DNA from: Acidimicrobiia bacterium
GTDB taxonomy: Bacteria > Actinomycetota > Acidimicrobiia > Acidimicrobiales > Aldehydirespiratoraceae
DNA length: 64,000 nucleotides
Assembly: GCA_021296315.1 (NCBI GenBank)
Contig: JAGWAO010000006.1
Coordinates: forward strand, 8,977 to 72,976
Direction of reading: 5' to 3'
Part shown: positions 1-64,000 of the stretch, piece by piece
Layout of the letters: each line of letters opens with the position of its first letter
Numbering within the stretch: the first letter of the stretch is position 1
The notes under the pieces: generated by a model
Database searches by the model: none
Told to the model about the DNA's origin: nothing
Seen by the model: only the letters and a program-made list of their open reading frames with translations
Translations under genes and position numbers: made by a program

Positions 1-3
1 AGG

Positions 4-1914
4 GTGGACGTGACCCTGCGACGCGACGGATCGATCGAGGTGTCCGACAACGGTCGCGGCATCCCCGTAGACAGGCATCCCGACCGTGATGTGTCGGCTC
101 TCGAGGTGGTGTTCACTGAACTTCATGCCGGCGGGAAGTTCGGCGAGGGCGCCTACAAGGCGTCGGGCGGGCTGCACGGCGTGGGAGCGTCGGTCGTCAA
201 CGCCCTGTCCGCCCGTCTCGATGTGGAAGTGCGCCGAGACGGGTACTTCCACGAGCTGAGCTTCAAGGATCAGGAGCCCGGCCACTTCGTTGGCAGCAAG
301 TTCGTGCCGAGCAGCGACGTGCGGCCCGCCAGTCGACGCACCAAGGCAACCGGGACGAGGGTGAGATTCTGGCCGGATGCGGCTCTCTTCCATCCCGATG
401 CACGCATAGACGGCGACGAGGTGCGCAGCCGGGTCAGGCAGATGTGTTACCTGGTGGCGGGTGTGAGGATGACGGTTGCCGACAACCGGATCGGTGAGAG
501 TGTCGAGCCCTTCGACTTCGTGAGCAGGGGTGGTCTCGCCGACCTGGTGAAGGAGCGCTCCGAACGGTCCGGCGAGGACGCCGTCAGCGGGGTGATCACG
601 ATCAACGGCATAGAGCGCTTCACCGAGAAGGTCCCCGTCGACGGCAAGATCACCGAGGTTGAGAGGGAGTGCACCGTCGACATCGCGCTCCGCTGGGTGT
701 CGGGATACGACAGCGATGTGGAGTCGTTCGTGAACACGATCCCCACCAGTTCCGGCGGTACCCACCTCGCCGGGTTCGACAAGGCGCTGACGCGGGTGGT
801 CAACGGGGTCCTGCTCAAGGACAACCGCAAGCTGGCCCGCCTGGCCCGCGACGCCAGCGGGTCGGGCGCCAAGAACGGGCGGAGCAGCGCGGCCAAGACC
901 AGTGCCACCAAAGACGACGTGCGCGAGGGCCTGGTGGCGGCGGTCAAGGTGACCTTCTCGGAGCCGCAGTTCCGAGGCCAGACCAAACAGGAACTGGGTA
1001 CGCCGGCTATCGAGGGCATCGTGGCCAGGATCACCTATGAGCAGCTCAAGGAGTGGTTCGAGCCCGGAGGCGGCCCTCGCTCGCAGGTCAAGGCCATCGG
1101 CGACAAGCTGGCCGCCGCGGTAGTGAACCGCGTCGCTTCCAAGCAGATGCTCGACACCAAGCGCAAGGCGGCGAGCCTCGGCTCCACCGGCATGCCGGAC
1201 AAGCTGGCCGACTGCCGCATACATGGTCCCGAAGCCGAGCTGGTCCTGGTGGAGGGCGACTCGGCCGCAGGCCCGGCCAAGCGGGGCCGCGACTCGGAGT
1301 TCATGGCCATCCTGCCGCTGCGGGGCAAGATCGTGAACGCGGCCAAGGCGAGCCCCAAGCAGGTTCTCGACAACACCGAGGCCCAGGCCATCTTCACCGC
1401 TATGGGCGCCGGCGCGGGCGACGCCTTCGACATCGACGCCGCTCGCTACGGCCGGATCGTCATCCTGTGCGACGCAGACGTCGACGGCAGCCACATCCGC
1501 TGCCTGTTGCTGACCTTGATCCACGGGTACATGAGGGAGATGCTCGTTCAGGGCCGCGTCTTCTCGGCGCAGCCGCCGCTGTACACCGCCAAGGTCGGGG
1601 ACCGGACCTACCGGGTCTATTCCGACGATGAGCGCGATCGGATCACCGACGAACTCTGCCGGGGCAATCGCAGGGCTGAGAGCGTCAAGTGGCAGCGCTT
1701 CAAGGGCTTGGGGGAGATGAACACCGACGAACTCCGGCACTGTGCGCTGGATCCTGCGACGCGGACCCTGCGCCGACTCACCATGGCCGACGTACAGCAG
1801 GCCGACGCCGCGGCCGAGATGTTCGACGTTCTGATGGGCAGCGACGTGGCGTTGCGTCGCGACTATCTGGTCGAGAACTCCTCCCTGGTGGACGAGACGA
1901 CCCTCGACATCTAG
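4..1914 (+). CDS. type IIA DNA topoisomerase subunit B (GyrB/ParE family), 5'-truncated by window edge
   Basis: ORF open to the window edge. Motifs: ATP-lid GLHGVGASVVNALS, QTKQELG, Toprim EGDSAAG..LPLRGKIVN and DADVDGSHIRCLLLT, C-terminal KGLGEMN..LMGSDVALRRDYL. No A subunit follows downstream. Confidence 0.9.
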   Translation: MDVTLRRDGSIEVSDNGRGIPVDRHPDRDVSALEVVFTELHAGGKFGEGAYKASGGLHGVGASVVNALSARLDVEVRRDGYFHELSFKDQEPGHFVGSKFVPSSDVRPASRRTKATGTRVRFWPDAALFHPDARIDGDEVRSRVRQMCYLVAGVRMTVADNRIGESVEPFDFVSRGGLADLVKERSERSGEDAVSGVITINGIERFTEKVPVDGKITEVERECTVDIALRWVSGYDSDVESFVNTIPTSSGGTHLAGFDKALTRVVNGVLLKDNRKLARLARDASGSGAKNGRSSAAKTSATKDDVREGLVAAVKVTFSEPQFRGQTKQELGTPAIEGIVARITYEQLKEWFEPGGGPRSQVKAIGDKLAAAVVNRVASKQMLDTKRKAASLGSTGMPDKLADCRIHGPEAELVLVEGDSAAGPAKRGRDSEFMAILPLRGKIVNAAKASPKQVLDNTEAQAIFTAMGAGAGDAFDIDAARYGRIVILCDADVDGSHIRCLLLTLIHGYMREMLVQGRVFSAQPPLYTAKVGDRTYRVYSDDERDRITDELCRGNRRAESVKWQRFKGLGEMNTDELRHCALDPATRTLRRLTMADVQQADAAAEMFDVLMGSDVALRRDYLVENSSLVDETTLDI

Positions 1915-1984
1915 CCGCAAGCCCGCTCCCGACGGCTACCCGGACATCCCCGCGGTTGTCACACCGATGAGCTAGAACGGCGGC

Positions 1985-2875
1985 ATGCAGCTCGCGTTCG
2001 ACCCTGCCGACATGCTCGACCCGGCAGGCGTCGGAGCGGTCGGCGAGGACGGCCACCCGAGCCCGCCGCAGCGGCTGTCACCGTCGGGTGCGGCGACCTT
2101 CGACCAGTGCCCCCGCCGCTGGCGGTTCCGTTATGTGGACCGCCTGCCGGATCCCCCGGGTGCGGACGCCTTGGTCGGCACGTTTGCCCATCGAGTGCTC
2201 GAGCACCTGATGCAGCAGCATCCGAGCCGGCGCAACAAGGACGACGCCCGCCGGATTGCGAGGGCATCGTGGCCGGAGATGTCGGGCAGCGACGACTATC
2301 GCGATCTGGAACTCGATGAAGAGCAGGCACGGAAGTTCCGCTGGCGGGCATGGAGAGCTATCGAGGGCCTGTGGGACCTCGAGGACCCGGCCGGCGTGGA
2401 TGTGCGGGCCACAGAGCAGCAAGTGTCGGTGACGCTGGACGGCGTGCCCTTCCGGGGCGTCGTGGACCGAGTCGAATCCGAGCCGGACGGACTCGTGATC
2501 AGCGACTACAAGTCGGGCCGGGCCCCGACGGCGCGCTACGCACCCGGCCGGCTGCAGCAAGTGTTGCTCTACGCGGCGGCCGTAGCCGAGGAGACGGGCG
2601 AACGGCCGGTGAGGGCGCGGCTGCTGTATCTGGGCCAGAAGATCGTGGCGACTGGCGTTACGCCCGTCGAGCTTGGAGGCGCGGTCGAGCAGTTGAAGTC
2701 AACGTGGGATGCAATCGGGGACGCCTGTCACACCGATGACTTCTCGGCCCGGCCCGGACCGCTCTGCGACTACTGCCCGTACGCCGAACTCTGCCCCGAG
2801 GGTCAGGCTGAGAGAACCCGGCGATCAGAGTTGCGAGCCGCCGAGGAGGAGAACCTGTTGAAGCTGGCCGGCTAG
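1985..2875 (+). CDS. PD-(D/E)XK nuclease superfamily protein (RecB/AddB/Cas4-like, 4-Cys cluster)
   Basis: N-terminal SPSGAATFDQCPRRWRFRYV, central GVVDRVE..VISDYKSG nuclease core, C-terminal CDYCPYAELC. This gives the C...CxxCxxxxxC pattern. Confidence 0.75.
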   Translation: MQLAFDPADMLDPAGVGAVGEDGHPSPPQRLSPSGAATFDQCPRRWRFRYVDRLPDPPGADALVGTFAHRVLEHLMQQHPSRRNKDDARRIARASWPEMSGSDDYRDLELDEEQARKFRWRAWRAIEGLWDLEDPAGVDVRATEQQVSVTLDGVPFRGVVDRVESEPDGLVISDYKSGRAPTARYAPGRLQQVLLYAAAVAEETGERPVRARLLYLGQKIVATGVTPVELGGAVEQLKSTWDAIGDACHTDDFSARPGPLCDYCPYAELCPEGQAERTRRSELRAAEEENLLKLAG

Positions 2876-3147
2876 CGAGCGCGGCGCTTCCAGAGCTTCC
2901 ACAGCAACCGCAGAGCCACCAGACCTACCGCTGCGCCCAGCACGGTGGAGATCCCCACCGAGTACAACAGCCTCTCGCTCCAGGCGTTGGGAGGTTCGGC
3001 CGCCACGCCTCCACTCGCAGCCGGAGGGGGTTTGTCCGCGTTGGGTTGCGGCCGGTCGTCCACAGGGTCAAGGAGGCTGTCGACGATCGAGGTGCCGTGC
3101 CCGTTGGGCCGGTAGCGGGGCTGGTCTCGCTGGGGGTCATAGACCAT
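2872..3147 (-). CDS. small tail-anchored membrane protein, hypothetical
   Basis: 91-aa ORF whose ATG overlaps the parA-like stop by 11 nt. Pro-rich N half, then a single C-terminal TM (LLYSVGISTVLGAAVGLVALRLLW) followed by KLWKRRAR. Confidence 0.4.
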   Translation of the reverse strand: MVYDPQRDQPRYRPNGHGTSIVDSLLDPVDDRPQPNADKPPPAASGGVAAEPPNAWSERLLYSVGISTVLGAAVGLVALRLLWKLWKRRAR

Positions 3148-3952
3148 TGCGATCCTCCGGGCCGCCTACTCCGACCACCAGATCGTAGATGAGATCGAAC
3201 TCCGCGCACGCTTCGGCTGCGCCCCGGCGGGGCGGAAGCGCGTGTATGGGAAGCGAGCGTGCCGCGGCCTCGGCCACTGCAGCCCGCAGCCGGACCGGCG
3301 GCAGCACCAGCCGGCCGTGGTCAGAAATGAGCTGTTCGTTCCAGTAACGGGAGTCGCGGGTCCGGGCGAGGCGATTGACGGCCACTCCCGACACAGCGAG
3401 GCCTGACGGCTTCCTGGTGGCGACACGCTCGATGGTCCGCATGATCTCGCTGACCCCGTCGGAGGCCCAGGCGCTGGGCTCGGTCACCACCAGGGCTGCG
3501 TCCGCCGCGAACAAGGCGTTGATCGTCAGGAGTCCCAGCGACGGGGGACAGTCGATCAGCACGAGGTCCTGGTAGCCCGACAGCGCCACCCGGAGGCGGT
3601 CCTGAGCGCCAACGGGGTCGGAGAGCAACTGCCGCTCCCGGCCCGCAAGCGCCGGAGCGGACGCCACCACCTTGGGAGGGAGGCCTTTATCGTCGGGCCA
3701 TCCCGACGGAACCGCCAGCTTCGCGACGGCTCCAGGCCGGTCGGCGGCCAGGGCCTCGTCCACGTTGGTGGCGGATGCCCAAACATCGAGTCCAGTGGTC
3801 GCGTTCCCCTGAGGATCCAGGTCGATCACAAGGCTTGGAACACGTCGCGCCCAGGCAGCCGATGCCAGCCCGAGGGCGGTCGTTGTCTTGCCGACTCCGC
3901 CCTTCTGGTTGACTAGAGCGATCACTGGCACGCCTGCACGGTAGCCAAGCAT
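3137..3952 (-). CDS. ParA/Soj-family ATPase (orphan, no ParB nearby)
   Basis: Start placed at ATG 3952 (MLGYRAGVPVIALVNQKGGVGKTTT, deviant Walker A). Also DLDPQGN and LIDCPPSLG. The longer track ORF up to 4267 is R/Q-rich and overlaps the divergent transporter gene. Confidence 0.85.
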   Translation of the reverse strand: MLGYRAGVPVIALVNQKGGVGKTTTALGLASAAWARRVPSLVIDLDPQGNATTGLDVWASATNVDEALAADRPGAVAKLAVPSGWPDDKGLPPKVVASAPALAGRERQLLSDPVGAQDRLRVALSGYQDLVLIDCPPSLGLLTINALFAADAALVVTEPSAWASDGVSEIMRTIERVATRKPSGLAVSGVAVNRLARTRDSRYWNEQLISDHGRLVLPPVRLRAAVAEAAARSLPIHALPPRRGAAEACAEFDLIYDLVVGVGGPEDRNGL

Positions 3953-4009
3953 GGTGATGCCACGCGCAACATCGCGCCGAAGCTCCTTTCGACGGAGCAC
4001 ACTTGCTAC

Positions 4010-5251
4010 ATGGCTGCACGCGGTCGCATCAGCCAGGCGCTGTTGAGGGCAGGCTCGCGCTGGGCGCGCGACCTGCTGACGGTGCGCAGCGCCTTCGCGG
4101 CGCTGGTGATGGCTGCAATCGCCAGCCTGGTCGCCGGCCTGATCCTGGCGTCGATCACCGACACGCTGGAGGAATTGCCGGGTTTGTTGCTGCTGGTGCC
4201 GGCGGCGATCGCGGTGAAGGGCAACATCTTCGGGGCGCTGGGCAGCCGGCTGGGCACCGCCATCCATGCCGGCACATTCCGGCTGTCGAACCGGTGGGAC
4301 TCGGTGATGGCGGAGAACGCGGTCGCGTCGGTAACGCTGAGCCTCCTGCTGGGCGTGGCGTTGGCGATCATGGCCAAGGGCGCCGCGCTGGCCTTCAACA
4401 TCTCCCCGACGATGAGCCTCGCCGATTTCGTGGTGATCTCAGCGCTGGGGTGCCTGATAGCCGCCTTCGTGGTGCTGGCGATCACTCTGGCGACCACGGC
4501 CGGCGCGGTCCGATTCGGATGGGATCTGGACAACGTGGTCGCACCGATGGTGACGGTCGCGGGGGATGTGGTGACCCTGCCGTCGCTGGTGGTGGCGGCC
4601 GAGCTAGCCGGGTTCAAGATTCTCACGCCGTCGGTTGCGTGGGCGCTGGGCGTGCTGGCGGCCCTCTCGGCGGTGTGGGCTCTTCGAAGCGGGCTGATGG
4701 AGTTGCGCAAGATCATGCGCGAGTCGATACCCGTGCTGATCGCGGCGGGCATGCTCGACCTGGTGGCCGGGATCACGGTGGAGAAGCGCATCGAGGACTT
4801 TGTTGCCTTCCCGGTGCTGCTCGTTCTGCTGCCGGGCTACCTGGCCACGGCCGGAGCGCTCGGGGGTGTGCTGTCGAGCCGCCTGTCCACCAAGCTGCAT
4901 CTCGGCCTGGCCAGGCCCTCAGTAGTGCCCTCGGGAGAGGCGAGAGTCGATCTCGCCACCACTTTCGCAATGGCGATTCCGGTGTTCGCGCTGCTCGGCC
5001 TGGTGTCGTCGATCGCGGCCGGCCTGACGGGCCATGCCGGCCCTTCGCTGGCAGATCTGGTCGCGGTGGCTGTGCTCGGCGGCCTGCTGGCCACCGTGCT
5101 GATTGTGGTGGTTGCCTATTACGGAACGCTTGCAGCCGTGCGGTTCGGAGTCGACCCCGACACCTACGGCATTCCCATGGTCACGTCCTCGCTGGACTTG
5201 GCCGGGGCGTTCACCCTGATCGTCTCGGTGGTCCTGGTGGGCGTGGTCTAG
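4010..5251 (+). CDS. MgtE/SLC41-like divalent cation transporter (two MgtE membrane repeats, no cytosolic CBS domain)
   Basis: Two internal repeats carry the MgtE signature: PAAIAVKGNIFGALGSRLGTAIHAG and LPGYLATAGALGGVLSSRLSTKLHLG. Polytopic hydrophobic profile. Confidence 0.7.
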   Translation: MAARGRISQALLRAGSRWARDLLTVRSAFAALVMAAIASLVAGLILASITDTLEELPGLLLLVPAAIAVKGNIFGALGSRLGTAIHAGTFRLSNRWDSVMAENAVASVTLSLLLGVALAIMAKGAALAFNISPTMSLADFVVISALGCLIAAFVVLAITLATTAGAVRFGWDLDNVVAPMVTVAGDVVTLPSLVVAAELAGFKILTPSVAWALGVLAALSAVWALRSGLMELRKIMRESIPVLIAAGMLDLVAGITVEKRIEDFVAFPVLLVLLPGYLATAGALGGVLSSRLSTKLHLGLARPSVVPSGEARVDLATTFAMAIPVFALLGLVSSIAAGLTGHAGPSLADLVAVAVLGGLLATVLIVVVAYYGTLAAVRFGVDPDTYGIPMVTSSLDLAGAFTLIVSVVLVGVV

Positions 5252-5348
5252 AGGCCGAGTGGGAGGGAGCTCCTAATGAGAGTCTTCGCGACAATCCGAG
5301 CGAGGCCGTGGCCCGAGCGGCCCGTGAGCGAAGCGAACAAGAGCGGGC
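5248..5348 (+). repeat. modular interspersed repeat, copy A
   Basis: ctagaggccgagtgggagggagc, a spacer, then cgagcgaggccgtggcccgagcggcccgtgagcgaagcgaacaagagcggg. The first TAG is the stop of the MgtE-like gene. Confidence 0.9.
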
Positions 5349-5405
5349 ACTACTGACAGGCAAGGTGTCGCGCTTGAGACCTACGATGACTTGAGGAGGG
5401 ACCTG

Positions 5406-6647
5406 ATGGATGACAGACCTCGCAACTTGCGGGAGATGCTGGCCGAGGCCAAGGACACCTCCGAGCTGATGGTGGACCTGGCTTACGCCGCGCTCTACTT
5501 CGGTGACCCCGACATGGCCGACGAGGTGGGCGCGCTCGAGGAGCGGATGAGCCACCTCGTGCAGGACATGAGAGCGGTGTGCATCCTGGCCGTGCGCCAC
5601 CCCCGCGACGCCGACGGCATGTCATCGGTCCTTCAGGTGGTCTCCGCTATCGAGCGCATCGCCAATGACGCGGTCGACATTGCCCGTATCGTCACCCACC
5701 GGGTCGGCATACCGGCCGAGCTCGTGGCTGACCTGAGTGCGGCCGAGGAGGTGTCGCACCGGGTGTTGGTCTCGGACGGCTCGCTTCTCGCCCACCGCCG
5801 CCTGGCCGACCACGAGATGCCGGCCAAGATGGGTATGCGGGTAATGGCGGTGCGTCGGGAGCGCGAGTGGATCACCGATGTGGGAGGCGACACGGTTCTC
5901 GTTCCCGATGACGTGCTGTTTCTGCGGGGTTCGCCCGACGGCATCGACGAGTTGCGCAGCCTGGCCGGATCTCCGGACTGGATGCCGCCGGAGGAGCCCG
6001 ACGGTCCGATCGCCACCGACCTCGACCGTGCGGTGGACGTGCTGGTTGAGATGAAGGACCTCTCGGAGGTGGCTGTCGGCTTGGCCTACTCGTCGCTGGT
6101 GCTGCGGGACGAGAGCCTTGCCGCTGAGGTGCGTCACCTCGAGGACCGCCTTGACGAGATGAAGGACCGTCTGGAGGAGTGGGTGCTGCGCGCCGCCAGG
6201 GAACACGGGGACCACTCAGGTTTGCGGGGGTTGCTGCACCTGTCGCAGGCGGCGGAGGATCTGGGCGACCAGGCTCAGCAGATGGTGTGGATCATCGAGC
6301 GCCAGGAGCAGATCCACCCGATATTGGCCGTCGCTCTCGGCGACAGCGACGAAGTGGTGGCGCACATACCGGTGGCGGAGGGCTGCGCGGTCGACGGCAG
6401 GACGCTGGCCGACCTGAGGCTGAACATCGAGCCCGGCTTCACCGTGCTGGCGATCCGCCGTGGGGGCCAGTACCGCTACCGGCCGCGCGGCGAGGTACAG
6501 CTTGCGCCCGGAGATGCTCTAATCGCTAGCGGCCCAGACGAGGGGCGAGATCGGCTGGCCGAGATGTGTGGCTGGCGGCTCATCAACAGAGACGACGACA
6601 CCGCGATGGTCTTCGAGCCGTTGGATGAGAGTCTGCCGACTGCCTAG
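5406..6647 (+). CDS. PhoU-like / TrkA-C (RCK_C) domain regulatory protein, duplicated architecture
   Basis: ATG 5406 lies 6 nt after GAGGAGGG. Two copies of a helical PhoU-like segment (LMVDLAYAALYF.., DLSEVAVGLAYSSLVL..), each followed by a TrkA-C-like segment (..GDTVLVPDDVLFLRGSPDGIDEL, ..LAPGDALIASGPDEG). Confidence 0.7.
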   Translation: MDDRPRNLREMLAEAKDTSELMVDLAYAALYFGDPDMADEVGALEERMSHLVQDMRAVCILAVRHPRDADGMSSVLQVVSAIERIANDAVDIARIVTHRVGIPAELVADLSAAEEVSHRVLVSDGSLLAHRRLADHEMPAKMGMRVMAVRREREWITDVGGDTVLVPDDVLFLRGSPDGIDELRSLAGSPDWMPPEEPDGPIATDLDRAVDVLVEMKDLSEVAVGLAYSSLVLRDESLAAEVRHLEDRLDEMKDRLEEWVLRAAREHGDHSGLRGLLHLSQAAEDLGDQAQQMVWIIERQEQIHPILAVALGDSDEVVAHIPVAEGCAVDGRTLADLRLNIEPGFTVLAIRRGGQYRYRPRGEVQLAPGDALIASGPDEGRDRLAEMCGWRLINRDDDTAMVFEPLDESLPTA

Positions 6648-6713
6648 TGGCCCGGCGAGGACGCAGACCGGTGCAGCGCGCTGCAACGCGCTGCGGCGCT
6701 AGCTTCACCGGCC

Positions 6714-7595
6714 ATGGTGACTCCCGCCAGCCGGCTCTGCATGCTCACCGTTCACGCCCATCCCGATGACGAGGCTTCCAAGGGCGCGCCCACGGTGGCC
6801 CGCTACCACGCCGAGGGCGTGCGCACCGTGCTGGTGTGCTGTACGGGAGGAGAGGAGGGCGAGATCCTCAACCCTGCGCTGGACAAGCCCTCGATGGCCG
6901 ACAAGCTGGCCGAGATTCGCGCCGAGGAACTGGCTCGGGCCGCGTCAGTGATCGGCTACGACGAGGTGGTGATGCTCGGGTATCGCGACTCGGGTATGGA
7001 AGGGTCGGAGGCCAACGCCCACCCCGACTGCTTCGCCAATGCCGACCTGGAGGAAGCCGTAAGCCGCCTCGTCTCCGTGATCCGCCAGCACCGGCCCCAG
7101 GTGATCGTGACCTATCCCGAGGATCAGGGCGGCTACATGCACCCGGACCACATGCGGGTTCACGACATCTCCGTTCCCGCCTTCGAGCGCGCCGACAACC
7201 CCCAGTATCGCCCCGACTTGGGCGAGCCTTGGTCGCCGGCCAAGCTCTACTACACGCTCTGGTCCCGCAAGCGCATCGAGGAGCGACATCAGGCGTTCAA
7301 GGATCTTGGCTTGAAGTCGCCGTACAGCAAGTGGTGGTTCAAGCGCCCTTCCACCGACGACCTGATCACCACTCAGGTTCCCGTGGACGGGTTCATCGAT
7401 GCGCGCATCGAGGGACTGCTGGCCCACGCGACCCAGATCGATCCCGAGTCGACCTTCTGGTTCGGATTGCCCCCGGAGGTCGAGCGTTCCATTCACCCTT
7501 ACGACGACTACGTGCTGGCTCGCGGCCCCCGCCCCGCGGCGCTGCCCGAGCGTGATCTGTTCGAGGGCCTGCGGCCCGGCGCGGCCAGCGAGTAG
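6714..7595 (+). CDS. mca: mycothiol S-conjugate amidase
   Basis: LmbE/PIG-L signature VHAHPDDE..CTGGEEGEILNP..GGYMHPDH. Full-length colinearity with actinobacterial Mca, including LYY, AHATQIDP and the C-terminal ELFEG-type tail. Confidence 0.8.
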   Translation: MVTPASRLCMLTVHAHPDDEASKGAPTVARYHAEGVRTVLVCCTGGEEGEILNPALDKPSMADKLAEIRAEELARAASVIGYDEVVMLGYRDSGMEGSEANAHPDCFANADLEEAVSRLVSVIRQHRPQVIVTYPEDQGGYMHPDHMRVHDISVPAFERADNPQYRPDLGEPWSPAKLYYTLWSRKRIEERHQAFKDLGLKSPYSKWWFKRPSTDDLITTQVPVDGFIDARIEGLLAHATQIDPESTFWFGLPPEVERSIHPYDDYVLARGPRPAALPERDLFEGLRPGAASE

Positions 7596-7602
7596 GCCTG
7601 AC

Positions 7603-7977
7603 GTGGCGCCGGAGCCTCTCGGCGAGAGATGGCTGGAGGCCGTAGCGGTCGAACTGGAGGCTGTCGACACTGCCGGCTCAGCAGACGGCGTGGCTCAGGT
7701 CGTCGTGAGCGGCTCGCCGTCAGGAACCGCCCCCTTCCATGTCGTGGTGGCTGACGGTCGCCTTAGCGTGGCGGCCGGACGGCATCCTGAACCGGACATG
7801 GTGCTGTCATGGTCCTACCGGGACTTCGTGCAGGTTTGGCAGGGTGGGCTCTCGCTGGCAACGGCCTACATGTCGGGCCGGATGAAGCTCGAGGGGGACC
7901 AGGTCCTGCTGTTCGATGGATGGCGACCGCTCTTGCGCTCGTCCCAACTCCGGGTGGCTCTCGCCTCTCTGCGCTGA
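7603..7977 (+). CDS. SCP2 sterol-binding domain protein
   Basis: GTG 7603 lies just after the mca stop. C-terminal AYMSGRMKLEGDQVLL is typical of the SCP2 fold. The upstream part of the track ORF overlaps mca out of frame. Confidence 0.6.
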   Translation: MAPEPLGERWLEAVAVELEAVDTAGSADGVAQVVVSGSPSGTAPFHVVVADGRLSVAAGRHPEPDMVLSWSYRDFVQVWQGGLSLATAYMSGRMKLEGDQVLLFDGWRPLLRSSQLRVALASLR

Positions 7978-8055
7978 AGCCGGCGGGCATCGCTTCTGCC
8001 GGCTTCGTGCGGCGCCGATCGTCCGATCTGGCCGCCGGCCAGGAGCGTCCGCAAA

Positions 8056-8192
8056 CTAGTGAGAGTCCGTCGTGTCGCAGCGGTGTCATTCCCGCTCTTG
8101 TTCGCTGCGCTCACGGGCCGCTCGGGCCGCGGCCTCGCTCCGCGCCTCCGCAGAATCGTCCACAGATCGCTCCCTATCCGCTCGGCCTCTAG
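8056..8192 (-). repeat. modular interspersed repeat, copy B (with 3' tail)
   Basis: The reverse complement reads ctagaggccgagcggatagggagc...gagcgaggccgcggcccgagcggcccgtgagcgcagcgaacaagagcgggaatg. It starts 5 nt after the ChbG-like stop on the same strand. Confidence 0.9.
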
Positions 8193-8197
8193 GCAGT

Positions 8198-9037
8198 TCA
8201 GATCCGGTGCCGCGCTCTCCGCTGGGCGCTGCGCAGCGCGTGGTAGCCGACCATTACGGCTCCCGACTGCTGGAGCATTCGGGTCATCTCGGCGGACAGG
8301 GCGAGCGCGAGGTCGTCGACCCGGCCGGCTGCCGCCGGGTCGATGGCGTGGATCTCCGGCTCGTCGAGGGCCGGGCACAGCGATAGCTCGGTGACCCCCG
8401 GTTTCAAGCCGGTCAGTTGCTCGATCACATGACGGCGAGCGTCGCCCCGGACGAGCCGGAAGTGGTCCGGGAAGACGATGCCCTCGGCCGTCGCCAGCGA
8501 TCGGAACGGAAATCCGGCGTTGGCCTCTGCGTCCGCACCCTCGAGCCGCAAGGGCAGGTCGAAGGCGACGGCCAGATCCAGCAGTACGTCGAAGAACTCC
8601 GGACGCTGTTGCAGGGCAGCGAGGTGGGTCGTGAGGTGGGTTACGTCGAATCCCCACAGCACGGCTCGCTCGACCTGGGCGCGGCACTCCCGGCGAACCT
8701 CGTCGAGGTCCGCGTGGTCCCACAGGTCCTGCACCGTGCGGGGGAAGCCGCCGTCTCCGTCGAGCAGGCTCGGAGCGTTGGTGATAGGACCCCACCGGAA
8801 GCAGTCGAGCTCGGAATTGAGCGTGAGGTGGACGCCCAGGTCCTCGCCTCGGTACAGCTCGGAAGCATGGCGGGCCCACGCTCCGGGCATCACTATCGTG
8901 CCGGTCGTGGCCGCGCCGTCGCGCAGCGCCTGATAACCCCCGGCCGTGGAGGAGTGGGTGGTGCCGATCCGGTCCGCGCTCACGATCACGAGCTTCGCGT
9001 CGGGAGGGTGACCTAGTCGCTCTACCAGCGATTCCAC
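8198..9037 (-). CDS. ChbG/HpnK (YdjC) family carbohydrate deacetylase
   Basis: KLVIVSADRIGTTHSS..GVHLTLNSE..HLTTH motifs. Start set at GTG 9037 (MESLVERLG). The alternative ATG 9142 would overlap the upstream nuclease gene by 40 nt and adds an R-rich junk-like N-terminus. Confidence 0.7.
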   Translation of the reverse strand: MESLVERLGHPPDAKLVIVSADRIGTTHSSTAGGYQALRDGAATTGTIVMPGAWARHASELYRGEDLGVHLTLNSELDCFRWGPITNAPSLLDGDGGFPRTVQDLWDHADLDEVRRECRAQVERAVLWGFDVTHLTTHLAALQQRPEFFDVLLDLAVAFDLPLRLEGADAEANAGFPFRSLATAEGIVFPDHFRLVRGDARRHVIEQLTGLKPGVTELSLCPALDEPEIHAIDPAAAGRVDDLALALSAEMTRMLQQSGAVMVGYHALRSAQRRARHRI

Positions 9038-9102
9038 AGCCTTGACGGTACCTGACGCTGGCGCTGGGCCGGTTCGACTCCTGGCCCCACGACCGGTCCG
9101 GG

Positions 9103-9774
9103 TCAGCCCAACGGGACGTCGGGGCCGCCACAGGCACGCCACAAACCGCGGCCGGAGGCAACAGCCTCTGCTTCGGCCTGATCGAGGACAGCGGCGTAGT
9201 GGTCGTTGGGCGGGTACGTCAGCACCGCGGCGTAGCCGGCCGCGACAACCTCCAGGTTGACGAAGAGGCCGTCATGGGACCGCACGACATACCCCAGCAG
9301 CCGGTCGTAGATGTCACGGGCCTCTGCATCGCGCAACAGTGTGATCTCTGTCCCGGCGGGAAGCACGGCTGCAAGGAATCGCGACGCCTCTGTGCCGAAG
9401 CACTGCACCGGCCGGGTGGGCGCGACCGACTCGGGAGCATCGAGACCGATGAGGCGAACGGCTTCGGAACGGTCCCCGATCCTCGCGATGATCGTGTCTC
9501 CGTCGACGACGCGCTCGACGACCGCGTTGGGAACCCAGCCACCCTCTCCGTTGGAGGAGCCCACGACAGCGCCGGGAGTCCGGACTGCGGGAGGGTCTCG
9601 CCCGCCCACTCCGGGGAGGACAGGAGTCTCACCATCGGAGTCGGGTGACTGGGCCGCTCGGGAGTCCGGAGTGCCTGCCGAGGGGTCAGCGGGGCTTCGA
9701 GCGTAGGTTCCGCAGCTGCCCGCGAGCACCAACAGTGCGACGGGTGCAAGCACCCGGAGTATTCGACGCAACAT
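9103..9774 (-). CDS. thermonuclease (SNase) family lipoprotein
   Basis: Lipobox LLVLAGSCG. SNase motifs VVDGDTI..VRLIGLDAPE, DRYDRLLGYV, and C-terminal GRGLW. Confidence 0.85.
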   Translation of the reverse strand: MLRRILRVLAPVALLVLAGSCGTYARSPADPSAGTPDSRAAQSPDSDGETPVLPGVGGRDPPAVRTPGAVVGSSNGEGGWVPNAVVERVVDGDTIIARIGDRSEAVRLIGLDAPESVAPTRPVQCFGTEASRFLAAVLPAGTEITLLRDAEARDIYDRLLGYVVRSHDGLFVNLEVVAAGYAAVLTYPPNDHYAAVLDQAEAEAVASGRGLWRACGGPDVPLG

Positions 9775-9881
9775 CGCGTCTGCCTCCCTTCACGGGGTAG
9801 ATCCACAGGATGGACATGGCTGCCATCAGAGGCCCCGCAGCCGGCGGAGGACCAGGGGCGATTGGGCGGCTCCCGCGGTGA

Positions 9882-10088
9882 TCAGGCCGCGGCAGGCAGG
9901 TTGGGGCTGGGAACGGTAGCGGTCTGGGCTTGGGCGCGTGCTTCCCGCAGCGCCTGGCGGGCCCGGGCCACCCCGCGCCGGCCGATCTCGCATGTGGCGG
10001 GGTCGAGCTGCCAACTGCTTCCCGAGCCAGCCCTCGCGTTGGCTCTTTCCTCGGGAACGATGTCGATTAGAACCAGTTGATCGGTCAT
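9882..10088 (-). CDS. small hypothetical protein (68 aa)
   Basis: ATG 10088. The peptide MTDQLVLIDIVPEE..WQLDPATCEIGRRGVARARQAL resembles a short motif recurring in small actinobacterial ORFs. No recognisable SD. Confidence 0.35.
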   Translation of the reverse strand: MTDQLVLIDIVPEERANARAGSGSSWQLDPATCEIGRRGVARARQALREARAQAQTATVPSPNLPAAA

Positions 10089-10094
10089 GTGAAC

Positions 10095-11108
10095 ATGATG
10101 GCGAGGGGGTGTGACATCCTTTCGGGCGTGACTGCGACCCCCACCCAAAGACACGGCATCACCGTGCCCTTCGCCGGCCCTCTGCACTCGCAACGGGAGC
10201 GTTTCGAAGAACTCGTCGACCTGGGCTACACCGATGTCTGGTCGGCGGAGGCCGATGGCTTCGACGGCCTTACCACCCTCGCTCTCGCGTCCGCATGGGC
10301 GCCGTCCCTGCGCCTTGGAACCGCGATCCTGCCCGTCTACACCCGCGGCCCCGCTCTGCTCGCCCAATCGGCGGCGTCGCTGGCCTCGGCCGCGCCGGGC
10401 CGTTTCGTCCTCGGTATCGGCTCGTCGTCGAACGTGATCGTCGGCCGATGGAACGCAGCGTCCTTCGACCGCCCCTACCACCGTGTCCGCGACACGATCC
10501 GGTTCCTTCGAGCGGCCCTGAGCGGCGAGAAGGTCACCGAGGACTACGACACCTTCTCGGTGCGTGGCTTCAGGCTCGGCGTGAGGGTCGATGAGCCTGT
10601 CCCCATCTTCGTGGCTGCCCTGCGAGAACGGATGCTGAGGCTGGCGGCACGCGAAGGCGACGGGGCCATCATCAACTGGCTGTCGGCGCAGGATGCAGCC
10701 CGGGTATGCGGCCTCGTGAGATCCGAGAGCCCGTCAGCCGAGGTCGTGGCCCGCATCTTCGTGTTGCCCACTCCGGATCGTGAGGCTGCACTGGCCACGG
10801 GCCGGTTCATCCTGGCCGCGTACCTCAATGTGCCGGTCTACCGGGCGTTCCACACCTGGCTCGGCCGCACGGACGCGCTCGGTGAGCATTGGGCCCAGTG
10901 GGAGGCGGGCGACCGGCGCGGCTCCCTCGAGAAGATCCCCGAGCACGTGATCGATGAACTGCTGGTGCACGGTTCACCGGAAGAGTGCCGCCGGCACATC
11001 CAGCGCTTCGTCGACAACGGCGTGACCTGCCCCGCGCCCATGGTGCTGCCGGTTGACGGGGTGGACGCGTTCGAAGTGGTCAGAGCATTGGCTCCCGCCG
11101 CGGGCTAG
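10095..11108 (+). CDS. LLM class F420-dependent oxidoreductase
   Basis: Luciferase-like fold pattern: LGYTDVWSAE, LGTAILPVYTRGP, RFVLGIGSS, DGAIINW. Start is ambiguous (ATG 10095/10098 or GTG 10128). Confidence 0.8.
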   Translation: MMARGCDILSGVTATPTQRHGITVPFAGPLHSQRERFEELVDLGYTDVWSAEADGFDGLTTLALASAWAPSLRLGTAILPVYTRGPALLAQSAASLASAAPGRFVLGIGSSSNVIVGRWNAASFDRPYHRVRDTIRFLRAALSGEKVTEDYDTFSVRGFRLGVRVDEPVPIFVAALRERMLRLAAREGDGAIINWLSAQDAARVCGLVRSESPSAEVVARIFVLPTPDREAALATGRFILAAYLNVPVYRAFHTWLGRTDALGEHWAQWEAGDRRGSLEKIPEHVIDELLVHGSPEECRRHIQRFVDNGVTCPAPMVLPVDGVDAFEVVRALAPAAG

Positions 11109-11917
11109 GAGCCCGAAGTCCCCAACAGTCCCCGCTGCATGCGCCGCATCCCGCGCAGCCAGCGCTGCCGGTCACCGGCCCGGCGCTGCTCGTAGGTCGC
11201 CACTTCGGGGTGGGGAAGTATCAGGAAGCGGTCCTGTTGCAGGGCCTCCAGGGTCTTGACCGCCACCTCCTCGGGCTCCATCAGACCCAGGGCCTCCACC
11301 TGGGCCACCCCGAGCATCCAGTCCGACTCGGTCATCGGGGTGCGCACTCCCTGGGGGCATAGGCACGACACCCTCACGCCGTCATCGCCGTGCGTGATCG
11401 CGATCCATTCGGCCAGCGCCACGGCCGCGTGCTTGGTGACCGCGTACGACGCGGTGCCCAGCCCGGTCAGGAGCCCCGCAGCCGAGGCGGTCACGAGCAG
11501 GTGACCCGAGCCTCGCTCCACCCATCTCGGCACGAGATGGCGGCCGGCGATCACGTGGGCCATCAGGTTCACATCCCACACGTGGTTCCACTCCTCGTTG
11601 GGACGCTCGACTCCGCCCATGCGGGAGATACCGGCGTTGCCGCACCACAGCTCGATGGGGCCGAGGCTCTCCTCGACCCGTTCGATCAGGGCGATCACCG
11701 CAGCCTCGTCGGTCACGTCGATCTCGGCGCCGAACCCGATCGGGTTGCCGGCAGCAACCTCGGCTGCGATCTCGGTGGCCACAGCTTCGGCGCCGGTCCC
11801 GTCGATGTCGGCCACCACCGCCACGGCACCGGCATCGAGCGCCAGCGCCCGAGCCAGCGAACGCCCGATACCGCTGGCGGCACCCGTGACGACCGCTACG
11901 GCCCCTTCGAGTTCCAT
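11105..11917 (-). CDS. SDR family oxidoreductase
   Basis: ATG 11917 gives MELEGAVAVVTGAASGIGRSLA (TGxxxGIG), NAG, and YAVTKHA (YxxxK). The 5' 235 codons of the track ORF are R/P-rich and overlap the PAP2 gene. Confidence 0.85.
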   Translation of the reverse strand: MELEGAVAVVTGAASGIGRSLARALALDAGAVAVVADIDGTGAEAVATEIAAEVAAGNPIGFGAEIDVTDEAAVIALIERVEESLGPIELWCGNAGISRMGGVERPNEEWNHVWDVNLMAHVIAGRHLVPRWVERGSGHLLVTASAAGLLTGLGTASYAVTKHAAVALAEWIAITHGDDGVRVSCLCPQGVRTPMTESDWMLGVAQVEALGLMEPEEVAVKTLEALQQDRFLILPHPEVATYEQRRAGDRQRWLRGMRRMQRGLLGTSGS

Positions 11918-11952
11918 GTCGGTGATCCTAATGACGCCCCCGCACGCCGGTC

Positions 11953-12477
11953 TCAGCGCAGGAGGCGGCGGGCGACAGCACCGAGGGCCGCACCGATGCC
12001 TATCCCTGCGGCCACATCGCTGGCGTGATGGATCCGCACGTGCATTCGGCTCAGGGCCACGACGAATGCCAGTGCGTAGTAGGCGGGTGCCCACGGGCTG
12101 CGGCGTGCCAGCAGCGCCGCCGCGACCATCGCCGCGCTGGCGTGGCCGCTGGGGAAGCTGCTGGTGAGCGGTTGGCGCAGGGTGTGGGGCCGATGCCCGG
12201 CGAAGGCCGGGCGCCTTCGTCCGAAGATCGTCTTGACGACGCCGTTGACCAGCACCGCCTCTGCGAGGAGGGCAACGCTCAACTCGGTCGCGGGGCGAGG
12301 GTCTCGCCGCGCTGCGGCCTGCGCCGCCCCGAGTGCGTGCCACAGCCGCGAGTGGTTGGCGGCCTCCGATGCCGAGTACATGATCCGATCCAGCGCGGGC
12401 TTGCCCCTGAGGGCGCGCTCCCACCATGCATCGACCGCGGCGTCCATGCCCTCGACGGGTGTTGCAGCATCGCTCAC
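11953..12477 (-). CDS. PAP2 superfamily phosphatase
   Basis: The three PAP2 motifs: KTIFGRRRP, FPSGHAS, SRMHVRIHHASD. Confidence 0.8.
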   Translation of the reverse strand: MSDAATPVEGMDAAVDAWWERALRGKPALDRIMYSASEAANHSRLWHALGAAQAAARRDPRPATELSVALLAEAVLVNGVVKTIFGRRRPAFAGHRPHTLRQPLTSSFPSGHASAAMVAAALLARRSPWAPAYYALAFVVALSRMHVRIHHASDVAAGIGIGAALGAVARRLLR

Positions 12478-14378
12478 TAAGACTCGTCCGGGATGGTCGT
12501 GGAAGGAGAGACACCGCTCTGCGGCGCACCGGTCTCGCCGACAGTGTCGCCGGGCTGCTGGCCGGAGTCCGGGTCGGCGAGATCTGTTCCGGTCTCGCCC
12601 TGTTCCCAGCCGGCCTCCTCACCGCCCTGGTCCTCGCTTCCCTCGGGCGGCATGATCGGGGTGGTCGTGGTGGTGGTCGTGGTGACGGAGGGCGTTCCGT
12701 CGCACTTAAGGCCCTCCGGTCGGTACTGGGCCCATACCGTGTCGGTCTCGGTGCGCCCGTCCTCGAGGTAGGTGCGGGTGCGCTCTGTGGTCACCCGGGT
12801 GCAGGTAGTCCCCACGGTCCGCGTCCATTGGTCGGTCTGCTCGGCCAGCACCCAAGGCGTGGAGTAGAGCCTCACCGTGATCGAGTCGTCACCGGTGGTG
12901 GGCCACAGCATCACGCCATGCGGGGTGTTGTTCTCCAGCACGAGATCAGGTGCCGGATACGACACCGTGGCCTCGCGCCCGTAGGGGTAGCGGCTCAGGT
13001 AGATCGTGTGGCTCTGGTAGTCGACGAAGTCGAGTCCCGCGAAGAAGGCTGCGTTGAACAGGGTGGTGGCGTACTGCGAGATGCCTCCCCCCACCGAGTC
13101 CACGAACACGCCGTCGAGGATCATGGCGGCTGGCACGAACCCCTTGTTCACCGTGCGCGGACCGACGAACCCATTGACTGAGAACCGCTGGCCCGGCTCG
13201 ATGATCGCCCCTCGCGTCAACTCGGAAATGCGGGCGATGTTGATTATCCGGTCCTGGCCCGGCCTGAAGCGCGTGGTGAACTCGCCGACCACCTGGAAGA
13301 TTCCCAGCGACTCGGCCCACTCCCGGCCCTGGGGATGCGGAGCTGGAGCGGCTGGCAGAATGATCACCGGCTGGTTGTCGATCATCCCCGCCAGTAGCAC
13401 GTCGGTCGCTGCGGCGTCGCAGCACTTGAAGCCGGGCTCGCCCGCGGAGATGGTCACGGCACCGGCGTCGTCCAGGCCGATGGTCGCCGGCAGCCCATCG
13501 CCGCCGATTCCCACGAAGAGGCTGGTGAGAGTGTCCGCTATCCGCGGATCTAGAGCGAGGTGCGTGTCGTGCTGCTCGCCTTCGAGGATGATGAACTGCC
13601 GCAGGGCGAGCTCACCGATGGCGAACGTCTCGGTGGTGCCCTCAAGCTGGAGCAGTACCCCTCCTTCGGTGATCTCGTTGGCCTTGGTGGCAAGCGCGGA
13701 GGCCAGAGCGACTGCGATCGGGTCGGCAGGCTCCATGCCCCTTATGGGAACCTCGACAACAGCCCGGCCGCCCACGTTCTGGAGCACTGCCTCCTCTAGC
13801 CGTTCGGCCAACAGCTCCATGTCGGGGACGGGCACGTCGGTCTGGAGGACGGGCCGGAAGGCTCCATCGACGAACTCGATGCGGGGTGTCTCGGGGTCGG
13901 TGTAGGGGTCGACCGTGTCGGCAAGGGTTCCAAGGTCGGTGGTAACCGCCGGACTCACCTCGCGGCTGGCGAACAGATCGAACAGCCACGCGGCCGGTCG
14001 CACCACCGGAGGGGGCGGGTTGTCAGCCTCGGCGAGGGTCTTCTCGGTGTCCAGCGAGATCCCCAGCTCGGCTGCAGTGAACTCAGTCGCAGGAATGGTG
14101 ATGCTCTGGTTCTGGAACTGCAACTCGATGAATTGCAACTCGACGGTGGTCTCGGCCACCTCCTGGACGACCGGTTCGAGCGCCGTGACCGCCTCCTCCG
14201 GCTCCAGGCCGCCGATGTCCACGCCCCGCACGACCGCACCCTCGCGGATCTCGGAGTCCTGCCCCGTCTCATACACCTGCCACCCGACGACCAGGACGGC
14301 GACAACCAACCCTGCTCCGACGATGGCCGGCCAGAGCCACCCGTGCCGAACCTCCCGCCGGAGCAGCCGTCTGAGCAC
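12477..14378 (-). CDS. VanW family protein, N-terminal membrane anchor, C-terminal poly-Thr low-complexity tail
   Basis: TM WLWPAIVGAGLVVAVLVVGW. VanW core GGGISQYATTLFNAAFFAGL..YPYGREATV. C-terminal TTTTTTTT run. Confidence 0.85.
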   Translation of the reverse strand: MLRRLLRREVRHGWLWPAIVGAGLVVAVLVVGWQVYETGQDSEIREGAVVRGVDIGGLEPEEAVTALEPVVQEVAETTVELQFIELQFQNQSITIPATEFTAAELGISLDTEKTLAEADNPPPPVVRPAAWLFDLFASREVSPAVTTDLGTLADTVDPYTDPETPRIEFVDGAFRPVLQTDVPVPDMELLAERLEEAVLQNVGGRAVVEVPIRGMEPADPIAVALASALATKANEITEGGVLLQLEGTTETFAIGELALRQFIILEGEQHDTHLALDPRIADTLTSLFVGIGGDGLPATIGLDDAGAVTISAGEPGFKCCDAAATDVLLAGMIDNQPVIILPAAPAPHPQGREWAESLGIFQVVGEFTTRFRPGQDRIINIARISELTRGAIIEPGQRFSVNGFVGPRTVNKGFVPAAMILDGVFVDSVGGGISQYATTLFNAAFFAGLDFVDYQSHTIYLSRYPYGREATVSYPAPDLVLENNTPHGVMLWPTTGDDSITVRLYSTPWVLAEQTDQWTRTVGTTCTRVTTERTRTYLEDGRTETDTVWAQYRPEGLKCDGTPSVTTTTTTTTPIMPPEGSEDQGGEEAGWEQGETGTDLADPDSGQQPGDTVGETGAPQSGVSPSTTIPDES

Positions 14379-14470
14379 GGCTTGAGGGTAGCCGCAGCCG
14401 GTGACAGCGCTTGCTCAGTGGTGCTGAGTCTTCGAGACGCTCGCCGTCTGCTAGACGCTCGCCGACCCTC

Positions 14471-15148
14471 TCAGAACAGCCGCAGTTCCGGTGACTCGAT
14501 GCCCCGCAGTTCGTCGTAGTCCACCTCCACGCAGTCGATGGAGCGGTCGGCCGCGAGCACCTTGGCCTGGGGCTTGATGGTCCGGGCCACGAACACGCCG
14601 CGCACCGGCGCCAGGCTCGGGTCGGAGTTCAGGTAGTGCAGATACCGGGTCAGCTGCTCAACCCCGTCGATCTCGCCGTGGCGCTTCACCTCCACCGCCA
14701 CTGCGTTGCCCGAGACGTCGCGGCACAGCAGATCCACGGGGCCGATGGCCGTCGGGAACTCCCGTCGCACCAGGGTGAAGCCGTCCTCGATGGCCGCCGG
14801 ATTGACCGCGAGCAGTTCCTGCATCTGCGCCTCGACGCCGTCCTTCTGCAGACCGGGATCGGTGCCCATCTCGTGGGTGCTGTCGTGGAGGACCTCCTCG
14901 ATCTTGATGACTAGAGAGTCGCTGCGGCCCGGAGCCGTCACCCGCCAGACTCCGGCCTCCTCGTCGATCACAAGCCGGTTGGGGGCATTCATCCAGTTGA
15001 GCGGCTTGTAGGCGCCTCCGTCAGCGTGGACGGCCACGCAGCCGTCGGCCTTCACCATGATGAGACGGACGGCCGAGGGCAGGTGAGCCTGTAGGCGACC
15101 GTCGTAGTCGACGGTGCAGCGGGCGATCACGAGCCGCACCGCGGCCAA
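14471..15148 (-). CDS. nucS: endonuclease NucS (EndoMS)
   Basis: [50 protein letters not shown] and C-terminal [16 protein letters not shown] match NucS end to end. Confidence 0.9.
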
Positions 15149-15194
15149 GTTAGCGCGCCGGCCCTCCGAGAAGATCCGGTGGCATACTCACCCG

Positions 15195-15947
15195 ATGGAT
15201 CTTGCCGGCCGGACGGCCCTGGTGACCGGGGGAGCCAAGCGGGTCGGCCGGGGTATCACCCTGACCCTGGCCCGGGCCGGCGCCAACGTGGTGATCAACT
15301 ACAACACGTCGGCCGGCGAGGCTCGCCGCACCGCAGCCGACGTCGAGGCGCTGGGCGTGCAGGCCCTGCCGGTGGCGGCCGATGTCACCGACGACGGCCA
15401 GGTCCAGGCCATGGTGGAGGCGGCAACGGAGCGTTTCGGCACCATCGACGTGCTGGTCAACAATGCCTCCACCTTCGCCTTCGGGGCCTTCCCGACCGAT
15501 GACCTGACGGTGTGGCACCGGTCGATCGACACTCTCGTCCACGGTCCCTTCTACTGCGCCAACCGGGTGGCTCCGGTCATGCTGGCCAACGGAGGTGGTG
15601 TGATCGTCAGCATCGGCGATCTGAGCGCGTTCGAGCCCTGGCCGGGCTTCGCCGGCCACGCGGTCGGCAAGGGAGCGATCCTCTCCCTGACCCGCCAGCT
15701 GGCTCTGGAGTTGGCGCCCACCGTCAGGGTCAACGCTGTGGTCCCGGGCCCGGCTCTGCGCCCCGCCGACTACGACGACGCCACCTACCAGCGAGTGGCC
15801 GACGAGACTCTCGCGGGACGCTGGGGAACTCCTGCCGAGATGGGCCAGGCGGTCCAGTTCCTCATCGAGGCGGACTACATAACGGGCGAGGTCCTCACCG
15901 TGGACGGCGGCCAGCGCTACGGGCACCGCAAGCACGCCCACGGCTGA
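15195..15947 (+). CDS. SDR family oxidoreductase
   Basis: ATG 15195 gives MDLAGRTALVTGGAKRVGRGI. Also NNAS, and GHAVGKGA (YxxxK-like position). Confidence 0.85.
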   Translation: MDLAGRTALVTGGAKRVGRGITLTLARAGANVVINYNTSAGEARRTAADVEALGVQALPVAADVTDDGQVQAMVEAATERFGTIDVLVNNASTFAFGAFPTDDLTVWHRSIDTLVHGPFYCANRVAPVMLANGGGVIVSIGDLSAFEPWPGFAGHAVGKGAILSLTRQLALELAPTVRVNAVVPGPALRPADYDDATYQRVADETLAGRWGTPAEMGQAVQFLIEADYITGEVLTVDGGQRYGHRKHAHG

Positions 15948-15982
15948 TCCGGCCGCGGTTGCCTGAACCAGAGCGAACCAGC

Positions 15983-16966
15983 ATGGTCGCCGCCGGGGTC
16001 CACATCGTGCCGCTGATGCCGTCCGGCGACGTCATCGCGCTGGCCGTGGAAGCAGAGCGGCTCGGATACGACTACTGCCTGGTGGCCGACGAGGGGTTCC
16101 ATCCCGATGTCTACGCCTGCCTGGGAGCAATTGCCCGGGCCACCGACCGGATAGTCCTCGGTGTGCTGACCAACGCGTACACGCGGCATCCGGCGGTGAC
16201 CGCGGCCGCGGCCGCCACCGTCAATGAACTGTCCGGGGGTCGGCTGGTGGTCACCCTGCTGGCCGGAGGATCGATGGTGCTCAGCCCGATGGGAATCGAG
16301 CGATCCCGCCCCGCCCGGGTGGTGGCCGACTGCGTGCAAGTGCTGAAGCGGCTGTGGTCGGGCCGGGAGGTGAGCTGGAGTGGCCAGACCTGCTCCCTCG
16401 ATCGGGCCCGGCTCGGCATGGGACCCCAGCCGATCCCCATCTGGATCGCCAGCCGGGGACCGCGCCTGCTGGAGCTGGCCGGACGTCAGGCCGACGGCGT
16501 CATCCTCACCGTCAAGCCCGATCTCGGCGCCGCTCTCAATCTCGTGGAGTCGGCCGCAGCGATGGCCGGTCGTCGCGAGCCTCAGCGCTTCTACCTGGGG
16601 CGGATCTGCTACACGCCGAAGCTGCTGGAAGGTCAGCGCCGAACGCTTTCGTTCGTGCTGATGGACTCGCCCCGCCGGGTGCTGGAGTCGCTGGGCCTCA
16701 GTGCCGACGAGATCGCGGTCGTGGAGCACGCCGCCGGAGCGAACCGTCCCGAGTTCGTCGACGAACTGGTGACCGGCGACCTGCTCCAGCGCTACCAGGT
16801 GTCCGGCACACCCACCGAGTGCCGGGCCGAGGTTGAGCAGTTGGCTGGCCGGCACGGCCTGGACGGCGTGCTGATCGACGCGCTGTCATCGGATCTCTCC
16901 GAGAACCTCGCCGTGCTGGAAGAGTCCCTGCCCCTCATCGGTGACGCCCAGAGGCCGAGCGGGTAG
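15983..16966 (+). CDS. LLM class F420-dependent oxidoreductase (Mer-like)
   Basis: ATG 15983. Motifs LGYDYCLVADEGFH, LGVLTNAYTRHP, GRLVVTLLAGG, ADGVILT. The last five codons and the TAG stop lie inside repeat copy C. Confidence 0.8.
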   Translation: MVAAGVHIVPLMPSGDVIALAVEAERLGYDYCLVADEGFHPDVYACLGAIARATDRIVLGVLTNAYTRHPAVTAAAAATVNELSGGRLVVTLLAGGSMVLSPMGIERSRPARVVADCVQVLKRLWSGREVSWSGQTCSLDRARLGMGPQPIPIWIASRGPRLLELAGRQADGVILTVKPDLGAALNLVESAAAMAGRREPQRFYLGRICYTPKLLEGQRRTLSFVLMDSPRRVLESLGLSADEIAVVEHAAGANRPEFVDELVTGDLLQRYQVSGTPTECRAEVEQLAGRHGLDGVLIDALSSDLSENLAVLEESLPLIGDAQRPSG

Positions 16967-17049
16967 GCGGCAATGCGTGAGAGTCCTGGTGGGGTGCTCA
17001 GCGAGGCCGTGGCCCGAGCGGCCCGTGAGCGCAGCGAACAAGAGCGGGA
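16948..17049 (+). repeat. modular interspersed repeat, copy C
   Basis: ccagaggccgagcgggtaggcggc...cagcgaggccgtggcccgagcggcccgtgagcgcagcgaacaagagcggga. The second TAG is the stop of the LLM gene. Confidence 0.9.
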
Positions 17050-17121
17050 TACACCACGCTGCATCGTGTGGGGCCATCACCGCCGCGGCGGGGCTGCCGC
17101 CCGGCCCTAGCATCTGCTCCT

Positions 17122-17901
17122 ATGGTCTCCAGGCACCTCGATCGCATCTTCGGCTCCGACGGGCGAACCGTGATCATCGCCTTGGACCACGGATTGATCG
17201 ACGGCCCGTGCCCGGGCTTCGAACGGCCCGCTGAGACCATCTCGGCAGTGGTGGCCGGCGGGCCCGACGCGGTGTTGACCTCTTACGGAATCGCTGAGAA
17301 CTTCGCGGCCGAGTTGGATCCGGTCGGGCTCATCCTGCGCAGCGACGGGTCGGTGAGCAACCTCGGATCGCCCAGCACCGGTTCCGTCGGGCAGTTCTTC
17401 GGAGTCGAGGACGCGCTCCGGGTAGGAGCCGACGCCCTGGCTGTGACCGCCCTGCCCGGTTCGGCTTCCGAGGCGGACACGCTGCGCAATCTGGCCCACA
17501 CCATCGGTGAGGCTCACCGATCGGACCTGCCGGTCATGGCCGAGATGGTGCCCGGCGGGTTCGACTCTCCGCCTGAGATGCGGGGACCCGATGCTGTGGC
17601 CTTCGCGGCCCGCCTGGGAGCCGAGCTGGGAGCCGACTTGATCAAGGCGCCCTACTGCGAGGACTACGCCCTGGTCACTTCATCCGCGTTCGTTCCCGTG
17701 GTGATCCTGGGGGGATCCAAGGGATCCGAGGCCGCCACCCTGGCCAACATCCGGGCCGCCCTCGACGCGGGTGCGGCCGGTGTTGCCATGGGCCGCAACG
17801 TCTTCCAGAGCGCGAACCCCACGGCCATGACCCGGGCCGTGGTCGCAGTCGTGCATGCCGACGCCAGCGTTGAGGACGCCCTAGCCATCCTGGAAGGATG
17901 A
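17122..17901 (+). CDS. class I aldolase, DhnA/FbaB/LsrF family
   Basis: ATG 17122. Motifs [28 protein letters not shown] (Schiff-base Lys context), [19 protein letters not shown]. Confidence 0.75.
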
Positions 17902-17905
17902 CCCG

Positions 17906-19138
17906 GTGAGTAGAACCGGGGTCGATCAAGCCGGCGGCGACAGTGTCGTGCTGGGGCTGGATGCGGGCACAACGTCGGCCAAGGCGGTGGTTGTCGACGG
18001 GGCGGGTGAGATCGTGGCGACGGCTGGGTCGAGTCCCATCGCCGTCCGCTCGACCCCCGACGGTGGTAGCGAGCAGGATCCATCCGAGATCTGGCAGGCC
18101 GTGACCGCTGCCGGTCGGCGGGCCGTTGACGGGCTCGGAGCCGGCATCCATGTGGCCGCGCTGGCGGTGGCCGCTCAGAGCGGTTCGGTGATTCCGGTGA
18201 CAGTCGAGGGCAGCGCCGAGCGGGCCATCACCTGGATGGACACACGATTCCGGTCCGTGGCGGAGAACTGGTCCGGCGAGGTCGCGACGAGGATCCGGGC
18301 CGTCAGCGGCTGGATGCCCACGTGCGGCGTAGGCCTGTCGACCATCGTCGGGCAGCGTGCTCAGGCTTCGACCGGATACGCCGAAGCAGATTCGGCCCCC
18401 GTGTCACGGTGGGCTTCGGTGGACGACTATCTCGTGTCCCGCCTGACCGGGCGGTGGGCCACCAACCCGTCCAACGCGGCCGGCATGCAGCTGATGGACG
18501 TCTCGACCCGGACATGGAGCGACGAGTTGTGCGGCCTGGCCGGGATCGACCCATCGATGCTGTCACCGATCCGGGAGTCGGGCACCGCCGCGGGTGAACT
18601 GACCGGCGAGGCTGCGGCTGCATTGGGGTTGGATGCGGGCACCCCGGTGGTGACGGGCGGCCACGACCAGGCTTGCGCCGCGCTGGGGCTCGGCGTCGTC
18701 GACCCCGGCGACCTGTTCCTTTCAGCCGGTACGGCATGGGTACTGACTGCGGCAACCGACCGGGCCGAGGTCGACGCCCTCCCACCCTCGCTGAACCTCA
18801 GTCCCCACGTGCTGGATGGGGTCTGGACTGCGTCCGAGAACCTGGGCGGGCTTGGTGCGATGCTGGCCGGCACTCCGCCGGACAGGATCCGGGACTCCTT
18901 CGAGGCGTGCGGCGTGAAGGTCCGCGAGGCCCTCGAGGGGGCGGGTAAGTTGGCGGCCGCTGGTGGAGAGTTGATCATGGTGGGGGGCGGGACCCGGTTC
19001 GAGGAGCTGGCCGAGGTGATTGCCGAGCTCATTGGCCGGCCGGTGGTGGCACGACCCGAAGCCACCTGGCCGGCGGTTGGTGCGGCCCGGCTGGCCGCCG
19101 CAGCCCTAGGGTGGGCTCCCGGGGGAGAAGCAACGTGA
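17906..19138 (+). CDS. FGGY-family carbohydrate kinase (compact, 410 aa)
   Basis: [45 protein letters not shown]. It looks short by eye for this family. Confidence 0.75.
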
Positions 19139-20142
19139 CCAGACCTGTCGTCACCATTGCCATTGGCCGGTCCCACTACCGGCGAATGTTCAGCGATGGC
19201 GCCCTCGCCGACCTGGCCGACGCGGCTCACATCGTGCACCACTCCAGCGACGAGCCCGCCTCCAAGCAGGACCTGCTGGACGTCCTTGCCGAAGCCGATG
19301 CCTGCATCACCAGCTGGGGAGTGGCCCCCCTGGACGCCGAGGTGGTGGCGGCTGCGCCCCGCCTGGGGCATATGGCCCACATGGGCGGCAGCGTGAAGCG
19401 ATTCGTGTCCGACGCGGTGTGGGAGCGCGGCATCCGGGTCACCAGCGCCGCGATCACCCTGGCGCGGGATGTAGCCGAGACCACCCTCGGCCTGATGATC
19501 GTGGGTCGCAAGCGCATCTGGCCCTTGGGAAACCATGTGCGCGACGGCGGATGGCGGGACCGTCCGGTGTGGGACCGGTGGGACGCCCGGGAACTCAACC
19601 GCTCGACGGTGGGCCTGATCGGCGCCGGCAATGTCGGCCGCCACGTGGTCGAACTGCTTGCCCCCTTCTCGGCGACCATCCTGGTCGCCGACCCGTATCT
19701 GAGCGACGAGGAGGCGGCCGGACTCGGAGTTGAGAGGGTTGAGCTGGCAGAGCTCATGGATCGCAGCGATGTCGTGTCGATCCATGCCCCGGACACTGAC
19801 CAGACCCGGCACATGATCGGTACCGAGTTGTTGAGCCGCTTGCGCGACGGCACCGTGCTGATCAACACGGCCCGGGGCAGCATTATCGACGAGGAGGCCC
19901 TCATTGACGAGCTGGCCACCGGACGGATCTTTGCCTTCCTCGACGTGACCGACCCCGAGCCTCCAGCATCCGACAGCCCGCTGCGCCGCCTCGAGAATGT
20001 GGTGGTCACCCCCCATATCGCAGGCTGCATCGAAAACTGCCACCGCATGGGGGAGATGGCCGTCGAGGAGGTCCGCCGCTTCCTGGCCGGTGAGCCCGCC
20101 GTCCATGAGGTCCGGCCCGACATGCTCGACCGGATCGCCTAG
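19135..20142 (+). CDS. D-isomer-specific 2-hydroxyacid dehydrogenase
   Basis: GTG 19135 overlaps the kinase stop (GTGA). NAD motif VGLIGAGNVGRHV. Also INTARGSIIDEEAL and VTPHIAG. Confidence 0.85.
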   Translation: MTRPVVTIAIGRSHYRRMFSDGALADLADAAHIVHHSSDEPASKQDLLDVLAEADACITSWGVAPLDAEVVAAAPRLGHMAHMGGSVKRFVSDAVWERGIRVTSAAITLARDVAETTLGLMIVGRKRIWPLGNHVRDGGWRDRPVWDRWDARELNRSTVGLIGAGNVGRHVVELLAPFSATILVADPYLSDEEAAGLGVERVELAELMDRSDVVSIHAPDTDQTRHMIGTELLSRLRDGTVLINTARGSIIDEEALIDELATGRIFAFLDVTDPEPPASDSPLRRLENVVVTPHIAGCIENCHRMGEMAVEEVRRFLAGEPAVHEVRPDMLDRIA

Positions 20143-20144
20143 AT

Positions 20145-20197
20145 CCGTTCTTGACGTAGTTGTACCGCTGTAGGGCGTTCAACTACGTCAAGAACGG
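20145..20197. terminator. perfect 18-bp inverted repeat (17-nt loop) between convergent genes
   Basis: ccgttcttgacgtagttg (20145-20162) pairs perfectly with caactacgtcaagaacgg (20180-20197). Locally AT-richer than the surroundings. No U-tract. Confidence 0.6.
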
Positions 20198-20247
20198 TTG
20201 GGGCCGGGATGTGCGACGCCCACTGTTCCGGTAGGGGCGGCCCGGAC

Positions 20248-20326
20248 CCGCCGTCAGCTGAGGATGAGGCCGCCGTCAGCTGAGGATGAGGCCGCCGTCA
20301 GCTGAGGATGAGGCCGCCGTCAGCTG
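20248..20326 (-). repeat. 22-bp tandem repeat, 3.6 copies, copying the 3' end and stop codon of the SDR gene
   Basis: ccgccgtcagctgaggatgagg occurs at 20248, 20270 and 20292, plus a partial copy at 20314-20326. The functional TGA (20298-20300) is in the third copy. Confidence 0.9.
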
Positions 20327-21080
20327 CCTCGATGGCTTGGCCGGTCAGGTAGCGGGCGTCGTCGCTGGCCAGGAAGGCGACGACCCCGGCGATCTCCTCC
20401 GGGCGGGCCAGCCGCTTGACCGCGGTGTCGTTGGCCCGCATGTCCAGCCACTCCTCGGCGGTCATGTCCAGCGTGGCCCCGATCTCGGCCGCCACCTTGC
20501 GCACCATGTCGGTGAGGGTGTTGCCGGCGCACACCGCATTGACGGTGATGCCGTGAGGCCCCAGTTCCATGGCGGCCGAGCGGGTGATGCCGACCACGCC
20601 GCTCTTGGTGCCCGAGTACTCCGCCGAGAGGGGCCAGCTCGTCTTGGCGGCCATGGACGCGATGTTGATGATCGAGCCCCGCCCCTGAGCGGTCATGACC
20701 GGCGCGGCCAGGCTGTTGGAGACGAGGACCCCGGTCAGGTTGACGGCAACGATGTCCTCCCAGCGGTCGAGAGGGATCTCCCGCAGCGGTCCCCCCACAT
20801 AGATCCCCGCGCAGGCGACCAGCACGTCGATGCGGCTCCACGCCTCCATCACCCGGTCGAAGGCGGCCTGCTGGTCCTCGCTGGACCGCACGTCGCACCT
20901 CAGGGCCATCGATTCGACCCCCTCGGACCGAACGGCGTCGGCCGTGGCGTCGTTGTCGGCCTCGTTGATGTCGAGGCAGGCGACGTTGGCTCCCTCAGCC
21001 GCGAAGCGGCGAGCGGTGGCCGCCCCGATACCGGTAGCAGAGCCGGTGATGACCACAACCTGCCCGGTGAACCGCCTCAT
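20298..21080 (-). CDS. SDR family oxidoreductase (FabG-like)
   Basis: VVVITGSATGIGAATA, NIASMAA, YSGTKSG (YxxxK), and a C-terminal ..YLTGQAIEADGG tail. Confidence 0.85.
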   Translation of the reverse strand: MRRFTGQVVVITGSATGIGAATARRFAAEGANVACLDINEADNDATADAVRSEGVESMALRCDVRSSEDQQAAFDRVMEAWSRIDVLVACAGIYVGGPLREIPLDRWEDIVAVNLTGVLVSNSLAAPVMTAQGRGSIINIASMAAKTSWPLSAEYSGTKSGVVGITRSAAMELGPHGITVNAVCAGNTLTDMVRKVAAEIGATLDMTAEEWLDMRANDTAVKRLARPEEIAGVVAFLASDDARYLTGQAIEAADGGLILS

Positions 21081-21124
21081 CGTGCGACCCTACCAGTACG
21101 GCAAATGACGGCTGACCGCGCCCG

Positions 21125-21880
21125 TCAGGCCGTCGCCAACGCGGCGAGCACCGGGCCGGCCAGTTCGGGGCGGCAGACCACCAAGTCAGGCAGGTAGACG
21201 TCGGGCTGGTTGTAGCGAAGTCGGGAACCGTCGAGCCGGCTGACGAAGCAGCCCGCGGCCTTCGACACCGCTGAAGGGGCACACGAGTCCCATTCGTACT
21301 GGCCGCCGGCATGGACGTAGACATCGGCAGTACCCCGAACCACGGCCATCGACTTGGCGCCGGCCGATCCCAGAGGCACGATGTCGGCGCCGAGCGCGCC
21401 GGCCACTGCATCGGCCTGCTCCGGGGGTCTTGAACGCGACACCACCAGCCGGGGCGGTCCGGCTCGTTCGGGGGGCAGCCGGGGAGGATCGGCTGTCGAG
21501 AGAGTCAGGCCCAGCGCCGGCAGGGCCACGGCTCCCGCCGCCGGGCGCTCGTCGATGACCAGCGCCACATGCACCGCCCAGTCGGTACGCGATGGCTCGG
21601 AGTACTCCCGGGTCCCGTCAAGCGGGTCGATCACCCACACGCGTTCGGCGTCGAGCCGGGCTGCATCGTCGGCGCCCTCCTCCGACAGCACCGCGTCGGT
21701 GGGGCGTGCCGCGGCAAGCTCGCGCACCAGCAACTCGTGAGCCTGGCGGTCGCCCTCGGCTCTCAGCACGGCCGCGGGTGCTCCGTCGGAGACCAGCCGT
21801 TGTTGCAACTCGACCAGCAGGTCTCCTGCACGGCGGGCGAGGTCCGCCGCCAGGCGATGATCGTCGGCGGCGGGTGTCAG
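21125..21880 (-). CDS. cysQ: 3'(2'),5'-bisphosphate nucleotidase CysQ / inositol monophosphatase family
   Basis: LSEEG, WVIDPLDGTREY, WDSCAP motifs. The conserved N-terminal DDHRLAADLARRAGDLL lies upstream of the first ATG/GTG/TTG (TTG 21808). I therefore extend the ORF to in-frame CTG 21880, which overlaps the kgd stop (CTGA). Confidence 0.7.
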   Translation of the reverse strand: MTPAADDHRLAADLARRAGDLLVELQQRLVSDGAPAAVLRAEGDRQAHELLVRELAAARPTDAVLSEEGADDAARLDAERVWVIDPLDGTREYSEPSRTDWAVHVALVIDERPAAGAVALPALGLTLSTADPPRLPPERAGPPRLVVSRSRPPEQADAVAGALGADIVPLGSAGAKSMAVVRGTADVYVHAGGQYEWDSCAPSAVSKAAGCFVSRLDGSRLRYNQPDVYLPDLVVCRPELAGPVLAALATA

Positions 21881-24800
21881 GCCAGCACCGCCGCGTCGAG
21901 AAGGTCCTGCTGCTCCTGGGAATGCACGGTGGGGCTGCCCCCCGCAGGGCTGCCCGACTCGGGTCGGCTCACCCTGCGGATGCGGTAGCTGTCGCCGTGG
22001 GCCTCATAGAGCCTTCCCTTGATCCCGTTCCAGGCGCCCATGTTCTCGGGCTCCTCCTGGAGCCAGACGATCTCGGTGGCGTTGGGGTATCTTCGAAGCT
22101 CGTAGTCGACCGCCCCGTACGGCCACGGGAAGAGTTGTTCGACGCGGCACACGGCCAGCGGGGCCTCGTGCTCGTCGCGCAGTTCCATCGCCGGGTAGGC
22201 CACCTTGCCGCTGCAGAAGACCACTCTGGTAACGGCCTCGGCGTCGATGGTCCCCGCCTCCGCGGCGGGGTCGCCGAGCACTTCCTCGAAGGTGCCCGAC
22301 GACAGGTCGGCCACCTTCGAGCGGGCGGGCTTGGCCCGCAGCAGCGACTTGGGGGTGAACAAGATCATCGGTTTGCGGACGCGGTGGATCATCTGGCGCC
22401 TCAGCAGGTGGAAGTACTGTCCCGCCGTGGTGGGCTGGCACACATGCATGTTGTCCTCCGCAGCCAGCGTGAGGAACCGCTCGATGCGGGCCGATGAGTG
22501 CTCCGGGCCCTGGCCCTCCATGCCGTGGGGCAGCAGCAGCACGATGCCGCAGTGCTGGTCCCACTTGTCCTCGGCGGCCACGATGAACTGGTCGATGATG
22601 ATCTGGGCCCCGTTGGCGAAGTCGCCGAACTGGGCCTCCCACATCACCAGGGCCTCCGGCTTGGCCACCGCGTAGCCGTACTCGAAGCCCAGAGCGGCGT
22701 ATTCCGACAGCAGGGAGTCGTAGATCCACAGGTCGGCTTCGCGCGCGCACAGGGTCGACAGGGGCACGTACTCGTCGCCGGTCACGTAGTCCACCAGGGT
22801 GGAGTGCCGGTGCGAGAAGGTCCCCCGGCGACTGTCCTGACCGCTGAGCCGAACCGGAGTGCCCTCCATGAGCAGCGATCCGAAGGCCATCGCCTCGCCC
22901 ACGCCCCAGTCGAACTCCCCGCTGCGGAACATCTTGTTGCGCTGCTCGAACTGCCGGGCCAGCTTGGGGTGAACGGTGAAGCCCTCGGGCACGGTGTTGA
23001 GAGCCTCGTAGGTCCGTTCAACGGTGACGGAGTCGATGGCGGTGCGGACGTGGGGCATCACGCCCATCGGCTCGGGCGGGCGCCGGGCCCGGATGTTGTG
23101 GCCGGGCGCTTCGTCTCGGGTCTCGTCCAGGGCAGCCTGGAGCTGGTCGCGGTACTCGGCCAGGGACGCGTCGGCCTCCTCGGCGCTGATGTCACCCCGC
23201 TTCAGCAGCGACTCCTGGTACTGGGTGCGCACCGAGGGCTTGGCGTTGATGCGGCGGTACATCTCCGGGAGCGTGTAGCTGGGGTCGTCGCCCTCGTTGT
23301 GCCCGTGGCGCCGGTAGCAGATCATGTCGATCACGGCGTCCTTGTTGAACCGCTGGCGGTAGGCGAAGGCCAGGCGGGCGACCCGCACGCAGGCCTCGGG
23401 GTCGTCGCCGTTCACATGGAAGATCGGCGCGCCGACCATCTTGGCCACGTCGGTGGAGTACTGGGTGGAGCGGGCCGCGTCCGGCGTGGTCGTGAATCCG
23501 AGCTGGTTGTTGATCACCAGGTGGATGGTCCCGCCGACGCGGTATCCCCTGATGAGGCTCAGGTTGAAGGTCTCGGCCACCACGCCCTGGCCCGCGAAGG
23601 CGGCGTCCCCGTGGACCAGCAGCGGCATGACCGGGTAGGGGCCGTAGCTGCCTTCGGCCGGGATGTTGTCCATGCGGGCCCGAGCCATGCCGACCACCAC
23701 CGGGTCGACCGCCTCCAGGTGGGAGGGGTTGGCGGCCAGCTCCAGCAGCAGGTGCTTGCCCGATGGGCTCTCGTAGGCGCCGATCTGGCCGAGGTGGTAC
23801 TTCACGTCGCCGCTGCCCTGGATCTGGTCCTCGGTTATGGCTCCCTCGAACTGTTTGAAGAGCTCGTGGTAGGTCTTGCCCACCAGGTTGACGAGCACGT
23901 TCAGCCGCCCCCGGTGGGCCATGCCCATCACCACTTCCGCCAGGGGCGCGTCGGCCGCGCACGTCAGCAGGGCGTCCAGCAGCGGGATGGTGGACTCGGC
24001 GCCCTCCAGGCCGAAGCGCTTCTGGCCGACGTACTTTGTGCCCAGGAAGCTGCTGAGGGCCTCGGCCGCGTTGAGCTGGCTGAGGATGCGGCGCTGGTCC
24101 TCACCCTTGAGCGTGGTGTCTGATCCTTCGATCTGCTCCTGGATCCACCGTTTCTCCTCGGGCTCCTGGATGTGCATGTACTCCACGCCGACGGTGCGGC
24201 AGTAGGCGTCGCGCAGCACGCCCAGCAGGTCGCCGAGCTTCATCCGGCGGTCCGGGCCCAGGGTGGCGTAGATGCCGGTCGCGCTGCCGGTCAGGAACTC
24301 GCGGTCCAGGTCCCAGATGGTCAGCCCGTAGGTGGCCGGATCGAGCTCGGAGTGCATTACGGGCGCCTCGTCGCGCAGCGGGTTGAGGTCGGCGATCAGA
24401 TGACCCCGCACCCTGTACTGGTTGATGAGCTGGTTGACCTTGGCCTGCTTCTCGAGCATGGCCGTCTCGCGGTCCACCGGGTTGAAGTCGCGCCGCCACT
24501 TCACCGCCTCGTACGGGATGTGCAGCGACCGGAAGGCCTGGCCGTAGAAGTCGTCGGTGCCCAGCAGCAGGTCGTGCACCCGCTGCAGGAACAGTCCCGA
24601 CTCTGCACCCTGGATGACCCGATGGTCGTACGTGCTGCTGATCGTCACCAGCTTGCTCACACCCAGGTCTGCCAGCAGGGACGGGTCGGCGGCCTCGTAC
24701 TCGGTCGGGAAGGCAAGAGCCCCGACGCCTACGATCGTTCCTTGCCCGGTCATCAGCCTGGGAACCGACTGCTGGGTGCCGATGGTGCCGGGGTTGGTGA

Positions 24801-25596
24801 TGGTCACGGTCACGCCCCGCATGTCGTCGGCACTGAGCCTGTTCTCGCGGATCTTGGCGATCTGCTCGTCGTAACGCTCCACGAACGTGGCGAAGTTGAG
24901 GGTGTCGGCGTCCCGGATGCACGGCACCATCAGCGACCGCGTGCCGTCGTCTCGGGCGATGTCGACCGCGATCCCGAGACCGATGTGTTCGGGCCGCACG
25001 ATCCTCGGCTTGCCTGCCGCGTCGGTGGCGTAGATGTTGTTCATGGCCGGGACTGTGTCGGTGATGGCTCGCACCACCGCGTAGCCGATCAGGTGCGTGA
25101 ACGAGACCTTTCGAACCATCTTGCGGCTGAGGTGGCCGTTGATGATCTTGCGGTTGACCTCCAGGAGCTTGGCGGGGACATCGCGGAAGCTCGTGGCGGT
25201 GGGCACGGCCAGGCTGGCCTCCATGTTGGCGACGATGCGGGCTCCCACGCCTCTGATCGGCTCCCCGATGGGCGTGTCCGCCGCCGGTTCCTTCTTCGCC
25301 TCCTTGGGTGCGGGCGGCGGCTCGCCTGCGAGCGGCACCGACATGCCGGCGGGGTCGACCTCAGGCTCCGTCACATCGGTGGCAGTGGTGTCGATGGTGG
25401 TGCGGGTGGCGGTCGATGCTTGTGGACGAGCCGACGTGATCGGAGTATCCGGCGTCTCTCCCTCGAACAGGGCGCGCCAGGCTTCGTCCACCGAGGCCGG
25501 ATCGGCGGCCCACAGGTCGCGCATCTCATCGATGACCCAGGCGTTGGCGCCTAGGGAGTCGGTCGCTTCGGAGCGGATCCGGTCGTTCATGGCCAC
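21877..25596 (-). CDS. kgd: multifunctional 2-oxoglutarate metabolism enzyme (E1 decarboxylase/dehydrogenase fused to E2-type acyltransferase domain)
   Basis: 1239 aa. The N-terminal segment with DHRVIQGAESG is the E2 catalytic motif. It is followed by the TPP-dependent E1 region (GDAAFAGQGVV, HGHNEGDDPS, LLLPHGMEGQGPEHSS). Confidence 0.93.
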   Translation of the reverse strand: MAMNDRIRSEATDSLGANAWVIDEMRDLWAADPASVDEAWRALFEGETPDTPITSARPQASTATRTTIDTTATDVTEPEVDPAGMSVPLAGEPPPAPKEAKKEPAADTPIGEPIRGVGARIVANMEASLAVPTATSFRDVPAKLLEVNRKIINGHLSRKMVRKVSFTHLIGYAVVRAITDTVPAMNNIYATDAAGKPRIVRPEHIGLGIAVDIARDDGTRSLMVPCIRDADTLNFATFVERYDEQIAKIRENRLSADDMRGVTVTITNPGTIGTQQSVPRLMTGQGTIVGVGALAFPTEYEAADPSLLADLGVSKLVTISSTYDHRVIQGAESGLFLQRVHDLLLGTDDFYGQAFRSLHIPYEAVKWRRDFNPVDRETAMLEKQAKVNQLINQYRVRGHLIADLNPLRDEAPVMHSELDPATYGLTIWDLDREFLTGSATGIYATLGPDRRMKLGDLLGVLRDAYCRTVGVEYMHIQEPEEKRWIQEQIEGSDTTLKGEDQRRILSQLNAAEALSSFLGTKYVGQKRFGLEGAESTIPLLDALLTCAADAPLAEVVMGMAHRGRLNVLVNLVGKTYHELFKQFEGAITEDQIQGSGDVKYHLGQIGAYESPSGKHLLLELAANPSHLEAVDPVVVGMARARMDNIPAEGSYGPYPVMPLLVHGDAAFAGQGVVAETFNLSLIRGYRVGGTIHLVINNQLGFTTTPDAARSTQYSTDVAKMVGAPIFHVNGDDPEACVRVARLAFAYRQRFNKDAVIDMICYRRHGHNEGDDPSYTLPEMYRRINAKPSVRTQYQESLLKRGDISAEEADASLAEYRDQLQAALDETRDEAPGHNIRARRPPEPMGVMPHVRTAIDSVTVERTYEALNTVPEGFTVHPKLARQFEQRNKMFRSGEFDWGVGEAMAFGSLLMEGTPVRLSGQDSRRGTFSHRHSTLVDYVTGDEYVPLSTLCAREADLWIYDSLLSEYAALGFEYGYAVAKPEALVMWEAQFGDFANGAQIIIDQFIVAAEDKWDQHCGIVLLLPHGMEGQGPEHSSARIERFLTLAAEDNMHVCQPTTAGQYFHLLRRQMIHRVRKPMILFTPKSLLRAKPARSKVADLSSGTFEEVLGDPAAEAGTIDAEAVTRVVFCSGKVAYPAMELRDEHEAPLAVCRVEQLFPWPYGAVDYELRRYPNATEIVWLQEEPENMGAWNGIKGRLYEAHGDSYRIRRVSRPESGSPAGGSPTVHSQEQQDLLDAAVLA

Positions 25597-25637
25597 GATC
25601 CTACTTTCCTACTTTCTGGCCCGGATAGGGTCGGCTC

Positions 25638-26441
25638 GTGCGGGTCGTCACCTGGAACGTGAACTCCCTGAAGGCGCGCCTCGGCCGGGTGCAGCGCTGG
25701 ATCGAGTCCTTCTCGCCGGATGTGGTGTGCCTGCAGGAGACCAAACTCGCCGACGACGCGTTTCCCGGGCTGGCCTTCCAGTCGCTCGGATACGACTGCT
25801 TCCACAACGGGGAGGGACGCTGGAACGGTGTAGCGGTGCTGAGCAGGGTGGGGCTCACCGACCCAGTGGCCGGATTCGGGGCCGGCATCGAGCCCGACTG
25901 TGACGCCCGCCTGGCCTGGGCCACCTGCGGGGGCGTGCGGGTGGCGTCGTGCTACGTGCCCAACGGTCGGGCCGTCGGCCATGACCACTACCACTACAAG
26001 CTCGACTGGATGCGCCGGCTGAGAGCCTCCCTCGACGCTCAGGCCGATCCCGGTCGGCCCGTCCTGGTGTGCGGCGACTTCAACATCGCTCCCGACGATA
26101 GGGACGTGTACGACCCGGCCGCCTTCACCGACACCACCCACACCAGCGCGCCGGAGCGGGAGAGGCTCGCGGGCCTGCTCGAATGGGGCCTGGTCGATGT
26201 GTTCCGCGACCACCATGATGACGGCGGGCTGTTCACGTGGTGGGACTACCGGGGAGGCGACTTCCACAAGCGCAAGGGAATGCGCATCGACCTCGTTCTG
26301 GCCTCCCGGCCGGTCGCCGACGCGGCCAGCTTTGCGCTCATTGACCGCAATGAGCGCAAAGGCCCCAAGGACGATCCTCCCAGCGACCACGCGCCCCTGT
26401 TCATCGACTTGGAGGCCGAGCGGATGGGCGGCAACTGGTGA
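25638..26441 (+). CDS. xthA: exodeoxyribonuclease III
   Basis: MRVVTWNVNSLKARL..VVCLQETK..GDFNIAP..WWDYR..RIDLVL..PSDHAPL. The last nine codons and the stop are encoded by repeat copy D. Confidence 0.9.
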   Translation: MRVVTWNVNSLKARLGRVQRWIESFSPDVVCLQETKLADDAFPGLAFQSLGYDCFHNGEGRWNGVAVLSRVGLTDPVAGFGAGIEPDCDARLAWATCGGVRVASCYVPNGRAVGHDHYHYKLDWMRRLRASLDAQADPGRPVLVCGDFNIAPDDRDVYDPAAFTDTTHTSAPERERLAGLLEWGLVDVFRDHHDDGGLFTWWDYRGGDFHKRKGMRIDLVLASRPVADAASFALIDRNERKGPKDDPPSDHAPLFIDLEAERMGGNW

Positions 26442-26510
26442 GAACAGTTGAGGGGTGCCGAGCGAGGCCGTGGCCCGAGCGGCCCGTGAGCGCAGCGAAC
26501 GGGAGCGGGA
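26410..26510 (+). repeat. modular interspersed repeat, copy D
   Basis: ttggaggccgagcggatgggcggc...cgagcgaggccgtggcccgagcggcccgtgagcgcagcgaacgggagcggga. Overlaps the xthA 3' end. Confidence 0.9.
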
Positions 26511-26583
26511 GTGGCGCCGGCGCCAAGCGACGGGCTGTCACCCGTTCGCGCTCGCACCTGGACGAGGGCACCCTGGCGAAACC

Positions 26584-28812
26584 ATGCTGACGCCCCTCGA
26601 CGAGCACGCCCTGCTTGTCTTCTGGACCCAGCTGCTGGTGCTGGTCGTGGCGGCCCGGGCCATGGGCTATGCGATGCGCCGGGTCGGGCTGCCCTCGGTG
26701 ATCGGCCAGCTGGCGGCGGGGGTGGTCCTCGGGCCGTCGGTGTTCGGCGCGGTGTGGCCGAGCGGGTTCGAGTGGTTCATCCCCCACGAGGAGATCTCCT
26801 CGGGAGCCCTCTTCGCCGTCACCTGGCTCGGTGTGGCCCTCCTGCTGGTCACGGCCGGGTTCGAGACCGATCTGGCGCTGATACAGCGACTGGGGCGCGC
26901 CGCCGCTCTGGTGACGGGCTTCAGCCTGGTGGTGCCGCTGGCCGGAGGTCTGGTGACCGGCTTGCTGCTCCCGGACGACTTCGTGGGCGGTGGCGCCGAC
27001 CGCACCGTGTTCGCCCTGTTCGTGGCGGCGGCGCTGTCGGTGTCGGCTCTGGCCGTGATCGCGCGGATCTTGTCGGAGCTTGGGCTCATGAGGCGCGACT
27101 TCGGCCAGATCACGGTGGCTGCCGGAATGGCCAACGACGTAGTCGGGTGGGTGATGCTCGCCGTCTTCGCGGGCTTCGCCACCGCGGGCGAGGTGTCCGT
27201 GGGGGGCACGCTGCGGACAGTGCTGGGGCTGGCGGCGTTCCTGCTGTTGGCGATGACGCTGGGCCAGCGCGCCATCGATGCCAGCCTGCGGCGAGTCCGG
27301 CGCGACGGCCCCAACCTGCACGGCGCGCTCGGCATCGCAGTGATCACGATGCTGGTGTTCGGCGTGGCCACCCAGGCGCTGGGCATCGAGGCTGTGCTCG
27401 GCGCTTTCGTGGCCGGGGTCGTGCTGAACCGGTCGCGTTTCCAGCAGCACGAAGTCGTGCATCACATCGAGTCGCTCACCAACGCCTTCCTCGCGCCGGT
27501 GTTCTTCGCCATGGCCGGCCTTCGAGTGGATCTCTCCCTGCTGGGTGAGGGCGATGCGCTGGCCTGGGCCGGGGCGGTGATGGTGGTGGCCATCGTGGCC
27601 AAGTTCGCGGGCGCCTTCGTGGGCGCGAGGCTGGCCGGACAGTCGCAGCGGGCCGCGGTGGCGCTGGGCGCCGGGCTCAACGCCAGGGGTGCCCTGGAGA
27701 TCGTCATCGCCTCAGTAGGCCTGTCCCTGGGCGTGTTCAGCGAGACGGCCTACACCGTCATCGTGATCGTGCCCCTGGTGACGTCGGTGTTCGCCGCGGT
27801 GAGCTTGCGGCTGGCGGTGCGGGACTGGATGGGGTCCCCGGCAGAGCGCGAGCGCCTCGAGCGCGAGGAAGCCCTCAGCCGGAACCTGGTGGTTCGCTCG
27901 TCGCGGCTGCTCCTCGCATCGCGAGCCGAGCCGGCATCCATCGCGGCTGCGCAACTCATGCATTTCGCCTGGCCGGTGCAGGTGCCTGCCACTGTCATCT
28001 CAGTGGCTCCCGAGAGCCTCGGCGACGGCTCCTATCACTCCGACGGCGCAACCGCCCGCCAGTGGCCCGACATCACCATCATCCGCAGCGTGCTCGACGG
28101 CAGGGACATCGATCATCGCCAGGTGCGGGCCTCCAGTTCGGCCGGCGCAGTCGTCGCGGCGGCAATCGTGGCCGAGGCCCGCCTCGGTTACGGGGCGATC
28201 TGCGTCGGGGTGGCGGGCCGTCACGAGGGCCAGCTGTACTCGCCGTTGGTCGACGAGCTGCTGCTGCACTCGCCTCTTCCGGTGGTGATCGTCAGGCGGG
28301 CCGAGGGTCTGGAGACGCCGCTGCCGGGCGCCTTCACCCGTGCGATCGTGCCGGTCACCGGGACCCGGTCATCGAGGGCCGCTCAGGAAGTGGCTTTCGG
28401 GGTGAGCAGCCAGCTCGGAACCGAGGTCGTGCTCACCCATGTGGTGCAGAGGCACTGGACAGAACTCCGGATGCTGCCCGAGCGGCTGGCTCGCACCAGG
28501 CTGGCGGCTCGCATGCTCGGTGAGCCTCCCGTCGAACCGGCTCGCCCGGTGGTGGACGCGCTCATGGACGCCGCCCGGGCTCGAGGCGCAGAGGTGGGAG
28601 TCGAGGCCCGCGCCCTGGTCCAGGAGGGCGCGTCGCCGGCGTCGACTCTGGTTTCGGTGGCCGAGGAGCAGGAGGCCGACCTGGTGGTGTTGGGCGCGTC
28701 ATTGCGCAATGTCGACGGCCGCCCCTTCCTGGGTCACACCGTGGAGACGGTTCTTGAGCGCTGTTCCGCCAATGTGGCGGTAGTGGCCATGCCCCGCGCC
28801 GGATCCGGCTAG
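26584..28812 (+). CDS. cation:proton antiporter (CPA2/Kef-type) fused to tandem universal stress protein domains
   Basis: ATG 26584. Membrane domain with GLPSVIGQLAAGVVLGPS and NDVVGWVML. The C-terminal half has two Usp-like modules (..IVPVTGTRSS.., ..ADLVVLGAS..GHTVETVL). Confidence 0.8.
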   Translation: MLTPLDEHALLVFWTQLLVLVVAARAMGYAMRRVGLPSVIGQLAAGVVLGPSVFGAVWPSGFEWFIPHEEISSGALFAVTWLGVALLLVTAGFETDLALIQRLGRAAALVTGFSLVVPLAGGLVTGLLLPDDFVGGGADRTVFALFVAAALSVSALAVIARILSELGLMRRDFGQITVAAGMANDVVGWVMLAVFAGFATAGEVSVGGTLRTVLGLAAFLLLAMTLGQRAIDASLRRVRRDGPNLHGALGIAVITMLVFGVATQALGIEAVLGAFVAGVVLNRSRFQQHEVVHHIESLTNAFLAPVFFAMAGLRVDLSLLGEGDALAWAGAVMVVAIVAKFAGAFVGARLAGQSQRAAVALGAGLNARGALEIVIASVGLSLGVFSETAYTVIVIVPLVTSVFAAVSLRLAVRDWMGSPAERERLEREEALSRNLVVRSSRLLLASRAEPASIAAAQLMHFAWPVQVPATVISVAPESLGDGSYHSDGATARQWPDITIIRSVLDGRDIDHRQVRASSSAGAVVAAAIVAEARLGYGAICVGVAGRHEGQLYSPLVDELLLHSPLPVVIVRRAEGLETPLPGAFTRAIVPVTGTRSSRAAQEVAFGVSSQLGTEVVLTHVVQRHWTELRMLPERLARTRLAARMLGEPPVEPARPVVDALMDAARARGAEVGVEARALVQEGASPASTLVSVAEEQEADLVVLGASLRNVDGRPFLGHTVETVLERCSANVAVVAMPRAGSG

Positions 28813-28821
28813 AGGCGGCTG

Positions 28822-30567
28822 TCAGCTGTTTCGGCGGGACCGGAGTTCCTCGCGGGCCCGGGTGACGAACGCCAGCTGATCGACTGCGCTGGGGCCGGGA
28901 CCGGCCGCCCCGGCGATCGCCTCGAGCCACGGGGACGGCTGCCTGTCCACGATCTCGCCTCCCAGCTTGCGCCGGTCGCACCACAGGACGTGGAGCTCCT
29001 GCGCGGCCCGGGTGACGGCCACATGCAGCAGGCGACGCTCCTCCGCACGGGCCTCGGCGGTGCGGGCGTGGGCGATGGGGACGAACCCCTCCTCCATCCC
29101 GACGAGATGGACGATGGGCCACTCCAGACCCTTCGCACCGTGGAAGGTCATCAGATCGACGCCGTCGGACGATGCCAGCAGGCGGTCGTCGGCTCGGAGA
29201 GCGGTGGTGAAGGAGTTGACGTTGGCGTCGGGGTCGAGAGACAGATGGTCCTCCGCGAAATCCAGAAAGGCCTCGACGTTGGCTCGGGCCGCGGGTGTGT
29301 CCAGGGCGGCAGGCCCGCCCGGGTCCTCGGCGAGACTTGGAGCGTCGCGAAGCCACTGGCGAGTGTCGGCCACGCAGGAGGCGAGCCGCGCGTCGCGGGA
29401 CCAGGCCTCCTGCACGGCCGCGATCTCGGGCCGGCGGAGCAGACCGGCCTCGCTCGTGGCGGCCACCGGGATGTTCTGGCGGAGCAGCGCCCTGCGCAAC
29501 GGCTCGAGCTGCGCGTTGGTCCGGGCCAGCACCGCCTGCCGGCGCCACCGCGAACCGGGCCGGTGCCGCTGGCGGACTAGCCGGGCCAGTACCGCGGCCT
29601 CGTCGGCTCCGTCACAGGCGGTGATCGCGGGGTCGTCACCCGATGGGCGTACCGCGGGCTGGGGCGATCGGCCCAGGATCCGGCCCGCGGCGTCCAGCAC
29701 TTCGGGTGTGGAGCGGAAGTTGGTGCGCATGTGCAGTACCGCGCAGCCCCCGAACCGGTCCCCGACCGAGTTGATCAGGTCGGGATCGGCGCCGTTCCAG
29801 CCGTAGATGGCCTGGTCGGGGTCGCCCACCACCACCAGCGTCGAGTCCGGGCCCAGCCACGACCGCAGGAGCGAGAACTGAAGCGGGTTGATGTCCTGGA
29901 ACTCGTCGACGAGCAGGTGCTGGTGGAGCCAGCGGTGAGCGGCCGCGTGCTTGGGCTCGGTCGCCATCAGCTCCACCGAGCGGGCCAGTACGTCGTCGAA
30001 GTCGAGCAGCTGGCGCTTGCGCTTGGCCGACTCGTAGTCGGCGTAGATCTGGGCGAAGCGGTCCCCGCGTCCGGCAGGAAGGCGGCGCCCGGCGGCTCGC
30101 GCCGCCTCAACATAAGCCTCCGGAGTCACCATCCGGGCCCGGCACCAGCCGATCTCGTTGGCGATGTCGGTGACTGCGGCCCGGTCGGCTCGAGGCCGCA
30201 GCTCGGCGACAAGCCTCGCCGTGCTGTCGAGGATCCGGGGCGGGCGCCTGGCGGAATCGACGGCATAGCGTCGGAGTTGGGCTAGAGCGATGCCGTGGAA
30301 GGTCCCGGCTCTCACCGCGTCATTGAGGCCGAGCCGTCGTAGGCGGGACCGCAGCTCGCGAGCAGCCCGGCGAGTGAAGGTCACCGCCAGGGTGCGCCGC
30401 GGATCTATGTGGCCTTCGCCCGCCTGCCAGGCGATACGCCGGGTGAGGACGCGTGTCTTGCCCGAGCCGGCTCCGGCGATGACGCACAGCGGGGATGCCT
30501 GTGTCGTCACCGCGTCGCACTGCTCGGGCGTCAGGCCCCCCAGCAGCGGGTGTTGGGACTCAGGCAC
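28822..30567 (-). CDS. UvrD/Rep-family superfamily 1 DNA helicase (short form, 581 aa)
   Basis: LTPEQCDAV..CVIAGAGSGKT (motif I), VDEFQD (II), VVGDPDQAIYGW (III), NFRS (IV), TFHGAKGLEW (V), VAVTRA (VI). Confidence 0.85.
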   Translation of the reverse strand: MPESQHPLLGGLTPEQCDAVTTQASPLCVIAGAGSGKTRVLTRRIAWQAGEGHIDPRRTLAVTFTRRAARELRSRLRRLGLNDAVRAGTFHGIALAQLRRYAVDSARRPPRILDSTARLVAELRPRADRAAVTDIANEIGWCRARMVTPEAYVEAARAAGRRLPAGRGDRFAQIYADYESAKRKRQLLDFDDVLARSVELMATEPKHAAAHRWLHQHLLVDEFQDINPLQFSLLRSWLGPDSTLVVVGDPDQAIYGWNGADPDLINSVGDRFGGCAVLHMRTNFRSTPEVLDAAGRILGRSPQPAVRPSGDDPAITACDGADEAAVLARLVRQRHRPGSRWRRQAVLARTNAQLEPLRRALLRQNIPVAATSEAGLLRRPEIAAVQEAWSRDARLASCVADTRQWLRDAPSLAEDPGGPAALDTPAARANVEAFLDFAEDHLSLDPDANVNSFTTALRADDRLLASSDGVDLMTFHGAKGLEWPIVHLVGMEEGFVPIAHARTAEARAEERRLLHVAVTRAAQELHVLWCDRRKLGGEIVDRQPSPWLEAIAGAAGPGPSAVDQLAFVTRAREELRSRRNS

Positions 30568-30576
30568 GATCCGACC

Positions 30577-30677
30577 CTAGAGGCCGAGCGGACCGGTTTG
30601 AAGTTCGACACGGGTCTCGCACCATGCCGAGCGAAGCCGTGGTCCGAGCGGCCCGTGAGCGCAGCGACAGGAGCGGG
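30577..30677 (+). repeat. modular interspersed repeat, copy E
   Basis: ctagaggccgagcggaccgg...cgagcgaagccgtggtccgagcggcccgtgagcgcagcgacaggagcggg. Lies in the divergent helicase/zincin intergenic region. Confidence 0.9.
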
Positions 30678-30745
30678 CGACAACGGCCTCGCACCCCATA
30701 CGGCGAGCACCGTCCGGCGCACAGCTGACCGGTACTGTCTGGCCG

Positions 30746-31090
30746 GTGTTCCTGATCGACGAAGTTCGCTTCGAGCAGCTGGTGGGCGAGGCCCTCGATG
30801 CGCTGCCCCCCGCGCTGGGGGAGATGATGGAGAACATCGTGGTGGTGGTGGAGGACGTCCATCCCGAAGAGGACCTTCTCGGCCTCTACGAGGGGGTGCC
30901 GTTGACCGAGCGGGAGGATTACGGTGGGCTGGCCATGCCTGACCGGGTGACGGTCTACCGGCTGCCGATCTGCGAGATGTGCGGCAGCGAGGATGAGCTG
31001 CGGGAGGAGGTCCTGGTCACCGTGGTGCACGAGGTGGCCCACCACTTCGGCATCGACGACGAGACCCTGCATCAGCTCGGCTGGGACTAG
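30746..31090 (+). CDS. zincin-like metallopeptidase family protein (DUF1025 type)
   Basis: 114 aa with a GTG start. NIVVVVED..LGLYEG and the HExxH motif VVHEVAHHFG. Confidence 0.75.
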   Translation: MFLIDEVRFEQLVGEALDALPPALGEMMENIVVVVEDVHPEEDLLGLYEGVPLTEREDYGGLAMPDRVTVYRLPICEMCGSEDELREEVLVTVVHEVAHHFGIDDETLHQLGWD

Positions 31091-31153
31091 TCGGGGCGGC
31101 TGACGCCCGGATCGGAGTCGCTCGGACGGCTTGAGTTAATCGGTGTCCATGCC

Positions 31154-32671
31154 TCAGTCGAGGCGTGGAAACCGGCTTCGGGGACCGGCTTCGGCCCAGT
31201 CCATGTGGTTGCGGACGTATTCGTTGGCGGCGTCGCGCACCGGGTTGTAGTCCCACGAGTGCGGGCCGCCTGACTCGGTCGCAGCGTGAAGGACTCGCCG
31301 GGAGCGCTGCGAGTGCAGTACGCGGTCCCGGATTGCCGCGCTGTCCCAGCGCTGGGCGGTCTCGGCTGCGAGAGCGCCGGCCAGTGCTGTGTAGGCGGGG
31401 TCGTCGGCCAGGTTGTTGCGCTCCAGCGGATCAGCCTCCACGTCGTATAGCAGGGCCGGGTCGGTGTCGCAGTGGATGTACTTGTGACGACCCCGCCGGA
31501 TCATGAACATCGGATGCGAGGTCATCTCGGCCATGTACTCGCCGGTGGTCTCGTCGACGGCGTCGCGGCCGCCGGCCGCGAGTTCCCACAGGCTGCGACC
31601 CGCGATCGGCCTGCCGAGCTCGGGCCAGGCCCCGCCTCCGGTGGCGGTGTCGAGCAGCGTGGGCAGGAGATCCAGCAGTGAGCAGACGTTGGCCACCGAC
31701 CGGTTGGCCACGCCCGGCCCGGCCATGATCAGGGGCACCCGGACCGACCGCTCGAAGAACGAGAACTTGAAGAAGGAGCCCCGGTCGCCGAGCATGTCGC
31801 CGTGGTCGCTGGTCACGACGACCAGCGTGTTGTCGGCACGTCCGGTCTCTTCCAGCACCTGGACCAGCCGGCCGATCCACGAGTCGAAGTAGCTCGTGTT
31901 GGCGTAGTAGCCGTGGCGGGCGTTGCGGCACTGCTCAGTGCTGTAGCCGACCGTGTCGGCCTCGATGCCGCGGCGGATGCGCTGGGTGTGGGGGTCCATC
32001 TCACTCTCAGACATGGGCTCGGGCAGGTCGATGTCGTCGTGGTTGTAGAGGTTCCACCACTCGGGTCGGGCCACGTAAGGGTCGTGGGGGTGGATGAACG
32101 AGGCCACCAGGAAGAACGGCCGCTCGTCGGGGTCGCGGGCGAGGTCGTAGAGGCGGCGAGCCGCGGCAAACCCGACCTCCTCGTCGTAGTCGATCTGGTA
32201 GGTGGCCAGCGCATGGCCGGCCTCCGACAGGCTGTCCATATTGTGATACCACTTGCCGATGCGCGTGTCGGGATCGTCCCAGTTCGGGGTCCAGGCGAAG
32301 TCGGCGGGATAGATGTCGGTGGTGAGGCGCTCGTCGAACCCGTGGAGCTGGTCGGGCCCCACGAAGTGCATCTTCCCCGACAGGCAGGTGCGGTAGCCGG
32401 CCAGCGTCAGGTAGTGGGCCAGGGTGGGCACCGACGCCGGGAACTCCGCGGCGTTGTCCCAGGCTCCGATGGCCGACACCGGAAGACCAGCGAGCATGGT
32501 GAAGCGGGCCGGGGCGCATATCGGGGAGTGGCAGTAGGCCGCGTCGAAGCGGGCCCCGCGCTCGGCCAGCGCGTCCATCGCCGGCGTGCGCACCAAGGGG
32601 TGGCCGTAGGTCGCGGTGAAATGGGGCGCGAGCTGATCGGCCATAACGACCAGGATGTTGGGCCGGCTCAT
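31154..32671 (-). CDS. betC: choline-sulfatase
   Basis: MSRPNILVVMADQL..SPICAPARFTMLAG (CxPxR formylglycine motif), SDHGDMLG, and colinear choline-sulfatase length (505 aa). Confidence 0.85.
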   Translation of the reverse strand: MSRPNILVVMADQLAPHFTATYGHPLVRTPAMDALAERGARFDAAYCHSPICAPARFTMLAGLPVSAIGAWDNAAEFPASVPTLAHYLTLAGYRTCLSGKMHFVGPDQLHGFDERLTTDIYPADFAWTPNWDDPDTRIGKWYHNMDSLSEAGHALATYQIDYDEEVGFAAARRLYDLARDPDERPFFLVASFIHPHDPYVARPEWWNLYNHDDIDLPEPMSESEMDPHTQRIRRGIEADTVGYSTEQCRNARHGYYANTSYFDSWIGRLVQVLEETGRADNTLVVVTSDHGDMLGDRGSFFKFSFFERSVRVPLIMAGPGVANRSVANVCSLLDLLPTLLDTATGGGAWPELGRPIAGRSLWELAAGGRDAVDETTGEYMAEMTSHPMFMIRRGRHKYIHCDTDPALLYDVEADPLERNNLADDPAYTALAGALAAETAQRWDSAAIRDRVLHSQRSRRVLHAATESGGPHSWDYNPVRDAANEYVRNHMDWAEAGPRSRFPRLD

Positions 32672-32852
32672 GCGGGGACGCTACTTATGTGCTGCCGCCG
32701 GCTCATGTTCAGACGCTACATGCGCGCCACGCCCGCTCATTCCAGGACGCTAGCGGCAGGCGGGGATGGCCGCGGCCGGGGTCCGCGCCGCCCAGCACCG
32801 GCGCATGTACCTTGCGGCCGTCGCATCACCCACGAACGATTGGGACTAGCTG

Positions 32853-35285
32853 ATGAACGTCGCTACCGGTGCAATGGTTGTCGCGGTCCTGCTTGCGTCG
32901 CTGATCGCTCCGTCGACCGCTCTGGCCCAGGCCGAGGAGCCGGTCGACCGTGAGGCGCTGGTGGGGTTCTTCGTTGCGACCGGAGGCGACACTTGGGGTC
33001 GGAGCGACAACTGGGGCTCGGATCTGCCGCTGGATCGGTGGCACGGAGTGGGCACCGACAGCGCGGGCCGGGTGGTGAGCCTGGCCCTGCCGTCCAACGG
33101 GCTCGTCGGGCCGATCCCAGCATCGATCGGCAGCCTCACCCGCCTGGAGCACCTGGATCTCGCCGACAACGACGTGTACGGGGAGATCCCCGCCGAAATC
33201 GGCGATCTGGCAAACCTGATCCACCTGGACCTCCACAACAACCGGCTGGACCGCCCCATCCCCCCCGAGGTCGGCAGCCTCGCCGCATTGGAGGTGCTGG
33301 ACCTCAAACACAACCATCTGTCAGGGGCGATACCAGCCGAGGTCGGCAACCTCGCCAGCCTCAGGATCCTCGACCTGCGAGGCAACGGCCTCTCCCGCCA
33401 GGTGCCGGACTCGCTCGGCGGGCTCTCCAGCCTCACCCGCCTGGTGCTCAGCGGCAACCGGCTGTCCGGAGGGATGCCGCCAGAGCTGGGAAGCCTGGGC
33501 AGCCTCGTGTGGCTGGACATGAGCCGCAACTCGCTGTCGGGTGACATCCCGCCCGAGATGGGTGACCTCGCCAACCTGACCTGGCTCGATCTCAGCAGCA
33601 ACTACCTCTCGGGCCAGGTTCCACCTGAGCTGGGCCGCCTGTCGCACCTCAGGACGCTCAGCCTGTGGCTCAACGGGCTGACCGGGGAGATCCCCCCGGA
33701 GTTGGGCGACTTGGCCGCGCTCGAGGATCTGAGCCTGAGCCTCAACGATCTGTCCGGCACGATCCCGCCCGAACTGGGGAGGTTGACCGCACTGCGGCTG
33801 CTGCGGCTCGGGCACAACCAGCTGTCGGGCTCGATTCCCGCCGAGTTCGGCAAGCTCGGTGGCCTGCGGTACCTCTGGCTCGAGGACAACGAGTTGTCGG
33901 GAGCCATTCCGGCGGAGTTGGGCGATCTGCACGGCCTCAAGGGTCTCTGGCTCGAGGGCAACCGGCTGTCCGGCTCCATACCCGACGAGATAGGCCGACT
34001 TCGGTGGCTGCGGAGGATGTATCTCCACGACAACCGGCTGTCGGGCGACATCCCAGCCTCGATCGGGGAACTGTCCCGCCTGGAGGAGCTTCGCCTGGAC
34101 GGCAACGAGCTGACGGGCGAGCTGCCGGCAGCTCTGGGCGAACTCAGCAACCTCGAGCGCATGAACCTGGCCGACAACTGGCTCTTTGGGGAGATTCCCT
34201 CCCAGATTGCGAACCTCGGAAGGTTGCAGATCCTGCGGCTGAACGACAACGAGCTGAAGGGGCCCATCCCCGCCGGCATTGGCCGCCTGACCCGACTCAC
34301 AGAACTCGATCTGCACGACAACGCACTCACTGGGCCGATTCCCGCGGGGATCGGCAAGTTGGGCGAGCTCAGGCGCCTGCGGCTCCACAACAACCGGCTG
34401 TCGGGGGGGATCCCGCCCGGCATCGGCAGGCTCGCAGAGCTCTCAGTCCTCGATCTGAGTGACAACCGTCTGTCGGGCGCAATACCCGAGAGCCTGGGAG
34501 ACCTCTCGAACCTCACGCAGCTGATCCTCCGCGAGAATCAGCTGGTGGGGGAGATTCCCGCGTCGCTAGCCCGCCTCGGCCGCCTCGAGTGGCTGGACCT
34601 CAGTCTCAACCAGCTGCACGGGCCGATCCCGCCCGGAGTGGGCGACCTCGCGAGCCTTGAAGCCTTATACCTCAGCTTCAACTTCCTGGACGGGGAGATC
34701 CCCGAAGAGTTCGGAAACCTCGCCAACCTCAAGATCCTGAAGCTCCGCTGGAACGAGCTCTCCGGCGAGATTCCCGCCCAGCTCGGCGACCTGAGCAGCC
34801 TCCGGCAGTTGAACCTGTGGCACAACCGTCTCACTGGGCCGATCCCGCCCGAGCTCGGCCGTCTTGTGAACCTGACCCGGCTCGACCTCGACGGCAACGA
34901 GCTGTCGGGCGAGATCCCCGAGGAGCTCGGCAACCTCAGCCTGCTGACGGAGCTGTGGCTCACGGGCAACGACCTGTCCGGCGGGATCCCCGCTGAGCTG
35001 GGCCGCCTTACCGGGTTGAGGCGCCTGTATCTCGACGGCAACCGCCTCACCGGCGCGATACCGGCTGGGCTGGCGAACCTGGCTGGCCTTAGGAGGCTGT
35101 GGCTCCAGGACAATGAGCTGTCGGGCGAGATTCCCACCCGATTGGGCGGCTTGACCGGCCTGGAGCAGATCTTCCTCGGCGGCACCAACGCGCTGGACGG
35201 ATGCCTACCAGCGGCGTGGGAGTCGCTCGACACCTTGGTTGGCGACTTGGACACGCTGGGCCTGGAGTTCTGCGCCGTCTCCTAG
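32853..35285 (+). CDS. secreted leucine-rich repeat protein, plant-specific-type 24-residue LRRs
   Basis: Signal peptide MNVATGAMVVAVLLASLIAPSTALAQA. LRRNT-like cap (..WGSDLPLDRWHGVGTDSAGRVVSLAL). Then 29 uninterrupted repeats of LxxLxLxxNxLSGxIPxELGxLxx. Confidence 0.85.
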   Translation: MNVATGAMVVAVLLASLIAPSTALAQAEEPVDREALVGFFVATGGDTWGRSDNWGSDLPLDRWHGVGTDSAGRVVSLALPSNGLVGPIPASIGSLTRLEHLDLADNDVYGEIPAEIGDLANLIHLDLHNNRLDRPIPPEVGSLAALEVLDLKHNHLSGAIPAEVGNLASLRILDLRGNGLSRQVPDSLGGLSSLTRLVLSGNRLSGGMPPELGSLGSLVWLDMSRNSLSGDIPPEMGDLANLTWLDLSSNYLSGQVPPELGRLSHLRTLSLWLNGLTGEIPPELGDLAALEDLSLSLNDLSGTIPPELGRLTALRLLRLGHNQLSGSIPAEFGKLGGLRYLWLEDNELSGAIPAELGDLHGLKGLWLEGNRLSGSIPDEIGRLRWLRRMYLHDNRLSGDIPASIGELSRLEELRLDGNELTGELPAALGELSNLERMNLADNWLFGEIPSQIANLGRLQILRLNDNELKGPIPAGIGRLTRLTELDLHDNALTGPIPAGIGKLGELRRLRLHNNRLSGGIPPGIGRLAELSVLDLSDNRLSGAIPESLGDLSNLTQLILRENQLVGEIPASLARLGRLEWLDLSLNQLHGPIPPGVGDLASLEALYLSFNFLDGEIPEEFGNLANLKILKLRWNELSGEIPAQLGDLSSLRQLNLWHNRLTGPIPPELGRLVNLTRLDLDGNELSGEIPEELGNLSLLTELWLTGNDLSGGIPAELGRLTGLRRLYLDGNRLTGAIPAGLANLAGLRRLWLQDNELSGEIPTRLGGLTGLEQIFLGGTNALDGCLPAAWESLDTLVGDLDTLGLEFCAVS
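33072..35159 (+). repeat. 72-bp coding tandem array (29 LRR units)
   Basis: Strict 24-codon periodicity read directly from the translation. It generates several long spurious ORFs in other frames. Confidence 0.85.
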
Positions 35286-35336
35286 CGGCCAGGCGTGGCC
35301 GCTGCCGGTTCGTGGACATATAGTCTCCGTCGACAA

Positions 35337-35439
35337 CCAAGACCGGGGAGCTCGGGACAGCCGGGCTGAGAGGGCACCCACGCGATCGCCGCGGTGTCGA
35401 CCCGCCGACCTGATCTGGGTAATGCCAGCGGAGGAAGGC
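35337..35439 (+). promoter_or_regulatory. TPP (THI-box) riboswitch
   Basis: ggggagc..gggctgagag..acccgccgacctgatctgggtaatgccagcggaggaagg matches the THI element core (CUGAGA, ACCUGAUCUGGAUAAUGCCAGCG). Its 3' end contains the GGAGGAAGG SD of the downstream ABC binding protein. Confidence 0.85.
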
Positions 35440-35441
35440 CC

Positions 35442-36551
35442 ATGGATCACCAATCCCAACCAACTCCGATTCACCCGAGCGCGCCCCGTCGCACGAGCAG
35501 TCGACGGATCTGGGCGATGGCGGTCGCCGCAGCCGCGTTGGCCGTGTTGGCCGGGGCGTGCAGCGGTGACCGCTCCGATGACCCCGTGGACCTCTCGGGC
35601 ACCACGGTGACGCTGCTCACCCACGACTCGTTCTACGTCTCGCCCGAGACCTTCGAGGCGTTCACCGCGTCGACCGGCATCGTGGTGGAGCAGCTCGCCT
35701 CGGGCGATGCCGGTGAGCTGGTGGCCCAGGCGTGCCTGACTGCCGGCAAGCCGCTCGGAGACGTGCTGTTCGGGATCGACAACACGTTCCTGCAGCGCGG
35801 TCTCGACTGCGGCATGTTCGAGCCCTATACGTCGCCCAATCTCGCCGATGTGCCTGACCATTTCGAGCTCGATCCGGAGCACCGAGTCACTCCCATCGAC
35901 TACGGCGATGTGTGCCTCAACTACTGGGTCGACTCCTTCGACGGCTCAACGGCCCCGCCGTCGTCCCTCGACGATCTGATCGACCCCGCCTACGCAGGCA
36001 TGCTCGTCGTGCAGAGCCCAGAGACCTCGTCGCCGGGACTGGCCTTCCTGCTGGCCACCATCGCCCGTTACGGCGAAGGCTGGGAGGACTACTGGGCCGC
36101 GCTGCGCGACAACGGCGTGTCGGTCACCGCGGGCTGGGAGGACGCCTACTACGGCGAGTTCGCCGCCGGCGGCGGCAACCGGCCGATCGTGGTGTCGTAC
36201 GCGTCCAGCCCGCCCGCCGAGGTGATGTTCGCCGACCCGCCCGTTGATGAGCCGCCAACGGGAGTGGTGACCGCCAGCTGCTACCGCCAGATCGAGTTCG
36301 CCGGGGTGCTCTCCGGTGCCGGCAATCCGGTCGGCGCACAGGCCCTGATCGACTTCATGCTCACGCCGACGTTCCAGAACGACGTTCCGCTCAACATGTT
36401 CGTCTTCCCGGTCATCACAACTGCCACCCTCCCGGACGCGTTCGTCGAGCACGCCGAGATGGCGGACGATCCGTTCATTCTTGAGCCCGCCCAGGTCGAG
36501 GCCCAGCGCAACGCCTGGACGGACCGGTGGGTGGAGATAGTCCTGCGCTGA
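35442..36551 (+). CDS. thiamine/TPP-type ABC transporter substrate-binding lipoprotein
   Basis: ATG 35442 lies after the riboswitch SD. Lipobox LAGACSG. Fe3+/thiamine-type periplasmic binding protein fold. The riboswitch context supports a thiamine-related substrate. Confidence 0.8.
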   Translation: MDHQSQPTPIHPSAPRRTSSRRIWAMAVAAAALAVLAGACSGDRSDDPVDLSGTTVTLLTHDSFYVSPETFEAFTASTGIVVEQLASGDAGELVAQACLTAGKPLGDVLFGIDNTFLQRGLDCGMFEPYTSPNLADVPDHFELDPEHRVTPIDYGDVCLNYWVDSFDGSTAPPSSLDDLIDPAYAGMLVVQSPETSSPGLAFLLATIARYGEGWEDYWAALRDNGVSVTAGWEDAYYGEFAAGGGNRPIVVSYASSPPAEVMFADPPVDEPPTGVVTASCYRQIEFAGVLSGAGNPVGAQALIDFMLTPTFQNDVPLNMFVFPVITTATLPDAFVEHAEMADDPFILEPAQVEAQRNAWTDRWVEIVLR

Positions 36552-36613
36552 GGCCCGGCGTTGTTTCCAGGGAACTCCGGAATAGGCAGCGTCTTGCACG
36601 GTATGCGTGCGTT

Positions 36614-38284
36614 GTGCTGCCAGTTCGCGTGGGCGGCGCGGGCGTGAGGCGGCTAGCGGCTGCTCTGCCTGCTGCGCTCCCGGCGCTCGGGGTCGGGGCG
36701 TTCATGGTGCTGTTCTTCGCCTGGCCCATCGCGGGTGTGATCGCCAGGGGTCTCGGCGGGACCAGCCCCGCCAGCCTGCTGGGGGAGGTTCTCGGCTCGG
36801 AATCGCATCGCTCGGTGATCTGGTTCACCGTCTGGCAGGCCGCCGCGTCGACCGCGTTGACGGTGGCTGCGGCCCTGCCCGCGGCGGGAGCCATGGCCCG
36901 GCTGAACTTCCGGGGCCAGCGGCTGGTGCGGGCCCTGGCGACGGTGCCCTTCGTGCTGCCCACGGTGGTGGTGGCGGCCGCGTTCGAGGGCCTGTTCGAC
37001 CGGTTCGGCCTCGCGGGCGGCGGCGGGGTGAACCTGCGCCACACGGTCTGGGCCATCCTGCTGGCCCATGTGTTCTTCAACTACGCGGTCGTGCTGCGGA
37101 CCGTTGGCGCCCACTGGGCGAACCTCGATGCCCGGGTCGAGGACCAGGCCCGGGTACTGGGAGCCTCGCGGATCCAGGTCTTCCGCCAGGTTGTGCTGCC
37201 CCGCCTGGCACCGTCGGTGGCTGCGGCTTCGGCCATCGTCTTCCTGTTCTCGTTCGCCTCCTTCGGCGTGGTCCTGATACTGGGAGGCCCGGCCCGGGCC
37301 ACCATCGAGACCGAGATCTACCGTTACGCCGTCGTCCGGCTCGACCTGGAGACGGCCGCAACCCTGGCGGTGGTGCAACTGGCAGCGGTAGTGGCGCTGG
37401 TGGTGGTGTCCAACGTGCTCGAGCGGCGCCGGGCCGCCATCGAGCCCGCGTCCACACCTGCGGCCGCGCCCCGTCGCCGGGGTCCGGGGCTGGTCGCCAA
37501 CCTTGCGGTCATGGGCCTGATCCTGGGCTTGCCGGTGGCGGTGCTGGTCGAGCGCTCGCTGGCCGCGGGCCGCGGCGGCGGCTACACACTCCGCTACTAC
37601 ACGGCCATGGCTGAGCGGGTCAGTCTGCTGCCGGACACTGCCCTGGCCGCTCTGGGCAATTCGCTGATGTTCGCCGTGCCGGCGGCTGCCCTTGCCCTGC
37701 TGGTGGGCGGGGCGGCCACCCTGGTGGTGGTGCGCTCGGGACCGGGGGGCGGCCGCGGCGTCGGGCGCCTGCTCGACGTAGGGCTGACGCTGCCGCTGGG
37801 TACTTCCGCGGTGACCATCGGGCTCGGGTTCCTGCTGGTGCTGGACCGGCCGCCCATCGACATCCGGACTTCGGTGATCGTGGTTCCAATCGCCCACGCC
37901 GTGGTGGGCATTCCCTTCGTCGTTCGCACGCTGGTGCCTATGCTGCGCACCGTGAATCCCAGGGTTCGCGAGGCTGCGGCCGTGCTCGGCGCGTCGCCGC
38001 GGCAGGTGCGCCGCGAGGTGGATCTGCGGGTTGCCGCCCGCGGCGTGGCGGTGGGTGCTGGGTTCGCCTTCGCGGTTTCGCTGGGGGAATTCGGGGCGAC
38101 GTCGTTCATTCCCCGCCGTCCCGAGACGCTCACGGCCCCGCTGGCCCTGTTCAGGCTCCTGGGCACTCCGGGGGAGGCCCTGAGGGGCCAGGCCATGGCG
38201 CTGGCGGTCTCGCTCATGGCCCTGACTGCTGTGGCAGTCTTCGTCATGGACCTTTGGGGCGACACGCGCAGGGGGGCCTTCTAG
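36614..38284 (+). CDS. ABC transporter permease, duplicated (two-domain ThiP/FbpB-type)
   Basis: Two permease halves, each with an EAA-like loop (ARVLGASRIQVFRQVVLP and AAVLGASPRQVRREVDL). Start is ambiguous (GTG 36614/36629/36644). Confidence 0.8.
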   Translation: MLPVRVGGAGVRRLAAALPAALPALGVGAFMVLFFAWPIAGVIARGLGGTSPASLLGEVLGSESHRSVIWFTVWQAAASTALTVAAALPAAGAMARLNFRGQRLVRALATVPFVLPTVVVAAAFEGLFDRFGLAGGGGVNLRHTVWAILLAHVFFNYAVVLRTVGAHWANLDARVEDQARVLGASRIQVFRQVVLPRLAPSVAAASAIVFLFSFASFGVVLILGGPARATIETEIYRYAVVRLDLETAATLAVVQLAAVVALVVVSNVLERRRAAIEPASTPAAAPRRRGPGLVANLAVMGLILGLPVAVLVERSLAAGRGGGYTLRYYTAMAERVSLLPDTALAALGNSLMFAVPAAALALLVGGAATLVVVRSGPGGGRGVGRLLDVGLTLPLGTSAVTIGLGFLLVLDRPPIDIRTSVIVVPIAHAVVGIPFVVRTLVPMLRTVNPRVREAAAVLGASPRQVRREVDLRVAARGVAVGAGFAFAVSLGEFGATSFIPRRPETLTAPLALFRLLGTPGEALRGQAMALAVSLMALTAVAVFVMDLWGDTRRGAF

Positions 38285-38458
38285 ATGCGGACAACGCCGA
38301 ACGATCCAGCCAGTGAAGTCGGCAGCGTACGGCGCCGTCTCGGGCCTTGGTGGCTGCCGATTCCGCCAGGAGGGCTCTACAGGGGGCTGCTGACGGAATT
38401 GGCAGCGGTGGAGGCCGTTTCGGGCCATGGTGGCTGCCAATTCGGCGAGCGGGTCTAG

Positions 38459-39472
38459 GTGCTGACGGTCAGCGGCGTCACGGTCTCGTTCGGGAGGAAC
38501 AGAGCCCTAGACGGAGTCGACCTGGCGGTGGCAACCGGCGAGGTTGTCGCCATTCTGGGCCCGAGCGGGTGCGGCAAGAGCACGCTGCTGCGGGCCGTGG
38601 CCGGGTTGCAGCCCTTGGACTCGGGGGAGGTTCGTTGGGACGGCGCGGATCTGAACGATCTGCCCGTGCATCGCCGCGACTTCGGGCTGATGTTCCAGGA
38701 GCACGCGCTGTTCTCGCACCGGGACGTGGCAGCCAACGTGGCTTTCGGGCTGCGGATGCAGAAGATGGATGTCGCCGGCCGGAGCCGGCGGGTACGCGAG
38801 GTGCTCGGGCTGGTGGGGCTGGCCGGCTACCAGGAGCGGGCGATCGCCACGCTGTCGGGGGGCGAGGCCCAACGGGTGGCGCTGGCCCGCTCTTTGGCGC
38901 CCGAGCCCCGCCTGCTGATGCTGGACGAGCCCCTCGGCTCGCTGGACCGGCCCCGCCGCGAGGAGCTCACCGAGGAGCTCAGGGTCCTGCTGCGCCGCAT
39001 CGGCGTCACCGTCCTGCACGTCACTCACGACCACGACGAGGCCTTCGCGGTGGCCGACCGGGTGGCCGTCATGCAGTCCGGCCGGATCGCCAGGATCGGT
39101 ACTCCCGCCGACATCTGGCACGATCCCCGCCACGCCGCCGTGGCCCGCTTCCTCGGTCATGCCAATGTGGTTGCGGTGGGGGAGGGCGGAGCCGTGCCGT
39201 GGGGTCGCTTGAGCGTCCCGCCCGGTCCGGCAGTGCTGCGCTCCGATGCCTTCGGGCGCGTGGACGACTCGCCCCCGGATGCCGTCGACTACGTCACGGG
39301 AGCCGTGACCGACGCCCGTTTCCGGGGCGACCGCTTCGAGCTGACCTTGTGCACCGACCCTGGGGACTTCGATCTTCTGGTGCGGGATCCTCATCCGGCC
39401 GCGGTCACCGAGAGGCTGAGCTACGTCATCGATCCTGCCCGGATCTCAGGCCTTGGCACCGGTGAGGTCTAG
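38459..39472 (+). CDS. ABC transporter ATP-binding protein with C-terminal TOBE-like domain
   Basis: Walker A GPSGCGKST, Q-loop, signature LSGGEAQRVALAR, Walker B LLMLDEP, H-loop VTHD. Confidence 0.85.
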   Translation: MLTVSGVTVSFGRNRALDGVDLAVATGEVVAILGPSGCGKSTLLRAVAGLQPLDSGEVRWDGADLNDLPVHRRDFGLMFQEHALFSHRDVAANVAFGLRMQKMDVAGRSRRVREVLGLVGLAGYQERAIATLSGGEAQRVALARSLAPEPRLLMLDEPLGSLDRPRREELTEELRVLLRRIGVTVLHVTHDHDEAFAVADRVAVMQSGRIARIGTPADIWHDPRHAAVARFLGHANVVAVGEGGAVPWGRLSVPPGPAVLRSDAFGRVDDSPPDAVDYVTGAVTDARFRGDRFELTLCTDPGDFDLLVRDPHPAAVTERLSYVIDPARISGLGTGEV

Positions 39473-40866
39473 GCGAGCTGTCTCGGTCGAGACAGGTGGG
39501 CCGCGAGCCAGGCTCCGGCGGCCGCGGCCACCAGCACCAGGGCGGCGATGCCCGAGTAGTGGCTCAGCGACTGGAAGCCGAGGAGTTCGACCAGGGCCCC
39601 GGACGACATCCCGCCCACCGCACCGCCGGTGATCATGACGAAGTCGGCGCCGCCCTGAACCTCCACTCTCTGGTGGACGGGGAACGCGTTCGTCAGCAGC
39701 GTGCTGCCCGCGATCAGCCCGCAACTCCAGCCGATGCCGATAAGCGTGAGGCCGCTGAACAGACCGGCGCTGTGCTCTGGGTCGGTGTGTCCGGCCAGCT
39801 CCGCGCCCACGAACAGGATCAGCCCGCCCAGGGTGACGACCGTGTGCGTCCCCAGCCGGTCTACCAGCCACCCCACGATGGGCGAGAAGGCGTACATCCC
39901 GATGATGTGGAGCGAGATCACCTGGCCGATCACCGCGAGGTCCTGATCCCCGCTGGTCATGTGCAGCGGGGTGGCCGTCATGACGCCCACCATCACCAGC
40001 TGCCCCACCAGCATGGCCAGCAGGGCGAGCCGGGCCGCAGGCACGGCCGCGATCCGGCGGATCACGGTGACCGGCGACGCCGGGCGGGGCGCCTCCGACC
40101 CGATCGTGCCGAGCACTTCGAGCGGGTCGGGGCGCAGCCATGTGTGGGTGATGGTGAGTCCAGTCAGGAACATCGCGGTACTCAGCACGTAGGGGCCGGC
40201 CAGCTCAGGAAGGCCGAGGAACCCGGCAAGGTCGGCAACCGGCCCGAGCGCGATCGCCGGTCCGGTGGCCGCGCCGAAGGTGGAGGCCCACACCAGCGCT
40301 CCGATGGCGCGGGCCAGACGATCCTCGGGCGCGTTGTCGGCCACCGCATACCGGGCAGCCAGGTTGGTGGCCTGACCCGCTCCGACCCCGATCATTCCCA
40401 GTACCACCAGCGGATACAGGCTCAACATGGCCGACAACACGGCAGTCATCGCTCCCGCGGCGCCGACCCACCATCCGGCGACCAAGCCCTGCCGCCGGCC
40501 GAGGCGGGCCATTCGGCGAGACAGCGGAACGGCGGCAGCCATGCTTCCGATCGACATCGAGCCCGCAGCCAGGGTGGCCAGCGTCGCGCTGCCGGTTATC
40601 TCCTCGGCGAGCACCGCCGAGGCGGCGAACGCCGACCCCATGGCCATCGTCGTGGGAATCACCGAACTCATCGTCACGGCGATCGTGCGGCGCTGGACCG
40701 CGGCCCGCTCGTAGGTCTGTGCGGGGCCCTCAGCCGTCATGGGCTGGCGAATGTCGTGTTGCCAAGGGCTCGGTCCGCGATGAGGCCACCGGCCGACGCT
40801 ATACCCAACCGGGGCGATCGGATAACTTGCCGGTGACATGGAAGTCGGATTCATCAGGCTGAGCAC
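39469..40866 (-). CDS. MFS transporter
   Basis: About 12 predicted TM helices. MFS loop motif SRRMARLGRRQG between TM2 and TM3. Confidence 0.8.
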   Translation of the reverse strand: MLSLMNPTSMSPASYPIAPVGYSVGRWPHRGPSPWQHDIRQPMTAEGPAQTYERAAVQRRTIAVTMSSVIPTTMAMGSAFAASAVLAEEITGSATLATLAAGSMSIGSMAAAVPLSRRMARLGRRQGLVAGWWVGAAGAMTAVLSAMLSLYPLVVLGMIGVGAGQATNLAARYAVADNAPEDRLARAIGALVWASTFGAATGPAIALGPVADLAGFLGLPELAGPYVLSTAMFLTGLTITHTWLRPDPLEVLGTIGSEAPRPASPVTVIRRIAAVPAARLALLAMLVGQLVMVGVMTATPLHMTSGDQDLAVIGQVISLHIIGMYAFSPIVGWLVDRLGTHTVVTLGGLILFVGAELAGHTDPEHSAGLFSGLTLIGIGWSCGLIAGSTLLTNAFPVHQRVEVQGGADFVMITGGAVGGMSSGALVELLGFQSLSHYSGIAALVLVAAAAGAWLAAHLSRPRQLA

Positions 40867-41615
40867 CCACGAGCTGGTCGTCGAGGTGTTCCGCAGCCCC
40901 CGGACCTACTCCTCGCACACCGGCGGGGACCGGCCCTACGGGGGCACCATGATCAACGACATGGCGATGAGCGGGAAGCTCCTCAACATGATGGACGACC
41001 CCCGCCACCAGCGCATCCGCCAACTCGTCAGCAAGGGGTTCACTCCCAAGCGGATCACTCGCCTGCGAGGCGATCTCGAAGCCATCACCGGCCGCACCCT
41101 GGAAGCGGTTGCCCGCCGCCGGGGGAGCGGGGCGCCTGCGACTTGGCGACGGACGTGGCCGCCGAGCTGCCTCTCCAGGCCATCTGCCTTCTGATGGGCG
41201 CTCCCGCTGAGGACCGCCACGCCTGTGCGAATGGGTGGACGTCACTTCGGACGTCACTTCGTCGGACTTCAGCGACGAGGTTCCGTCCTCGGCGCGGGCC
41301 CAGGCCAGCGTCAATCTGTTCCAGTACGGCCAGTGGTTTGATCCGGGCCCGCACCTCCGAGCCATGCGACGACCTGCTGTCGGTGGTGATCCACGGGGCT
41401 CCCCGAACAGCCACGTCGGTTTCGGGCATGGCCCCCACTTCTGCGTGGGGGCCAACCTGGCCGGGCTGGAGATCGACGTGATGCTGAAAGCCGTTCTGGA
41501 CCGCTGGCACGACATCGAGGCCACCGGCGAGCCCACCTACACCCGTACGAACCGGCTGTCGGGACTGCGGACCCTGCCCGTCGCCTTCACCGACGCCGGA
41601 AGGGTCTATGCCTAG
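40838..41615 (+). pseudogene. cytochrome P450 pseudogene (5'-truncated, frameshifted, internally deleted)
   Basis: P450 pieces are spread over all three forward frames: MMDDPRHQRIRQLVSKGFTP, DVAAELPLQAICLLMGAP, CDDLLSVVIHG, and the heme loop HVGFGHGPHFCVGANLA. The I-helix and ExxR region are missing. Total span is 778 bp where about 1.2 kb is expected. Confidence 0.75.
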
Positions 41616-42435
41616 GGCTCGCAACGGCGAGATCGAGATCGCCTACGAGACCTTCGGCACCGAGAGCGATCCCCCGCTGATCCTGCTCCACGGCCTCGGC
41701 TCCAGCATGCTTGTGTGGAACGAGGAGATGTGCGCCGGATTCGTCGATCGCGGCTTCCTCGTGCTGCGGATGGACCACCGTGACTCGGGGCTGTCCACGG
41801 TGCTGTCCGACGGTACCCGCTACACCCTCGACGACATGGCCGGCGACATGGTCGCGGTGCTCGATGCCGCCGGTTGCGACCGGGCCATCGTATGCGGATA
41901 CTCGCTCGGCGGGATGGTGGCGCAGGCCGCGGCCGCTGCCTTCGCTGACCGGGTGGCCGGACTGGTCTCTGTCTCGTCCAACACCGGCGAGCCGGGCGTC
42001 GGCGACCCCACTCCCGAGGCCCTGGCCGCGCTGACCTCCCCGCCCGCAACGACCATCGAGGCCCAGATCGAGTCCGATCTGGTCGGTTACCGGATCTGGT
42101 CCAATCCCGATTGGCGCAACGAGCAGGCCGAGCGGGAGTACCTTGAGCGCAGCTACCTGCGGGCGTGGCATCCCGGCGCGTCCGAGCGACAGTTCAAGGC
42201 CGCGGCCCGAAGCGGCAGTCGGGCCGACGCGTTGCGAAGTCTCGATGTGCCCACGCTGGTCATCCACGGCGGCGGTGACACGCTGATCGCCCCCGACGGC
42301 GGTCGCCGCACGGCCGAACTGGTTGCGGACGCCGAGTACCTGGAGGTCGACGCGATGGGTCACGAGCTGCCGCCCCAGGTGTGGGCTCCGATCATCAGCG
42401 CGGTGACCGCGCTGGCGGCCCGTATCGCCTGGTGA
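41608..42435 (+). CDS. alpha/beta hydrolase
   Basis: LILLHGLGSS, nucleophile elbow GYSLGGMVA, and C-terminal ..GHELP His region. Confidence 0.8.
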   Translation: MPRARNGEIEIAYETFGTESDPPLILLHGLGSSMLVWNEEMCAGFVDRGFLVLRMDHRDSGLSTVLSDGTRYTLDDMAGDMVAVLDAAGCDRAIVCGYSLGGMVAQAAAAAFADRVAGLVSVSSNTGEPGVGDPTPEALAALTSPPATTIEAQIESDLVGYRIWSNPDWRNEQAEREYLERSYLRAWHPGASERQFKAAARSGSRADALRSLDVPTLVIHGGGDTLIAPDGGRRTAELVADAEYLEVDAMGHELPPQVWAPIISAVTALAARIAW

Positions 42436-42448
42436 GAGCCGGTCGGCC

Positions 42449-42471
42449 AGACTTGCGGCGCACGCAAGTCT
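42449..42471 (+). terminator. 9-bp stem / 5-nt loop hairpin after the hydrolase gene
   Basis: agacttgcg-gcgca-cgcaagtct, 14 nt after the stop. No U-tract. Confidence 0.4.
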
Positions 42472-42504
42472 CCAACGCAGACGACTAGCACGGAAGGGGA
42501 CGAC

Positions 42505-43647
42505 ATGGGACCGTTAGAGGGAATTCGGGTGATCGAGATCGCCGGCATCGGGCCGGGGCCGTTCTGCGCCATGATGCTGGCCGACATGGGTGCGAACGTG
42601 GTCAGGGTTGACCGGGCTTCCGCGGTGCGGGGCGGCGATCCCGAACGCCCTCCGCTCGACCTGCTGAATCGGGGGCGCCGTTCCATCGGCGTCGACCTGA
42701 AGTCGTCCGAGGGCGTTGAGACCGTGCTGGCCCTGGTGGAGGACGCCGACGCGCTGCTGGAGGGGTTCCGCCCCGGCGTGGCCGAGCGGCTCGGCATCGG
42801 ACCCTCCGACTGCCTGGACCGCAACCCCCGTCTCGTCTACGGCCGGATGACCGGCTGGGGCCAGGACGGCCCCTACGCCTCGGTCGCGGGCCACGACCTC
42901 AACTACATCGCGCTGGCCGGGGCCCTGCACGGCATCGGCAGGCAGGGGGACGCCCCGGTTCCTCCGCTCAACCTCGTGGGCGACTTCGGTGGCGGCGGCA
43001 TGTACCTCGCCTACGGGATGGTGTGCGCCCTGCTCGAGACTCGCACCTCCGGGAAGGGCCAAGTGGTGGATGCGGCCATGGTGGACGGGGCGGCCTCGTT
43101 GATGACCGCGTTCTTCGGCATGGCCTTCTCGGGCTTCTGGAGCGAGGAGCGGGGCACCAACATGCTCGACACCGGCGCGCACTTCTACAACGTCTACGAA
43201 ACCGCCGACGGCAAGTACATCTCGCTGGGTCCGATCGAGCCCCAGTTCTACGCCGAGCTTCGTGAGCGGCTCGGACTGCAAGGCGACGAGTGGGACAACC
43301 AGATGGAGCGGATGCGCTGGCCTGACCTGAAAAAAGGGCTCGCCGCCGTGATTCGCCAGCGCACTCGCGACCAGTGGTGCGATCTGCTGGAGGGCACCGA
43401 CACCTGCTTTGCACCCGTCCTGTCGCTGGTGGAGGCGCCCGAGCACGCCCACAACCGCGCGCGAGGCACCTTCACCGAAGTCGCCGGCGTGGTGCAGCCA
43501 GCCGCGGCGCCCCGCTTCAGCCGCACCCCCGGGACGATCCGCCGCCCGCCGCCCCACGCGGGCCAGCACACCGACGAGATCCTGTCAGAGATGAACCTCG
43601 ATCCTGAGGCGATTGCGGCCCTGCGCGAGTCCGGAGCCGTTGCCTGA
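42505..43647 (+). CDS. CaiB/BaiF family III CoA-transferase (alpha-methylacyl-CoA racemase-like)
   Basis: MGPLEGIRVIEIAGIGPGPFCAMMLADMGANVVRVDR, and GHDLNYIALAG with the catalytic Asp context. Confidence 0.85.
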   Translation: MGPLEGIRVIEIAGIGPGPFCAMMLADMGANVVRVDRASAVRGGDPERPPLDLLNRGRRSIGVDLKSSEGVETVLALVEDADALLEGFRPGVAERLGIGPSDCLDRNPRLVYGRMTGWGQDGPYASVAGHDLNYIALAGALHGIGRQGDAPVPPLNLVGDFGGGGMYLAYGMVCALLETRTSGKGQVVDAAMVDGAASLMTAFFGMAFSGFWSEERGTNMLDTGAHFYNVYETADGKYISLGPIEPQFYAELRERLGLQGDEWDNQMERMRWPDLKKGLAAVIRQRTRDQWCDLLEGTDTCFAPVLSLVEAPEHAHNRARGTFTEVAGVVQPAAAPRFSRTPGTIRRPPPHAGQHTDEILSEMNLDPEAIAALRESGAVA

Positions 43648-43690
43648 TGGATCTCATCGTGTGGCTGTCAAGCGCTGCCGCGGTCGCCTG

Positions 43691-44545
43691 ATGGCGACGG
43701 CGGTCTTCTTCCACGCCCACCCCGACGACGAAGCTCTCTCCACCGGCGGGACGATGCTGCTGGCCTCGCGCGCCGGCCATCGCGTGGTGCTCGTGTGTGC
43801 CACCGACGGATCGCGGGGCGAGACGCCCGGACTCGACGACGGCGAGGCGCCCGACGCTGAGCACTTGGCGGAGATGAGGGGAGCGGAACTGCGCAAGGCG
43901 GCCGAACTGCTGGGCGTGCACCGGGTCGTCATGCTCGGCTATCGAGACTCGGGCATGGCAGGCGACCCCGCCAATGAGGACCCCGACTGCTTCTGGCAGG
44001 CAGACGACTCCGACGCGGCCGAGCGGTTGGCTGCGGTCCTGAGCGACGAACAGGCCGATCTGCTGACCTGCTACGACGCCAACGGCACCTACGGACATCC
44101 CGACCACATAAAGGTTCACCGTGTGGGAGTGCGGGCGGCGGAGCTGGCGGGCGTGGACATGGTGTACGAGGCCACGCTGGACCGTGATCACTTCCGCTCC
44201 TCTGTGAAGGAGCTGATGCGCATGGCGGCCGAGGCGGGCTTGGATCCCTCCCGCGAGCAGGATCAAGCGGAGTTCGAGGCCGAGCTCGACGAGGGGACCG
44301 TCGGCGTGGACGGCACCCGGATCACCCATCGCATCGATGTCCGTGCCGCCCTGGGCGGCAAGCGGGCTGCGATACGGGCCCACGTCTCGCAGATCCCGGC
44401 CGACTCGTTCTTCGTGTCTCTTCCCGATGAAGCCTTCGAGCTGGCCTTCGGCACGGAGTGGTTCATCCGCCGGGGCGCGGCCGCCGACGGCGCAGTGTCG
44501 ACAGACCTGTTCGCAGCGCTGGACGCACACTCGACTTCCGGGTGA
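43691..44545 (+). CDS. PIG-L/LmbE family deacetylase
   Basis: ATG 43691 gives MATAVFFHAHPDDEAL. Also GYRDSG and YGHPDHIKVH. Confidence 0.8.
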   Translation: MATAVFFHAHPDDEALSTGGTMLLASRAGHRVVLVCATDGSRGETPGLDDGEAPDAEHLAEMRGAELRKAAELLGVHRVVMLGYRDSGMAGDPANEDPDCFWQADDSDAAERLAAVLSDEQADLLTCYDANGTYGHPDHIKVHRVGVRAAELAGVDMVYEATLDRDHFRSSVKELMRMAAEAGLDPSREQDQAEFEAELDEGTVGVDGTRITHRIDVRAALGGKRAAIRAHVSQIPADSFFVSLPDEAFELAFGTEWFIRRGAAADGAVSTDLFAALDAHSTSG

Positions 44546-44937
44546 CTGCAGTGACATGGGTGACCGCGTCGGCGGCCGGCGCGGTGCACGACTGGTTCTC
44601 GTGGGTTGTGATCTTCTCGAATGCCTTGGCCGGACTGTGGGCACTCGCCGCGCACCGCCGTTCGAGCCTGCGGTCGCTCGCGCTGTGGGCGACCACGGTG
44701 GCCGCCCAGGTCACCGTCTTCGTGCAGGCTGGTCTCGGTACCTGGCTCATGGTGCAGGAGGGACGCGACGCTCCTGAACTGCATGCGCTGTACGGATTCT
44801 CGGCGTTGGTCGCGGTCGGCATCGCCTACAGCTACCGGCAGCATCTGCGCAGCCACTTGTACGTGCTCTACGGCTGCACCGGGCTGTTCCTCATGGGCCT
44901 CGGAATCCGGGCCGTGATCCTGGACTCGGTTGCCTGA
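44542..44937 (+). CDS. hypothetical 4-TM membrane protein
   Basis: GTG 44542 overlaps the upstream stop (GTGA). Four hydrophobic segments. No recognisable family. Confidence 0.45.
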   Translation: MTAVTWVTASAAGAVHDWFSWVVIFSNALAGLWALAAHRRSSLRSLALWATTVAAQVTVFVQAGLGTWLMVQEGRDAPELHALYGFSALVAVGIAYSYRQHLRSHLYVLYGCTGLFLMGLGIRAVILDSVA

Positions 44938-45028
44938 CAGCAGCCGCGCGAGGCCCGATAGGGCCATGCGCGAATCGTCATCGGTGTCGGGTTACTGTCC
45001 GCCGAGGCGACAAGGGAGTCGTTCGATT

Positions 45029-46720
45029 ATGACTATGACGATGACGCGGACGGTCACGAGTCCAGCCGCGGGCGCGGCGGCTGAACTCTTCTCATCTCTC
45101 GGTCTGGCGACCGTCGACATTCATCACGGCTTGTCCCAGGACGAGCTGTTCGCGGCCGCCATCGCCGGCGATCTGGGCCGGGTGCGTCCCGGCGGGTCCG
45201 ACAACGAACACAAGGCCCACGCCACCATCCTGGGTCCCGACGGCCCGCTGATCTTCTACTCCGACCCATCCTGCACCGGGCGGCCGGTGCACGACACCTT
45301 CTGCGTGGACCGCTCCACCATCAGCGAGGAGGTGTGGTGGAAGGACGGCTTTGCGCCCTTCGACGCCGGCGCCTTCGACTCGCTAGTGGACCGCGTCGTC
45401 GCCCACCTCAACCGGCGCCGGGCCCGGCTGTACGTGGCCGACCTGTACTGCGGCGCAGACCCCGACTTCGCCGAGCCCTGCCGTTTCGTCGGCGAGTACG
45501 CCTCCCACGCCTACTTCTGCAACATCATGCTGCCTGCGCACCTGGACGGAGCCCCCGATCACCGCGATCACGGCTGGACGCTGCTGAATGTGCCGTCCTT
45601 CCACTGCAACCCCGGCCGCGACGGCACCCGGTCCGAGCGGGCGGTGATCATTGACATGGAACGCCGGCTGGCTCTGGTGCTGGGCCGGGCCGACTACTGC
45701 GGGGTCAACAAGAAGACGATGTTCACGATCATGAACTTCGTGCAGCCCGGCGAGGGTCAACTCTCGATGCACTGCTCGGCCAATGTGGGCACTGAGGGGG
45801 ATGCCGCCATCCTGTTCGGCCTGTCGGGAACGGGCAAGACCACCCTGTCGGCCGACCCCGATCGTGATCTCATCGGTGACGACGAGCACATCTGGACCGA
45901 CTCCGGGATCGCCAACTACGAGGCCGGGTGCTACGCCAAGCTGATCGACCTCGACAAGGAGGCCGAGCCGGTCATCGCGGCGGCGCTGTCGATGAGGGGC
46001 ACCCTGATCGAGAACGTCCCCGCCGTCGGTGGTCGGAGCCTCGCATGCACGCACCCCCAGGATCTGGACCTGCGGGACCGGTCCATCACCGAGAACACCC
46101 GCTTCGCCTATCCGCTGGAGTGCAACCCGCATGTGGCGCCGGGGCACCGCGGCCCCCACCCGAACACCATCGTGCTGCTGACCGCGGACGCCTTCGGCGT
46201 GCTGCCGCCGGTCGCGATACTGGATCCCGACGAAGTGATGTACCACTTCGTCACCGGCTTCACCGCCAAACTGGCCGGCACCGAGGTGGGCGTCACCGAG
46301 CCTGCTGCCACCTTCTCGCCCTGCTTCGGTGCTCCGTTCATGTCCCGGAAGCCCGATGTGTACGCCCGCCTGCTGAGCCGGCGCATGCATGAGCACCGGG
46401 CCCGCTGCGTGCTGCTCAACACGGGCTGGTCGGGCGGCGCCTACGGTACCGGCCGGCGCATGCCGCTGGCGGTCACCCGCCGGCTGCTCGACGCCGCGCT
46501 GGCAGGCGAGTTCGACAACGTAGCGACCCGAACCCATCCGATCCTGGGCCTGACAATGCCGGTGACGTGCGACGGGATCGACGACAAGATCCTCGACCCC
46601 GGCACTACCTGGGATGATCCCGATGCCTACGACGCCGCGGCCGTTCAGCTCAGGAACCTGTTCCGCGCCAACTTCGACAAGCAGGGTTACGCCGAGATGG
46701 GGATCGCCGCCGCGATGTAG
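45029..46720 (+). CDS. pckA: phosphoenolpyruvate carboxykinase (ATP)
   Basis: ATG 45029 follows AAGGGAG. Kinase-1a GLSGTGKTTLS, IGDDEH, and NTGWSGG. Confidence 0.9.
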   Translation: MTMTMTRTVTSPAAGAAAELFSSLGLATVDIHHGLSQDELFAAAIAGDLGRVRPGGSDNEHKAHATILGPDGPLIFYSDPSCTGRPVHDTFCVDRSTISEEVWWKDGFAPFDAGAFDSLVDRVVAHLNRRRARLYVADLYCGADPDFAEPCRFVGEYASHAYFCNIMLPAHLDGAPDHRDHGWTLLNVPSFHCNPGRDGTRSERAVIIDMERRLALVLGRADYCGVNKKTMFTIMNFVQPGEGQLSMHCSANVGTEGDAAILFGLSGTGKTTLSADPDRDLIGDDEHIWTDSGIANYEAGCYAKLIDLDKEAEPVIAAALSMRGTLIENVPAVGGRSLACTHPQDLDLRDRSITENTRFAYPLECNPHVAPGHRGPHPNTIVLLTADAFGVLPPVAILDPDEVMYHFVTGFTAKLAGTEVGVTEPAATFSPCFGAPFMSRKPDVYARLLSRRMHEHRARCVLLNTGWSGGAYGTGRRMPLAVTRRLLDAALAGEFDNVATRTHPILGLTMPVTCDGIDDKILDPGTTWDDPDAYDAAAVQLRNLFRANFDKQGYAEMGIAAAM

Positions 46721-46735
46721 CTTCCGCGGTCGGGC

Positions 46736-46957
46736 TCAGAACTCGGGTGTACCCATGTCGACCTCCGAGCCGAGGCGCAACCGGGTGGCCCGGCCGTTCT
46801 CGTCGAGGTCGAACTGCACTCGCTGTCCCTGGCGCAGCATCCGGAACAGGGATCCTTCCAGGGCGTCGGCCGCAAGGTCGATGTCGGCCAGGTCGGCCTC
46901 GTTCACGAGCACTCCGTCGCCGGTGACGGGGTCGTAGCTCTTTATGACGCCCTGCAC
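46736..46957 (-). CDS. small hypothetical protein (73 aa), possible OB/CSD-like fold
   Basis: GTG 46957. The peptide VQGVIKSYDPVTGDGVLV...GQRVQFDL is reminiscent of small beta-barrel proteins. No clear SD. It is the C-terminal tip of a 658-aa antisense track ORF. Confidence 0.4.
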   Translation of the reverse strand: MQGVIKSYDPVTGDGVLVNEADLADIDLAADALEGSLFRMLRQGQRVQFDLDENGRATRLRLGSEVDMGTPEF

Positions 46958-47018
46958 AGGACGGCAGCTTAAAGCGAGCGCGGACCGGTGGGAAGTCTGT
47001 AGCGTCGTTGCAGCGCCA

Positions 47019-47122
47019 TTCCCGCTCCTGTTCGCTGCGCTCACGGACCGCTCGGGCCACGGCCTGGCTGTACGCCTCACGAATTCGTCCACTGGCCGCA
47101 ACCTCTCCGATCGGCCTCCTGG
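47019..47122 (-). repeat. modular interspersed repeat, copy F
   Basis: The reverse complement reads ccaggaggccgatcggagagg...ccaggccgtggcccgagcggtccgtgagcgcagcgaacaggagcgggaat. Lies upstream of the small 46957 ORF on the same strand. Confidence 0.85.
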
Positions 47123-47176
47123 CGAGCATCGCCGCCGTAGGGGACCGTGCCCGAGGTGACCGGTATCATCGGCGGC

Positions 47177-48862
47177 ATGGCACCGCTCGTTCTGGATGCG
47201 GCAACTTTGCGCCGCGCCATCGTCGGCTTCCACGGAGGACTCGCCGACCACCGCCAGGTGATCGACAATCTGAACGTCTATCCGGTCCCGGACGGCGACA
47301 CCGGAACCAACATGACGCTCACCATGCAGTCGGTCGTCGAGAGCCTCGACGGCGTCTCCGACGATCTTGAACCTCTGTGCACCGCAGTCGCACACGGAGC
47401 GCTCATGGGCGCCCGGGGCAACTCGGGGGTGATCCTGGCCCAGATCCTCAGAGGTGTGTCCGGCGTGCTGCGCGACTCGGCTGCAGCCGGCTCCGCGCCC
47501 GACGCACCGGTGGTGGCCCGAGCCCTGGCTGCCGCCAGCGACGGCGCGTACTCGGCGGTGGCCCGGCCCGTGGAGGGCACCATCCTCACGGTCATCCGCG
47601 AGGCCTCGGAGTCGGCCCAGGCCGCCGCCGCGGCCGGAGGGAACTTGACTGATGTATTCGACGCGGCCCGCGAGCGCGGCTATGACGCTCTGGATCGAAC
47701 CCCTGAGATGTTGGCGGTGCTGGCCGAGGCCGGGGTGGTGGACGCGGGTGGAGCCGGGCTGCTGCTGCTGTTCGATGCCTGTCTGGCCGAGGTCGACGGC
47801 CGGCCCATGCCCGAAGCCCCCGAGCCGCCGGCACCGCCCACAGCCGTCACCAGCGCGGCGGTACCGGCGGAGGAGTCGTCGATCGCAGACCTGCGCTACG
47901 AGGTGATGTTCCTGCTGGACGCGCCCGACCCCTCCGTCGACGGCTTCAAGGCTGCGTGGCAGACCATCGGGGACTCGATCGTCGTGGTGGGCGGGGACGG
48001 AATCTGGAACTGCCACATCCACACCGACGACATCGGCGCGGCCATCGAGGCCGGGATCGCGGTGGGCCGGCCCCACCGCATCCAGATCACGGACCTGCTC
48101 GACCAGGCGGCCGAGCACTCCGAGGCGTTCACGGCGCCGGAATCGGTACGCCCCGACGATGACGCCGTCATCGCGCCGCCCGTGCCGGTGGAGATCACCG
48201 AGGCCGACCGATGCTCGGTGGTGGCAGTGGGAGCCGGAGCGGGCGTGGTGGACATCCTCATGTCGATGGGGGCCCACCGCGTGGTGGCCGGCGGCCAGTC
48301 CATGAACCCCTCCACCGCGGAGTTGCTGGCAGCCGTCGACTCGCTTCCCACCGGCCATGTCGTGGTGCTGCCCAACAACAAGAACATCATCCCGGTGGCC
48401 GAACAGGTCGACGGCGAGACCGAGCGCACGGTGGGCGTCGTGCCCACTCGCAGCGTGGTCGAGGGGATCTCCAGCCTCCTGGCCTTCTCTCCGGGGGCCA
48501 CCGCGGCCCAGAACTCCGAGGCGATGGCAGTCGCAGCCGAATCGGTGACCCACGGCGAGGTCACCCAAGCTGTCCGTGACGCCTCCACTTCGGCTCGCCC
48601 CATCGCCGAGGGGGACTGGCTCGGCATCGGCCCCGACGGGATCGCGGCAGTTGAATCGGATGCGGCCGCGGCGGCGACCGCTCTGTTGGGCACCATCATC
48701 GACGACGACCACGAGTTGCTAACCGTGCTCACCGGCGTCGACGCGGACACCGTCACCACCGAGGCCATCGTCGGCTACGTGGCCGAGCACCATCCTGAGG
48801 TAGAAGTCGAGGTGTCAGACGGCGACCAGCCCCTGTACCCGTACTACTTCGGCCTGGAATAG
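47177..48862 (+). CDS. DAK2 domain fusion protein YloV
   Basis: NVYPVPDGDTGTNM and ARGNSGVIL (Dak2), followed by a DegV-like C-terminal half. It sits upstream of recG, the usual position. Confidence 0.85.
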   Translation: MAPLVLDAATLRRAIVGFHGGLADHRQVIDNLNVYPVPDGDTGTNMTLTMQSVVESLDGVSDDLEPLCTAVAHGALMGARGNSGVILAQILRGVSGVLRDSAAAGSAPDAPVVARALAAASDGAYSAVARPVEGTILTVIREASESAQAAAAAGGNLTDVFDAARERGYDALDRTPEMLAVLAEAGVVDAGGAGLLLLFDACLAEVDGRPMPEAPEPPAPPTAVTSAAVPAEESSIADLRYEVMFLLDAPDPSVDGFKAAWQTIGDSIVVVGGDGIWNCHIHTDDIGAAIEAGIAVGRPHRIQITDLLDQAAEHSEAFTAPESVRPDDDAVIAPPVPVEITEADRCSVVAVGAGAGVVDILMSMGAHRVVAGGQSMNPSTAELLAAVDSLPTGHVVVLPNNKNIIPVAEQVDGETERTVGVVPTRSVVEGISSLLAFSPGATAAQNSEAMAVAAESVTHGEVTQAVRDASTSARPIAEGDWLGIGPDGIAAVESDAAAAATALLGTIIDDDHELLTVLTGVDADTVTTEAIVGYVAEHHPEVEVEVSDGDQPLYPYYFGLE

Positions 48863-48883
48863 CCGTCGGCGGCCACGACGCCG

Positions 48884-51028
48884 ATGCCCGAAGGCGACCC
48901 GCCCCTCAGCCTCCGGGACCTGGACGCCATCGGCGTCAGCCGGCTGAAGAAGGTCGGCCCGAAACGAGCTTCGGCGCTGGCCGAGATGGAAATCCACACC
49001 GTCCTCGACCTGCTGCAGCACTATCCTCGCCGGTACCTTGACCGCACCCGTCAGGCTCGGATAGCCGAACTGCTCGCAGATGAGGCCGCCACGGTGGTCG
49101 GGACGGTGCTGCGCGGCTCCACCCGGCGCATCAGAGGCGGCCGGTCGCTCACCGACATTGTTATCACCGACGATACCGGCCGGCTCAAGCTCTCGTTCTT
49201 CAATCAGGCGTGGCGAGAGCGCCAACTCGCCCCGGAGGCGACCGTAGTCGTCCACGGCCGCCCCACCCGCTACCGCGGCACCCTGCAGATGACCAACCCC
49301 GTGGTCGATCCGGTGGGCGATCGCACGGGCCGGATCATTTCTGTGTATCCGCAGTCGGACAAGGCGGGCGTTCGCACCTGGGACATCGCGGGCAGCGTCA
49401 ACGAGGCTCTCAACCGATGCCACGACAGGCGCATCGCCGATCCGGTTCCAGCGGCGGTGCAGCGCAGCTTGGGACTGGTCGAGCGCCACACCGCCCTGAA
49501 CTGGATCCACCGGCCCGCATCGATGGAGGAGTCGGTACGGGCTCGTAGACGCCTCGTGTTCGACGAACTGCTCCGGGTTCAACTGCAGTTGGTGAGACGC
49601 AAGCGCCGTCTTGAACTGCACACCGCCGGCCTGCGCCACGCCACCGACGGGGAGCTGGTGGAGCGCTTCTGGCGGAACCTGCCCTTTCTGCTGACCGACT
49701 CCCAGCGGAGGGTGATCGACGAGATCGCCTCCGATCTGGCCAAGCCGCATCCCATGCACCGGCTGCTTCAGGGAGATGTGGGCGCGGGCAAGACGGTCGT
49801 GGCTCTCAGTGCGCTCTTGGCAGCAGTTCAGGGCCGGTTCCAGGGAGCGCTCATGGCGCCGACGGAGGTGCTGGCCGAGCAGCATCTCGAGACCATGGTG
49901 TCGCTTCTGGGCGACCTGTCGGTGCCCGACGCCTCGAGGCTCGGCGGGGAACGGCCCCTGCGCGTGGAGCTGCTGTCGGGCCGGGTGGGGGCGGCCGAAC
50001 GCCGTCGCACTGTCGCCGGGCTGGCCTCGGGAGAGGTCGACATCGTCGTGGGCACTCACGCCTTGATCTCCGAGGGGCTGGAGTACAGGGCGCTGGGCGT
50101 GGTGGTGATCGACGAGCAGCACCGCTTCGGTGTGGAGCAGCGGGCCGTGCTGCGCGACAAGGGCCCGGGTTCGGTGACCCCCGACCTGCTGGTGATGACG
50201 GCGACGCCCATCCCGCGCACCGCAGCCATGACTGTCTACGGGGATCTCGACGTCTCGGTGCTGGACGAGTTGCCGCCCGGACGGGTGCCGGTGGCCACCT
50301 CATGGGCCCGCACCCCCCTGGAGGAAACCGGTGTCTGGAGTGAGGTACGCGGCGCGGTGGCCGCGGGGCGCCAGGCCTATGTGGTGTGCCCGGTCATCGA
50401 GGAATCCGAGGCCCTCGACGTTCGCTCGGTGATCGAGACCCATGAGCGCCTGACCGACGACGGCGGTGAGCTGGCCGGGCTTCGGGTCGGGCTCCTGCAC
50501 GGCCGGGTGACGCCGGCCGAGAAGGAGGCGACGATGGAACTGTTTCGGTCGGCCGCTCTGGACGTGCTTGTGGCCACCACGGTGATCGAGGTGGGCGTGG
50601 ACGTTCCCAATGCGACGGTGATGGTGGTGCTGGATGCGGACCGTTTCGGCATCGCGCAGCTCCACCAGCTTCGAGGCCGGGTGGGGCGGGCCGAGCACGC
50701 CTCGGTCTGCCACCTGGTAGGGGAGGCCTCCACTCCTGAAGCCAGAGCCCGGCTCGAGGCCGTGGTGTCCTCCAACGACGGCTTCGAGCTGGCCGAGTCC
50801 GACCTCGAGCTGCGGGGTGAGGGCACCCTGATGGGTGAGCGCCAGAAGGGCCGCAACGACTTGAGGCTGGCTTCGTTGCGCCGCGACAAGGAATGGGTGG
50901 AGAGGGCCAGGACGTCGGCTATCGACATGATCGACGCCGACGCCGAGTTGAGCCGGCATCCCGACCTGCTCGACGAGATCGAGTTCATGCTCGGAACCGA
51001 CGATGTCGAGTTCCTGCTGAAGAGCTAG
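48884..51028 (+). CDS. recG: ATP-dependent DNA helicase RecG
   Basis: Wedge domain, GDVGAGKT (motif I), DEQHRFG (II), TATPIPRT, LHGR, QLHQLRGRVGR. Confidence 0.92.
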   Translation: MPEGDPPLSLRDLDAIGVSRLKKVGPKRASALAEMEIHTVLDLLQHYPRRYLDRTRQARIAELLADEAATVVGTVLRGSTRRIRGGRSLTDIVITDDTGRLKLSFFNQAWRERQLAPEATVVVHGRPTRYRGTLQMTNPVVDPVGDRTGRIISVYPQSDKAGVRTWDIAGSVNEALNRCHDRRIADPVPAAVQRSLGLVERHTALNWIHRPASMEESVRARRRLVFDELLRVQLQLVRRKRRLELHTAGLRHATDGELVERFWRNLPFLLTDSQRRVIDEIASDLAKPHPMHRLLQGDVGAGKTVVALSALLAAVQGRFQGALMAPTEVLAEQHLETMVSLLGDLSVPDASRLGGERPLRVELLSGRVGAAERRRTVAGLASGEVDIVVGTHALISEGLEYRALGVVVIDEQHRFGVEQRAVLRDKGPGSVTPDLLVMTATPIPRTAAMTVYGDLDVSVLDELPPGRVPVATSWARTPLEETGVWSEVRGAVAAGRQAYVVCPVIEESEALDVRSVIETHERLTDDGGELAGLRVGLLHGRVTPAEKEATMELFRSAALDVLVATTVIEVGVDVPNATVMVVLDADRFGIAQLHQLRGRVGRAEHASVCHLVGEASTPEARARLEAVVSSNDGFELAESDLELRGEGTLMGERQKGRNDLRLASLRRDKEWVERARTSAIDMIDADAELSRHPDLLDEIEFMLGTDDVEFLLKS

Positions 51029-51036
51029 GTCTGAGA

Positions 51037-51579
51037 GTGAGTATTCGTGTCGTGGCGGGCTCGGCCAAGGGCCGCCGGCTGGCAGCTCCCGATGGCCTCC
51101 TCACCCGGCCCACCCCCAACCGAGTGCGCGAGGCCGTGTTCAACTCGCTCTACTCGCTCGATGCCATCGACGGTGCCCGGGTTCTGGACCTCTTCGCCGG
51201 CACGGGTGCCTTGGGGATCGAGGCGCTGAGCCGGGGCGCGGCCGAAGCGGTGTTCGTCGAGCGCGACCAGGCGGTGGCCGACGTGCTGCGCAGCAACCTC
51301 GAGGCCACCCGCTTGGCGGACGCAGCCACCGTCATGGTCGTCGACGTGGAAGCGGCTCTCGCCGACCTGGCGTGTGGCCGCTTCGATGTCGCACTCGTGG
51401 ATCCCCCGTACGCCTTCGACGCTTGGCCGGAGTTGCTGTCGCGGGTTCCAGCTGAACTGGTCGTGGCCGAGTCGGATCGTCCGGTGGATGTGGGGCCGCG
51501 CTTTGCCATCCACCATCACAGGCGTCACGGCGGTACCGTGGTGACGTTCGCACAAGCTGCCGAGAGGCCGAGCGGATAG
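51037..51579 (+). CDS. rsmD: 16S rRNA (guanine966-N2)-methyltransferase RsmD
   Basis: GTG 51037. Motifs GRRL..P..LLTRPTPNRVREAVFN, LDLFAGTGALGIEALSRGA, VDPPY. The last five codons and the TAG stop lie inside solo repeat module I. Confidence 0.85.
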   Translation: MSIRVVAGSAKGRRLAAPDGLLTRPTPNRVREAVFNSLYSLDAIDGARVLDLFAGTGALGIEALSRGAAEAVFVERDQAVADVLRSNLEATRLADAATVMVVDVEAALADLACGRFDVALVDPPYAFDAWPELLSRVPAELVVAESDRPVDVGPRFAIHHHRRHGGTVVTFAQAAERPSG

Positions 51580-51585
51580 GGAGCA
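51563..51585 (+). repeat. solo 5' module of the interspersed repeat (copy I)
   Basis: gagaggccgagcggatagggagc. Only the first position differs from the module of copy B. Contains the rsmD stop and the GGGAG preceding the coaD GTG. Confidence 0.7.
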
Positions 51586-51589
51586 ATCA

Positions 51590-52075
51590 GTGACCCGTGT
51601 GCTGTACCCCGGATCCTTCGACCCGATCCACTACGGCCATCTCGAGATCATCGAGACCATCGCCCAACTATTCGATGAGGTGGTCGTGGCGGCCATGCGC
51701 AATCCCCAGAAGGGGGAGGGCCTGTTCAGCCTCGACGAGCGGGAGCAGATGATCAAGGAGTGCTGCGCTCACCTGCCCAATGTCTCGGTCGCGATGTTCT
51801 CCAACCTGGTGGTCAGTCTGGCCCGAGACCTGGAGGCCGACTTCATCGTCAAGGGGCTGAGGGCGGTCTCCGACTTTGAGAACGAGCTTCAGATGGCCCA
51901 GATGAACCACGCTCTGGCCGGTGTGCAGACGATCTTCATCCCCTCAGCCAGCAAGAGGTCGTTCGTGGCCTCCAAGCTGATCCGCGAGGTCGTCCGCCTC
52001 GGCGGGGACGTCTCATCCATGGTGCCTGAGTCGGTCCAGGCGCGGCTGGGCGGCCGTTTCGAGCAGGAACAATGA
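51590..52075 (+). CDS. coaD: pantetheine-phosphate adenylyltransferase
   Basis: VLYPGSFDPIHYGHLEII, and ..GLRAVSDFENELQMA. Confidence 0.92.
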   Translation: MTRVLYPGSFDPIHYGHLEIIETIAQLFDEVVVAAMRNPQKGEGLFSLDEREQMIKECCAHLPNVSVAMFSNLVVSLARDLEADFIVKGLRAVSDFENELQMAQMNHALAGVQTIFIPSASKRSFVASKLIREVVRLGGDVSSMVPESVQARLGGRFEQEQ

Positions 52076-52656
52076 GTTCAGGCGACCCGATCCCATCTAC
52101 TGAGACCGGCCGTTCCGACAGTTCGACCGAGGCTCGACGGCTGGCCGTCGAGCAGTTGCTCACCCAGGCCATCCGGATGGTGGAGAGGTCGCGGCCGATG
52201 CCGTTCTCGACCTCGGTGATGATCAACGGCGAAGAGCTGCTGGGGATTCTGCAGAAGGCATTCGCCGCCCTGCCGGAGGAACTGCGGGCGGCGCGGTGGA
52301 TGCTCAAGGAACGCGACGACATGCGGCTGCGTACGCAGCGGGAGGGCGAGGACATAATCGCGGCCGCCCGGGCTCGAGCCGAGCAGATGGTCCAGCGCAG
52401 CGAGGTGGTCAAGGCCGCGGAGATGCGGGCGAGACGGACGATCGACGAAGCGGAGGAGCGGGCCAGAAGGATGAAGCTGGAGACCGAGGACTGGTGCGAC
52501 CAGCGCCTCGCAGCCTTCGAGGCGATGCTTCACAAGACGGCCACCGCGGTGTCGACCGGGCGCCAGAGACTCCAGGACACCAGGTTGCCTCGGCCGGCGC
52601 CGGCGCCTCCTCCTCCCGAACTCGACGACGACATATTCGACCAGGACGTGGGTTGA
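52072..52656 (+). CDS. conserved coiled-coil protein, function unknown
   Basis: ATGA overlap with the coaD stop. Charged heptad-like region (..REGEDIIAAARARAEQMVQRSEVVKAAEMRARR..). Lies between coaD and yceD. Confidence 0.55.
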   Translation: MSSGDPIPSTETGRSDSSTEARRLAVEQLLTQAIRMVERSRPMPFSTSVMINGEELLGILQKAFAALPEELRAARWMLKERDDMRLRTQREGEDIIAAARARAEQMVQRSEVVKAAEMRARRTIDEAEERARRMKLETEDWCDQRLAAFEAMLHKTATAVSTGRQRLQDTRLPRPAPAPPPPELDDDIFDQDVG

Positions 52657-53120
52657 ACAAACCCCAGCGGCTGATTGTCGACTGCGCCCGGCTGGAAGCG
52701 GGTTCGGTCGACCGCATTGAAGTCGTCCGCCAGTGCCATCTGGATGATCCCGGTGTGCAGGGGGCTGCCGTGGTGGACGGCGTTGTGGACCTCGAAGTGA
52801 CGGTGCGAGGGGCCGGAGGGGCCTACGTAGCCGTCGGACGGGTGGCCGGCACGTGGACGGCGGAGTGCCGCCGCTGCCTCGAGGAGGTTCGCGGCCCGCT
52901 GGAGGCGTCGATGCGGGAAGTGTTCGAGTGGGAGCCCACCGAGGGGGAGACCTGGCCGATCAACGATCAACGCATCGACTTGGCTCCCGCGGCCCGGGAG
53001 ACGGCGATGCTGGCCCTGCCGCTGGCGCCGCTGTGCTCTGAGGACTGCGCTGGGCCCGTGCCGGAGCGCTTCCCGACCGGGCCCGCGGCGGCCGCTCGGC
53101 CTCTCATCACCGACGTGTAG
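52653..53120 (+). CDS. YceD/DUF177 family protein
   Basis: TTG 52653 overlaps the upstream stop (TTGA). Motifs ECRRCLEEV and PLCSEDCAG (paired Cys motifs). Position is immediately upstream of rpmF. Confidence 0.7.
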   Translation: MNKPQRLIVDCARLEAGSVDRIEVVRQCHLDDPGVQGAAVVDGVVDLEVTVRGAGGAYVAVGRVAGTWTAECRRCLEEVRGPLEASMREVFEWEPTEGETWPINDQRIDLAPAARETAMLALPLAPLCSEDCAGPVPERFPTGPAAAARPLITDV

Positions 53121-53190
53121 ACCGATGCGGTGGCCGGTAGGCTGGCCGGTCGCACATAGTCCGCTCGGCCGCCGACGATCAGGATCCCTC

Positions 53191-53370
53191 ATGGCTGTTC
53201 CCAAGAAGAAGACCTCCAAGGCCAAGGGGCGCAGCCGGAGGGCCTCCGCATGGCGGATTCGCCCGGGCGGCCGCAGCGCCTGCAGCCGCTGCGGCGCGGT
53301 CAAGCGGCCCCATCGCGTCTGCGGCAACTGCGGGTGGTACCACGACCGGCAGGCCATCGAGGTCGAATAA
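53191..53370 (+). CDS. rpmF: 50S ribosomal protein L32
   Basis: MAVPKKKTSKAKGRSRRA...CSRCG...CGNCGWY. Confidence 0.92.
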   Translation: MAVPKKKTSKAKGRSRRASAWRIRPGGRSACSRCGAVKRPHRVCGNCGWYHDRQAIEVE

Positions 53371-53555
53371 CCGACCCTTCGAACGCCCACCCGCAGTCGA
53401 GAATCAGACCTCATGGCGCGGTGATGGAACCTTTGTCGGCGTCGAGTGGTCTGAAACAGCATGGACCATGCGGTCGATAGCGGAATCCGGCGTCCTGCGT
53501 TCCCTTCGGCGATGGAACCGGTAGTCAACTCGACCACTCTGTGCTCGCCGGAGCC

Positions 53556-54542
53556 ATGGAACCGGTAGCTGTTGACGCCATGGGGGGCGATCGCGCCCCC
53601 GGTGAGATCGTGGCCGGCGCCCGCCGCGCCGCCGACGAGTTGGGAATCCCGGTGCTGCTGGTGGGGCGGCCCGACGAGATGGGCGACACGGGCGGGCTGG
53701 AGGTGATCGAGGCGTCCGAAGTGATTCCCATGGACGCCGAACCGGGATCGAGCGTGCGCGCCATGAAGGACTCGTCGCTGGTGAGGGCGGCCGAGGCAGT
53801 GCGTGATGGCCGGGCCTCGGCAATGGTCTCGGCAGGCAACACCGGCGCGGCCATGGGCTCGGCCCTGCTGCGCATGGGGCGCATTCGCGGCATCGCCCGC
53901 CCCGCCATCGCGACGCCCATCCCGACGCCCGGGGCTAGTCCCACAACCATGCTCGACTCGGGCGCCAACGCAGAGTGCCGACCGGAGTGGCTCGTGCAGT
54001 TCGCTCGCATGGGATCGGTCTACGCCCGCGACCGCTTCGGGGTCGAGCGGCCTCGGGTGGGCCTGCTGTCCATAGGCGAGGAGGCTGGCAAGGGCAACGA
54101 TTTCACCAAGGGCGTCTTCGAACTGCTCTCCGATGGCCGGTGGGCCGACGACGTCGCAGCGGAGTGGATCGGCAACGTGGAGGGTCGCGACATCATGACC
54201 CCTGCGGTCGACGTCGTCGTTACCGACGGCTTCACCGGCAACGTGACGCTCAAGGCGCTGGAAGGGGCGCTGCGGGCCCTGTTCGGCCGGCTGCTGGTGG
54301 CGATGGACACCGACGACACCTCGCGGAAGGCCGGGGAGATGCTCGCTCCGGCCCTCGACGTGATGGCACAGGAGCTTCACCCCGACGGCGTGGGGGGCGC
54401 GCTCCTGCTGGGGGTGCGGGGCGTGTGCGTGATCTCGCACGGAGCCAGCAGCGCGGCCGCCGTGATGAACGCGGTGAGGGTGGCCCGCGAGATGGTCACC
54501 GCAGGCATGGTGGACCACATCGCGGCTACTGCCCGCGGGTAG
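53556..54542 (+). CDS. plsX: phosphate acyltransferase PlsX
   Basis: MEPVAVDAMGGDRAP, VSAGNTGA, GNVTLK, and SHGASS. Confidence 0.9.
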   Translation: MEPVAVDAMGGDRAPGEIVAGARRAADELGIPVLLVGRPDEMGDTGGLEVIEASEVIPMDAEPGSSVRAMKDSSLVRAAEAVRDGRASAMVSAGNTGAAMGSALLRMGRIRGIARPAIATPIPTPGASPTTMLDSGANAECRPEWLVQFARMGSVYARDRFGVERPRVGLLSIGEEAGKGNDFTKGVFELLSDGRWADDVAAEWIGNVEGRDIMTPAVDVVVTDGFTGNVTLKALEGALRALFGRLLVAMDTDDTSRKAGEMLAPALDVMAQELHPDGVGGALLLGVRGVCVISHGASSAAAVMNAVRVAREMVTAGMVDHIAATARG

Positions 54543-54634
54543 CGTCAGAACGCGGTTGAGGGCGAGAGGTGGCCTGCGCCCTCGACGGTATGGTTGTCGG
54601 TTGCATCAACGAGATACCACGCACGGAGGAGCCG

Positions 54635-54925
54635 ATGCCGGCAGAAACCCACGTGGAGCAGGCACCCATGGGGCGTGAGGAAGTCTTGGCGCTCATTCGC
54701 GACCGTCTTGCGGACATCCTCGAGATCGATCCCTCCGACATCGCCGAGGGAGCCTCGTTTGCCGACGACCTCGATGCCGACTCGCTCGCGCTCATAGAGC
54801 TGGTGGAGGGGATCGAGGAGGAGCTGGCGGAGCGTGCGGTCGGCTTTCGCATCGAGGACGAGGATCTGGAAGACCTGCGTTCCGTCCGAGATGCCGTTGA
54901 CTACGTCGTAGCGAAGCTGGGTTGA
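54635..54925 (+). CDS. acpP: acyl carrier protein
   Basis: ATG 54635 follows GGAGGA. Phosphopantetheine attachment motif DLDADSLALIELV. Confidence 0.85.
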   Translation: MPAETHVEQAPMGREEVLALIRDRLADILEIDPSDIAEGASFADDLDADSLALIELVEGIEEELAERAVGFRIEDEDLEDLRSVRDAVDYVVAKLG

Positions 54926-55617
54926 CAGCTCAGGCCGCTTCGGCGGACACTGCGACGCTGATGGACCGGCTTGGCCACCGGTTCGATGACGCCGCGTTGC
55001 TCGAGTTGGCCTTGACCCATCGCTCCTGGAGCGCGGAGCACTCGGGATCGTCCTCCAATGAGCGGCTGGAGTTCCTCGGAGACGCTGTCCTGGGCCTTGT
55101 CGTGACCCAGAGGCTCTACTCGCGTTTCGGCGAATGGTCCGAAGGCGACCTGGCCAAGACCCGCGCCTCGCTCGTCAACTCGGCCATGCTGGCCGTGGTG
55201 GGCAGATCGATCGGCCTGGGCGACCTGCTGCGCCTGGGCCGGGGGGAGGTCGCTTCGGGAGGCCGCGAGAAGTCCTCGATCCTGGCCGACGCGATTGAGG
55301 CGGTGATCGGGGCGGTATATCTCGACGGCGGCATCGGCGCGGCCGACAATGCCGTCGGCCGACTCCTCGGCTCGCGCATCGATGCAGCTGCCCGCGCTCC
55401 CGGCCACGCCGACTTCAAGACAAGGCTCCAGGAACTGGCGGCCCGTCTAGGATTCGCCCCGCCGGTCTACGAAGTGACCACCAGCGGGCCTCCGCACGAC
55501 ACGATGTTCGAAGCCAGGGTTCATGCCGGCACCGCCAGCGGCATCGGCAGGGGAAGCAGCAAGAAGGACGCCGAACAGCACGCGGCCGAGATCGCCTACG
55601 CGACTCTCGCCCCAGAG
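54922..55617 (+). CDS. rnc: ribonuclease III (catalytic plus dsRBD region; no stop codon of its own, the ORF continues in frame to 56655)
   Basis: ALTHRSW..NERLEFLGDAVL (signature), ADAIEAVIGAVYLD, dsRBD DFKTRLQE..GSSKKDAEQHAA. Start is TTG 54922 (TTGA overlap with the acp stop) or ATG 54961. Confidence 0.85.
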
Positions 55618-55757
55618 GCCCAGCGGCCCGTGAGCGCAGCGAACAAGAGCGGGCAATCAGAGGCCCAGCGGCCCGTGAGCGCAGCGAACAAGCGCAGCGA
55701 ACAAGAGCGGGCAATCAGAGGCCCAGCGGCCCGTGAGCGCAGCAAGAAGGAGCGGGC
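55613..55757 (+). repeat. three tandem truncated units of the interspersed repeat (copy G)
   Basis: Units of 45, 58 and about 42 bp: cagaggcc|cagcggcccgtgagcgcagcgaacaagagcgggcaat. The 5' module is joined directly to the core box. Unit 2 carries an extra 13-bp gcgcagcgaacaa duplication. Confidence 0.9.
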
Positions 55758-55791
55758 ACACCGAGTCCGACCGTGTTGCGGAGGTCAAGTC

Positions 55792-56655
55792 ATGAGCACA
55801 TCGCGCTCGAACCGGGGCCTCGCCTTCGAGCTGCCGGAAGTCGAGACGATACGGCGGGACCTCGAACGCGAGATCATCGGTCGCAAGGTCAAGACCGCAG
55901 AGGCCTCGAGCATGAAATGCCTGCGCCGCTACCACACCCGCAAGGCCTTCACCTCACAGTTGGAGGGAGCCAAGATCACCGACGTGAGGCGGGTGGGCCT
56001 GTACCTGATGATCGAGCTCAGCACCGAGATGCAGCTTGTGCTGTCGCTCGGCTCGTCGGGTTCGCCCCGCCGCAACGCCAACAAGCATCCCAGGGTCGCG
56101 GGCACCGAAGTGGTGATCTCTTTCACGCAGTACGGCCAGTTGCGCTTTGTGGACCCCGAGGGCACAGGTCAGCTGTTCGTGGTGCCTTGCGACGACTTCT
56201 CCACAGCCCTGCCGGATGTGGCTGAACTCGGCCTCGATCCGGTCGCCAAGCCGATCTCCTGGACCGAGATGGGTCGGCTTCTCCTGCAGAGGGACACGAA
56301 GCTCAAGACTCTGATCACCGACGACACATTCGTGGTCGGCATCGGCGACATCTACGCGGACGAGATCCTGTTCGAGGCGGGGGTGCGCTTCGACCGGATC
56401 GCCAACACCCTGTCCACTCAGGAGATCCGCCGCCTGCACCGGGCGCTCGTCGGCACGATGCACGACGCTATGAAGTACCGGGGGACGTCGGTCCCCGCTC
56501 GCCCCTTCGTCGATCCGTTCGGCCAGCCGGGCAGCTATGCGGGCCACCTCAAGGTATGGGGTCGGCACGGAGCGCTGAGCGAGAGGTCGAGGACTCCGAT
56601 CAAGCGGACCAAGTTCCGCGGCAGCTGGACCTACTACTGCGACACGCAGGTCTGA
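55792..56655 (+). CDS. Fpg/Nei-family protein, degenerate (no N-terminal Pro, zinc finger eroded)
   Basis: GGAGG then 7 nt then ATG 55792. ELPEVETIRRDL, H2TH GIGDIYADEILFEAGV, RGTS. The C-terminus WGRHGALSERSRTPI..YYCDTQV retains 1 of the 4 zinc-finger Cys. Confidence 0.75.
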   Translation: MSTSRSNRGLAFELPEVETIRRDLEREIIGRKVKTAEASSMKCLRRYHTRKAFTSQLEGAKITDVRRVGLYLMIELSTEMQLVLSLGSSGSPRRNANKHPRVAGTEVVISFTQYGQLRFVDPEGTGQLFVVPCDDFSTALPDVAELGLDPVAKPISWTEMGRLLLQRDTKLKTLITDDTFVVGIGDIYADEILFEAGVRFDRIANTLSTQEIRRLHRALVGTMHDAMKYRGTSVPARPFVDPFGQPGSYAGHLKVWGRHGALSERSRTPIKRTKFRGSWTYYCDTQV

Positions 56656-56730
56656 GCACCGCCATTTTCTGACGTTCAGCAGGCCGGGGGATACCCGGTT
56701 CCGAGAACCGACCGAACTAGCGTCGCGCCC

Positions 56731-59700
56731 GTGTATCTGAAGACGCTGACGCTGAAGGGCTTCAAGTCCTTCGCCGAGCCGGCCTCGATCCGCTTGGAGC
56801 CGGGGGTCACAGTGGTCGTCGGCCCTAATGGAAGCGGCAAGTCGAACGTTGTGGACGCGGTGGCCTGGGTTCTGGGCGCCCAAGCGCCCAGCGCGGTGCG
56901 CTCCGCTCGGATGGACGATGTGATCTTCGCGGGCACGGCCCACAAGCCTGCACTGGGCCGGGCCGAGGTCTCGCTGACGATCGACAACTCCGACAGAATG
57001 CTGCCGATGGCGGCCAGCGAGGTGCGGATCACCCGCACCCTGTTCCGCAGCGGCGAGTCGACCTACGCGCTGAACGGCACCCCGTGCCGGCTGCTGGACA
57101 TCGTCGAGCTGCTCTCGGACACCGGCGTGGGCCGCCAGCAGCACATGATCGTGTCGCAGAGCCAGATAGACGCCGTTCTGAACGCCCGCCCCGCCGATCG
57201 CCGGGTGGTAGTGGAGGAGGCGGCCGGAATCCGCAAGTACCGCAAGAGGCGGGAGCGGGCCGAGCGCCGACTGCTCGCCAGCGACGGGGACCTGACCCGG
57301 ATGAGCGACCTCCTGAGGGAAGTGCGTCGGCGGCTGCGCCCCCTGCAGAAGCAGGCCGAGGCAGCCCGCCGGCATGCCGATCTGCTGTCCGAACTGGAGG
57401 CGCTGCGAGTGCACCTGGCCGGCCGCGAGATCGCCGGCATGCGCGAGCAACTGCGGCTCCACAAGGAGCAGGGGGAGGCTCAGGCGGTTCTGCAAGCCGA
57501 TCTTCGAGCCGAACTCGACGATCTCAACGCCAGCGTTGCCACCGACGAGCAGCGGCTGGCCCGCCACGGAATGGACGACCACTCAGAGCGCCTGGCCCGC
57601 CTCGAAGGGCTCCGGGCCAGAGCGGCCGGTCTGGCCGCCGTCGCGGTCGAGCGCCAGCGGGGCATCGAGCACCAGAGGGCCGCCCTCGCCGACCATGATC
57701 TGGCTGCGGGACTGCAAGCCGAGCTGGAGCGTTGCCGAAAGGAGCTCTCCGCGGTCGTGTTGTCGGCCGCGGCGGCCGACTCCGATCGCCGCCGTCTCGA
57801 GCATTTGCAGGAACGCTTGGAAGCCGACCGAGCCGCGTTTGGGGCCCGATGGGGCGACGTGATGGGGTTCGACGTCGGTATGGCGAGCGAGGCTGCCGAG
57901 GCCAGGGGCGAGCTGTCGGCGCTGCAGTCGACGATCGAGCTCAGCCAATCGGAGCAGCATCGCCTCGCCGAACGATTGGAGGAGTCCGAGCGTCGCCTGC
58001 AGGACTTGGCCGGGCGGGTTGACGACCACCGCGGCGAATTGGACCGGTGCGACCGGCGGATCGCGGCGCGGCGTGCGGAGCTCGCGGTGGCGGAGGCCGC
58101 TCTAGCTGATGCCTCGAGTGCGCTGGAAGGCGCGGTCGAGGCCCGTGCGGAGGCCGAGGGCGAATTGCGGCACTGGACCGCGAGGAGCGAGGCCCTCGCA
58201 ATGGCCCTCGAAGAGGCCGCCAGACCGGTGCCCGTCGATGTGCAGGCCGCGACCGATGACGTCTTGGGACTGCTGGGGGGCCTGGTGGAGGTGGATCCAG
58301 GCGTCGAAGCCGCCTTCGCGGCCGCGGCCGGCGACGCGATCAGCGCTGTCGTGGTGCGGCACGCCGCCACGGCCCGACGCGTGCTCGACAGCGTAGAGGC
58401 CAGCGATGCCGGCGCGGCGGTGATCGCCCTGGAGGGCAACGGCTCTGACGGCGCGACCGGTATGCCGGTGCACCGCCTCGGGCTGGAGCCGTTGCGGGGT
58501 CGTGTCCGCGCCGCCGATCCGGATGTGGACCGCCTCCTGGACGTGCTGCTCGCCTCCACGGCCCTCGTGGAGGGCGATTGGCGTACCGCGGCCGACACCT
58601 GGATGCGGCACGCCGGTGTTGTCGTGGTCACCCCGGCCGGCGACCGGTTGAGCAGCCGAGGTTGGCGACTCGGCGTGCACGGCGCGGCCGGGCTCCGGCC
58701 CGCGCTGGCAGAGGCCGAACAGCGGGTCGAGGCCGCGCGCAAGGCGCGTGAACGGGCCGATGCCGCCTGCGAATCAGCCCGGAGCGGACTGGACGAGAGT
58801 CGAGAAAGAGTCGACGAGTTCGGTGGTCGACTGGCCGCAATCGAAGGTTCCGCGGCGTCGGCGACCGACGCCATCAATCGCGCCGAGTCCGATCGCCGTG
58901 ACCTCGACACCGCGAGCAGCACCCTGCGCGACCACCTGACGGAGACAACCCGCCGTCTCGACGAGGCTGTCGGCAGGGCTGCACAGATCGAATCAAGGCT
59001 GCCCGAGTTGGAGCAGGCCGAGGCCAAGGCCCGACAGCGAAGCCGTGAGGCGGCTGAGGCCCGCTCATCCCTCGACCGGCGTGCATCCGAGGTGGCGTTG
59101 ATGGCCGCTGAGCAGAGCGCAACCGATGCCGGGCTGGAGCAGCGCCAGCAGATGCTGCAAGCCCGTGCTTCTGAATTGGAGGACCGGCTGGCTCGTCACC
59201 GTGCTTCGCGGGCCGCAGCCACCGATCGCATGGCCGGGCTGGAGCGCGAGGCGACCGTGCTCGACGCGCTCAGACGGGCGGTGGAGGAGCGGACGGGGAT
59301 CCTCAACGCGGGCCTAGCCGAGATCCGGGAGGTACGTCGCAGGCACTCAGAGGAGGTCCGGGCCCTGGCCGCGAGCCTCGACGACCTGCGACGCCGGCAT
59401 GCCGACGCCGAGAGTCGCTACGACACCCTGCGCCAGGCTGAGAGCCGCCGTGACATCGAGGAAGCCGAGCTGCGCACCTTGCTGCAGGGGGCGGTCGAGC
59501 GTCTGCGCGACGCCTACGGCCTGTCCCCGCAACAGGCAGCCTCCGCACCGTTGCCGGAACTGCCCGACGGACTCGGCCCCGACCAGCGGATGGATCAGCT
59601 GGCTGCCGAGTTGGAGATAATGGGTCCCGTCAATCCCCTGGCTCTGGCCGAGTACGACGAGCTCTACGAGCGTCACGAGTTGCTCAGCGGCCAGATGGAC

Positions 59701-60222
59701 GACATCCGGGCGGCCCGCAGGGACCTCAACAGGGTGATCCGGTCGATCGACGCGGAGATCAAGACGGTGTTCAGCTCGGCCTTCGTCGATGTGGCCGCCA
59801 ACTTCGAGGTGCTCTTCGAGGCGCTGTTCCCGGGTGGCGAGGGGCGCCTCAGCCTCACCGAACCCGATGACCTGCTCGATACCGGCATCGAGATCTCGGC
59901 CAAGCCGTCAGGCAAGAACGTGAAGCGGCTGTCGCTGCTCTCGGGCGGGGAGCGGACCTTGGCCGCGCTGGCCTTCCTGTTCGCGGTGTTCCGTAGCCGG
60001 CCTTCGCCCTTCTATGTGATGGACGAGGTGGAGGCCGCTCTCGACGATGTCAACCTCCATCGCTTCCTGAAGCTCATAGACGAGTTTCGCACCGATGCAC
60101 AGCTCGTGATCGTCACCCACCAGAAGCGGACCATGGAGGCTGCCGACTGCCTGCAAGGGGTCTCGATGAAGCCCGGCGGCTCTTCCATGGTCGTGTCCGA
60201 GCGCGTCTCCGACGCCGCCTGA
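56731..60222 (+). CDS. smc: chromosome segregation protein SMC
   Basis: GTG start gives (M)YLKTLTLKGFKSF..GPNGSGKSN. Long coiled coils. Signature LSGGERTLAALAFLFA and Walker B FYVMDEVEAALD. Confidence 0.93.
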   Translation: MYLKTLTLKGFKSFAEPASIRLEPGVTVVVGPNGSGKSNVVDAVAWVLGAQAPSAVRSARMDDVIFAGTAHKPALGRAEVSLTIDNSDRMLPMAASEVRITRTLFRSGESTYALNGTPCRLLDIVELLSDTGVGRQQHMIVSQSQIDAVLNARPADRRVVVEEAAGIRKYRKRRERAERRLLASDGDLTRMSDLLREVRRRLRPLQKQAEAARRHADLLSELEALRVHLAGREIAGMREQLRLHKEQGEAQAVLQADLRAELDDLNASVATDEQRLARHGMDDHSERLARLEGLRARAAGLAAVAVERQRGIEHQRAALADHDLAAGLQAELERCRKELSAVVLSAAAADSDRRRLEHLQERLEADRAAFGARWGDVMGFDVGMASEAAEARGELSALQSTIELSQSEQHRLAERLEESERRLQDLAGRVDDHRGELDRCDRRIAARRAELAVAEAALADASSALEGAVEARAEAEGELRHWTARSEALAMALEEAARPVPVDVQAATDDVLGLLGGLVEVDPGVEAAFAAAAGDAISAVVVRHAATARRVLDSVEASDAGAAVIALEGNGSDGATGMPVHRLGLEPLRGRVRAADPDVDRLLDVLLASTALVEGDWRTAADTWMRHAGVVVVTPAGDRLSSRGWRLGVHGAAGLRPALAEAEQRVEAARKARERADAACESARSGLDESRERVDEFGGRLAAIEGSAASATDAINRAESDRRDLDTASSTLRDHLTETTRRLDEAVGRAAQIESRLPELEQAEAKARQRSREAAEARSSLDRRASEVALMAAEQSATDAGLEQRQQMLQARASELEDRLARHRASRAAATDRMAGLEREATVLDALRRAVEERTGILNAGLAEIREVRRRHSEEVRALAASLDDLRRRHADAESRYDTLRQAESRRDIEEAELRTLLQGAVERLRDAYGLSPQQAASAPLPELPDGLGPDQRMDQLAAELEIMGPVNPLALAEYDELYERHELLSGQMDDIRAARRDLNRVIRSIDAEIKTVFSSAFVDVAANFEVLFEALFPGGEGRLSLTEPDDLLDTGIEISAKPSGKNVKRLSLLSGGERTLAALAFLFAVFRSRPSPFYVMDEVEAALDDVNLHRFLKLIDEFRTDAQLVIVTHQKRTMEAADCLQGVSMKPGGSSMVVSERVSDAA

Positions 60223-60322
60223 TCCGGCGACCAGTCGAGGTCCTGCTGCCAAGGCTGGTAGTCGCCCGCCACTACCGAACATGCGCGGGCAGGTGCAAAC
60301 CCGTCGCGTCGGGGCGGGTGTC

Positions 60323-60414
60323 TCCCGCTCTCGCTCGCTGCGCTCACGGGCCGCTCGGGCCACGGCCTCGCCTGGATGAACCTGATTCGCTTGCCTACCC
60401 GCTCGGCCTCTAGC
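60323..60414 (-). repeat. modular interspersed repeat, copy H
   Basis: The reverse complement reads gctagaggccgagcgggtaggcaagc...ggcgaggccgtggcccgagcggcccgtgagcgcagcgagcgagagcggga. Lies between smc and the htrA-like gene, antisense to both. Confidence 0.9.
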
Positions 60415-60450
60415 TGCTCTCTCACCTGTTCGGCCTAGCTTTAGAGTGCG

Positions 60451-61793
<1,343 letters not shown>

Positions 61794-61797
<4 letters not shown>

Positions 61798-62882
61798 CGT
61801 TGGAGATCATTGTCGGCCTTGTCGTGCTGGCGGCCGTGGTGCTGGCCGCGGCCACCGTGGTGCGCAGGCGCCGCCGTCTGCCGGCCGTTCGTGCCCTCGA
61901 AGATGCGGCGGCGGCGGGCGAGGTCGCGGATCGGGTTGTCGGCCGCCTGGCCGATAGGGCTGCCGGAAGTACAGAGCGGTCGACGGTCTCGCTGCGCGAC
62001 CGCCTGTCGAAGGCTCGCACGGCGCTGACCGGGTCGTTGGGGTCCGCCCTGGAGCGGACCTCGATCTCCATCGAAGCGTGGACCGAAGTGACCGAGGCTC
62101 TGATCAGGGCCGATGTCGGGTTGGGAGCCAGCTCCGAGATCGTCGATGCGGCGAGGTCGCGGATCGAAGCAGCCGGACATGATCCCGCCGACGCGAAGAC
62201 GGCGCTGCAGGCCGAGCTGCGCGAGCGGCTCGGAGGCTTCGACCGGTCGCTGGCTCGACGCTCCGGCGGCGAGGGCCCGTCGGTGTGGCTGTTCGTCGGG
62301 GTCAACGGCACGGGAAAGACCACCACCATCGGCAAGCTGGCCAAGCGCGAAGTCGATGTCGGCAGCCGGGTGGTGCTGGCCGCAGGTGACACGTTCCGGG
62401 CCGCGGCCTCGGACCAGCTGGCCATGTGGGCCGAGCGTTCCTCCACTCACATCGTGCGGGGCGCCGCCGGTGCCGACCCCGCGTCGGTGGTGTACGACGC
62501 GGTCGAGTCGGCTGCGGCCAGAGGGGCGGATCTGGTGTTGGCCGACACCGCGGGTCGGTTCCACACCGAGCAGAACCTCATGGCCGAGCTGCAGAAGGTG
62601 AGGCGGGTGGCGGACAGGGGATCGGGCGTTGTCACCGAAACCCTCCTGGTGCTCGATGCCACCACTGGTCAGAACGGCTTGGCTCAAGCGCGGCAGTTCA
62701 CCGAGGCCGTCGACGTCACTGGGGTGGTGCTCACCAAGCTGGACGGCTCTGCCAAGGGCGGGATCGTGGTGGCTGTGCAGGCTGAGCTCGGAGTGCCGGT
62801 GAAGCTCATCGGAGTCGGTGAGGGAATCGCCGATCTCGTGCCCTTCGACACCTCGGAGTTCGTGGAGGCCTTGTTCGCCTGA
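61794..62882 (+). CDS. ftsY: signal recognition particle-docking protein FtsY
   Basis: ATGA overlap with the protease stop. GVNGTGKTTT, DTAGR, TKLDGSAKGG. Confidence 0.92.
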
Positions 62883-62957
62883 GCCCGGCGCGCCCCCCGG
62901 CTTTGTTCGCCTGAGGCGGAGTCCATGTCGAGACCCTCCGGGTAGTGTGGCCCGGCC

Positions 62958-64000
62958 ATGTTCGACACGCTGACTGGTCGTTTCGAGAGCGTCTTCTCCA
63001 GGCTTCGCGGCCGGGGACGGCTCTCTGCGGAGGATGTCGATGCCGCTCTGCGGGAGATCCGGGTCGCCCTGCTCGAGGCCGACGTCAATCTGGACGTGGT
63101 CACGAGCCTCACAGGGCGCATCCGCCAGCGAGCCGTCGGCGAGGAGCTCTCCCGGGCGCTCAACCCCGCCCAGCAGGTGACAAGGATCGTGCTCTCCGAA
63201 CTCACCACGAGCCTGGGGGGTGAGCGGATGGCCATCACCTACGCGTCGAAGCCGCCCACCGTGATCCTGCTGGCCGGTCTGCAGGGGTCAGGCAAGACCA
63301 CCAATGCGGCCAAGTTGGCCCAATGGTTCCTGCGCCAGGGCCGCAGCCCACTGCTGGTCGGTGCCGACCTGCAGCGCCCCGCGGCCGTGGCGCAGCTCCG
63401 CACGCTCGGTGAGCGCGCCGGCGTGCCCGTCTTCAGCCACTCTCGCAGCCCGGTCAAAGCGGCATCGGCCTCGCTGGCTGAGGCAGCCCGCACGGGCCGT
63501 GATGTGGTGATCGTCGACACCGCCGGACGTCTGGCCATCGACACCGAGATGATGGACCAGGTTCGCCGGATCTCCAAGGCGGTGCGGCCCCATTACACCT
63601 TCCTGGTGGTGGACGCCACGGTCGGCCAGGACGCGGTGAAGTCGGCCAAGGCTTTCCACGACACGCTGGCCCTCGACGGTGTGATCCTCACGAAGCTGGA
63701 CGGCGACGCTCGGGGCGGTGCCGCACTGTCGGTGAAGGAGGTGGTGGGACGGCCCATCGCCTTCGCCTCCAACGGTGAGAAGCTGGAGGACTTCGAGCCG
63801 TTCCATCCCGACCGTCTCGCCAGCCGCATCCTGGGGATGGGCGACGTCGAGACGCTGATCGACAAGGCTGAGGCCGCCTTCGAGGCCGAGCAGGCCGAAG
63901 AGACCGCGTCCCGATTGCTTGAGGGAACCTTCACGTTCGACGACTTCCTGGCCACCATGCAGCAGGTTCTAGGTATGGGCAACCTGCGGAGCATTCTCGG
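62958..64000 (+). CDS. ffh: signal recognition particle protein Ffh, 3'-truncated by window edge
   Basis: My own translation from ATG 62958: MFDTLTGRFESVFSRLRGRGRLSAEDVDAALREIRVALLEADVN..LAGLQGSGKTT..DTAGR..TKLDGDARGGAALS. Not in the ORF track because it has no stop within the window. Confidence 0.9.
   Translation, partial: MFDTLTGRFESVFSRLRGRGRLSAEDVDAALREIRVALLEADVNLDVVTSLTGRIRQRAVGEELSRALNPAQQVTRIVLSELTTSLGGERMAITYASKPPTVILLAGLQGSGKTTNAAKLAQWFLRQGRSPLLVGADLQRPAAVAQLRTLGERAGVPVFSHSRSPVKAASASLAEAARTGRDVVIVDTAGRLAIDTEMMDQVRRISKAVRPHYTFLVVDATVGQDAVKSAKAFHDTLALDGVILTKLDGDARGGAALSVKEVVGRPIAFASNGEKLEDFEPFHPDRLASRILGMGDVETLIDKAEAAFEAEQAEETASRLLEGTFTFDDFLATMQQVLGMGNLRSIL

What the first reader, a model, noticed from the sequence alone, without database searches (positions are those of the whole stretch)
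54922..56655. rnc has no stop codon: three tandem truncated repeat units bridge it in frame to the fpg-like gene (577-aa ORF)
RNase III homology ends near 55617 (..AEIAYATLAPEA). It is followed by three tandem repeat units (45/58/~42 bp) that happen to be open in the rnc frame (QRPVSAANKSGQSEAQRPVSAANKRSEQERAIRGPAARERSKKER..). The frame then runs into the Fpg-like domain. rnc-fpg adjacency is the normal actinobacterial arrangement. The novelty is the loss of the rnc stop, with the module TAG replaced by CAG and read in a different frame. The locus also has the look of a VNTR, with unequal unit lengths and an internal 13-bp duplication. An internal GGAGG-N7-ATG at 55792 could still give a separate Fpg-like protein.
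Basis: seen in the sequence. Interest (0 to 1): 0.65.

Follow-up and report, generated by a model that had tools for sequence, protein, structure and literature searches.

The report
Repeat array fuses rnc and fpg
A 13-base duplication inside a fast-changing repeat array at the end of the RNase III gene pushes its stop codon out of frame, so the gene runs into its neighbour. About 70 related genomes keep the two genes separate, so this is most likely a recent mutation or an assembly variant, not a selected fusion protein.

Summary
ORF 54922-56655 (577 aa) joins an intact RNase III to an Fpg-like protein through three tandem units (45/58/44 bp) of a repeat that also has seven dispersed full-length copies in the window.

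The native rnc stop is the TGA of an ATGA overlap with the Fpg-like start codon (55792-55795). It is still present but out of frame. Deleting one copy of the perfect 13-bp duplication (55678-55703) restores a 286-aa RNase III ending ...AEVKS* on that TGA, as in relatives.

Relatives are sponge-associated Acidimicrobiales at 80-93% protein identity:
- They carry 0, 1, 2 or 3 units at this site.
- RNase III is 220-293 aa, with non-conserved tails read in different unit frames.
- The Fpg-like protein is called separately (287 aa), starting at the homologous ATG.
- None of 70 RNase III clusters lacks a stop.

So this is a hypervariable, MIRU-VNTR-like junction. It parallels ETR-F/VNTR3239 between rnc and fpg1 in M. 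tuberculosis.

The fusion is probably an incidental +1 frameshift. A real mutation and an assembly or consensus variant cannot be told apart here.

The Fpg-like protein lacks the catalytic Pro2 and the zinc finger. Interest is modest.

The parts
54569..54925 (+). Acyl-carrier-protein-like gene. Its TGA overlaps the rnc TTG start (TTGA at 54922-54925).
   Evidence: Pfam PP-binding. Same gene order in L001, L002 and L120-L123.
54922..55620 (+). RNase III proper: catalytic domain plus dsRBD, through ...AEIAYATLAPEA. The last 8 nt (CAGAGGCC) are also the first bases of repeat unit 1.
   Evidence: Pfam hits. TIGR02191 scores 229 bits against a cutoff of 166. 89% identity to P0240. Junction alignment.
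55613..55657 (+). Repeat unit 1 (45 bp): CAGAGGCC joined to the element core AGCGGCCCGTGAGCGCAGCGAACAAGAGCGGGCAAT. Read as EAQRPVSAANKSGQS.
55658..55715 (+). Repeat unit 2 (58 bp): a 45-bp unit plus the 13-bp internal duplication.
55678..55703 (+). Perfect 13-bp tandem duplication (AGCGCAGCGAACA x2). This is the +1 frameshift that takes the rnc stop out of frame.
   Evidence: TRF, 100% match. In-silico removal of either copy gives a 286-aa RNase III ending ...VAEVKS* at TGA 55793-55795. The duplication junction is absent from 122 related loci.
55716..55759 (+). Repeat unit 3 (about 44 bp, diverged 3' half). Read in the other open frame as RGPAARERSKKERAH.
55760..55791 (+). Unique spacer holding the Shine-Dalgarno GGAGG (55780-55784), 7 nt before the ATG. 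In the ancestral frame it encodes ...SDRVAEVKS, the tail type seen in relatives (EVKS, GVKS, EVRS).
55792..55795 (+). ATGA: start codon of the Fpg-like gene overlapping the ancestral rnc stop TGA (-4 overlap, translational coupling). The TGA is now out of the rnc frame.
   Evidence: Same ATGA/GTGA overlap in L002, L120, L122 and L124. 48 of 70 relatives' RNase III end in Ser, as expected from TC(A/G)TGA.
55792..56655 (+). Fpg/Nei-superfamily protein (287 aa). It has Phe in place of the catalytic Pro2, a 12-aa N-terminal leader and no Cys4 zinc finger.
56731..60222 (+). smc, the next gene of the conserved plsX-acpP-rnc-fpg-smc cluster.
   Evidence: Synteny.

Best explanation
The site is the junction of two translationally coupled genes. 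In the ancestral state rnc ends on the TGA of an ATGA that also starts the downstream Fpg-like gene.

A dispersed repeat of about 135-150 nt, abundant in sponge-associated Acidimicrobiales, colonised this junction. It has since been truncated, duplicated and deleted there, giving a VNTR-like array.

Ribosomes translating rnc simply read through whatever array is present. This produces a non-conserved C-terminal tail on RNase III. The arrangement is harmless as long as the array length stays 0 mod 3, so that the overlapping TGA is reached.

In this genome a perfect 13-bp tandem duplication in unit 2, most simply replication slippage, adds +1. The new frame happens to be open over the remaining roughly 90 nt and coincides with the Fpg-like frame, so the predicted product is a 577-aa RNase III-linker-Fpg-like polypeptide.

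The Shine-Dalgarno sequence and ATG at 55780-55794 are intact, so free Fpg-like protein can probably still be made by internal initiation. No free RNase III would be made.

Shown: the anatomy, the frame arithmetic and the comparison with relatives. Inferred: slippage as the mechanism, expression of the fusion, and internal initiation. The fusion is read as an incidental recent event, not a selected architecture.
For: Frame arithmetic:
- Removing one 13-bp copy restores a 286-aa RNase III that stops on TGA 55793-55795.

Junction panel (sizes are relative to the empty site in L120):
- L120: empty site, TCATGA overlap.
- L122: +66 nt, one 65-bp unit, in frame, GTGA overlap kept.
- L124: +69 nt, overlap kept.
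- L123: three units with indels; rnc stops on a TGA inside unit 3.
- Window: +166 nt (1 mod 3), no stop.

Relatives:
- All 70 RNase III cluster representatives of the clade that could be scored (KKxAEQ motif found, of the 75 best hits) have a stop.
- 48 of them have the minimal 16-aa tail; 19 have tails of 18-70 aa.
- Tail sequences are not conserved and use different unit frames.
- More than 100 Fpg-like homologs at 80-93% identity are called separately, mostly 287 aa, starting at the homologous ATG.

Recency: units 1 and 2 and the two 13-mers are 100% identical.

Arrays elsewhere: tandem arrays of the same 43-45-bp core occur at other, intergenic sites in relatives. Examples are L011 (x7), L091 (x4), L116 and L068.

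Precedent: the M. tuberculosis rnc-fpg1 spacer is a complex VNTR (PMC2734929). MIRUs insert at start codons and keep a -4 coupling (PMC12548453).
Against: - No reads, and no genome of the same species, are available. The 13-bp duplication cannot be confirmed as real or as fixed.
- One distant relative (P0001 in L001, 47% identity, circular 3.59-Mb contig at 35x) also has rnc and the Fpg-like gene as one 619-aa ORF with a different linker. A fusion may therefore be tolerated, or even favoured, in some lineages.
- Nothing here shows what is actually translated.
Confidence: 0.72

Rival explanations
1. Assembly or consensus artefact. The true genome, or the majority allele in the population, lacks the 13-bp duplication or differs by an indel in the array, so rnc ends normally on the ATGA overlap.
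For: A single change of -13 (or any -1 mod 3) restores exactly the arrangement of the relatives. All 70 relatives have a stop. Many other rnc+fpg 'fusions' in the protein database carry obvious frameshift scars from MAG assemblies, for example P0005-P0008, P0010 and P0017. Tandem repeats are hard for assemblers.
Against: A perfect 13-bp tandem duplication is not a typical base-calling or homopolymer error. The whole array is under 200 bp and is spanned by ordinary reads. Real indels of many sizes are evidently frequent at this site in relatives.
Confidence: 0.25
2. Selected bifunctional fusion (Rosetta-stone case). RNase III and the Fpg-like pseudo-glycosylase act together, and covalent linkage is advantageous in this lineage.
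For: The gene pair is conserved and translationally coupled by a -4 overlap across the clade. A second single-ORF case exists, P0001. The Fpg-like protein needs no free N-terminal proline and already tolerates N-terminal leaders of 2-37 aa.
Against: The window is the only one of 71 close genomes with the fusion. The linker is raw repeat sequence read in two frames, and the causal duplication shows zero divergence, so it is very recent. In 1.84 billion cluster representatives only a handful of the 150 best-scoring hits match the query in two stretches and are long enough to hold both domains. P0001 is the only confirmed fused member of this Fpg-like clade (sequence).
Confidence: 0.05
3. Phase-variable contingency switch. 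Slippage in the array reversibly toggles between the coupled two-protein state, a truncated-tail state and the fused state, which modulates RNase III and Fpg-like output.
For: The unit lengths (45, 58, 65, 13 bp) are not all multiples of three. All three outcomes (overlap kept, internal stop, fusion) are seen among relatives. In M. tuberculosis, repeat length at the rnc-fpg1 spacer correlates with fpg1 mRNA (PMC2734929).
Against: Variation is shown only between species, not within a population. Units of 45-65 bp slip far less often than the 1-8-bp repeats of classical contingency loci. Most relatives (48 of 70) have no array at all.
Confidence: 0.07

Closest known systems
ETR-F / VNTR3239 in the rnc-fpg1 (Rv2925c-Rv2924c) spacer of the Mycobacterium tuberculosis complex (Olsen et al. 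2009, PMC2734929)
   Same: The same gene junction (rnc then fpg) in another actinobacterial lineage. A complex array of unequal units (55 and 79 bp there; 45, 58 and 65 bp here). Copy number varies between isolates or species. Relatives outside the clade have only 1-20 bp, or an overlap, between the two genes.
   Different: In M. tuberculosis the array is intergenic: it starts 40 bp after the rnc stop and ends at the fpg1 start. Here it lies inside the rnc reading frame, is translated as a C-terminal tail, and in this genome removes the stop from the frame. Sequence relatedness of the two repeat families could not be tested. Mtb Fpg1 is an active glycosylase; the protein here lacks Pro2 and the zinc finger.
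MIRUs (mycobacterial interspersed repetitive units)
   Same: Dispersed units of 40-100 bp that form VNTRs. They sit at junctions of co-oriented genes. An ORF through the unit stays coupled to the downstream gene with a -4 overlap (PMC12548453). That is exactly the state seen in L122 and L124, and in the window after removing the 13 bp.
   Different: The dispersed copies here occur in both orientations and also between divergent or convergent genes (3 of 7 in the window). The full element is longer (about 135-150 nt) and has a variable central segment. Homology to MIRU was not tested.
REP/BIME, ERIC and Correia (NEMIS)-type high-copy intergenic repeats and MITEs
   Same: Roughly one copy per 9 kb. 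Intergenic. A conserved core shared by many species. Some copies can fold with the 5' GCGGATAGG segment pairing to a 3' CCTATCCGC segment.
   Different: Terminal inverted repeats are weak: mean score 7.6 against 6.8 for the control, and only 6 of 95 copies score clearly. No target-site duplication was established. No covariation was found. No Rfam family matches.
Gene fusions created by frameshifts at overlapping stop/start (ATGA) junctions
   Same: A +1 shift upstream of an ATGA overlap puts the upstream gene into the downstream frame. Other actinobacterial rnc+fpg single ORFs exist in databases (P0012-P0014, P0076, P0083, P0001).
   Different: Here the shift comes from a 13-bp duplication within a repeat array, not from a point indel, and about 58 codons of repeat-derived and spacer linker are included.

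Membership tests
Bacterial class 1 RNase III (rnc) | RNase III catalytic domain with the ERLEFLGD signature, plus a C-terminal dsRBD | tested here: met
   Pfam Ribonucleas_3_3 (1.6e-36) and dsrm (7.8e-14). TIGR02191 scores 229 bits against a cutoff of 166. NERLEFLGDAVLG is present.
Bacterial class 1 RNase III (rnc) | Free-standing protein of about 220-250 aa with its own stop codon | tested here: not met
   There is no in-frame stop before 56653. 70 of 70 clade relatives do have one.
Fpg/MutM (formamidopyrimidine-DNA glycosylase equivalog) | N-terminal Pro (Pro2 after Met removal) as the catalytic nucleophile | tested here: not met
   Phe12 aligns with the Pro, and the MutM alignment begins at E13 = MutM E2/E3. 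The position is F, Y or L in 115 of 115 homologs, after leaders of 2-37 aa.
Fpg/MutM (formamidopyrimidine-DNA glycosylase equivalog) | C-terminal Cys4 zinc finger | tested here: not met
   No zf-FPG_IleRS hit. There is one Cys in the last 30 aa in 115 of 115 homologs. MutM CKRC...CPRC aligns with SERS...CDTQ.
Fpg/MutM (formamidopyrimidine-DNA glycosylase equivalog) | Score above the NCBIfam equivalog cutoff | tested here: not met
   NF002211: 188 bits, below 212. TIGR00577: 184 bits, below 203.
Fpg/Nei superfamily (fold level) | Fapy_DNA_glyco N-terminal domain plus H2TH domain | tested here: met
   Pfam 6e-22 and 2e-18. PDB MutM chains match at E = 1.6e-37 over residues 13-284.
MIRU-VNTR-type interspersed repeat | Units of 40-100 bp, dispersed in the genome and locally tandem | tested here: met
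   Units of 45, 58 and 44 bp here. Seven dispersed copies in 64 kb. Arrays of 43-45-bp units occur in relatives.
MIRU-VNTR-type interspersed repeat | Copy number differs between strains | tested here: inconclusive
   Between species the count is 0, 1, 2 or 3 units at this site. No genome of the same species was available.
MIRU-VNTR-type interspersed repeat | The unit carries an ORF that keeps stop/start overlap (-4) with the flanking genes of an operon | tested here: met
   L122 and L124 keep the GTGA overlap through the inserted unit. The window does so once the 13-bp duplication is removed.
MIRU-VNTR-type interspersed repeat | Same orientation as the flanking co-directional genes | tested here: not met
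   Three of the 7 window copies are antisense to their neighbours or lie between divergent or convergent genes. 55 of 103 copies have no same-strand ORF ending nearby.
MIRU-VNTR-type interspersed repeat | Sequence homology to the mycobacterial MIRU or ETR-F consensus | not testable with these tools
MITE | Terminal inverted repeats and a target-site duplication | tested here: inconclusive
   TIR score 7.6 against 6.8 for the control; only 6 of 95 copies score 12 or more. Own versus non-own 5'/3' duplex energy gives p = 0.06. No consistent flanking duplication was seen.
Conserved RNase III-Fpg two-domain architecture | The fusion recurs in related genomes | tested here: not met
   Only P0001 (47% identity) belongs to this Fpg-like clade. 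The close relatives all have two genes.

The most novel reading that the evidence does not exclude
The fused 577-aa ORF is real and expressed. Taken together with the independent single-ORF case P0001 and the clade-wide -4 translational coupling, it would be Rosetta-stone evidence that RNase III and the catalytically disabled Fpg-like protein form a physical and functional pair in Acidimicrobiia. One possibility is a nucleic-acid-binding pseudo-glycosylase acting as an RNase III partner. The repeat array would then act as a slippage-driven switch between coupled and covalently linked states.
Probability: 0.07. Interest if true: 0.65.

Novelty: new variant of a known kind. Interest (0 to 1): 0.33.

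Why it matters
- A second, independent actinobacterial lineage has turned the rnc-fpg junction into a repeat-driven hypervariable site. M. tuberculosis ETR-F/VNTR3239 is the known case. This suggests that tightly coupled ATGA junctions, or this junction in particular, are permissive landing and expansion sites for interspersed repeats.
- It gives a clean natural series of outcomes at one site: empty site; in-frame insertion with the overlap kept; internal stop; full ORF fusion. The series illustrates how repeat turnover can create C-terminal tails and occasional gene fusions.
- For annotation, the 577-aa 'bifunctional' protein should not be propagated as a domain architecture.
- Two by-products may be more interesting than the fusion itself. 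One is an apparently undescribed high-copy repeat with a near-invariant core of about 50 nt, shared by many sponge-symbiont Acidimicrobiales. The other is a conserved Fpg-like family that lacks both the catalytic proline and the zinc finger.

Tried and rejected
- tRNA-derived element. The 5' GGCCGAGCGG resembles a class II tRNA D-arm, but ARAGORN finds nothing in the window and no cloverleaf is conserved. Rejected.
- Known RNA family. There is no Rfam hit on the element at gathering score or at E <= 1.
- Structured RNA. RNAalifold on 7 and on 86 copies found no compensatory pairs of note. Own versus non-own 5'/3' duplex energies were marginal, p = 0.06.
- MITE with TIRs and a TA duplication. 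This was suggested by a few copies (L018, L049), but it is not general.
- 'TAG of the module is the upstream stop codon'. True for only 13 of 103 copies, and the triplet is NAG.
- Element relic in the L001 (P0001) linker. There is a 13-nt identity (GGCCCGTGAGCGC), but no nhmmer hit. Not claimed.
- Metagenome scan for more junctions found no confirmed relatives.
- The first full-length protein search missed the close homologs. They appeared only when the two halves were searched separately.
- The closest relatives' 8-kb blocks from the DNA scan (L068, L097) end just short of the junction. The junctions were recovered through the look-up of encoding contigs instead.
Full report
**1. Observation**

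The window has a single ORF, 54922..56655 (+), TTG start, 577 aa.

Pfam places the domains as follows:
- Ribonucleas_3_3 and Ribonuclease_3 at aa 23-147.
- dsrm at aa 166-229.
- Fapy_DNA_glyco at aa 303-417.
- H2TH at aa 436-524.

Between the two halves lie three tandem units that start at 55613, 55658 and 55716, with spacing 45 and 58. TRF reports period 58, 100% matches, score 222. It also reports a perfect 13-bp duplication, AGCGCAGCGAACA x2.2, at 55678-55705.

GGAGG (55780-55784) lies 7 nt before ATG 55792.

**2. The units belong to a dispersed repeat**

The 21-mer core occurs 10 times in the window against 0.03 expected. Seven of these are full-length copies on both strands, all in intergenic space or overlapping gene ends.

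The consensus is: NAGAGGCCGAGCGGATAGGCG, a variable segment of 10-30 nt, then GCGAGGCCGTGGCCCGAGCGGCCCGTGAGCGCAGCGAACAAGAGCGGGA, then a looser 3' part of about 45 nt.

The rnc-fpg units are internally deleted forms, in which the 5' tip CAGAGGCC is joined to the core.

A scan of one genome per species found the 19-mer in more than 116 8-kb blocks. Almost all are Acidimicrobiales MAGs: Ca. Aldehydirespirator, Ca. Poriferisodalis and sponge-derived 'Acidimicrobiaceae' bins. These are the sponge-symbiont families Aldehydirespiratoraceae (UBA11606) and Poriferisodalaceae (TK06) (PMC11706023).

The window is 82-91% identical in DNA to several Ca. Aldehydirespirator genomes.

Tandem arrays of 43-45-bp core units recur at other, intergenic sites in these genomes: L011 x7, L091 x4, L116 x3, L068 x3.

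**3. What the junction looks like in relatives**

Searching the two halves separately gave many close homologs:
- More than 100 Fpg-like proteins at 80-93% identity. Nearly all are called as separate proteins of 287 aa (also 281, 282 and 277 aa) that start at the homologous ATG.
- RNase III proteins at 67-89% identity, 220-293 aa long.

Junction DNA from five relatives:

| Locus | State at the junction | How rnc ends |
|---|---|---|
| L120 | No unit | ...TSEAHS*, on TCATGA |
| L121 | No unit, unrelated 43-nt spacer | Own TGA upstream of the spacer |
| L122 | One 65-bp unit, +66 nt | In frame; ...SGQSEAQS* on GTGA |
| L124 | +69 nt | ...GVKS* on GTGA |
| L123 | Three units with indels | TGA inside unit 3, 38 nt before the ATG |
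| L002 (58% identity, more distant) | Plain ATGA overlap | On the ATGA |

For 70 RNase III cluster representatives of the clade (the 70 of the 75 best hits in which the KKxAEQ motif could be located):
- All 70 have a stop codon.
- 48 have the minimal 16-aa tail after KKxAEQ.
- 48 end in Ser, as TC(A/G)TGA predicts.
- 19 have tails of 18-70 aa.

The longer tails are not conserved. They use different frames of the unit, RPVSAA... in one frame and ERAIRG... in the other.

**4. Cause of the missing stop**

The ancestral rnc stop is the TGA in tcATGAgc at 55793-55795. It is intact.

The array adds 166 nt relative to the empty site, which is 1 mod 3. Deleting either copy of the 13-bp duplication gives a 286-aa RNase III ending ...RPVSAARRSGHTESDRVAEVKS* on exactly that TGA. 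That matches the EVKS, GVKS and EVRS tails of relatives.

Of the three sense frames of a unit, one contains TGA (CCG TGA) and two are open. After the +1 shift the remaining roughly 29 codons happen to be open, and the new frame is the Fpg-like frame.

- The element's first triplet is NAG: TAG 32, CAG 27, AAG 20, GAG 10 of 103 copies.
- It coincides with an upstream stop codon in only 13 of 103 copies.
- Relatives that do have an rnc stop carry the same CAGAGGCC at this site.

Units 1 and 2, and the two 13-mers, are identical to each other, so these events are recent. The duplication junction occurs in none of the 122 related loci.

**5. Likely consequences (inferred)**

- From the rnc start: a fusion of about 63 kDa, consisting of intact RNase III, about 58 aa of repeat- and spacer-encoded linker, the 12-aa Fpg-like leader, and the Fpg-like body.
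- From the Shine-Dalgarno sequence and ATG at 55780-55794: probably free 287-aa Fpg-like protein.
- Termination-reinitiation coupling would be lost.

A canonical Fpg would be inactivated by any N-terminal extension, because its nucleophile is the terminal proline. That is established knowledge of Fpg/Nei enzymes. This protein already lacks that proline:
- F12 aligns with Pro, and E13 aligns with MutM E2/E3.
- It has one Cys where MutM has four in the zinc finger, and it falls below both NCBIfam Fpg cutoffs.
- All 115 homologs examined have F, Y or L at that position, no Cys4 finger, and leaders of 2-37 aa.

An N-terminal fusion is therefore not obviously destructive to whatever this protein does.

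**6. Is the fusion a selected architecture?**

One distant relative has a single 619-aa ORF with an unrelated linker: P0001 in L001, 47% identity, on a circular 3.59-Mb contig.

Other rnc+fpg single ORFs in the database fall into two groups:
- Some carry frameshift scars, for example P0005-P0008.
- Others join a canonical (M/V)PELPEVE Fpg in frame, for example P0012-P0014, P0076 and P0083.

Against 1.84 billion cluster representatives, only a handful of the best 150 hits match the query in two stretches and are long enough to hold both domains. With 70 of 70 close relatives unfused, the window's state is a singleton.

**7. Comparison with what is known**

The closest precedent is at the same junction in another actinobacterium. 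The rnc-fpg1 spacer of the M. tuberculosis complex is the complex VNTR known as ETR-F or VNTR3239:
- Its units are 55 and 79 bp, and the spacer is 279-358 bp long.
- It varies between isolates.
- Its length correlates with fpg1 mRNA.
- Other mycobacteria have only 1-20 bp between the two genes (PMC2734929).

MIRUs are described as inserting at start codons, so that an ORF in the unit remains coupled to the downstream gene at -4 (PMC12548453). This is the behaviour seen in L122 and L124, and in the window after removing the 13 bp.

The differences here:
- The array lies inside the rnc ORF.
- The dispersed element occurs in both orientations.
- Homology to the mycobacterial repeats could not be tested.

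MITE-type and structured-RNA readings of the element were tested and remain unsupported.

**8. Verdict**

The locus is a MIRU-VNTR-like hypervariable junction. The ORF fusion is best explained as an incidental +1 frameshift from a 13-bp duplication.

Whether that duplication is a fixed mutation, a population variant or an assembly artefact cannot be decided without reads. I put the artefact or minor-allele possibility at about 25%.

Novelty: a new variant of a known kind. Interest is modest, about 0.33. A functional RNase III/Fpg-like partnership is not excluded, at about 7%.

Noticed in passing
window 5249-5390(+), 8045-8191(-), 16949-17090(+), 26410-26550(+), 30578-30720(+), 46974-47120(-), 60266-60412(-); many copies in L004-L119: A high-copy dispersed repeat, about one copy per 9 kb. 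Its core of about 50 nt (GCGAGGCCGTGGCCCGAGCGGCCCGTGAGCGCAGCGAACAAGAGCGGGA, with a recurring GAGCG pentamer) is near-invariant in 86 copies from more than 20 Acidimicrobiales species of at least two sponge-symbiont families. There is no Rfam family, no clear TIRs and no covariation. Its function and its mode of spread are unknown, and no description was found in the literature searched.
   Followed up: partly
window 55792-56655 and homologs P0121-P0239: A conserved Fpg/Nei-superfamily protein encoded next to rnc. It has Phe or Tyr in place of the catalytic Pro2, no Cys4 zinc finger, and substitutions at the MutM intercalating and phosphate-binding positions. All 115 homologs examined share this. 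It is probably not a glycosylase, and its role is unknown.
   Followed up: partly
window 35334-35453 (+): A TPP riboswitch-like match (52.9 bits, gathering score 54.3, E = 1.6e-7, full model length). It lies just upstream of, and overlaps the start of, a solute-binding-protein ORF (35370-36551).
   Followed up: no
window 32850-35285 (+): An 811-aa leucine-rich-repeat protein with 72-bp DNA periodicity. This is a eukaryotic-like protein class reported as enriched in sponge symbionts.
   Followed up: no
window 20248-20326 and 60717-60755: Two perfect short tandem repeats. One is 22 bp x3.6, at or overlapping the 3' end of a short-chain dehydrogenase gene (20298-21089, minus strand). The other is 15 bp x2.6, inside the HtrA-like protease gene.
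   Followed up: no
L122 1799-1852 and 3882-3939; L124 1305-1516; L121/L068 230-430: In relatives the same element, single or in arrays, also occupies the plsX-acpP, acpP-rnc and fpg-smc spacers and the region upstream of plsX. The whole plsX-acpP-rnc-fpg-smc cluster is peppered with it.
   Followed up: partly
L002 10001-10993 (P0003); P0252; P0254: Other lineages carry unrelated in-frame tandem repeats in the same gene pair: SEALTEPPEK x3 inside the Fpg-like protein, VRPES-type repeats in one RNase III tail, and an ASQAGRNAA duplication in another.
   Followed up: no
window 26410-26441: The gene ending at 26441 reads 10 codons into a full-length element copy and stops on the TGA in that copy's variable segment. 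This is another case of the repeat supplying a gene's C-terminus and stop codon.
   Followed up: partly
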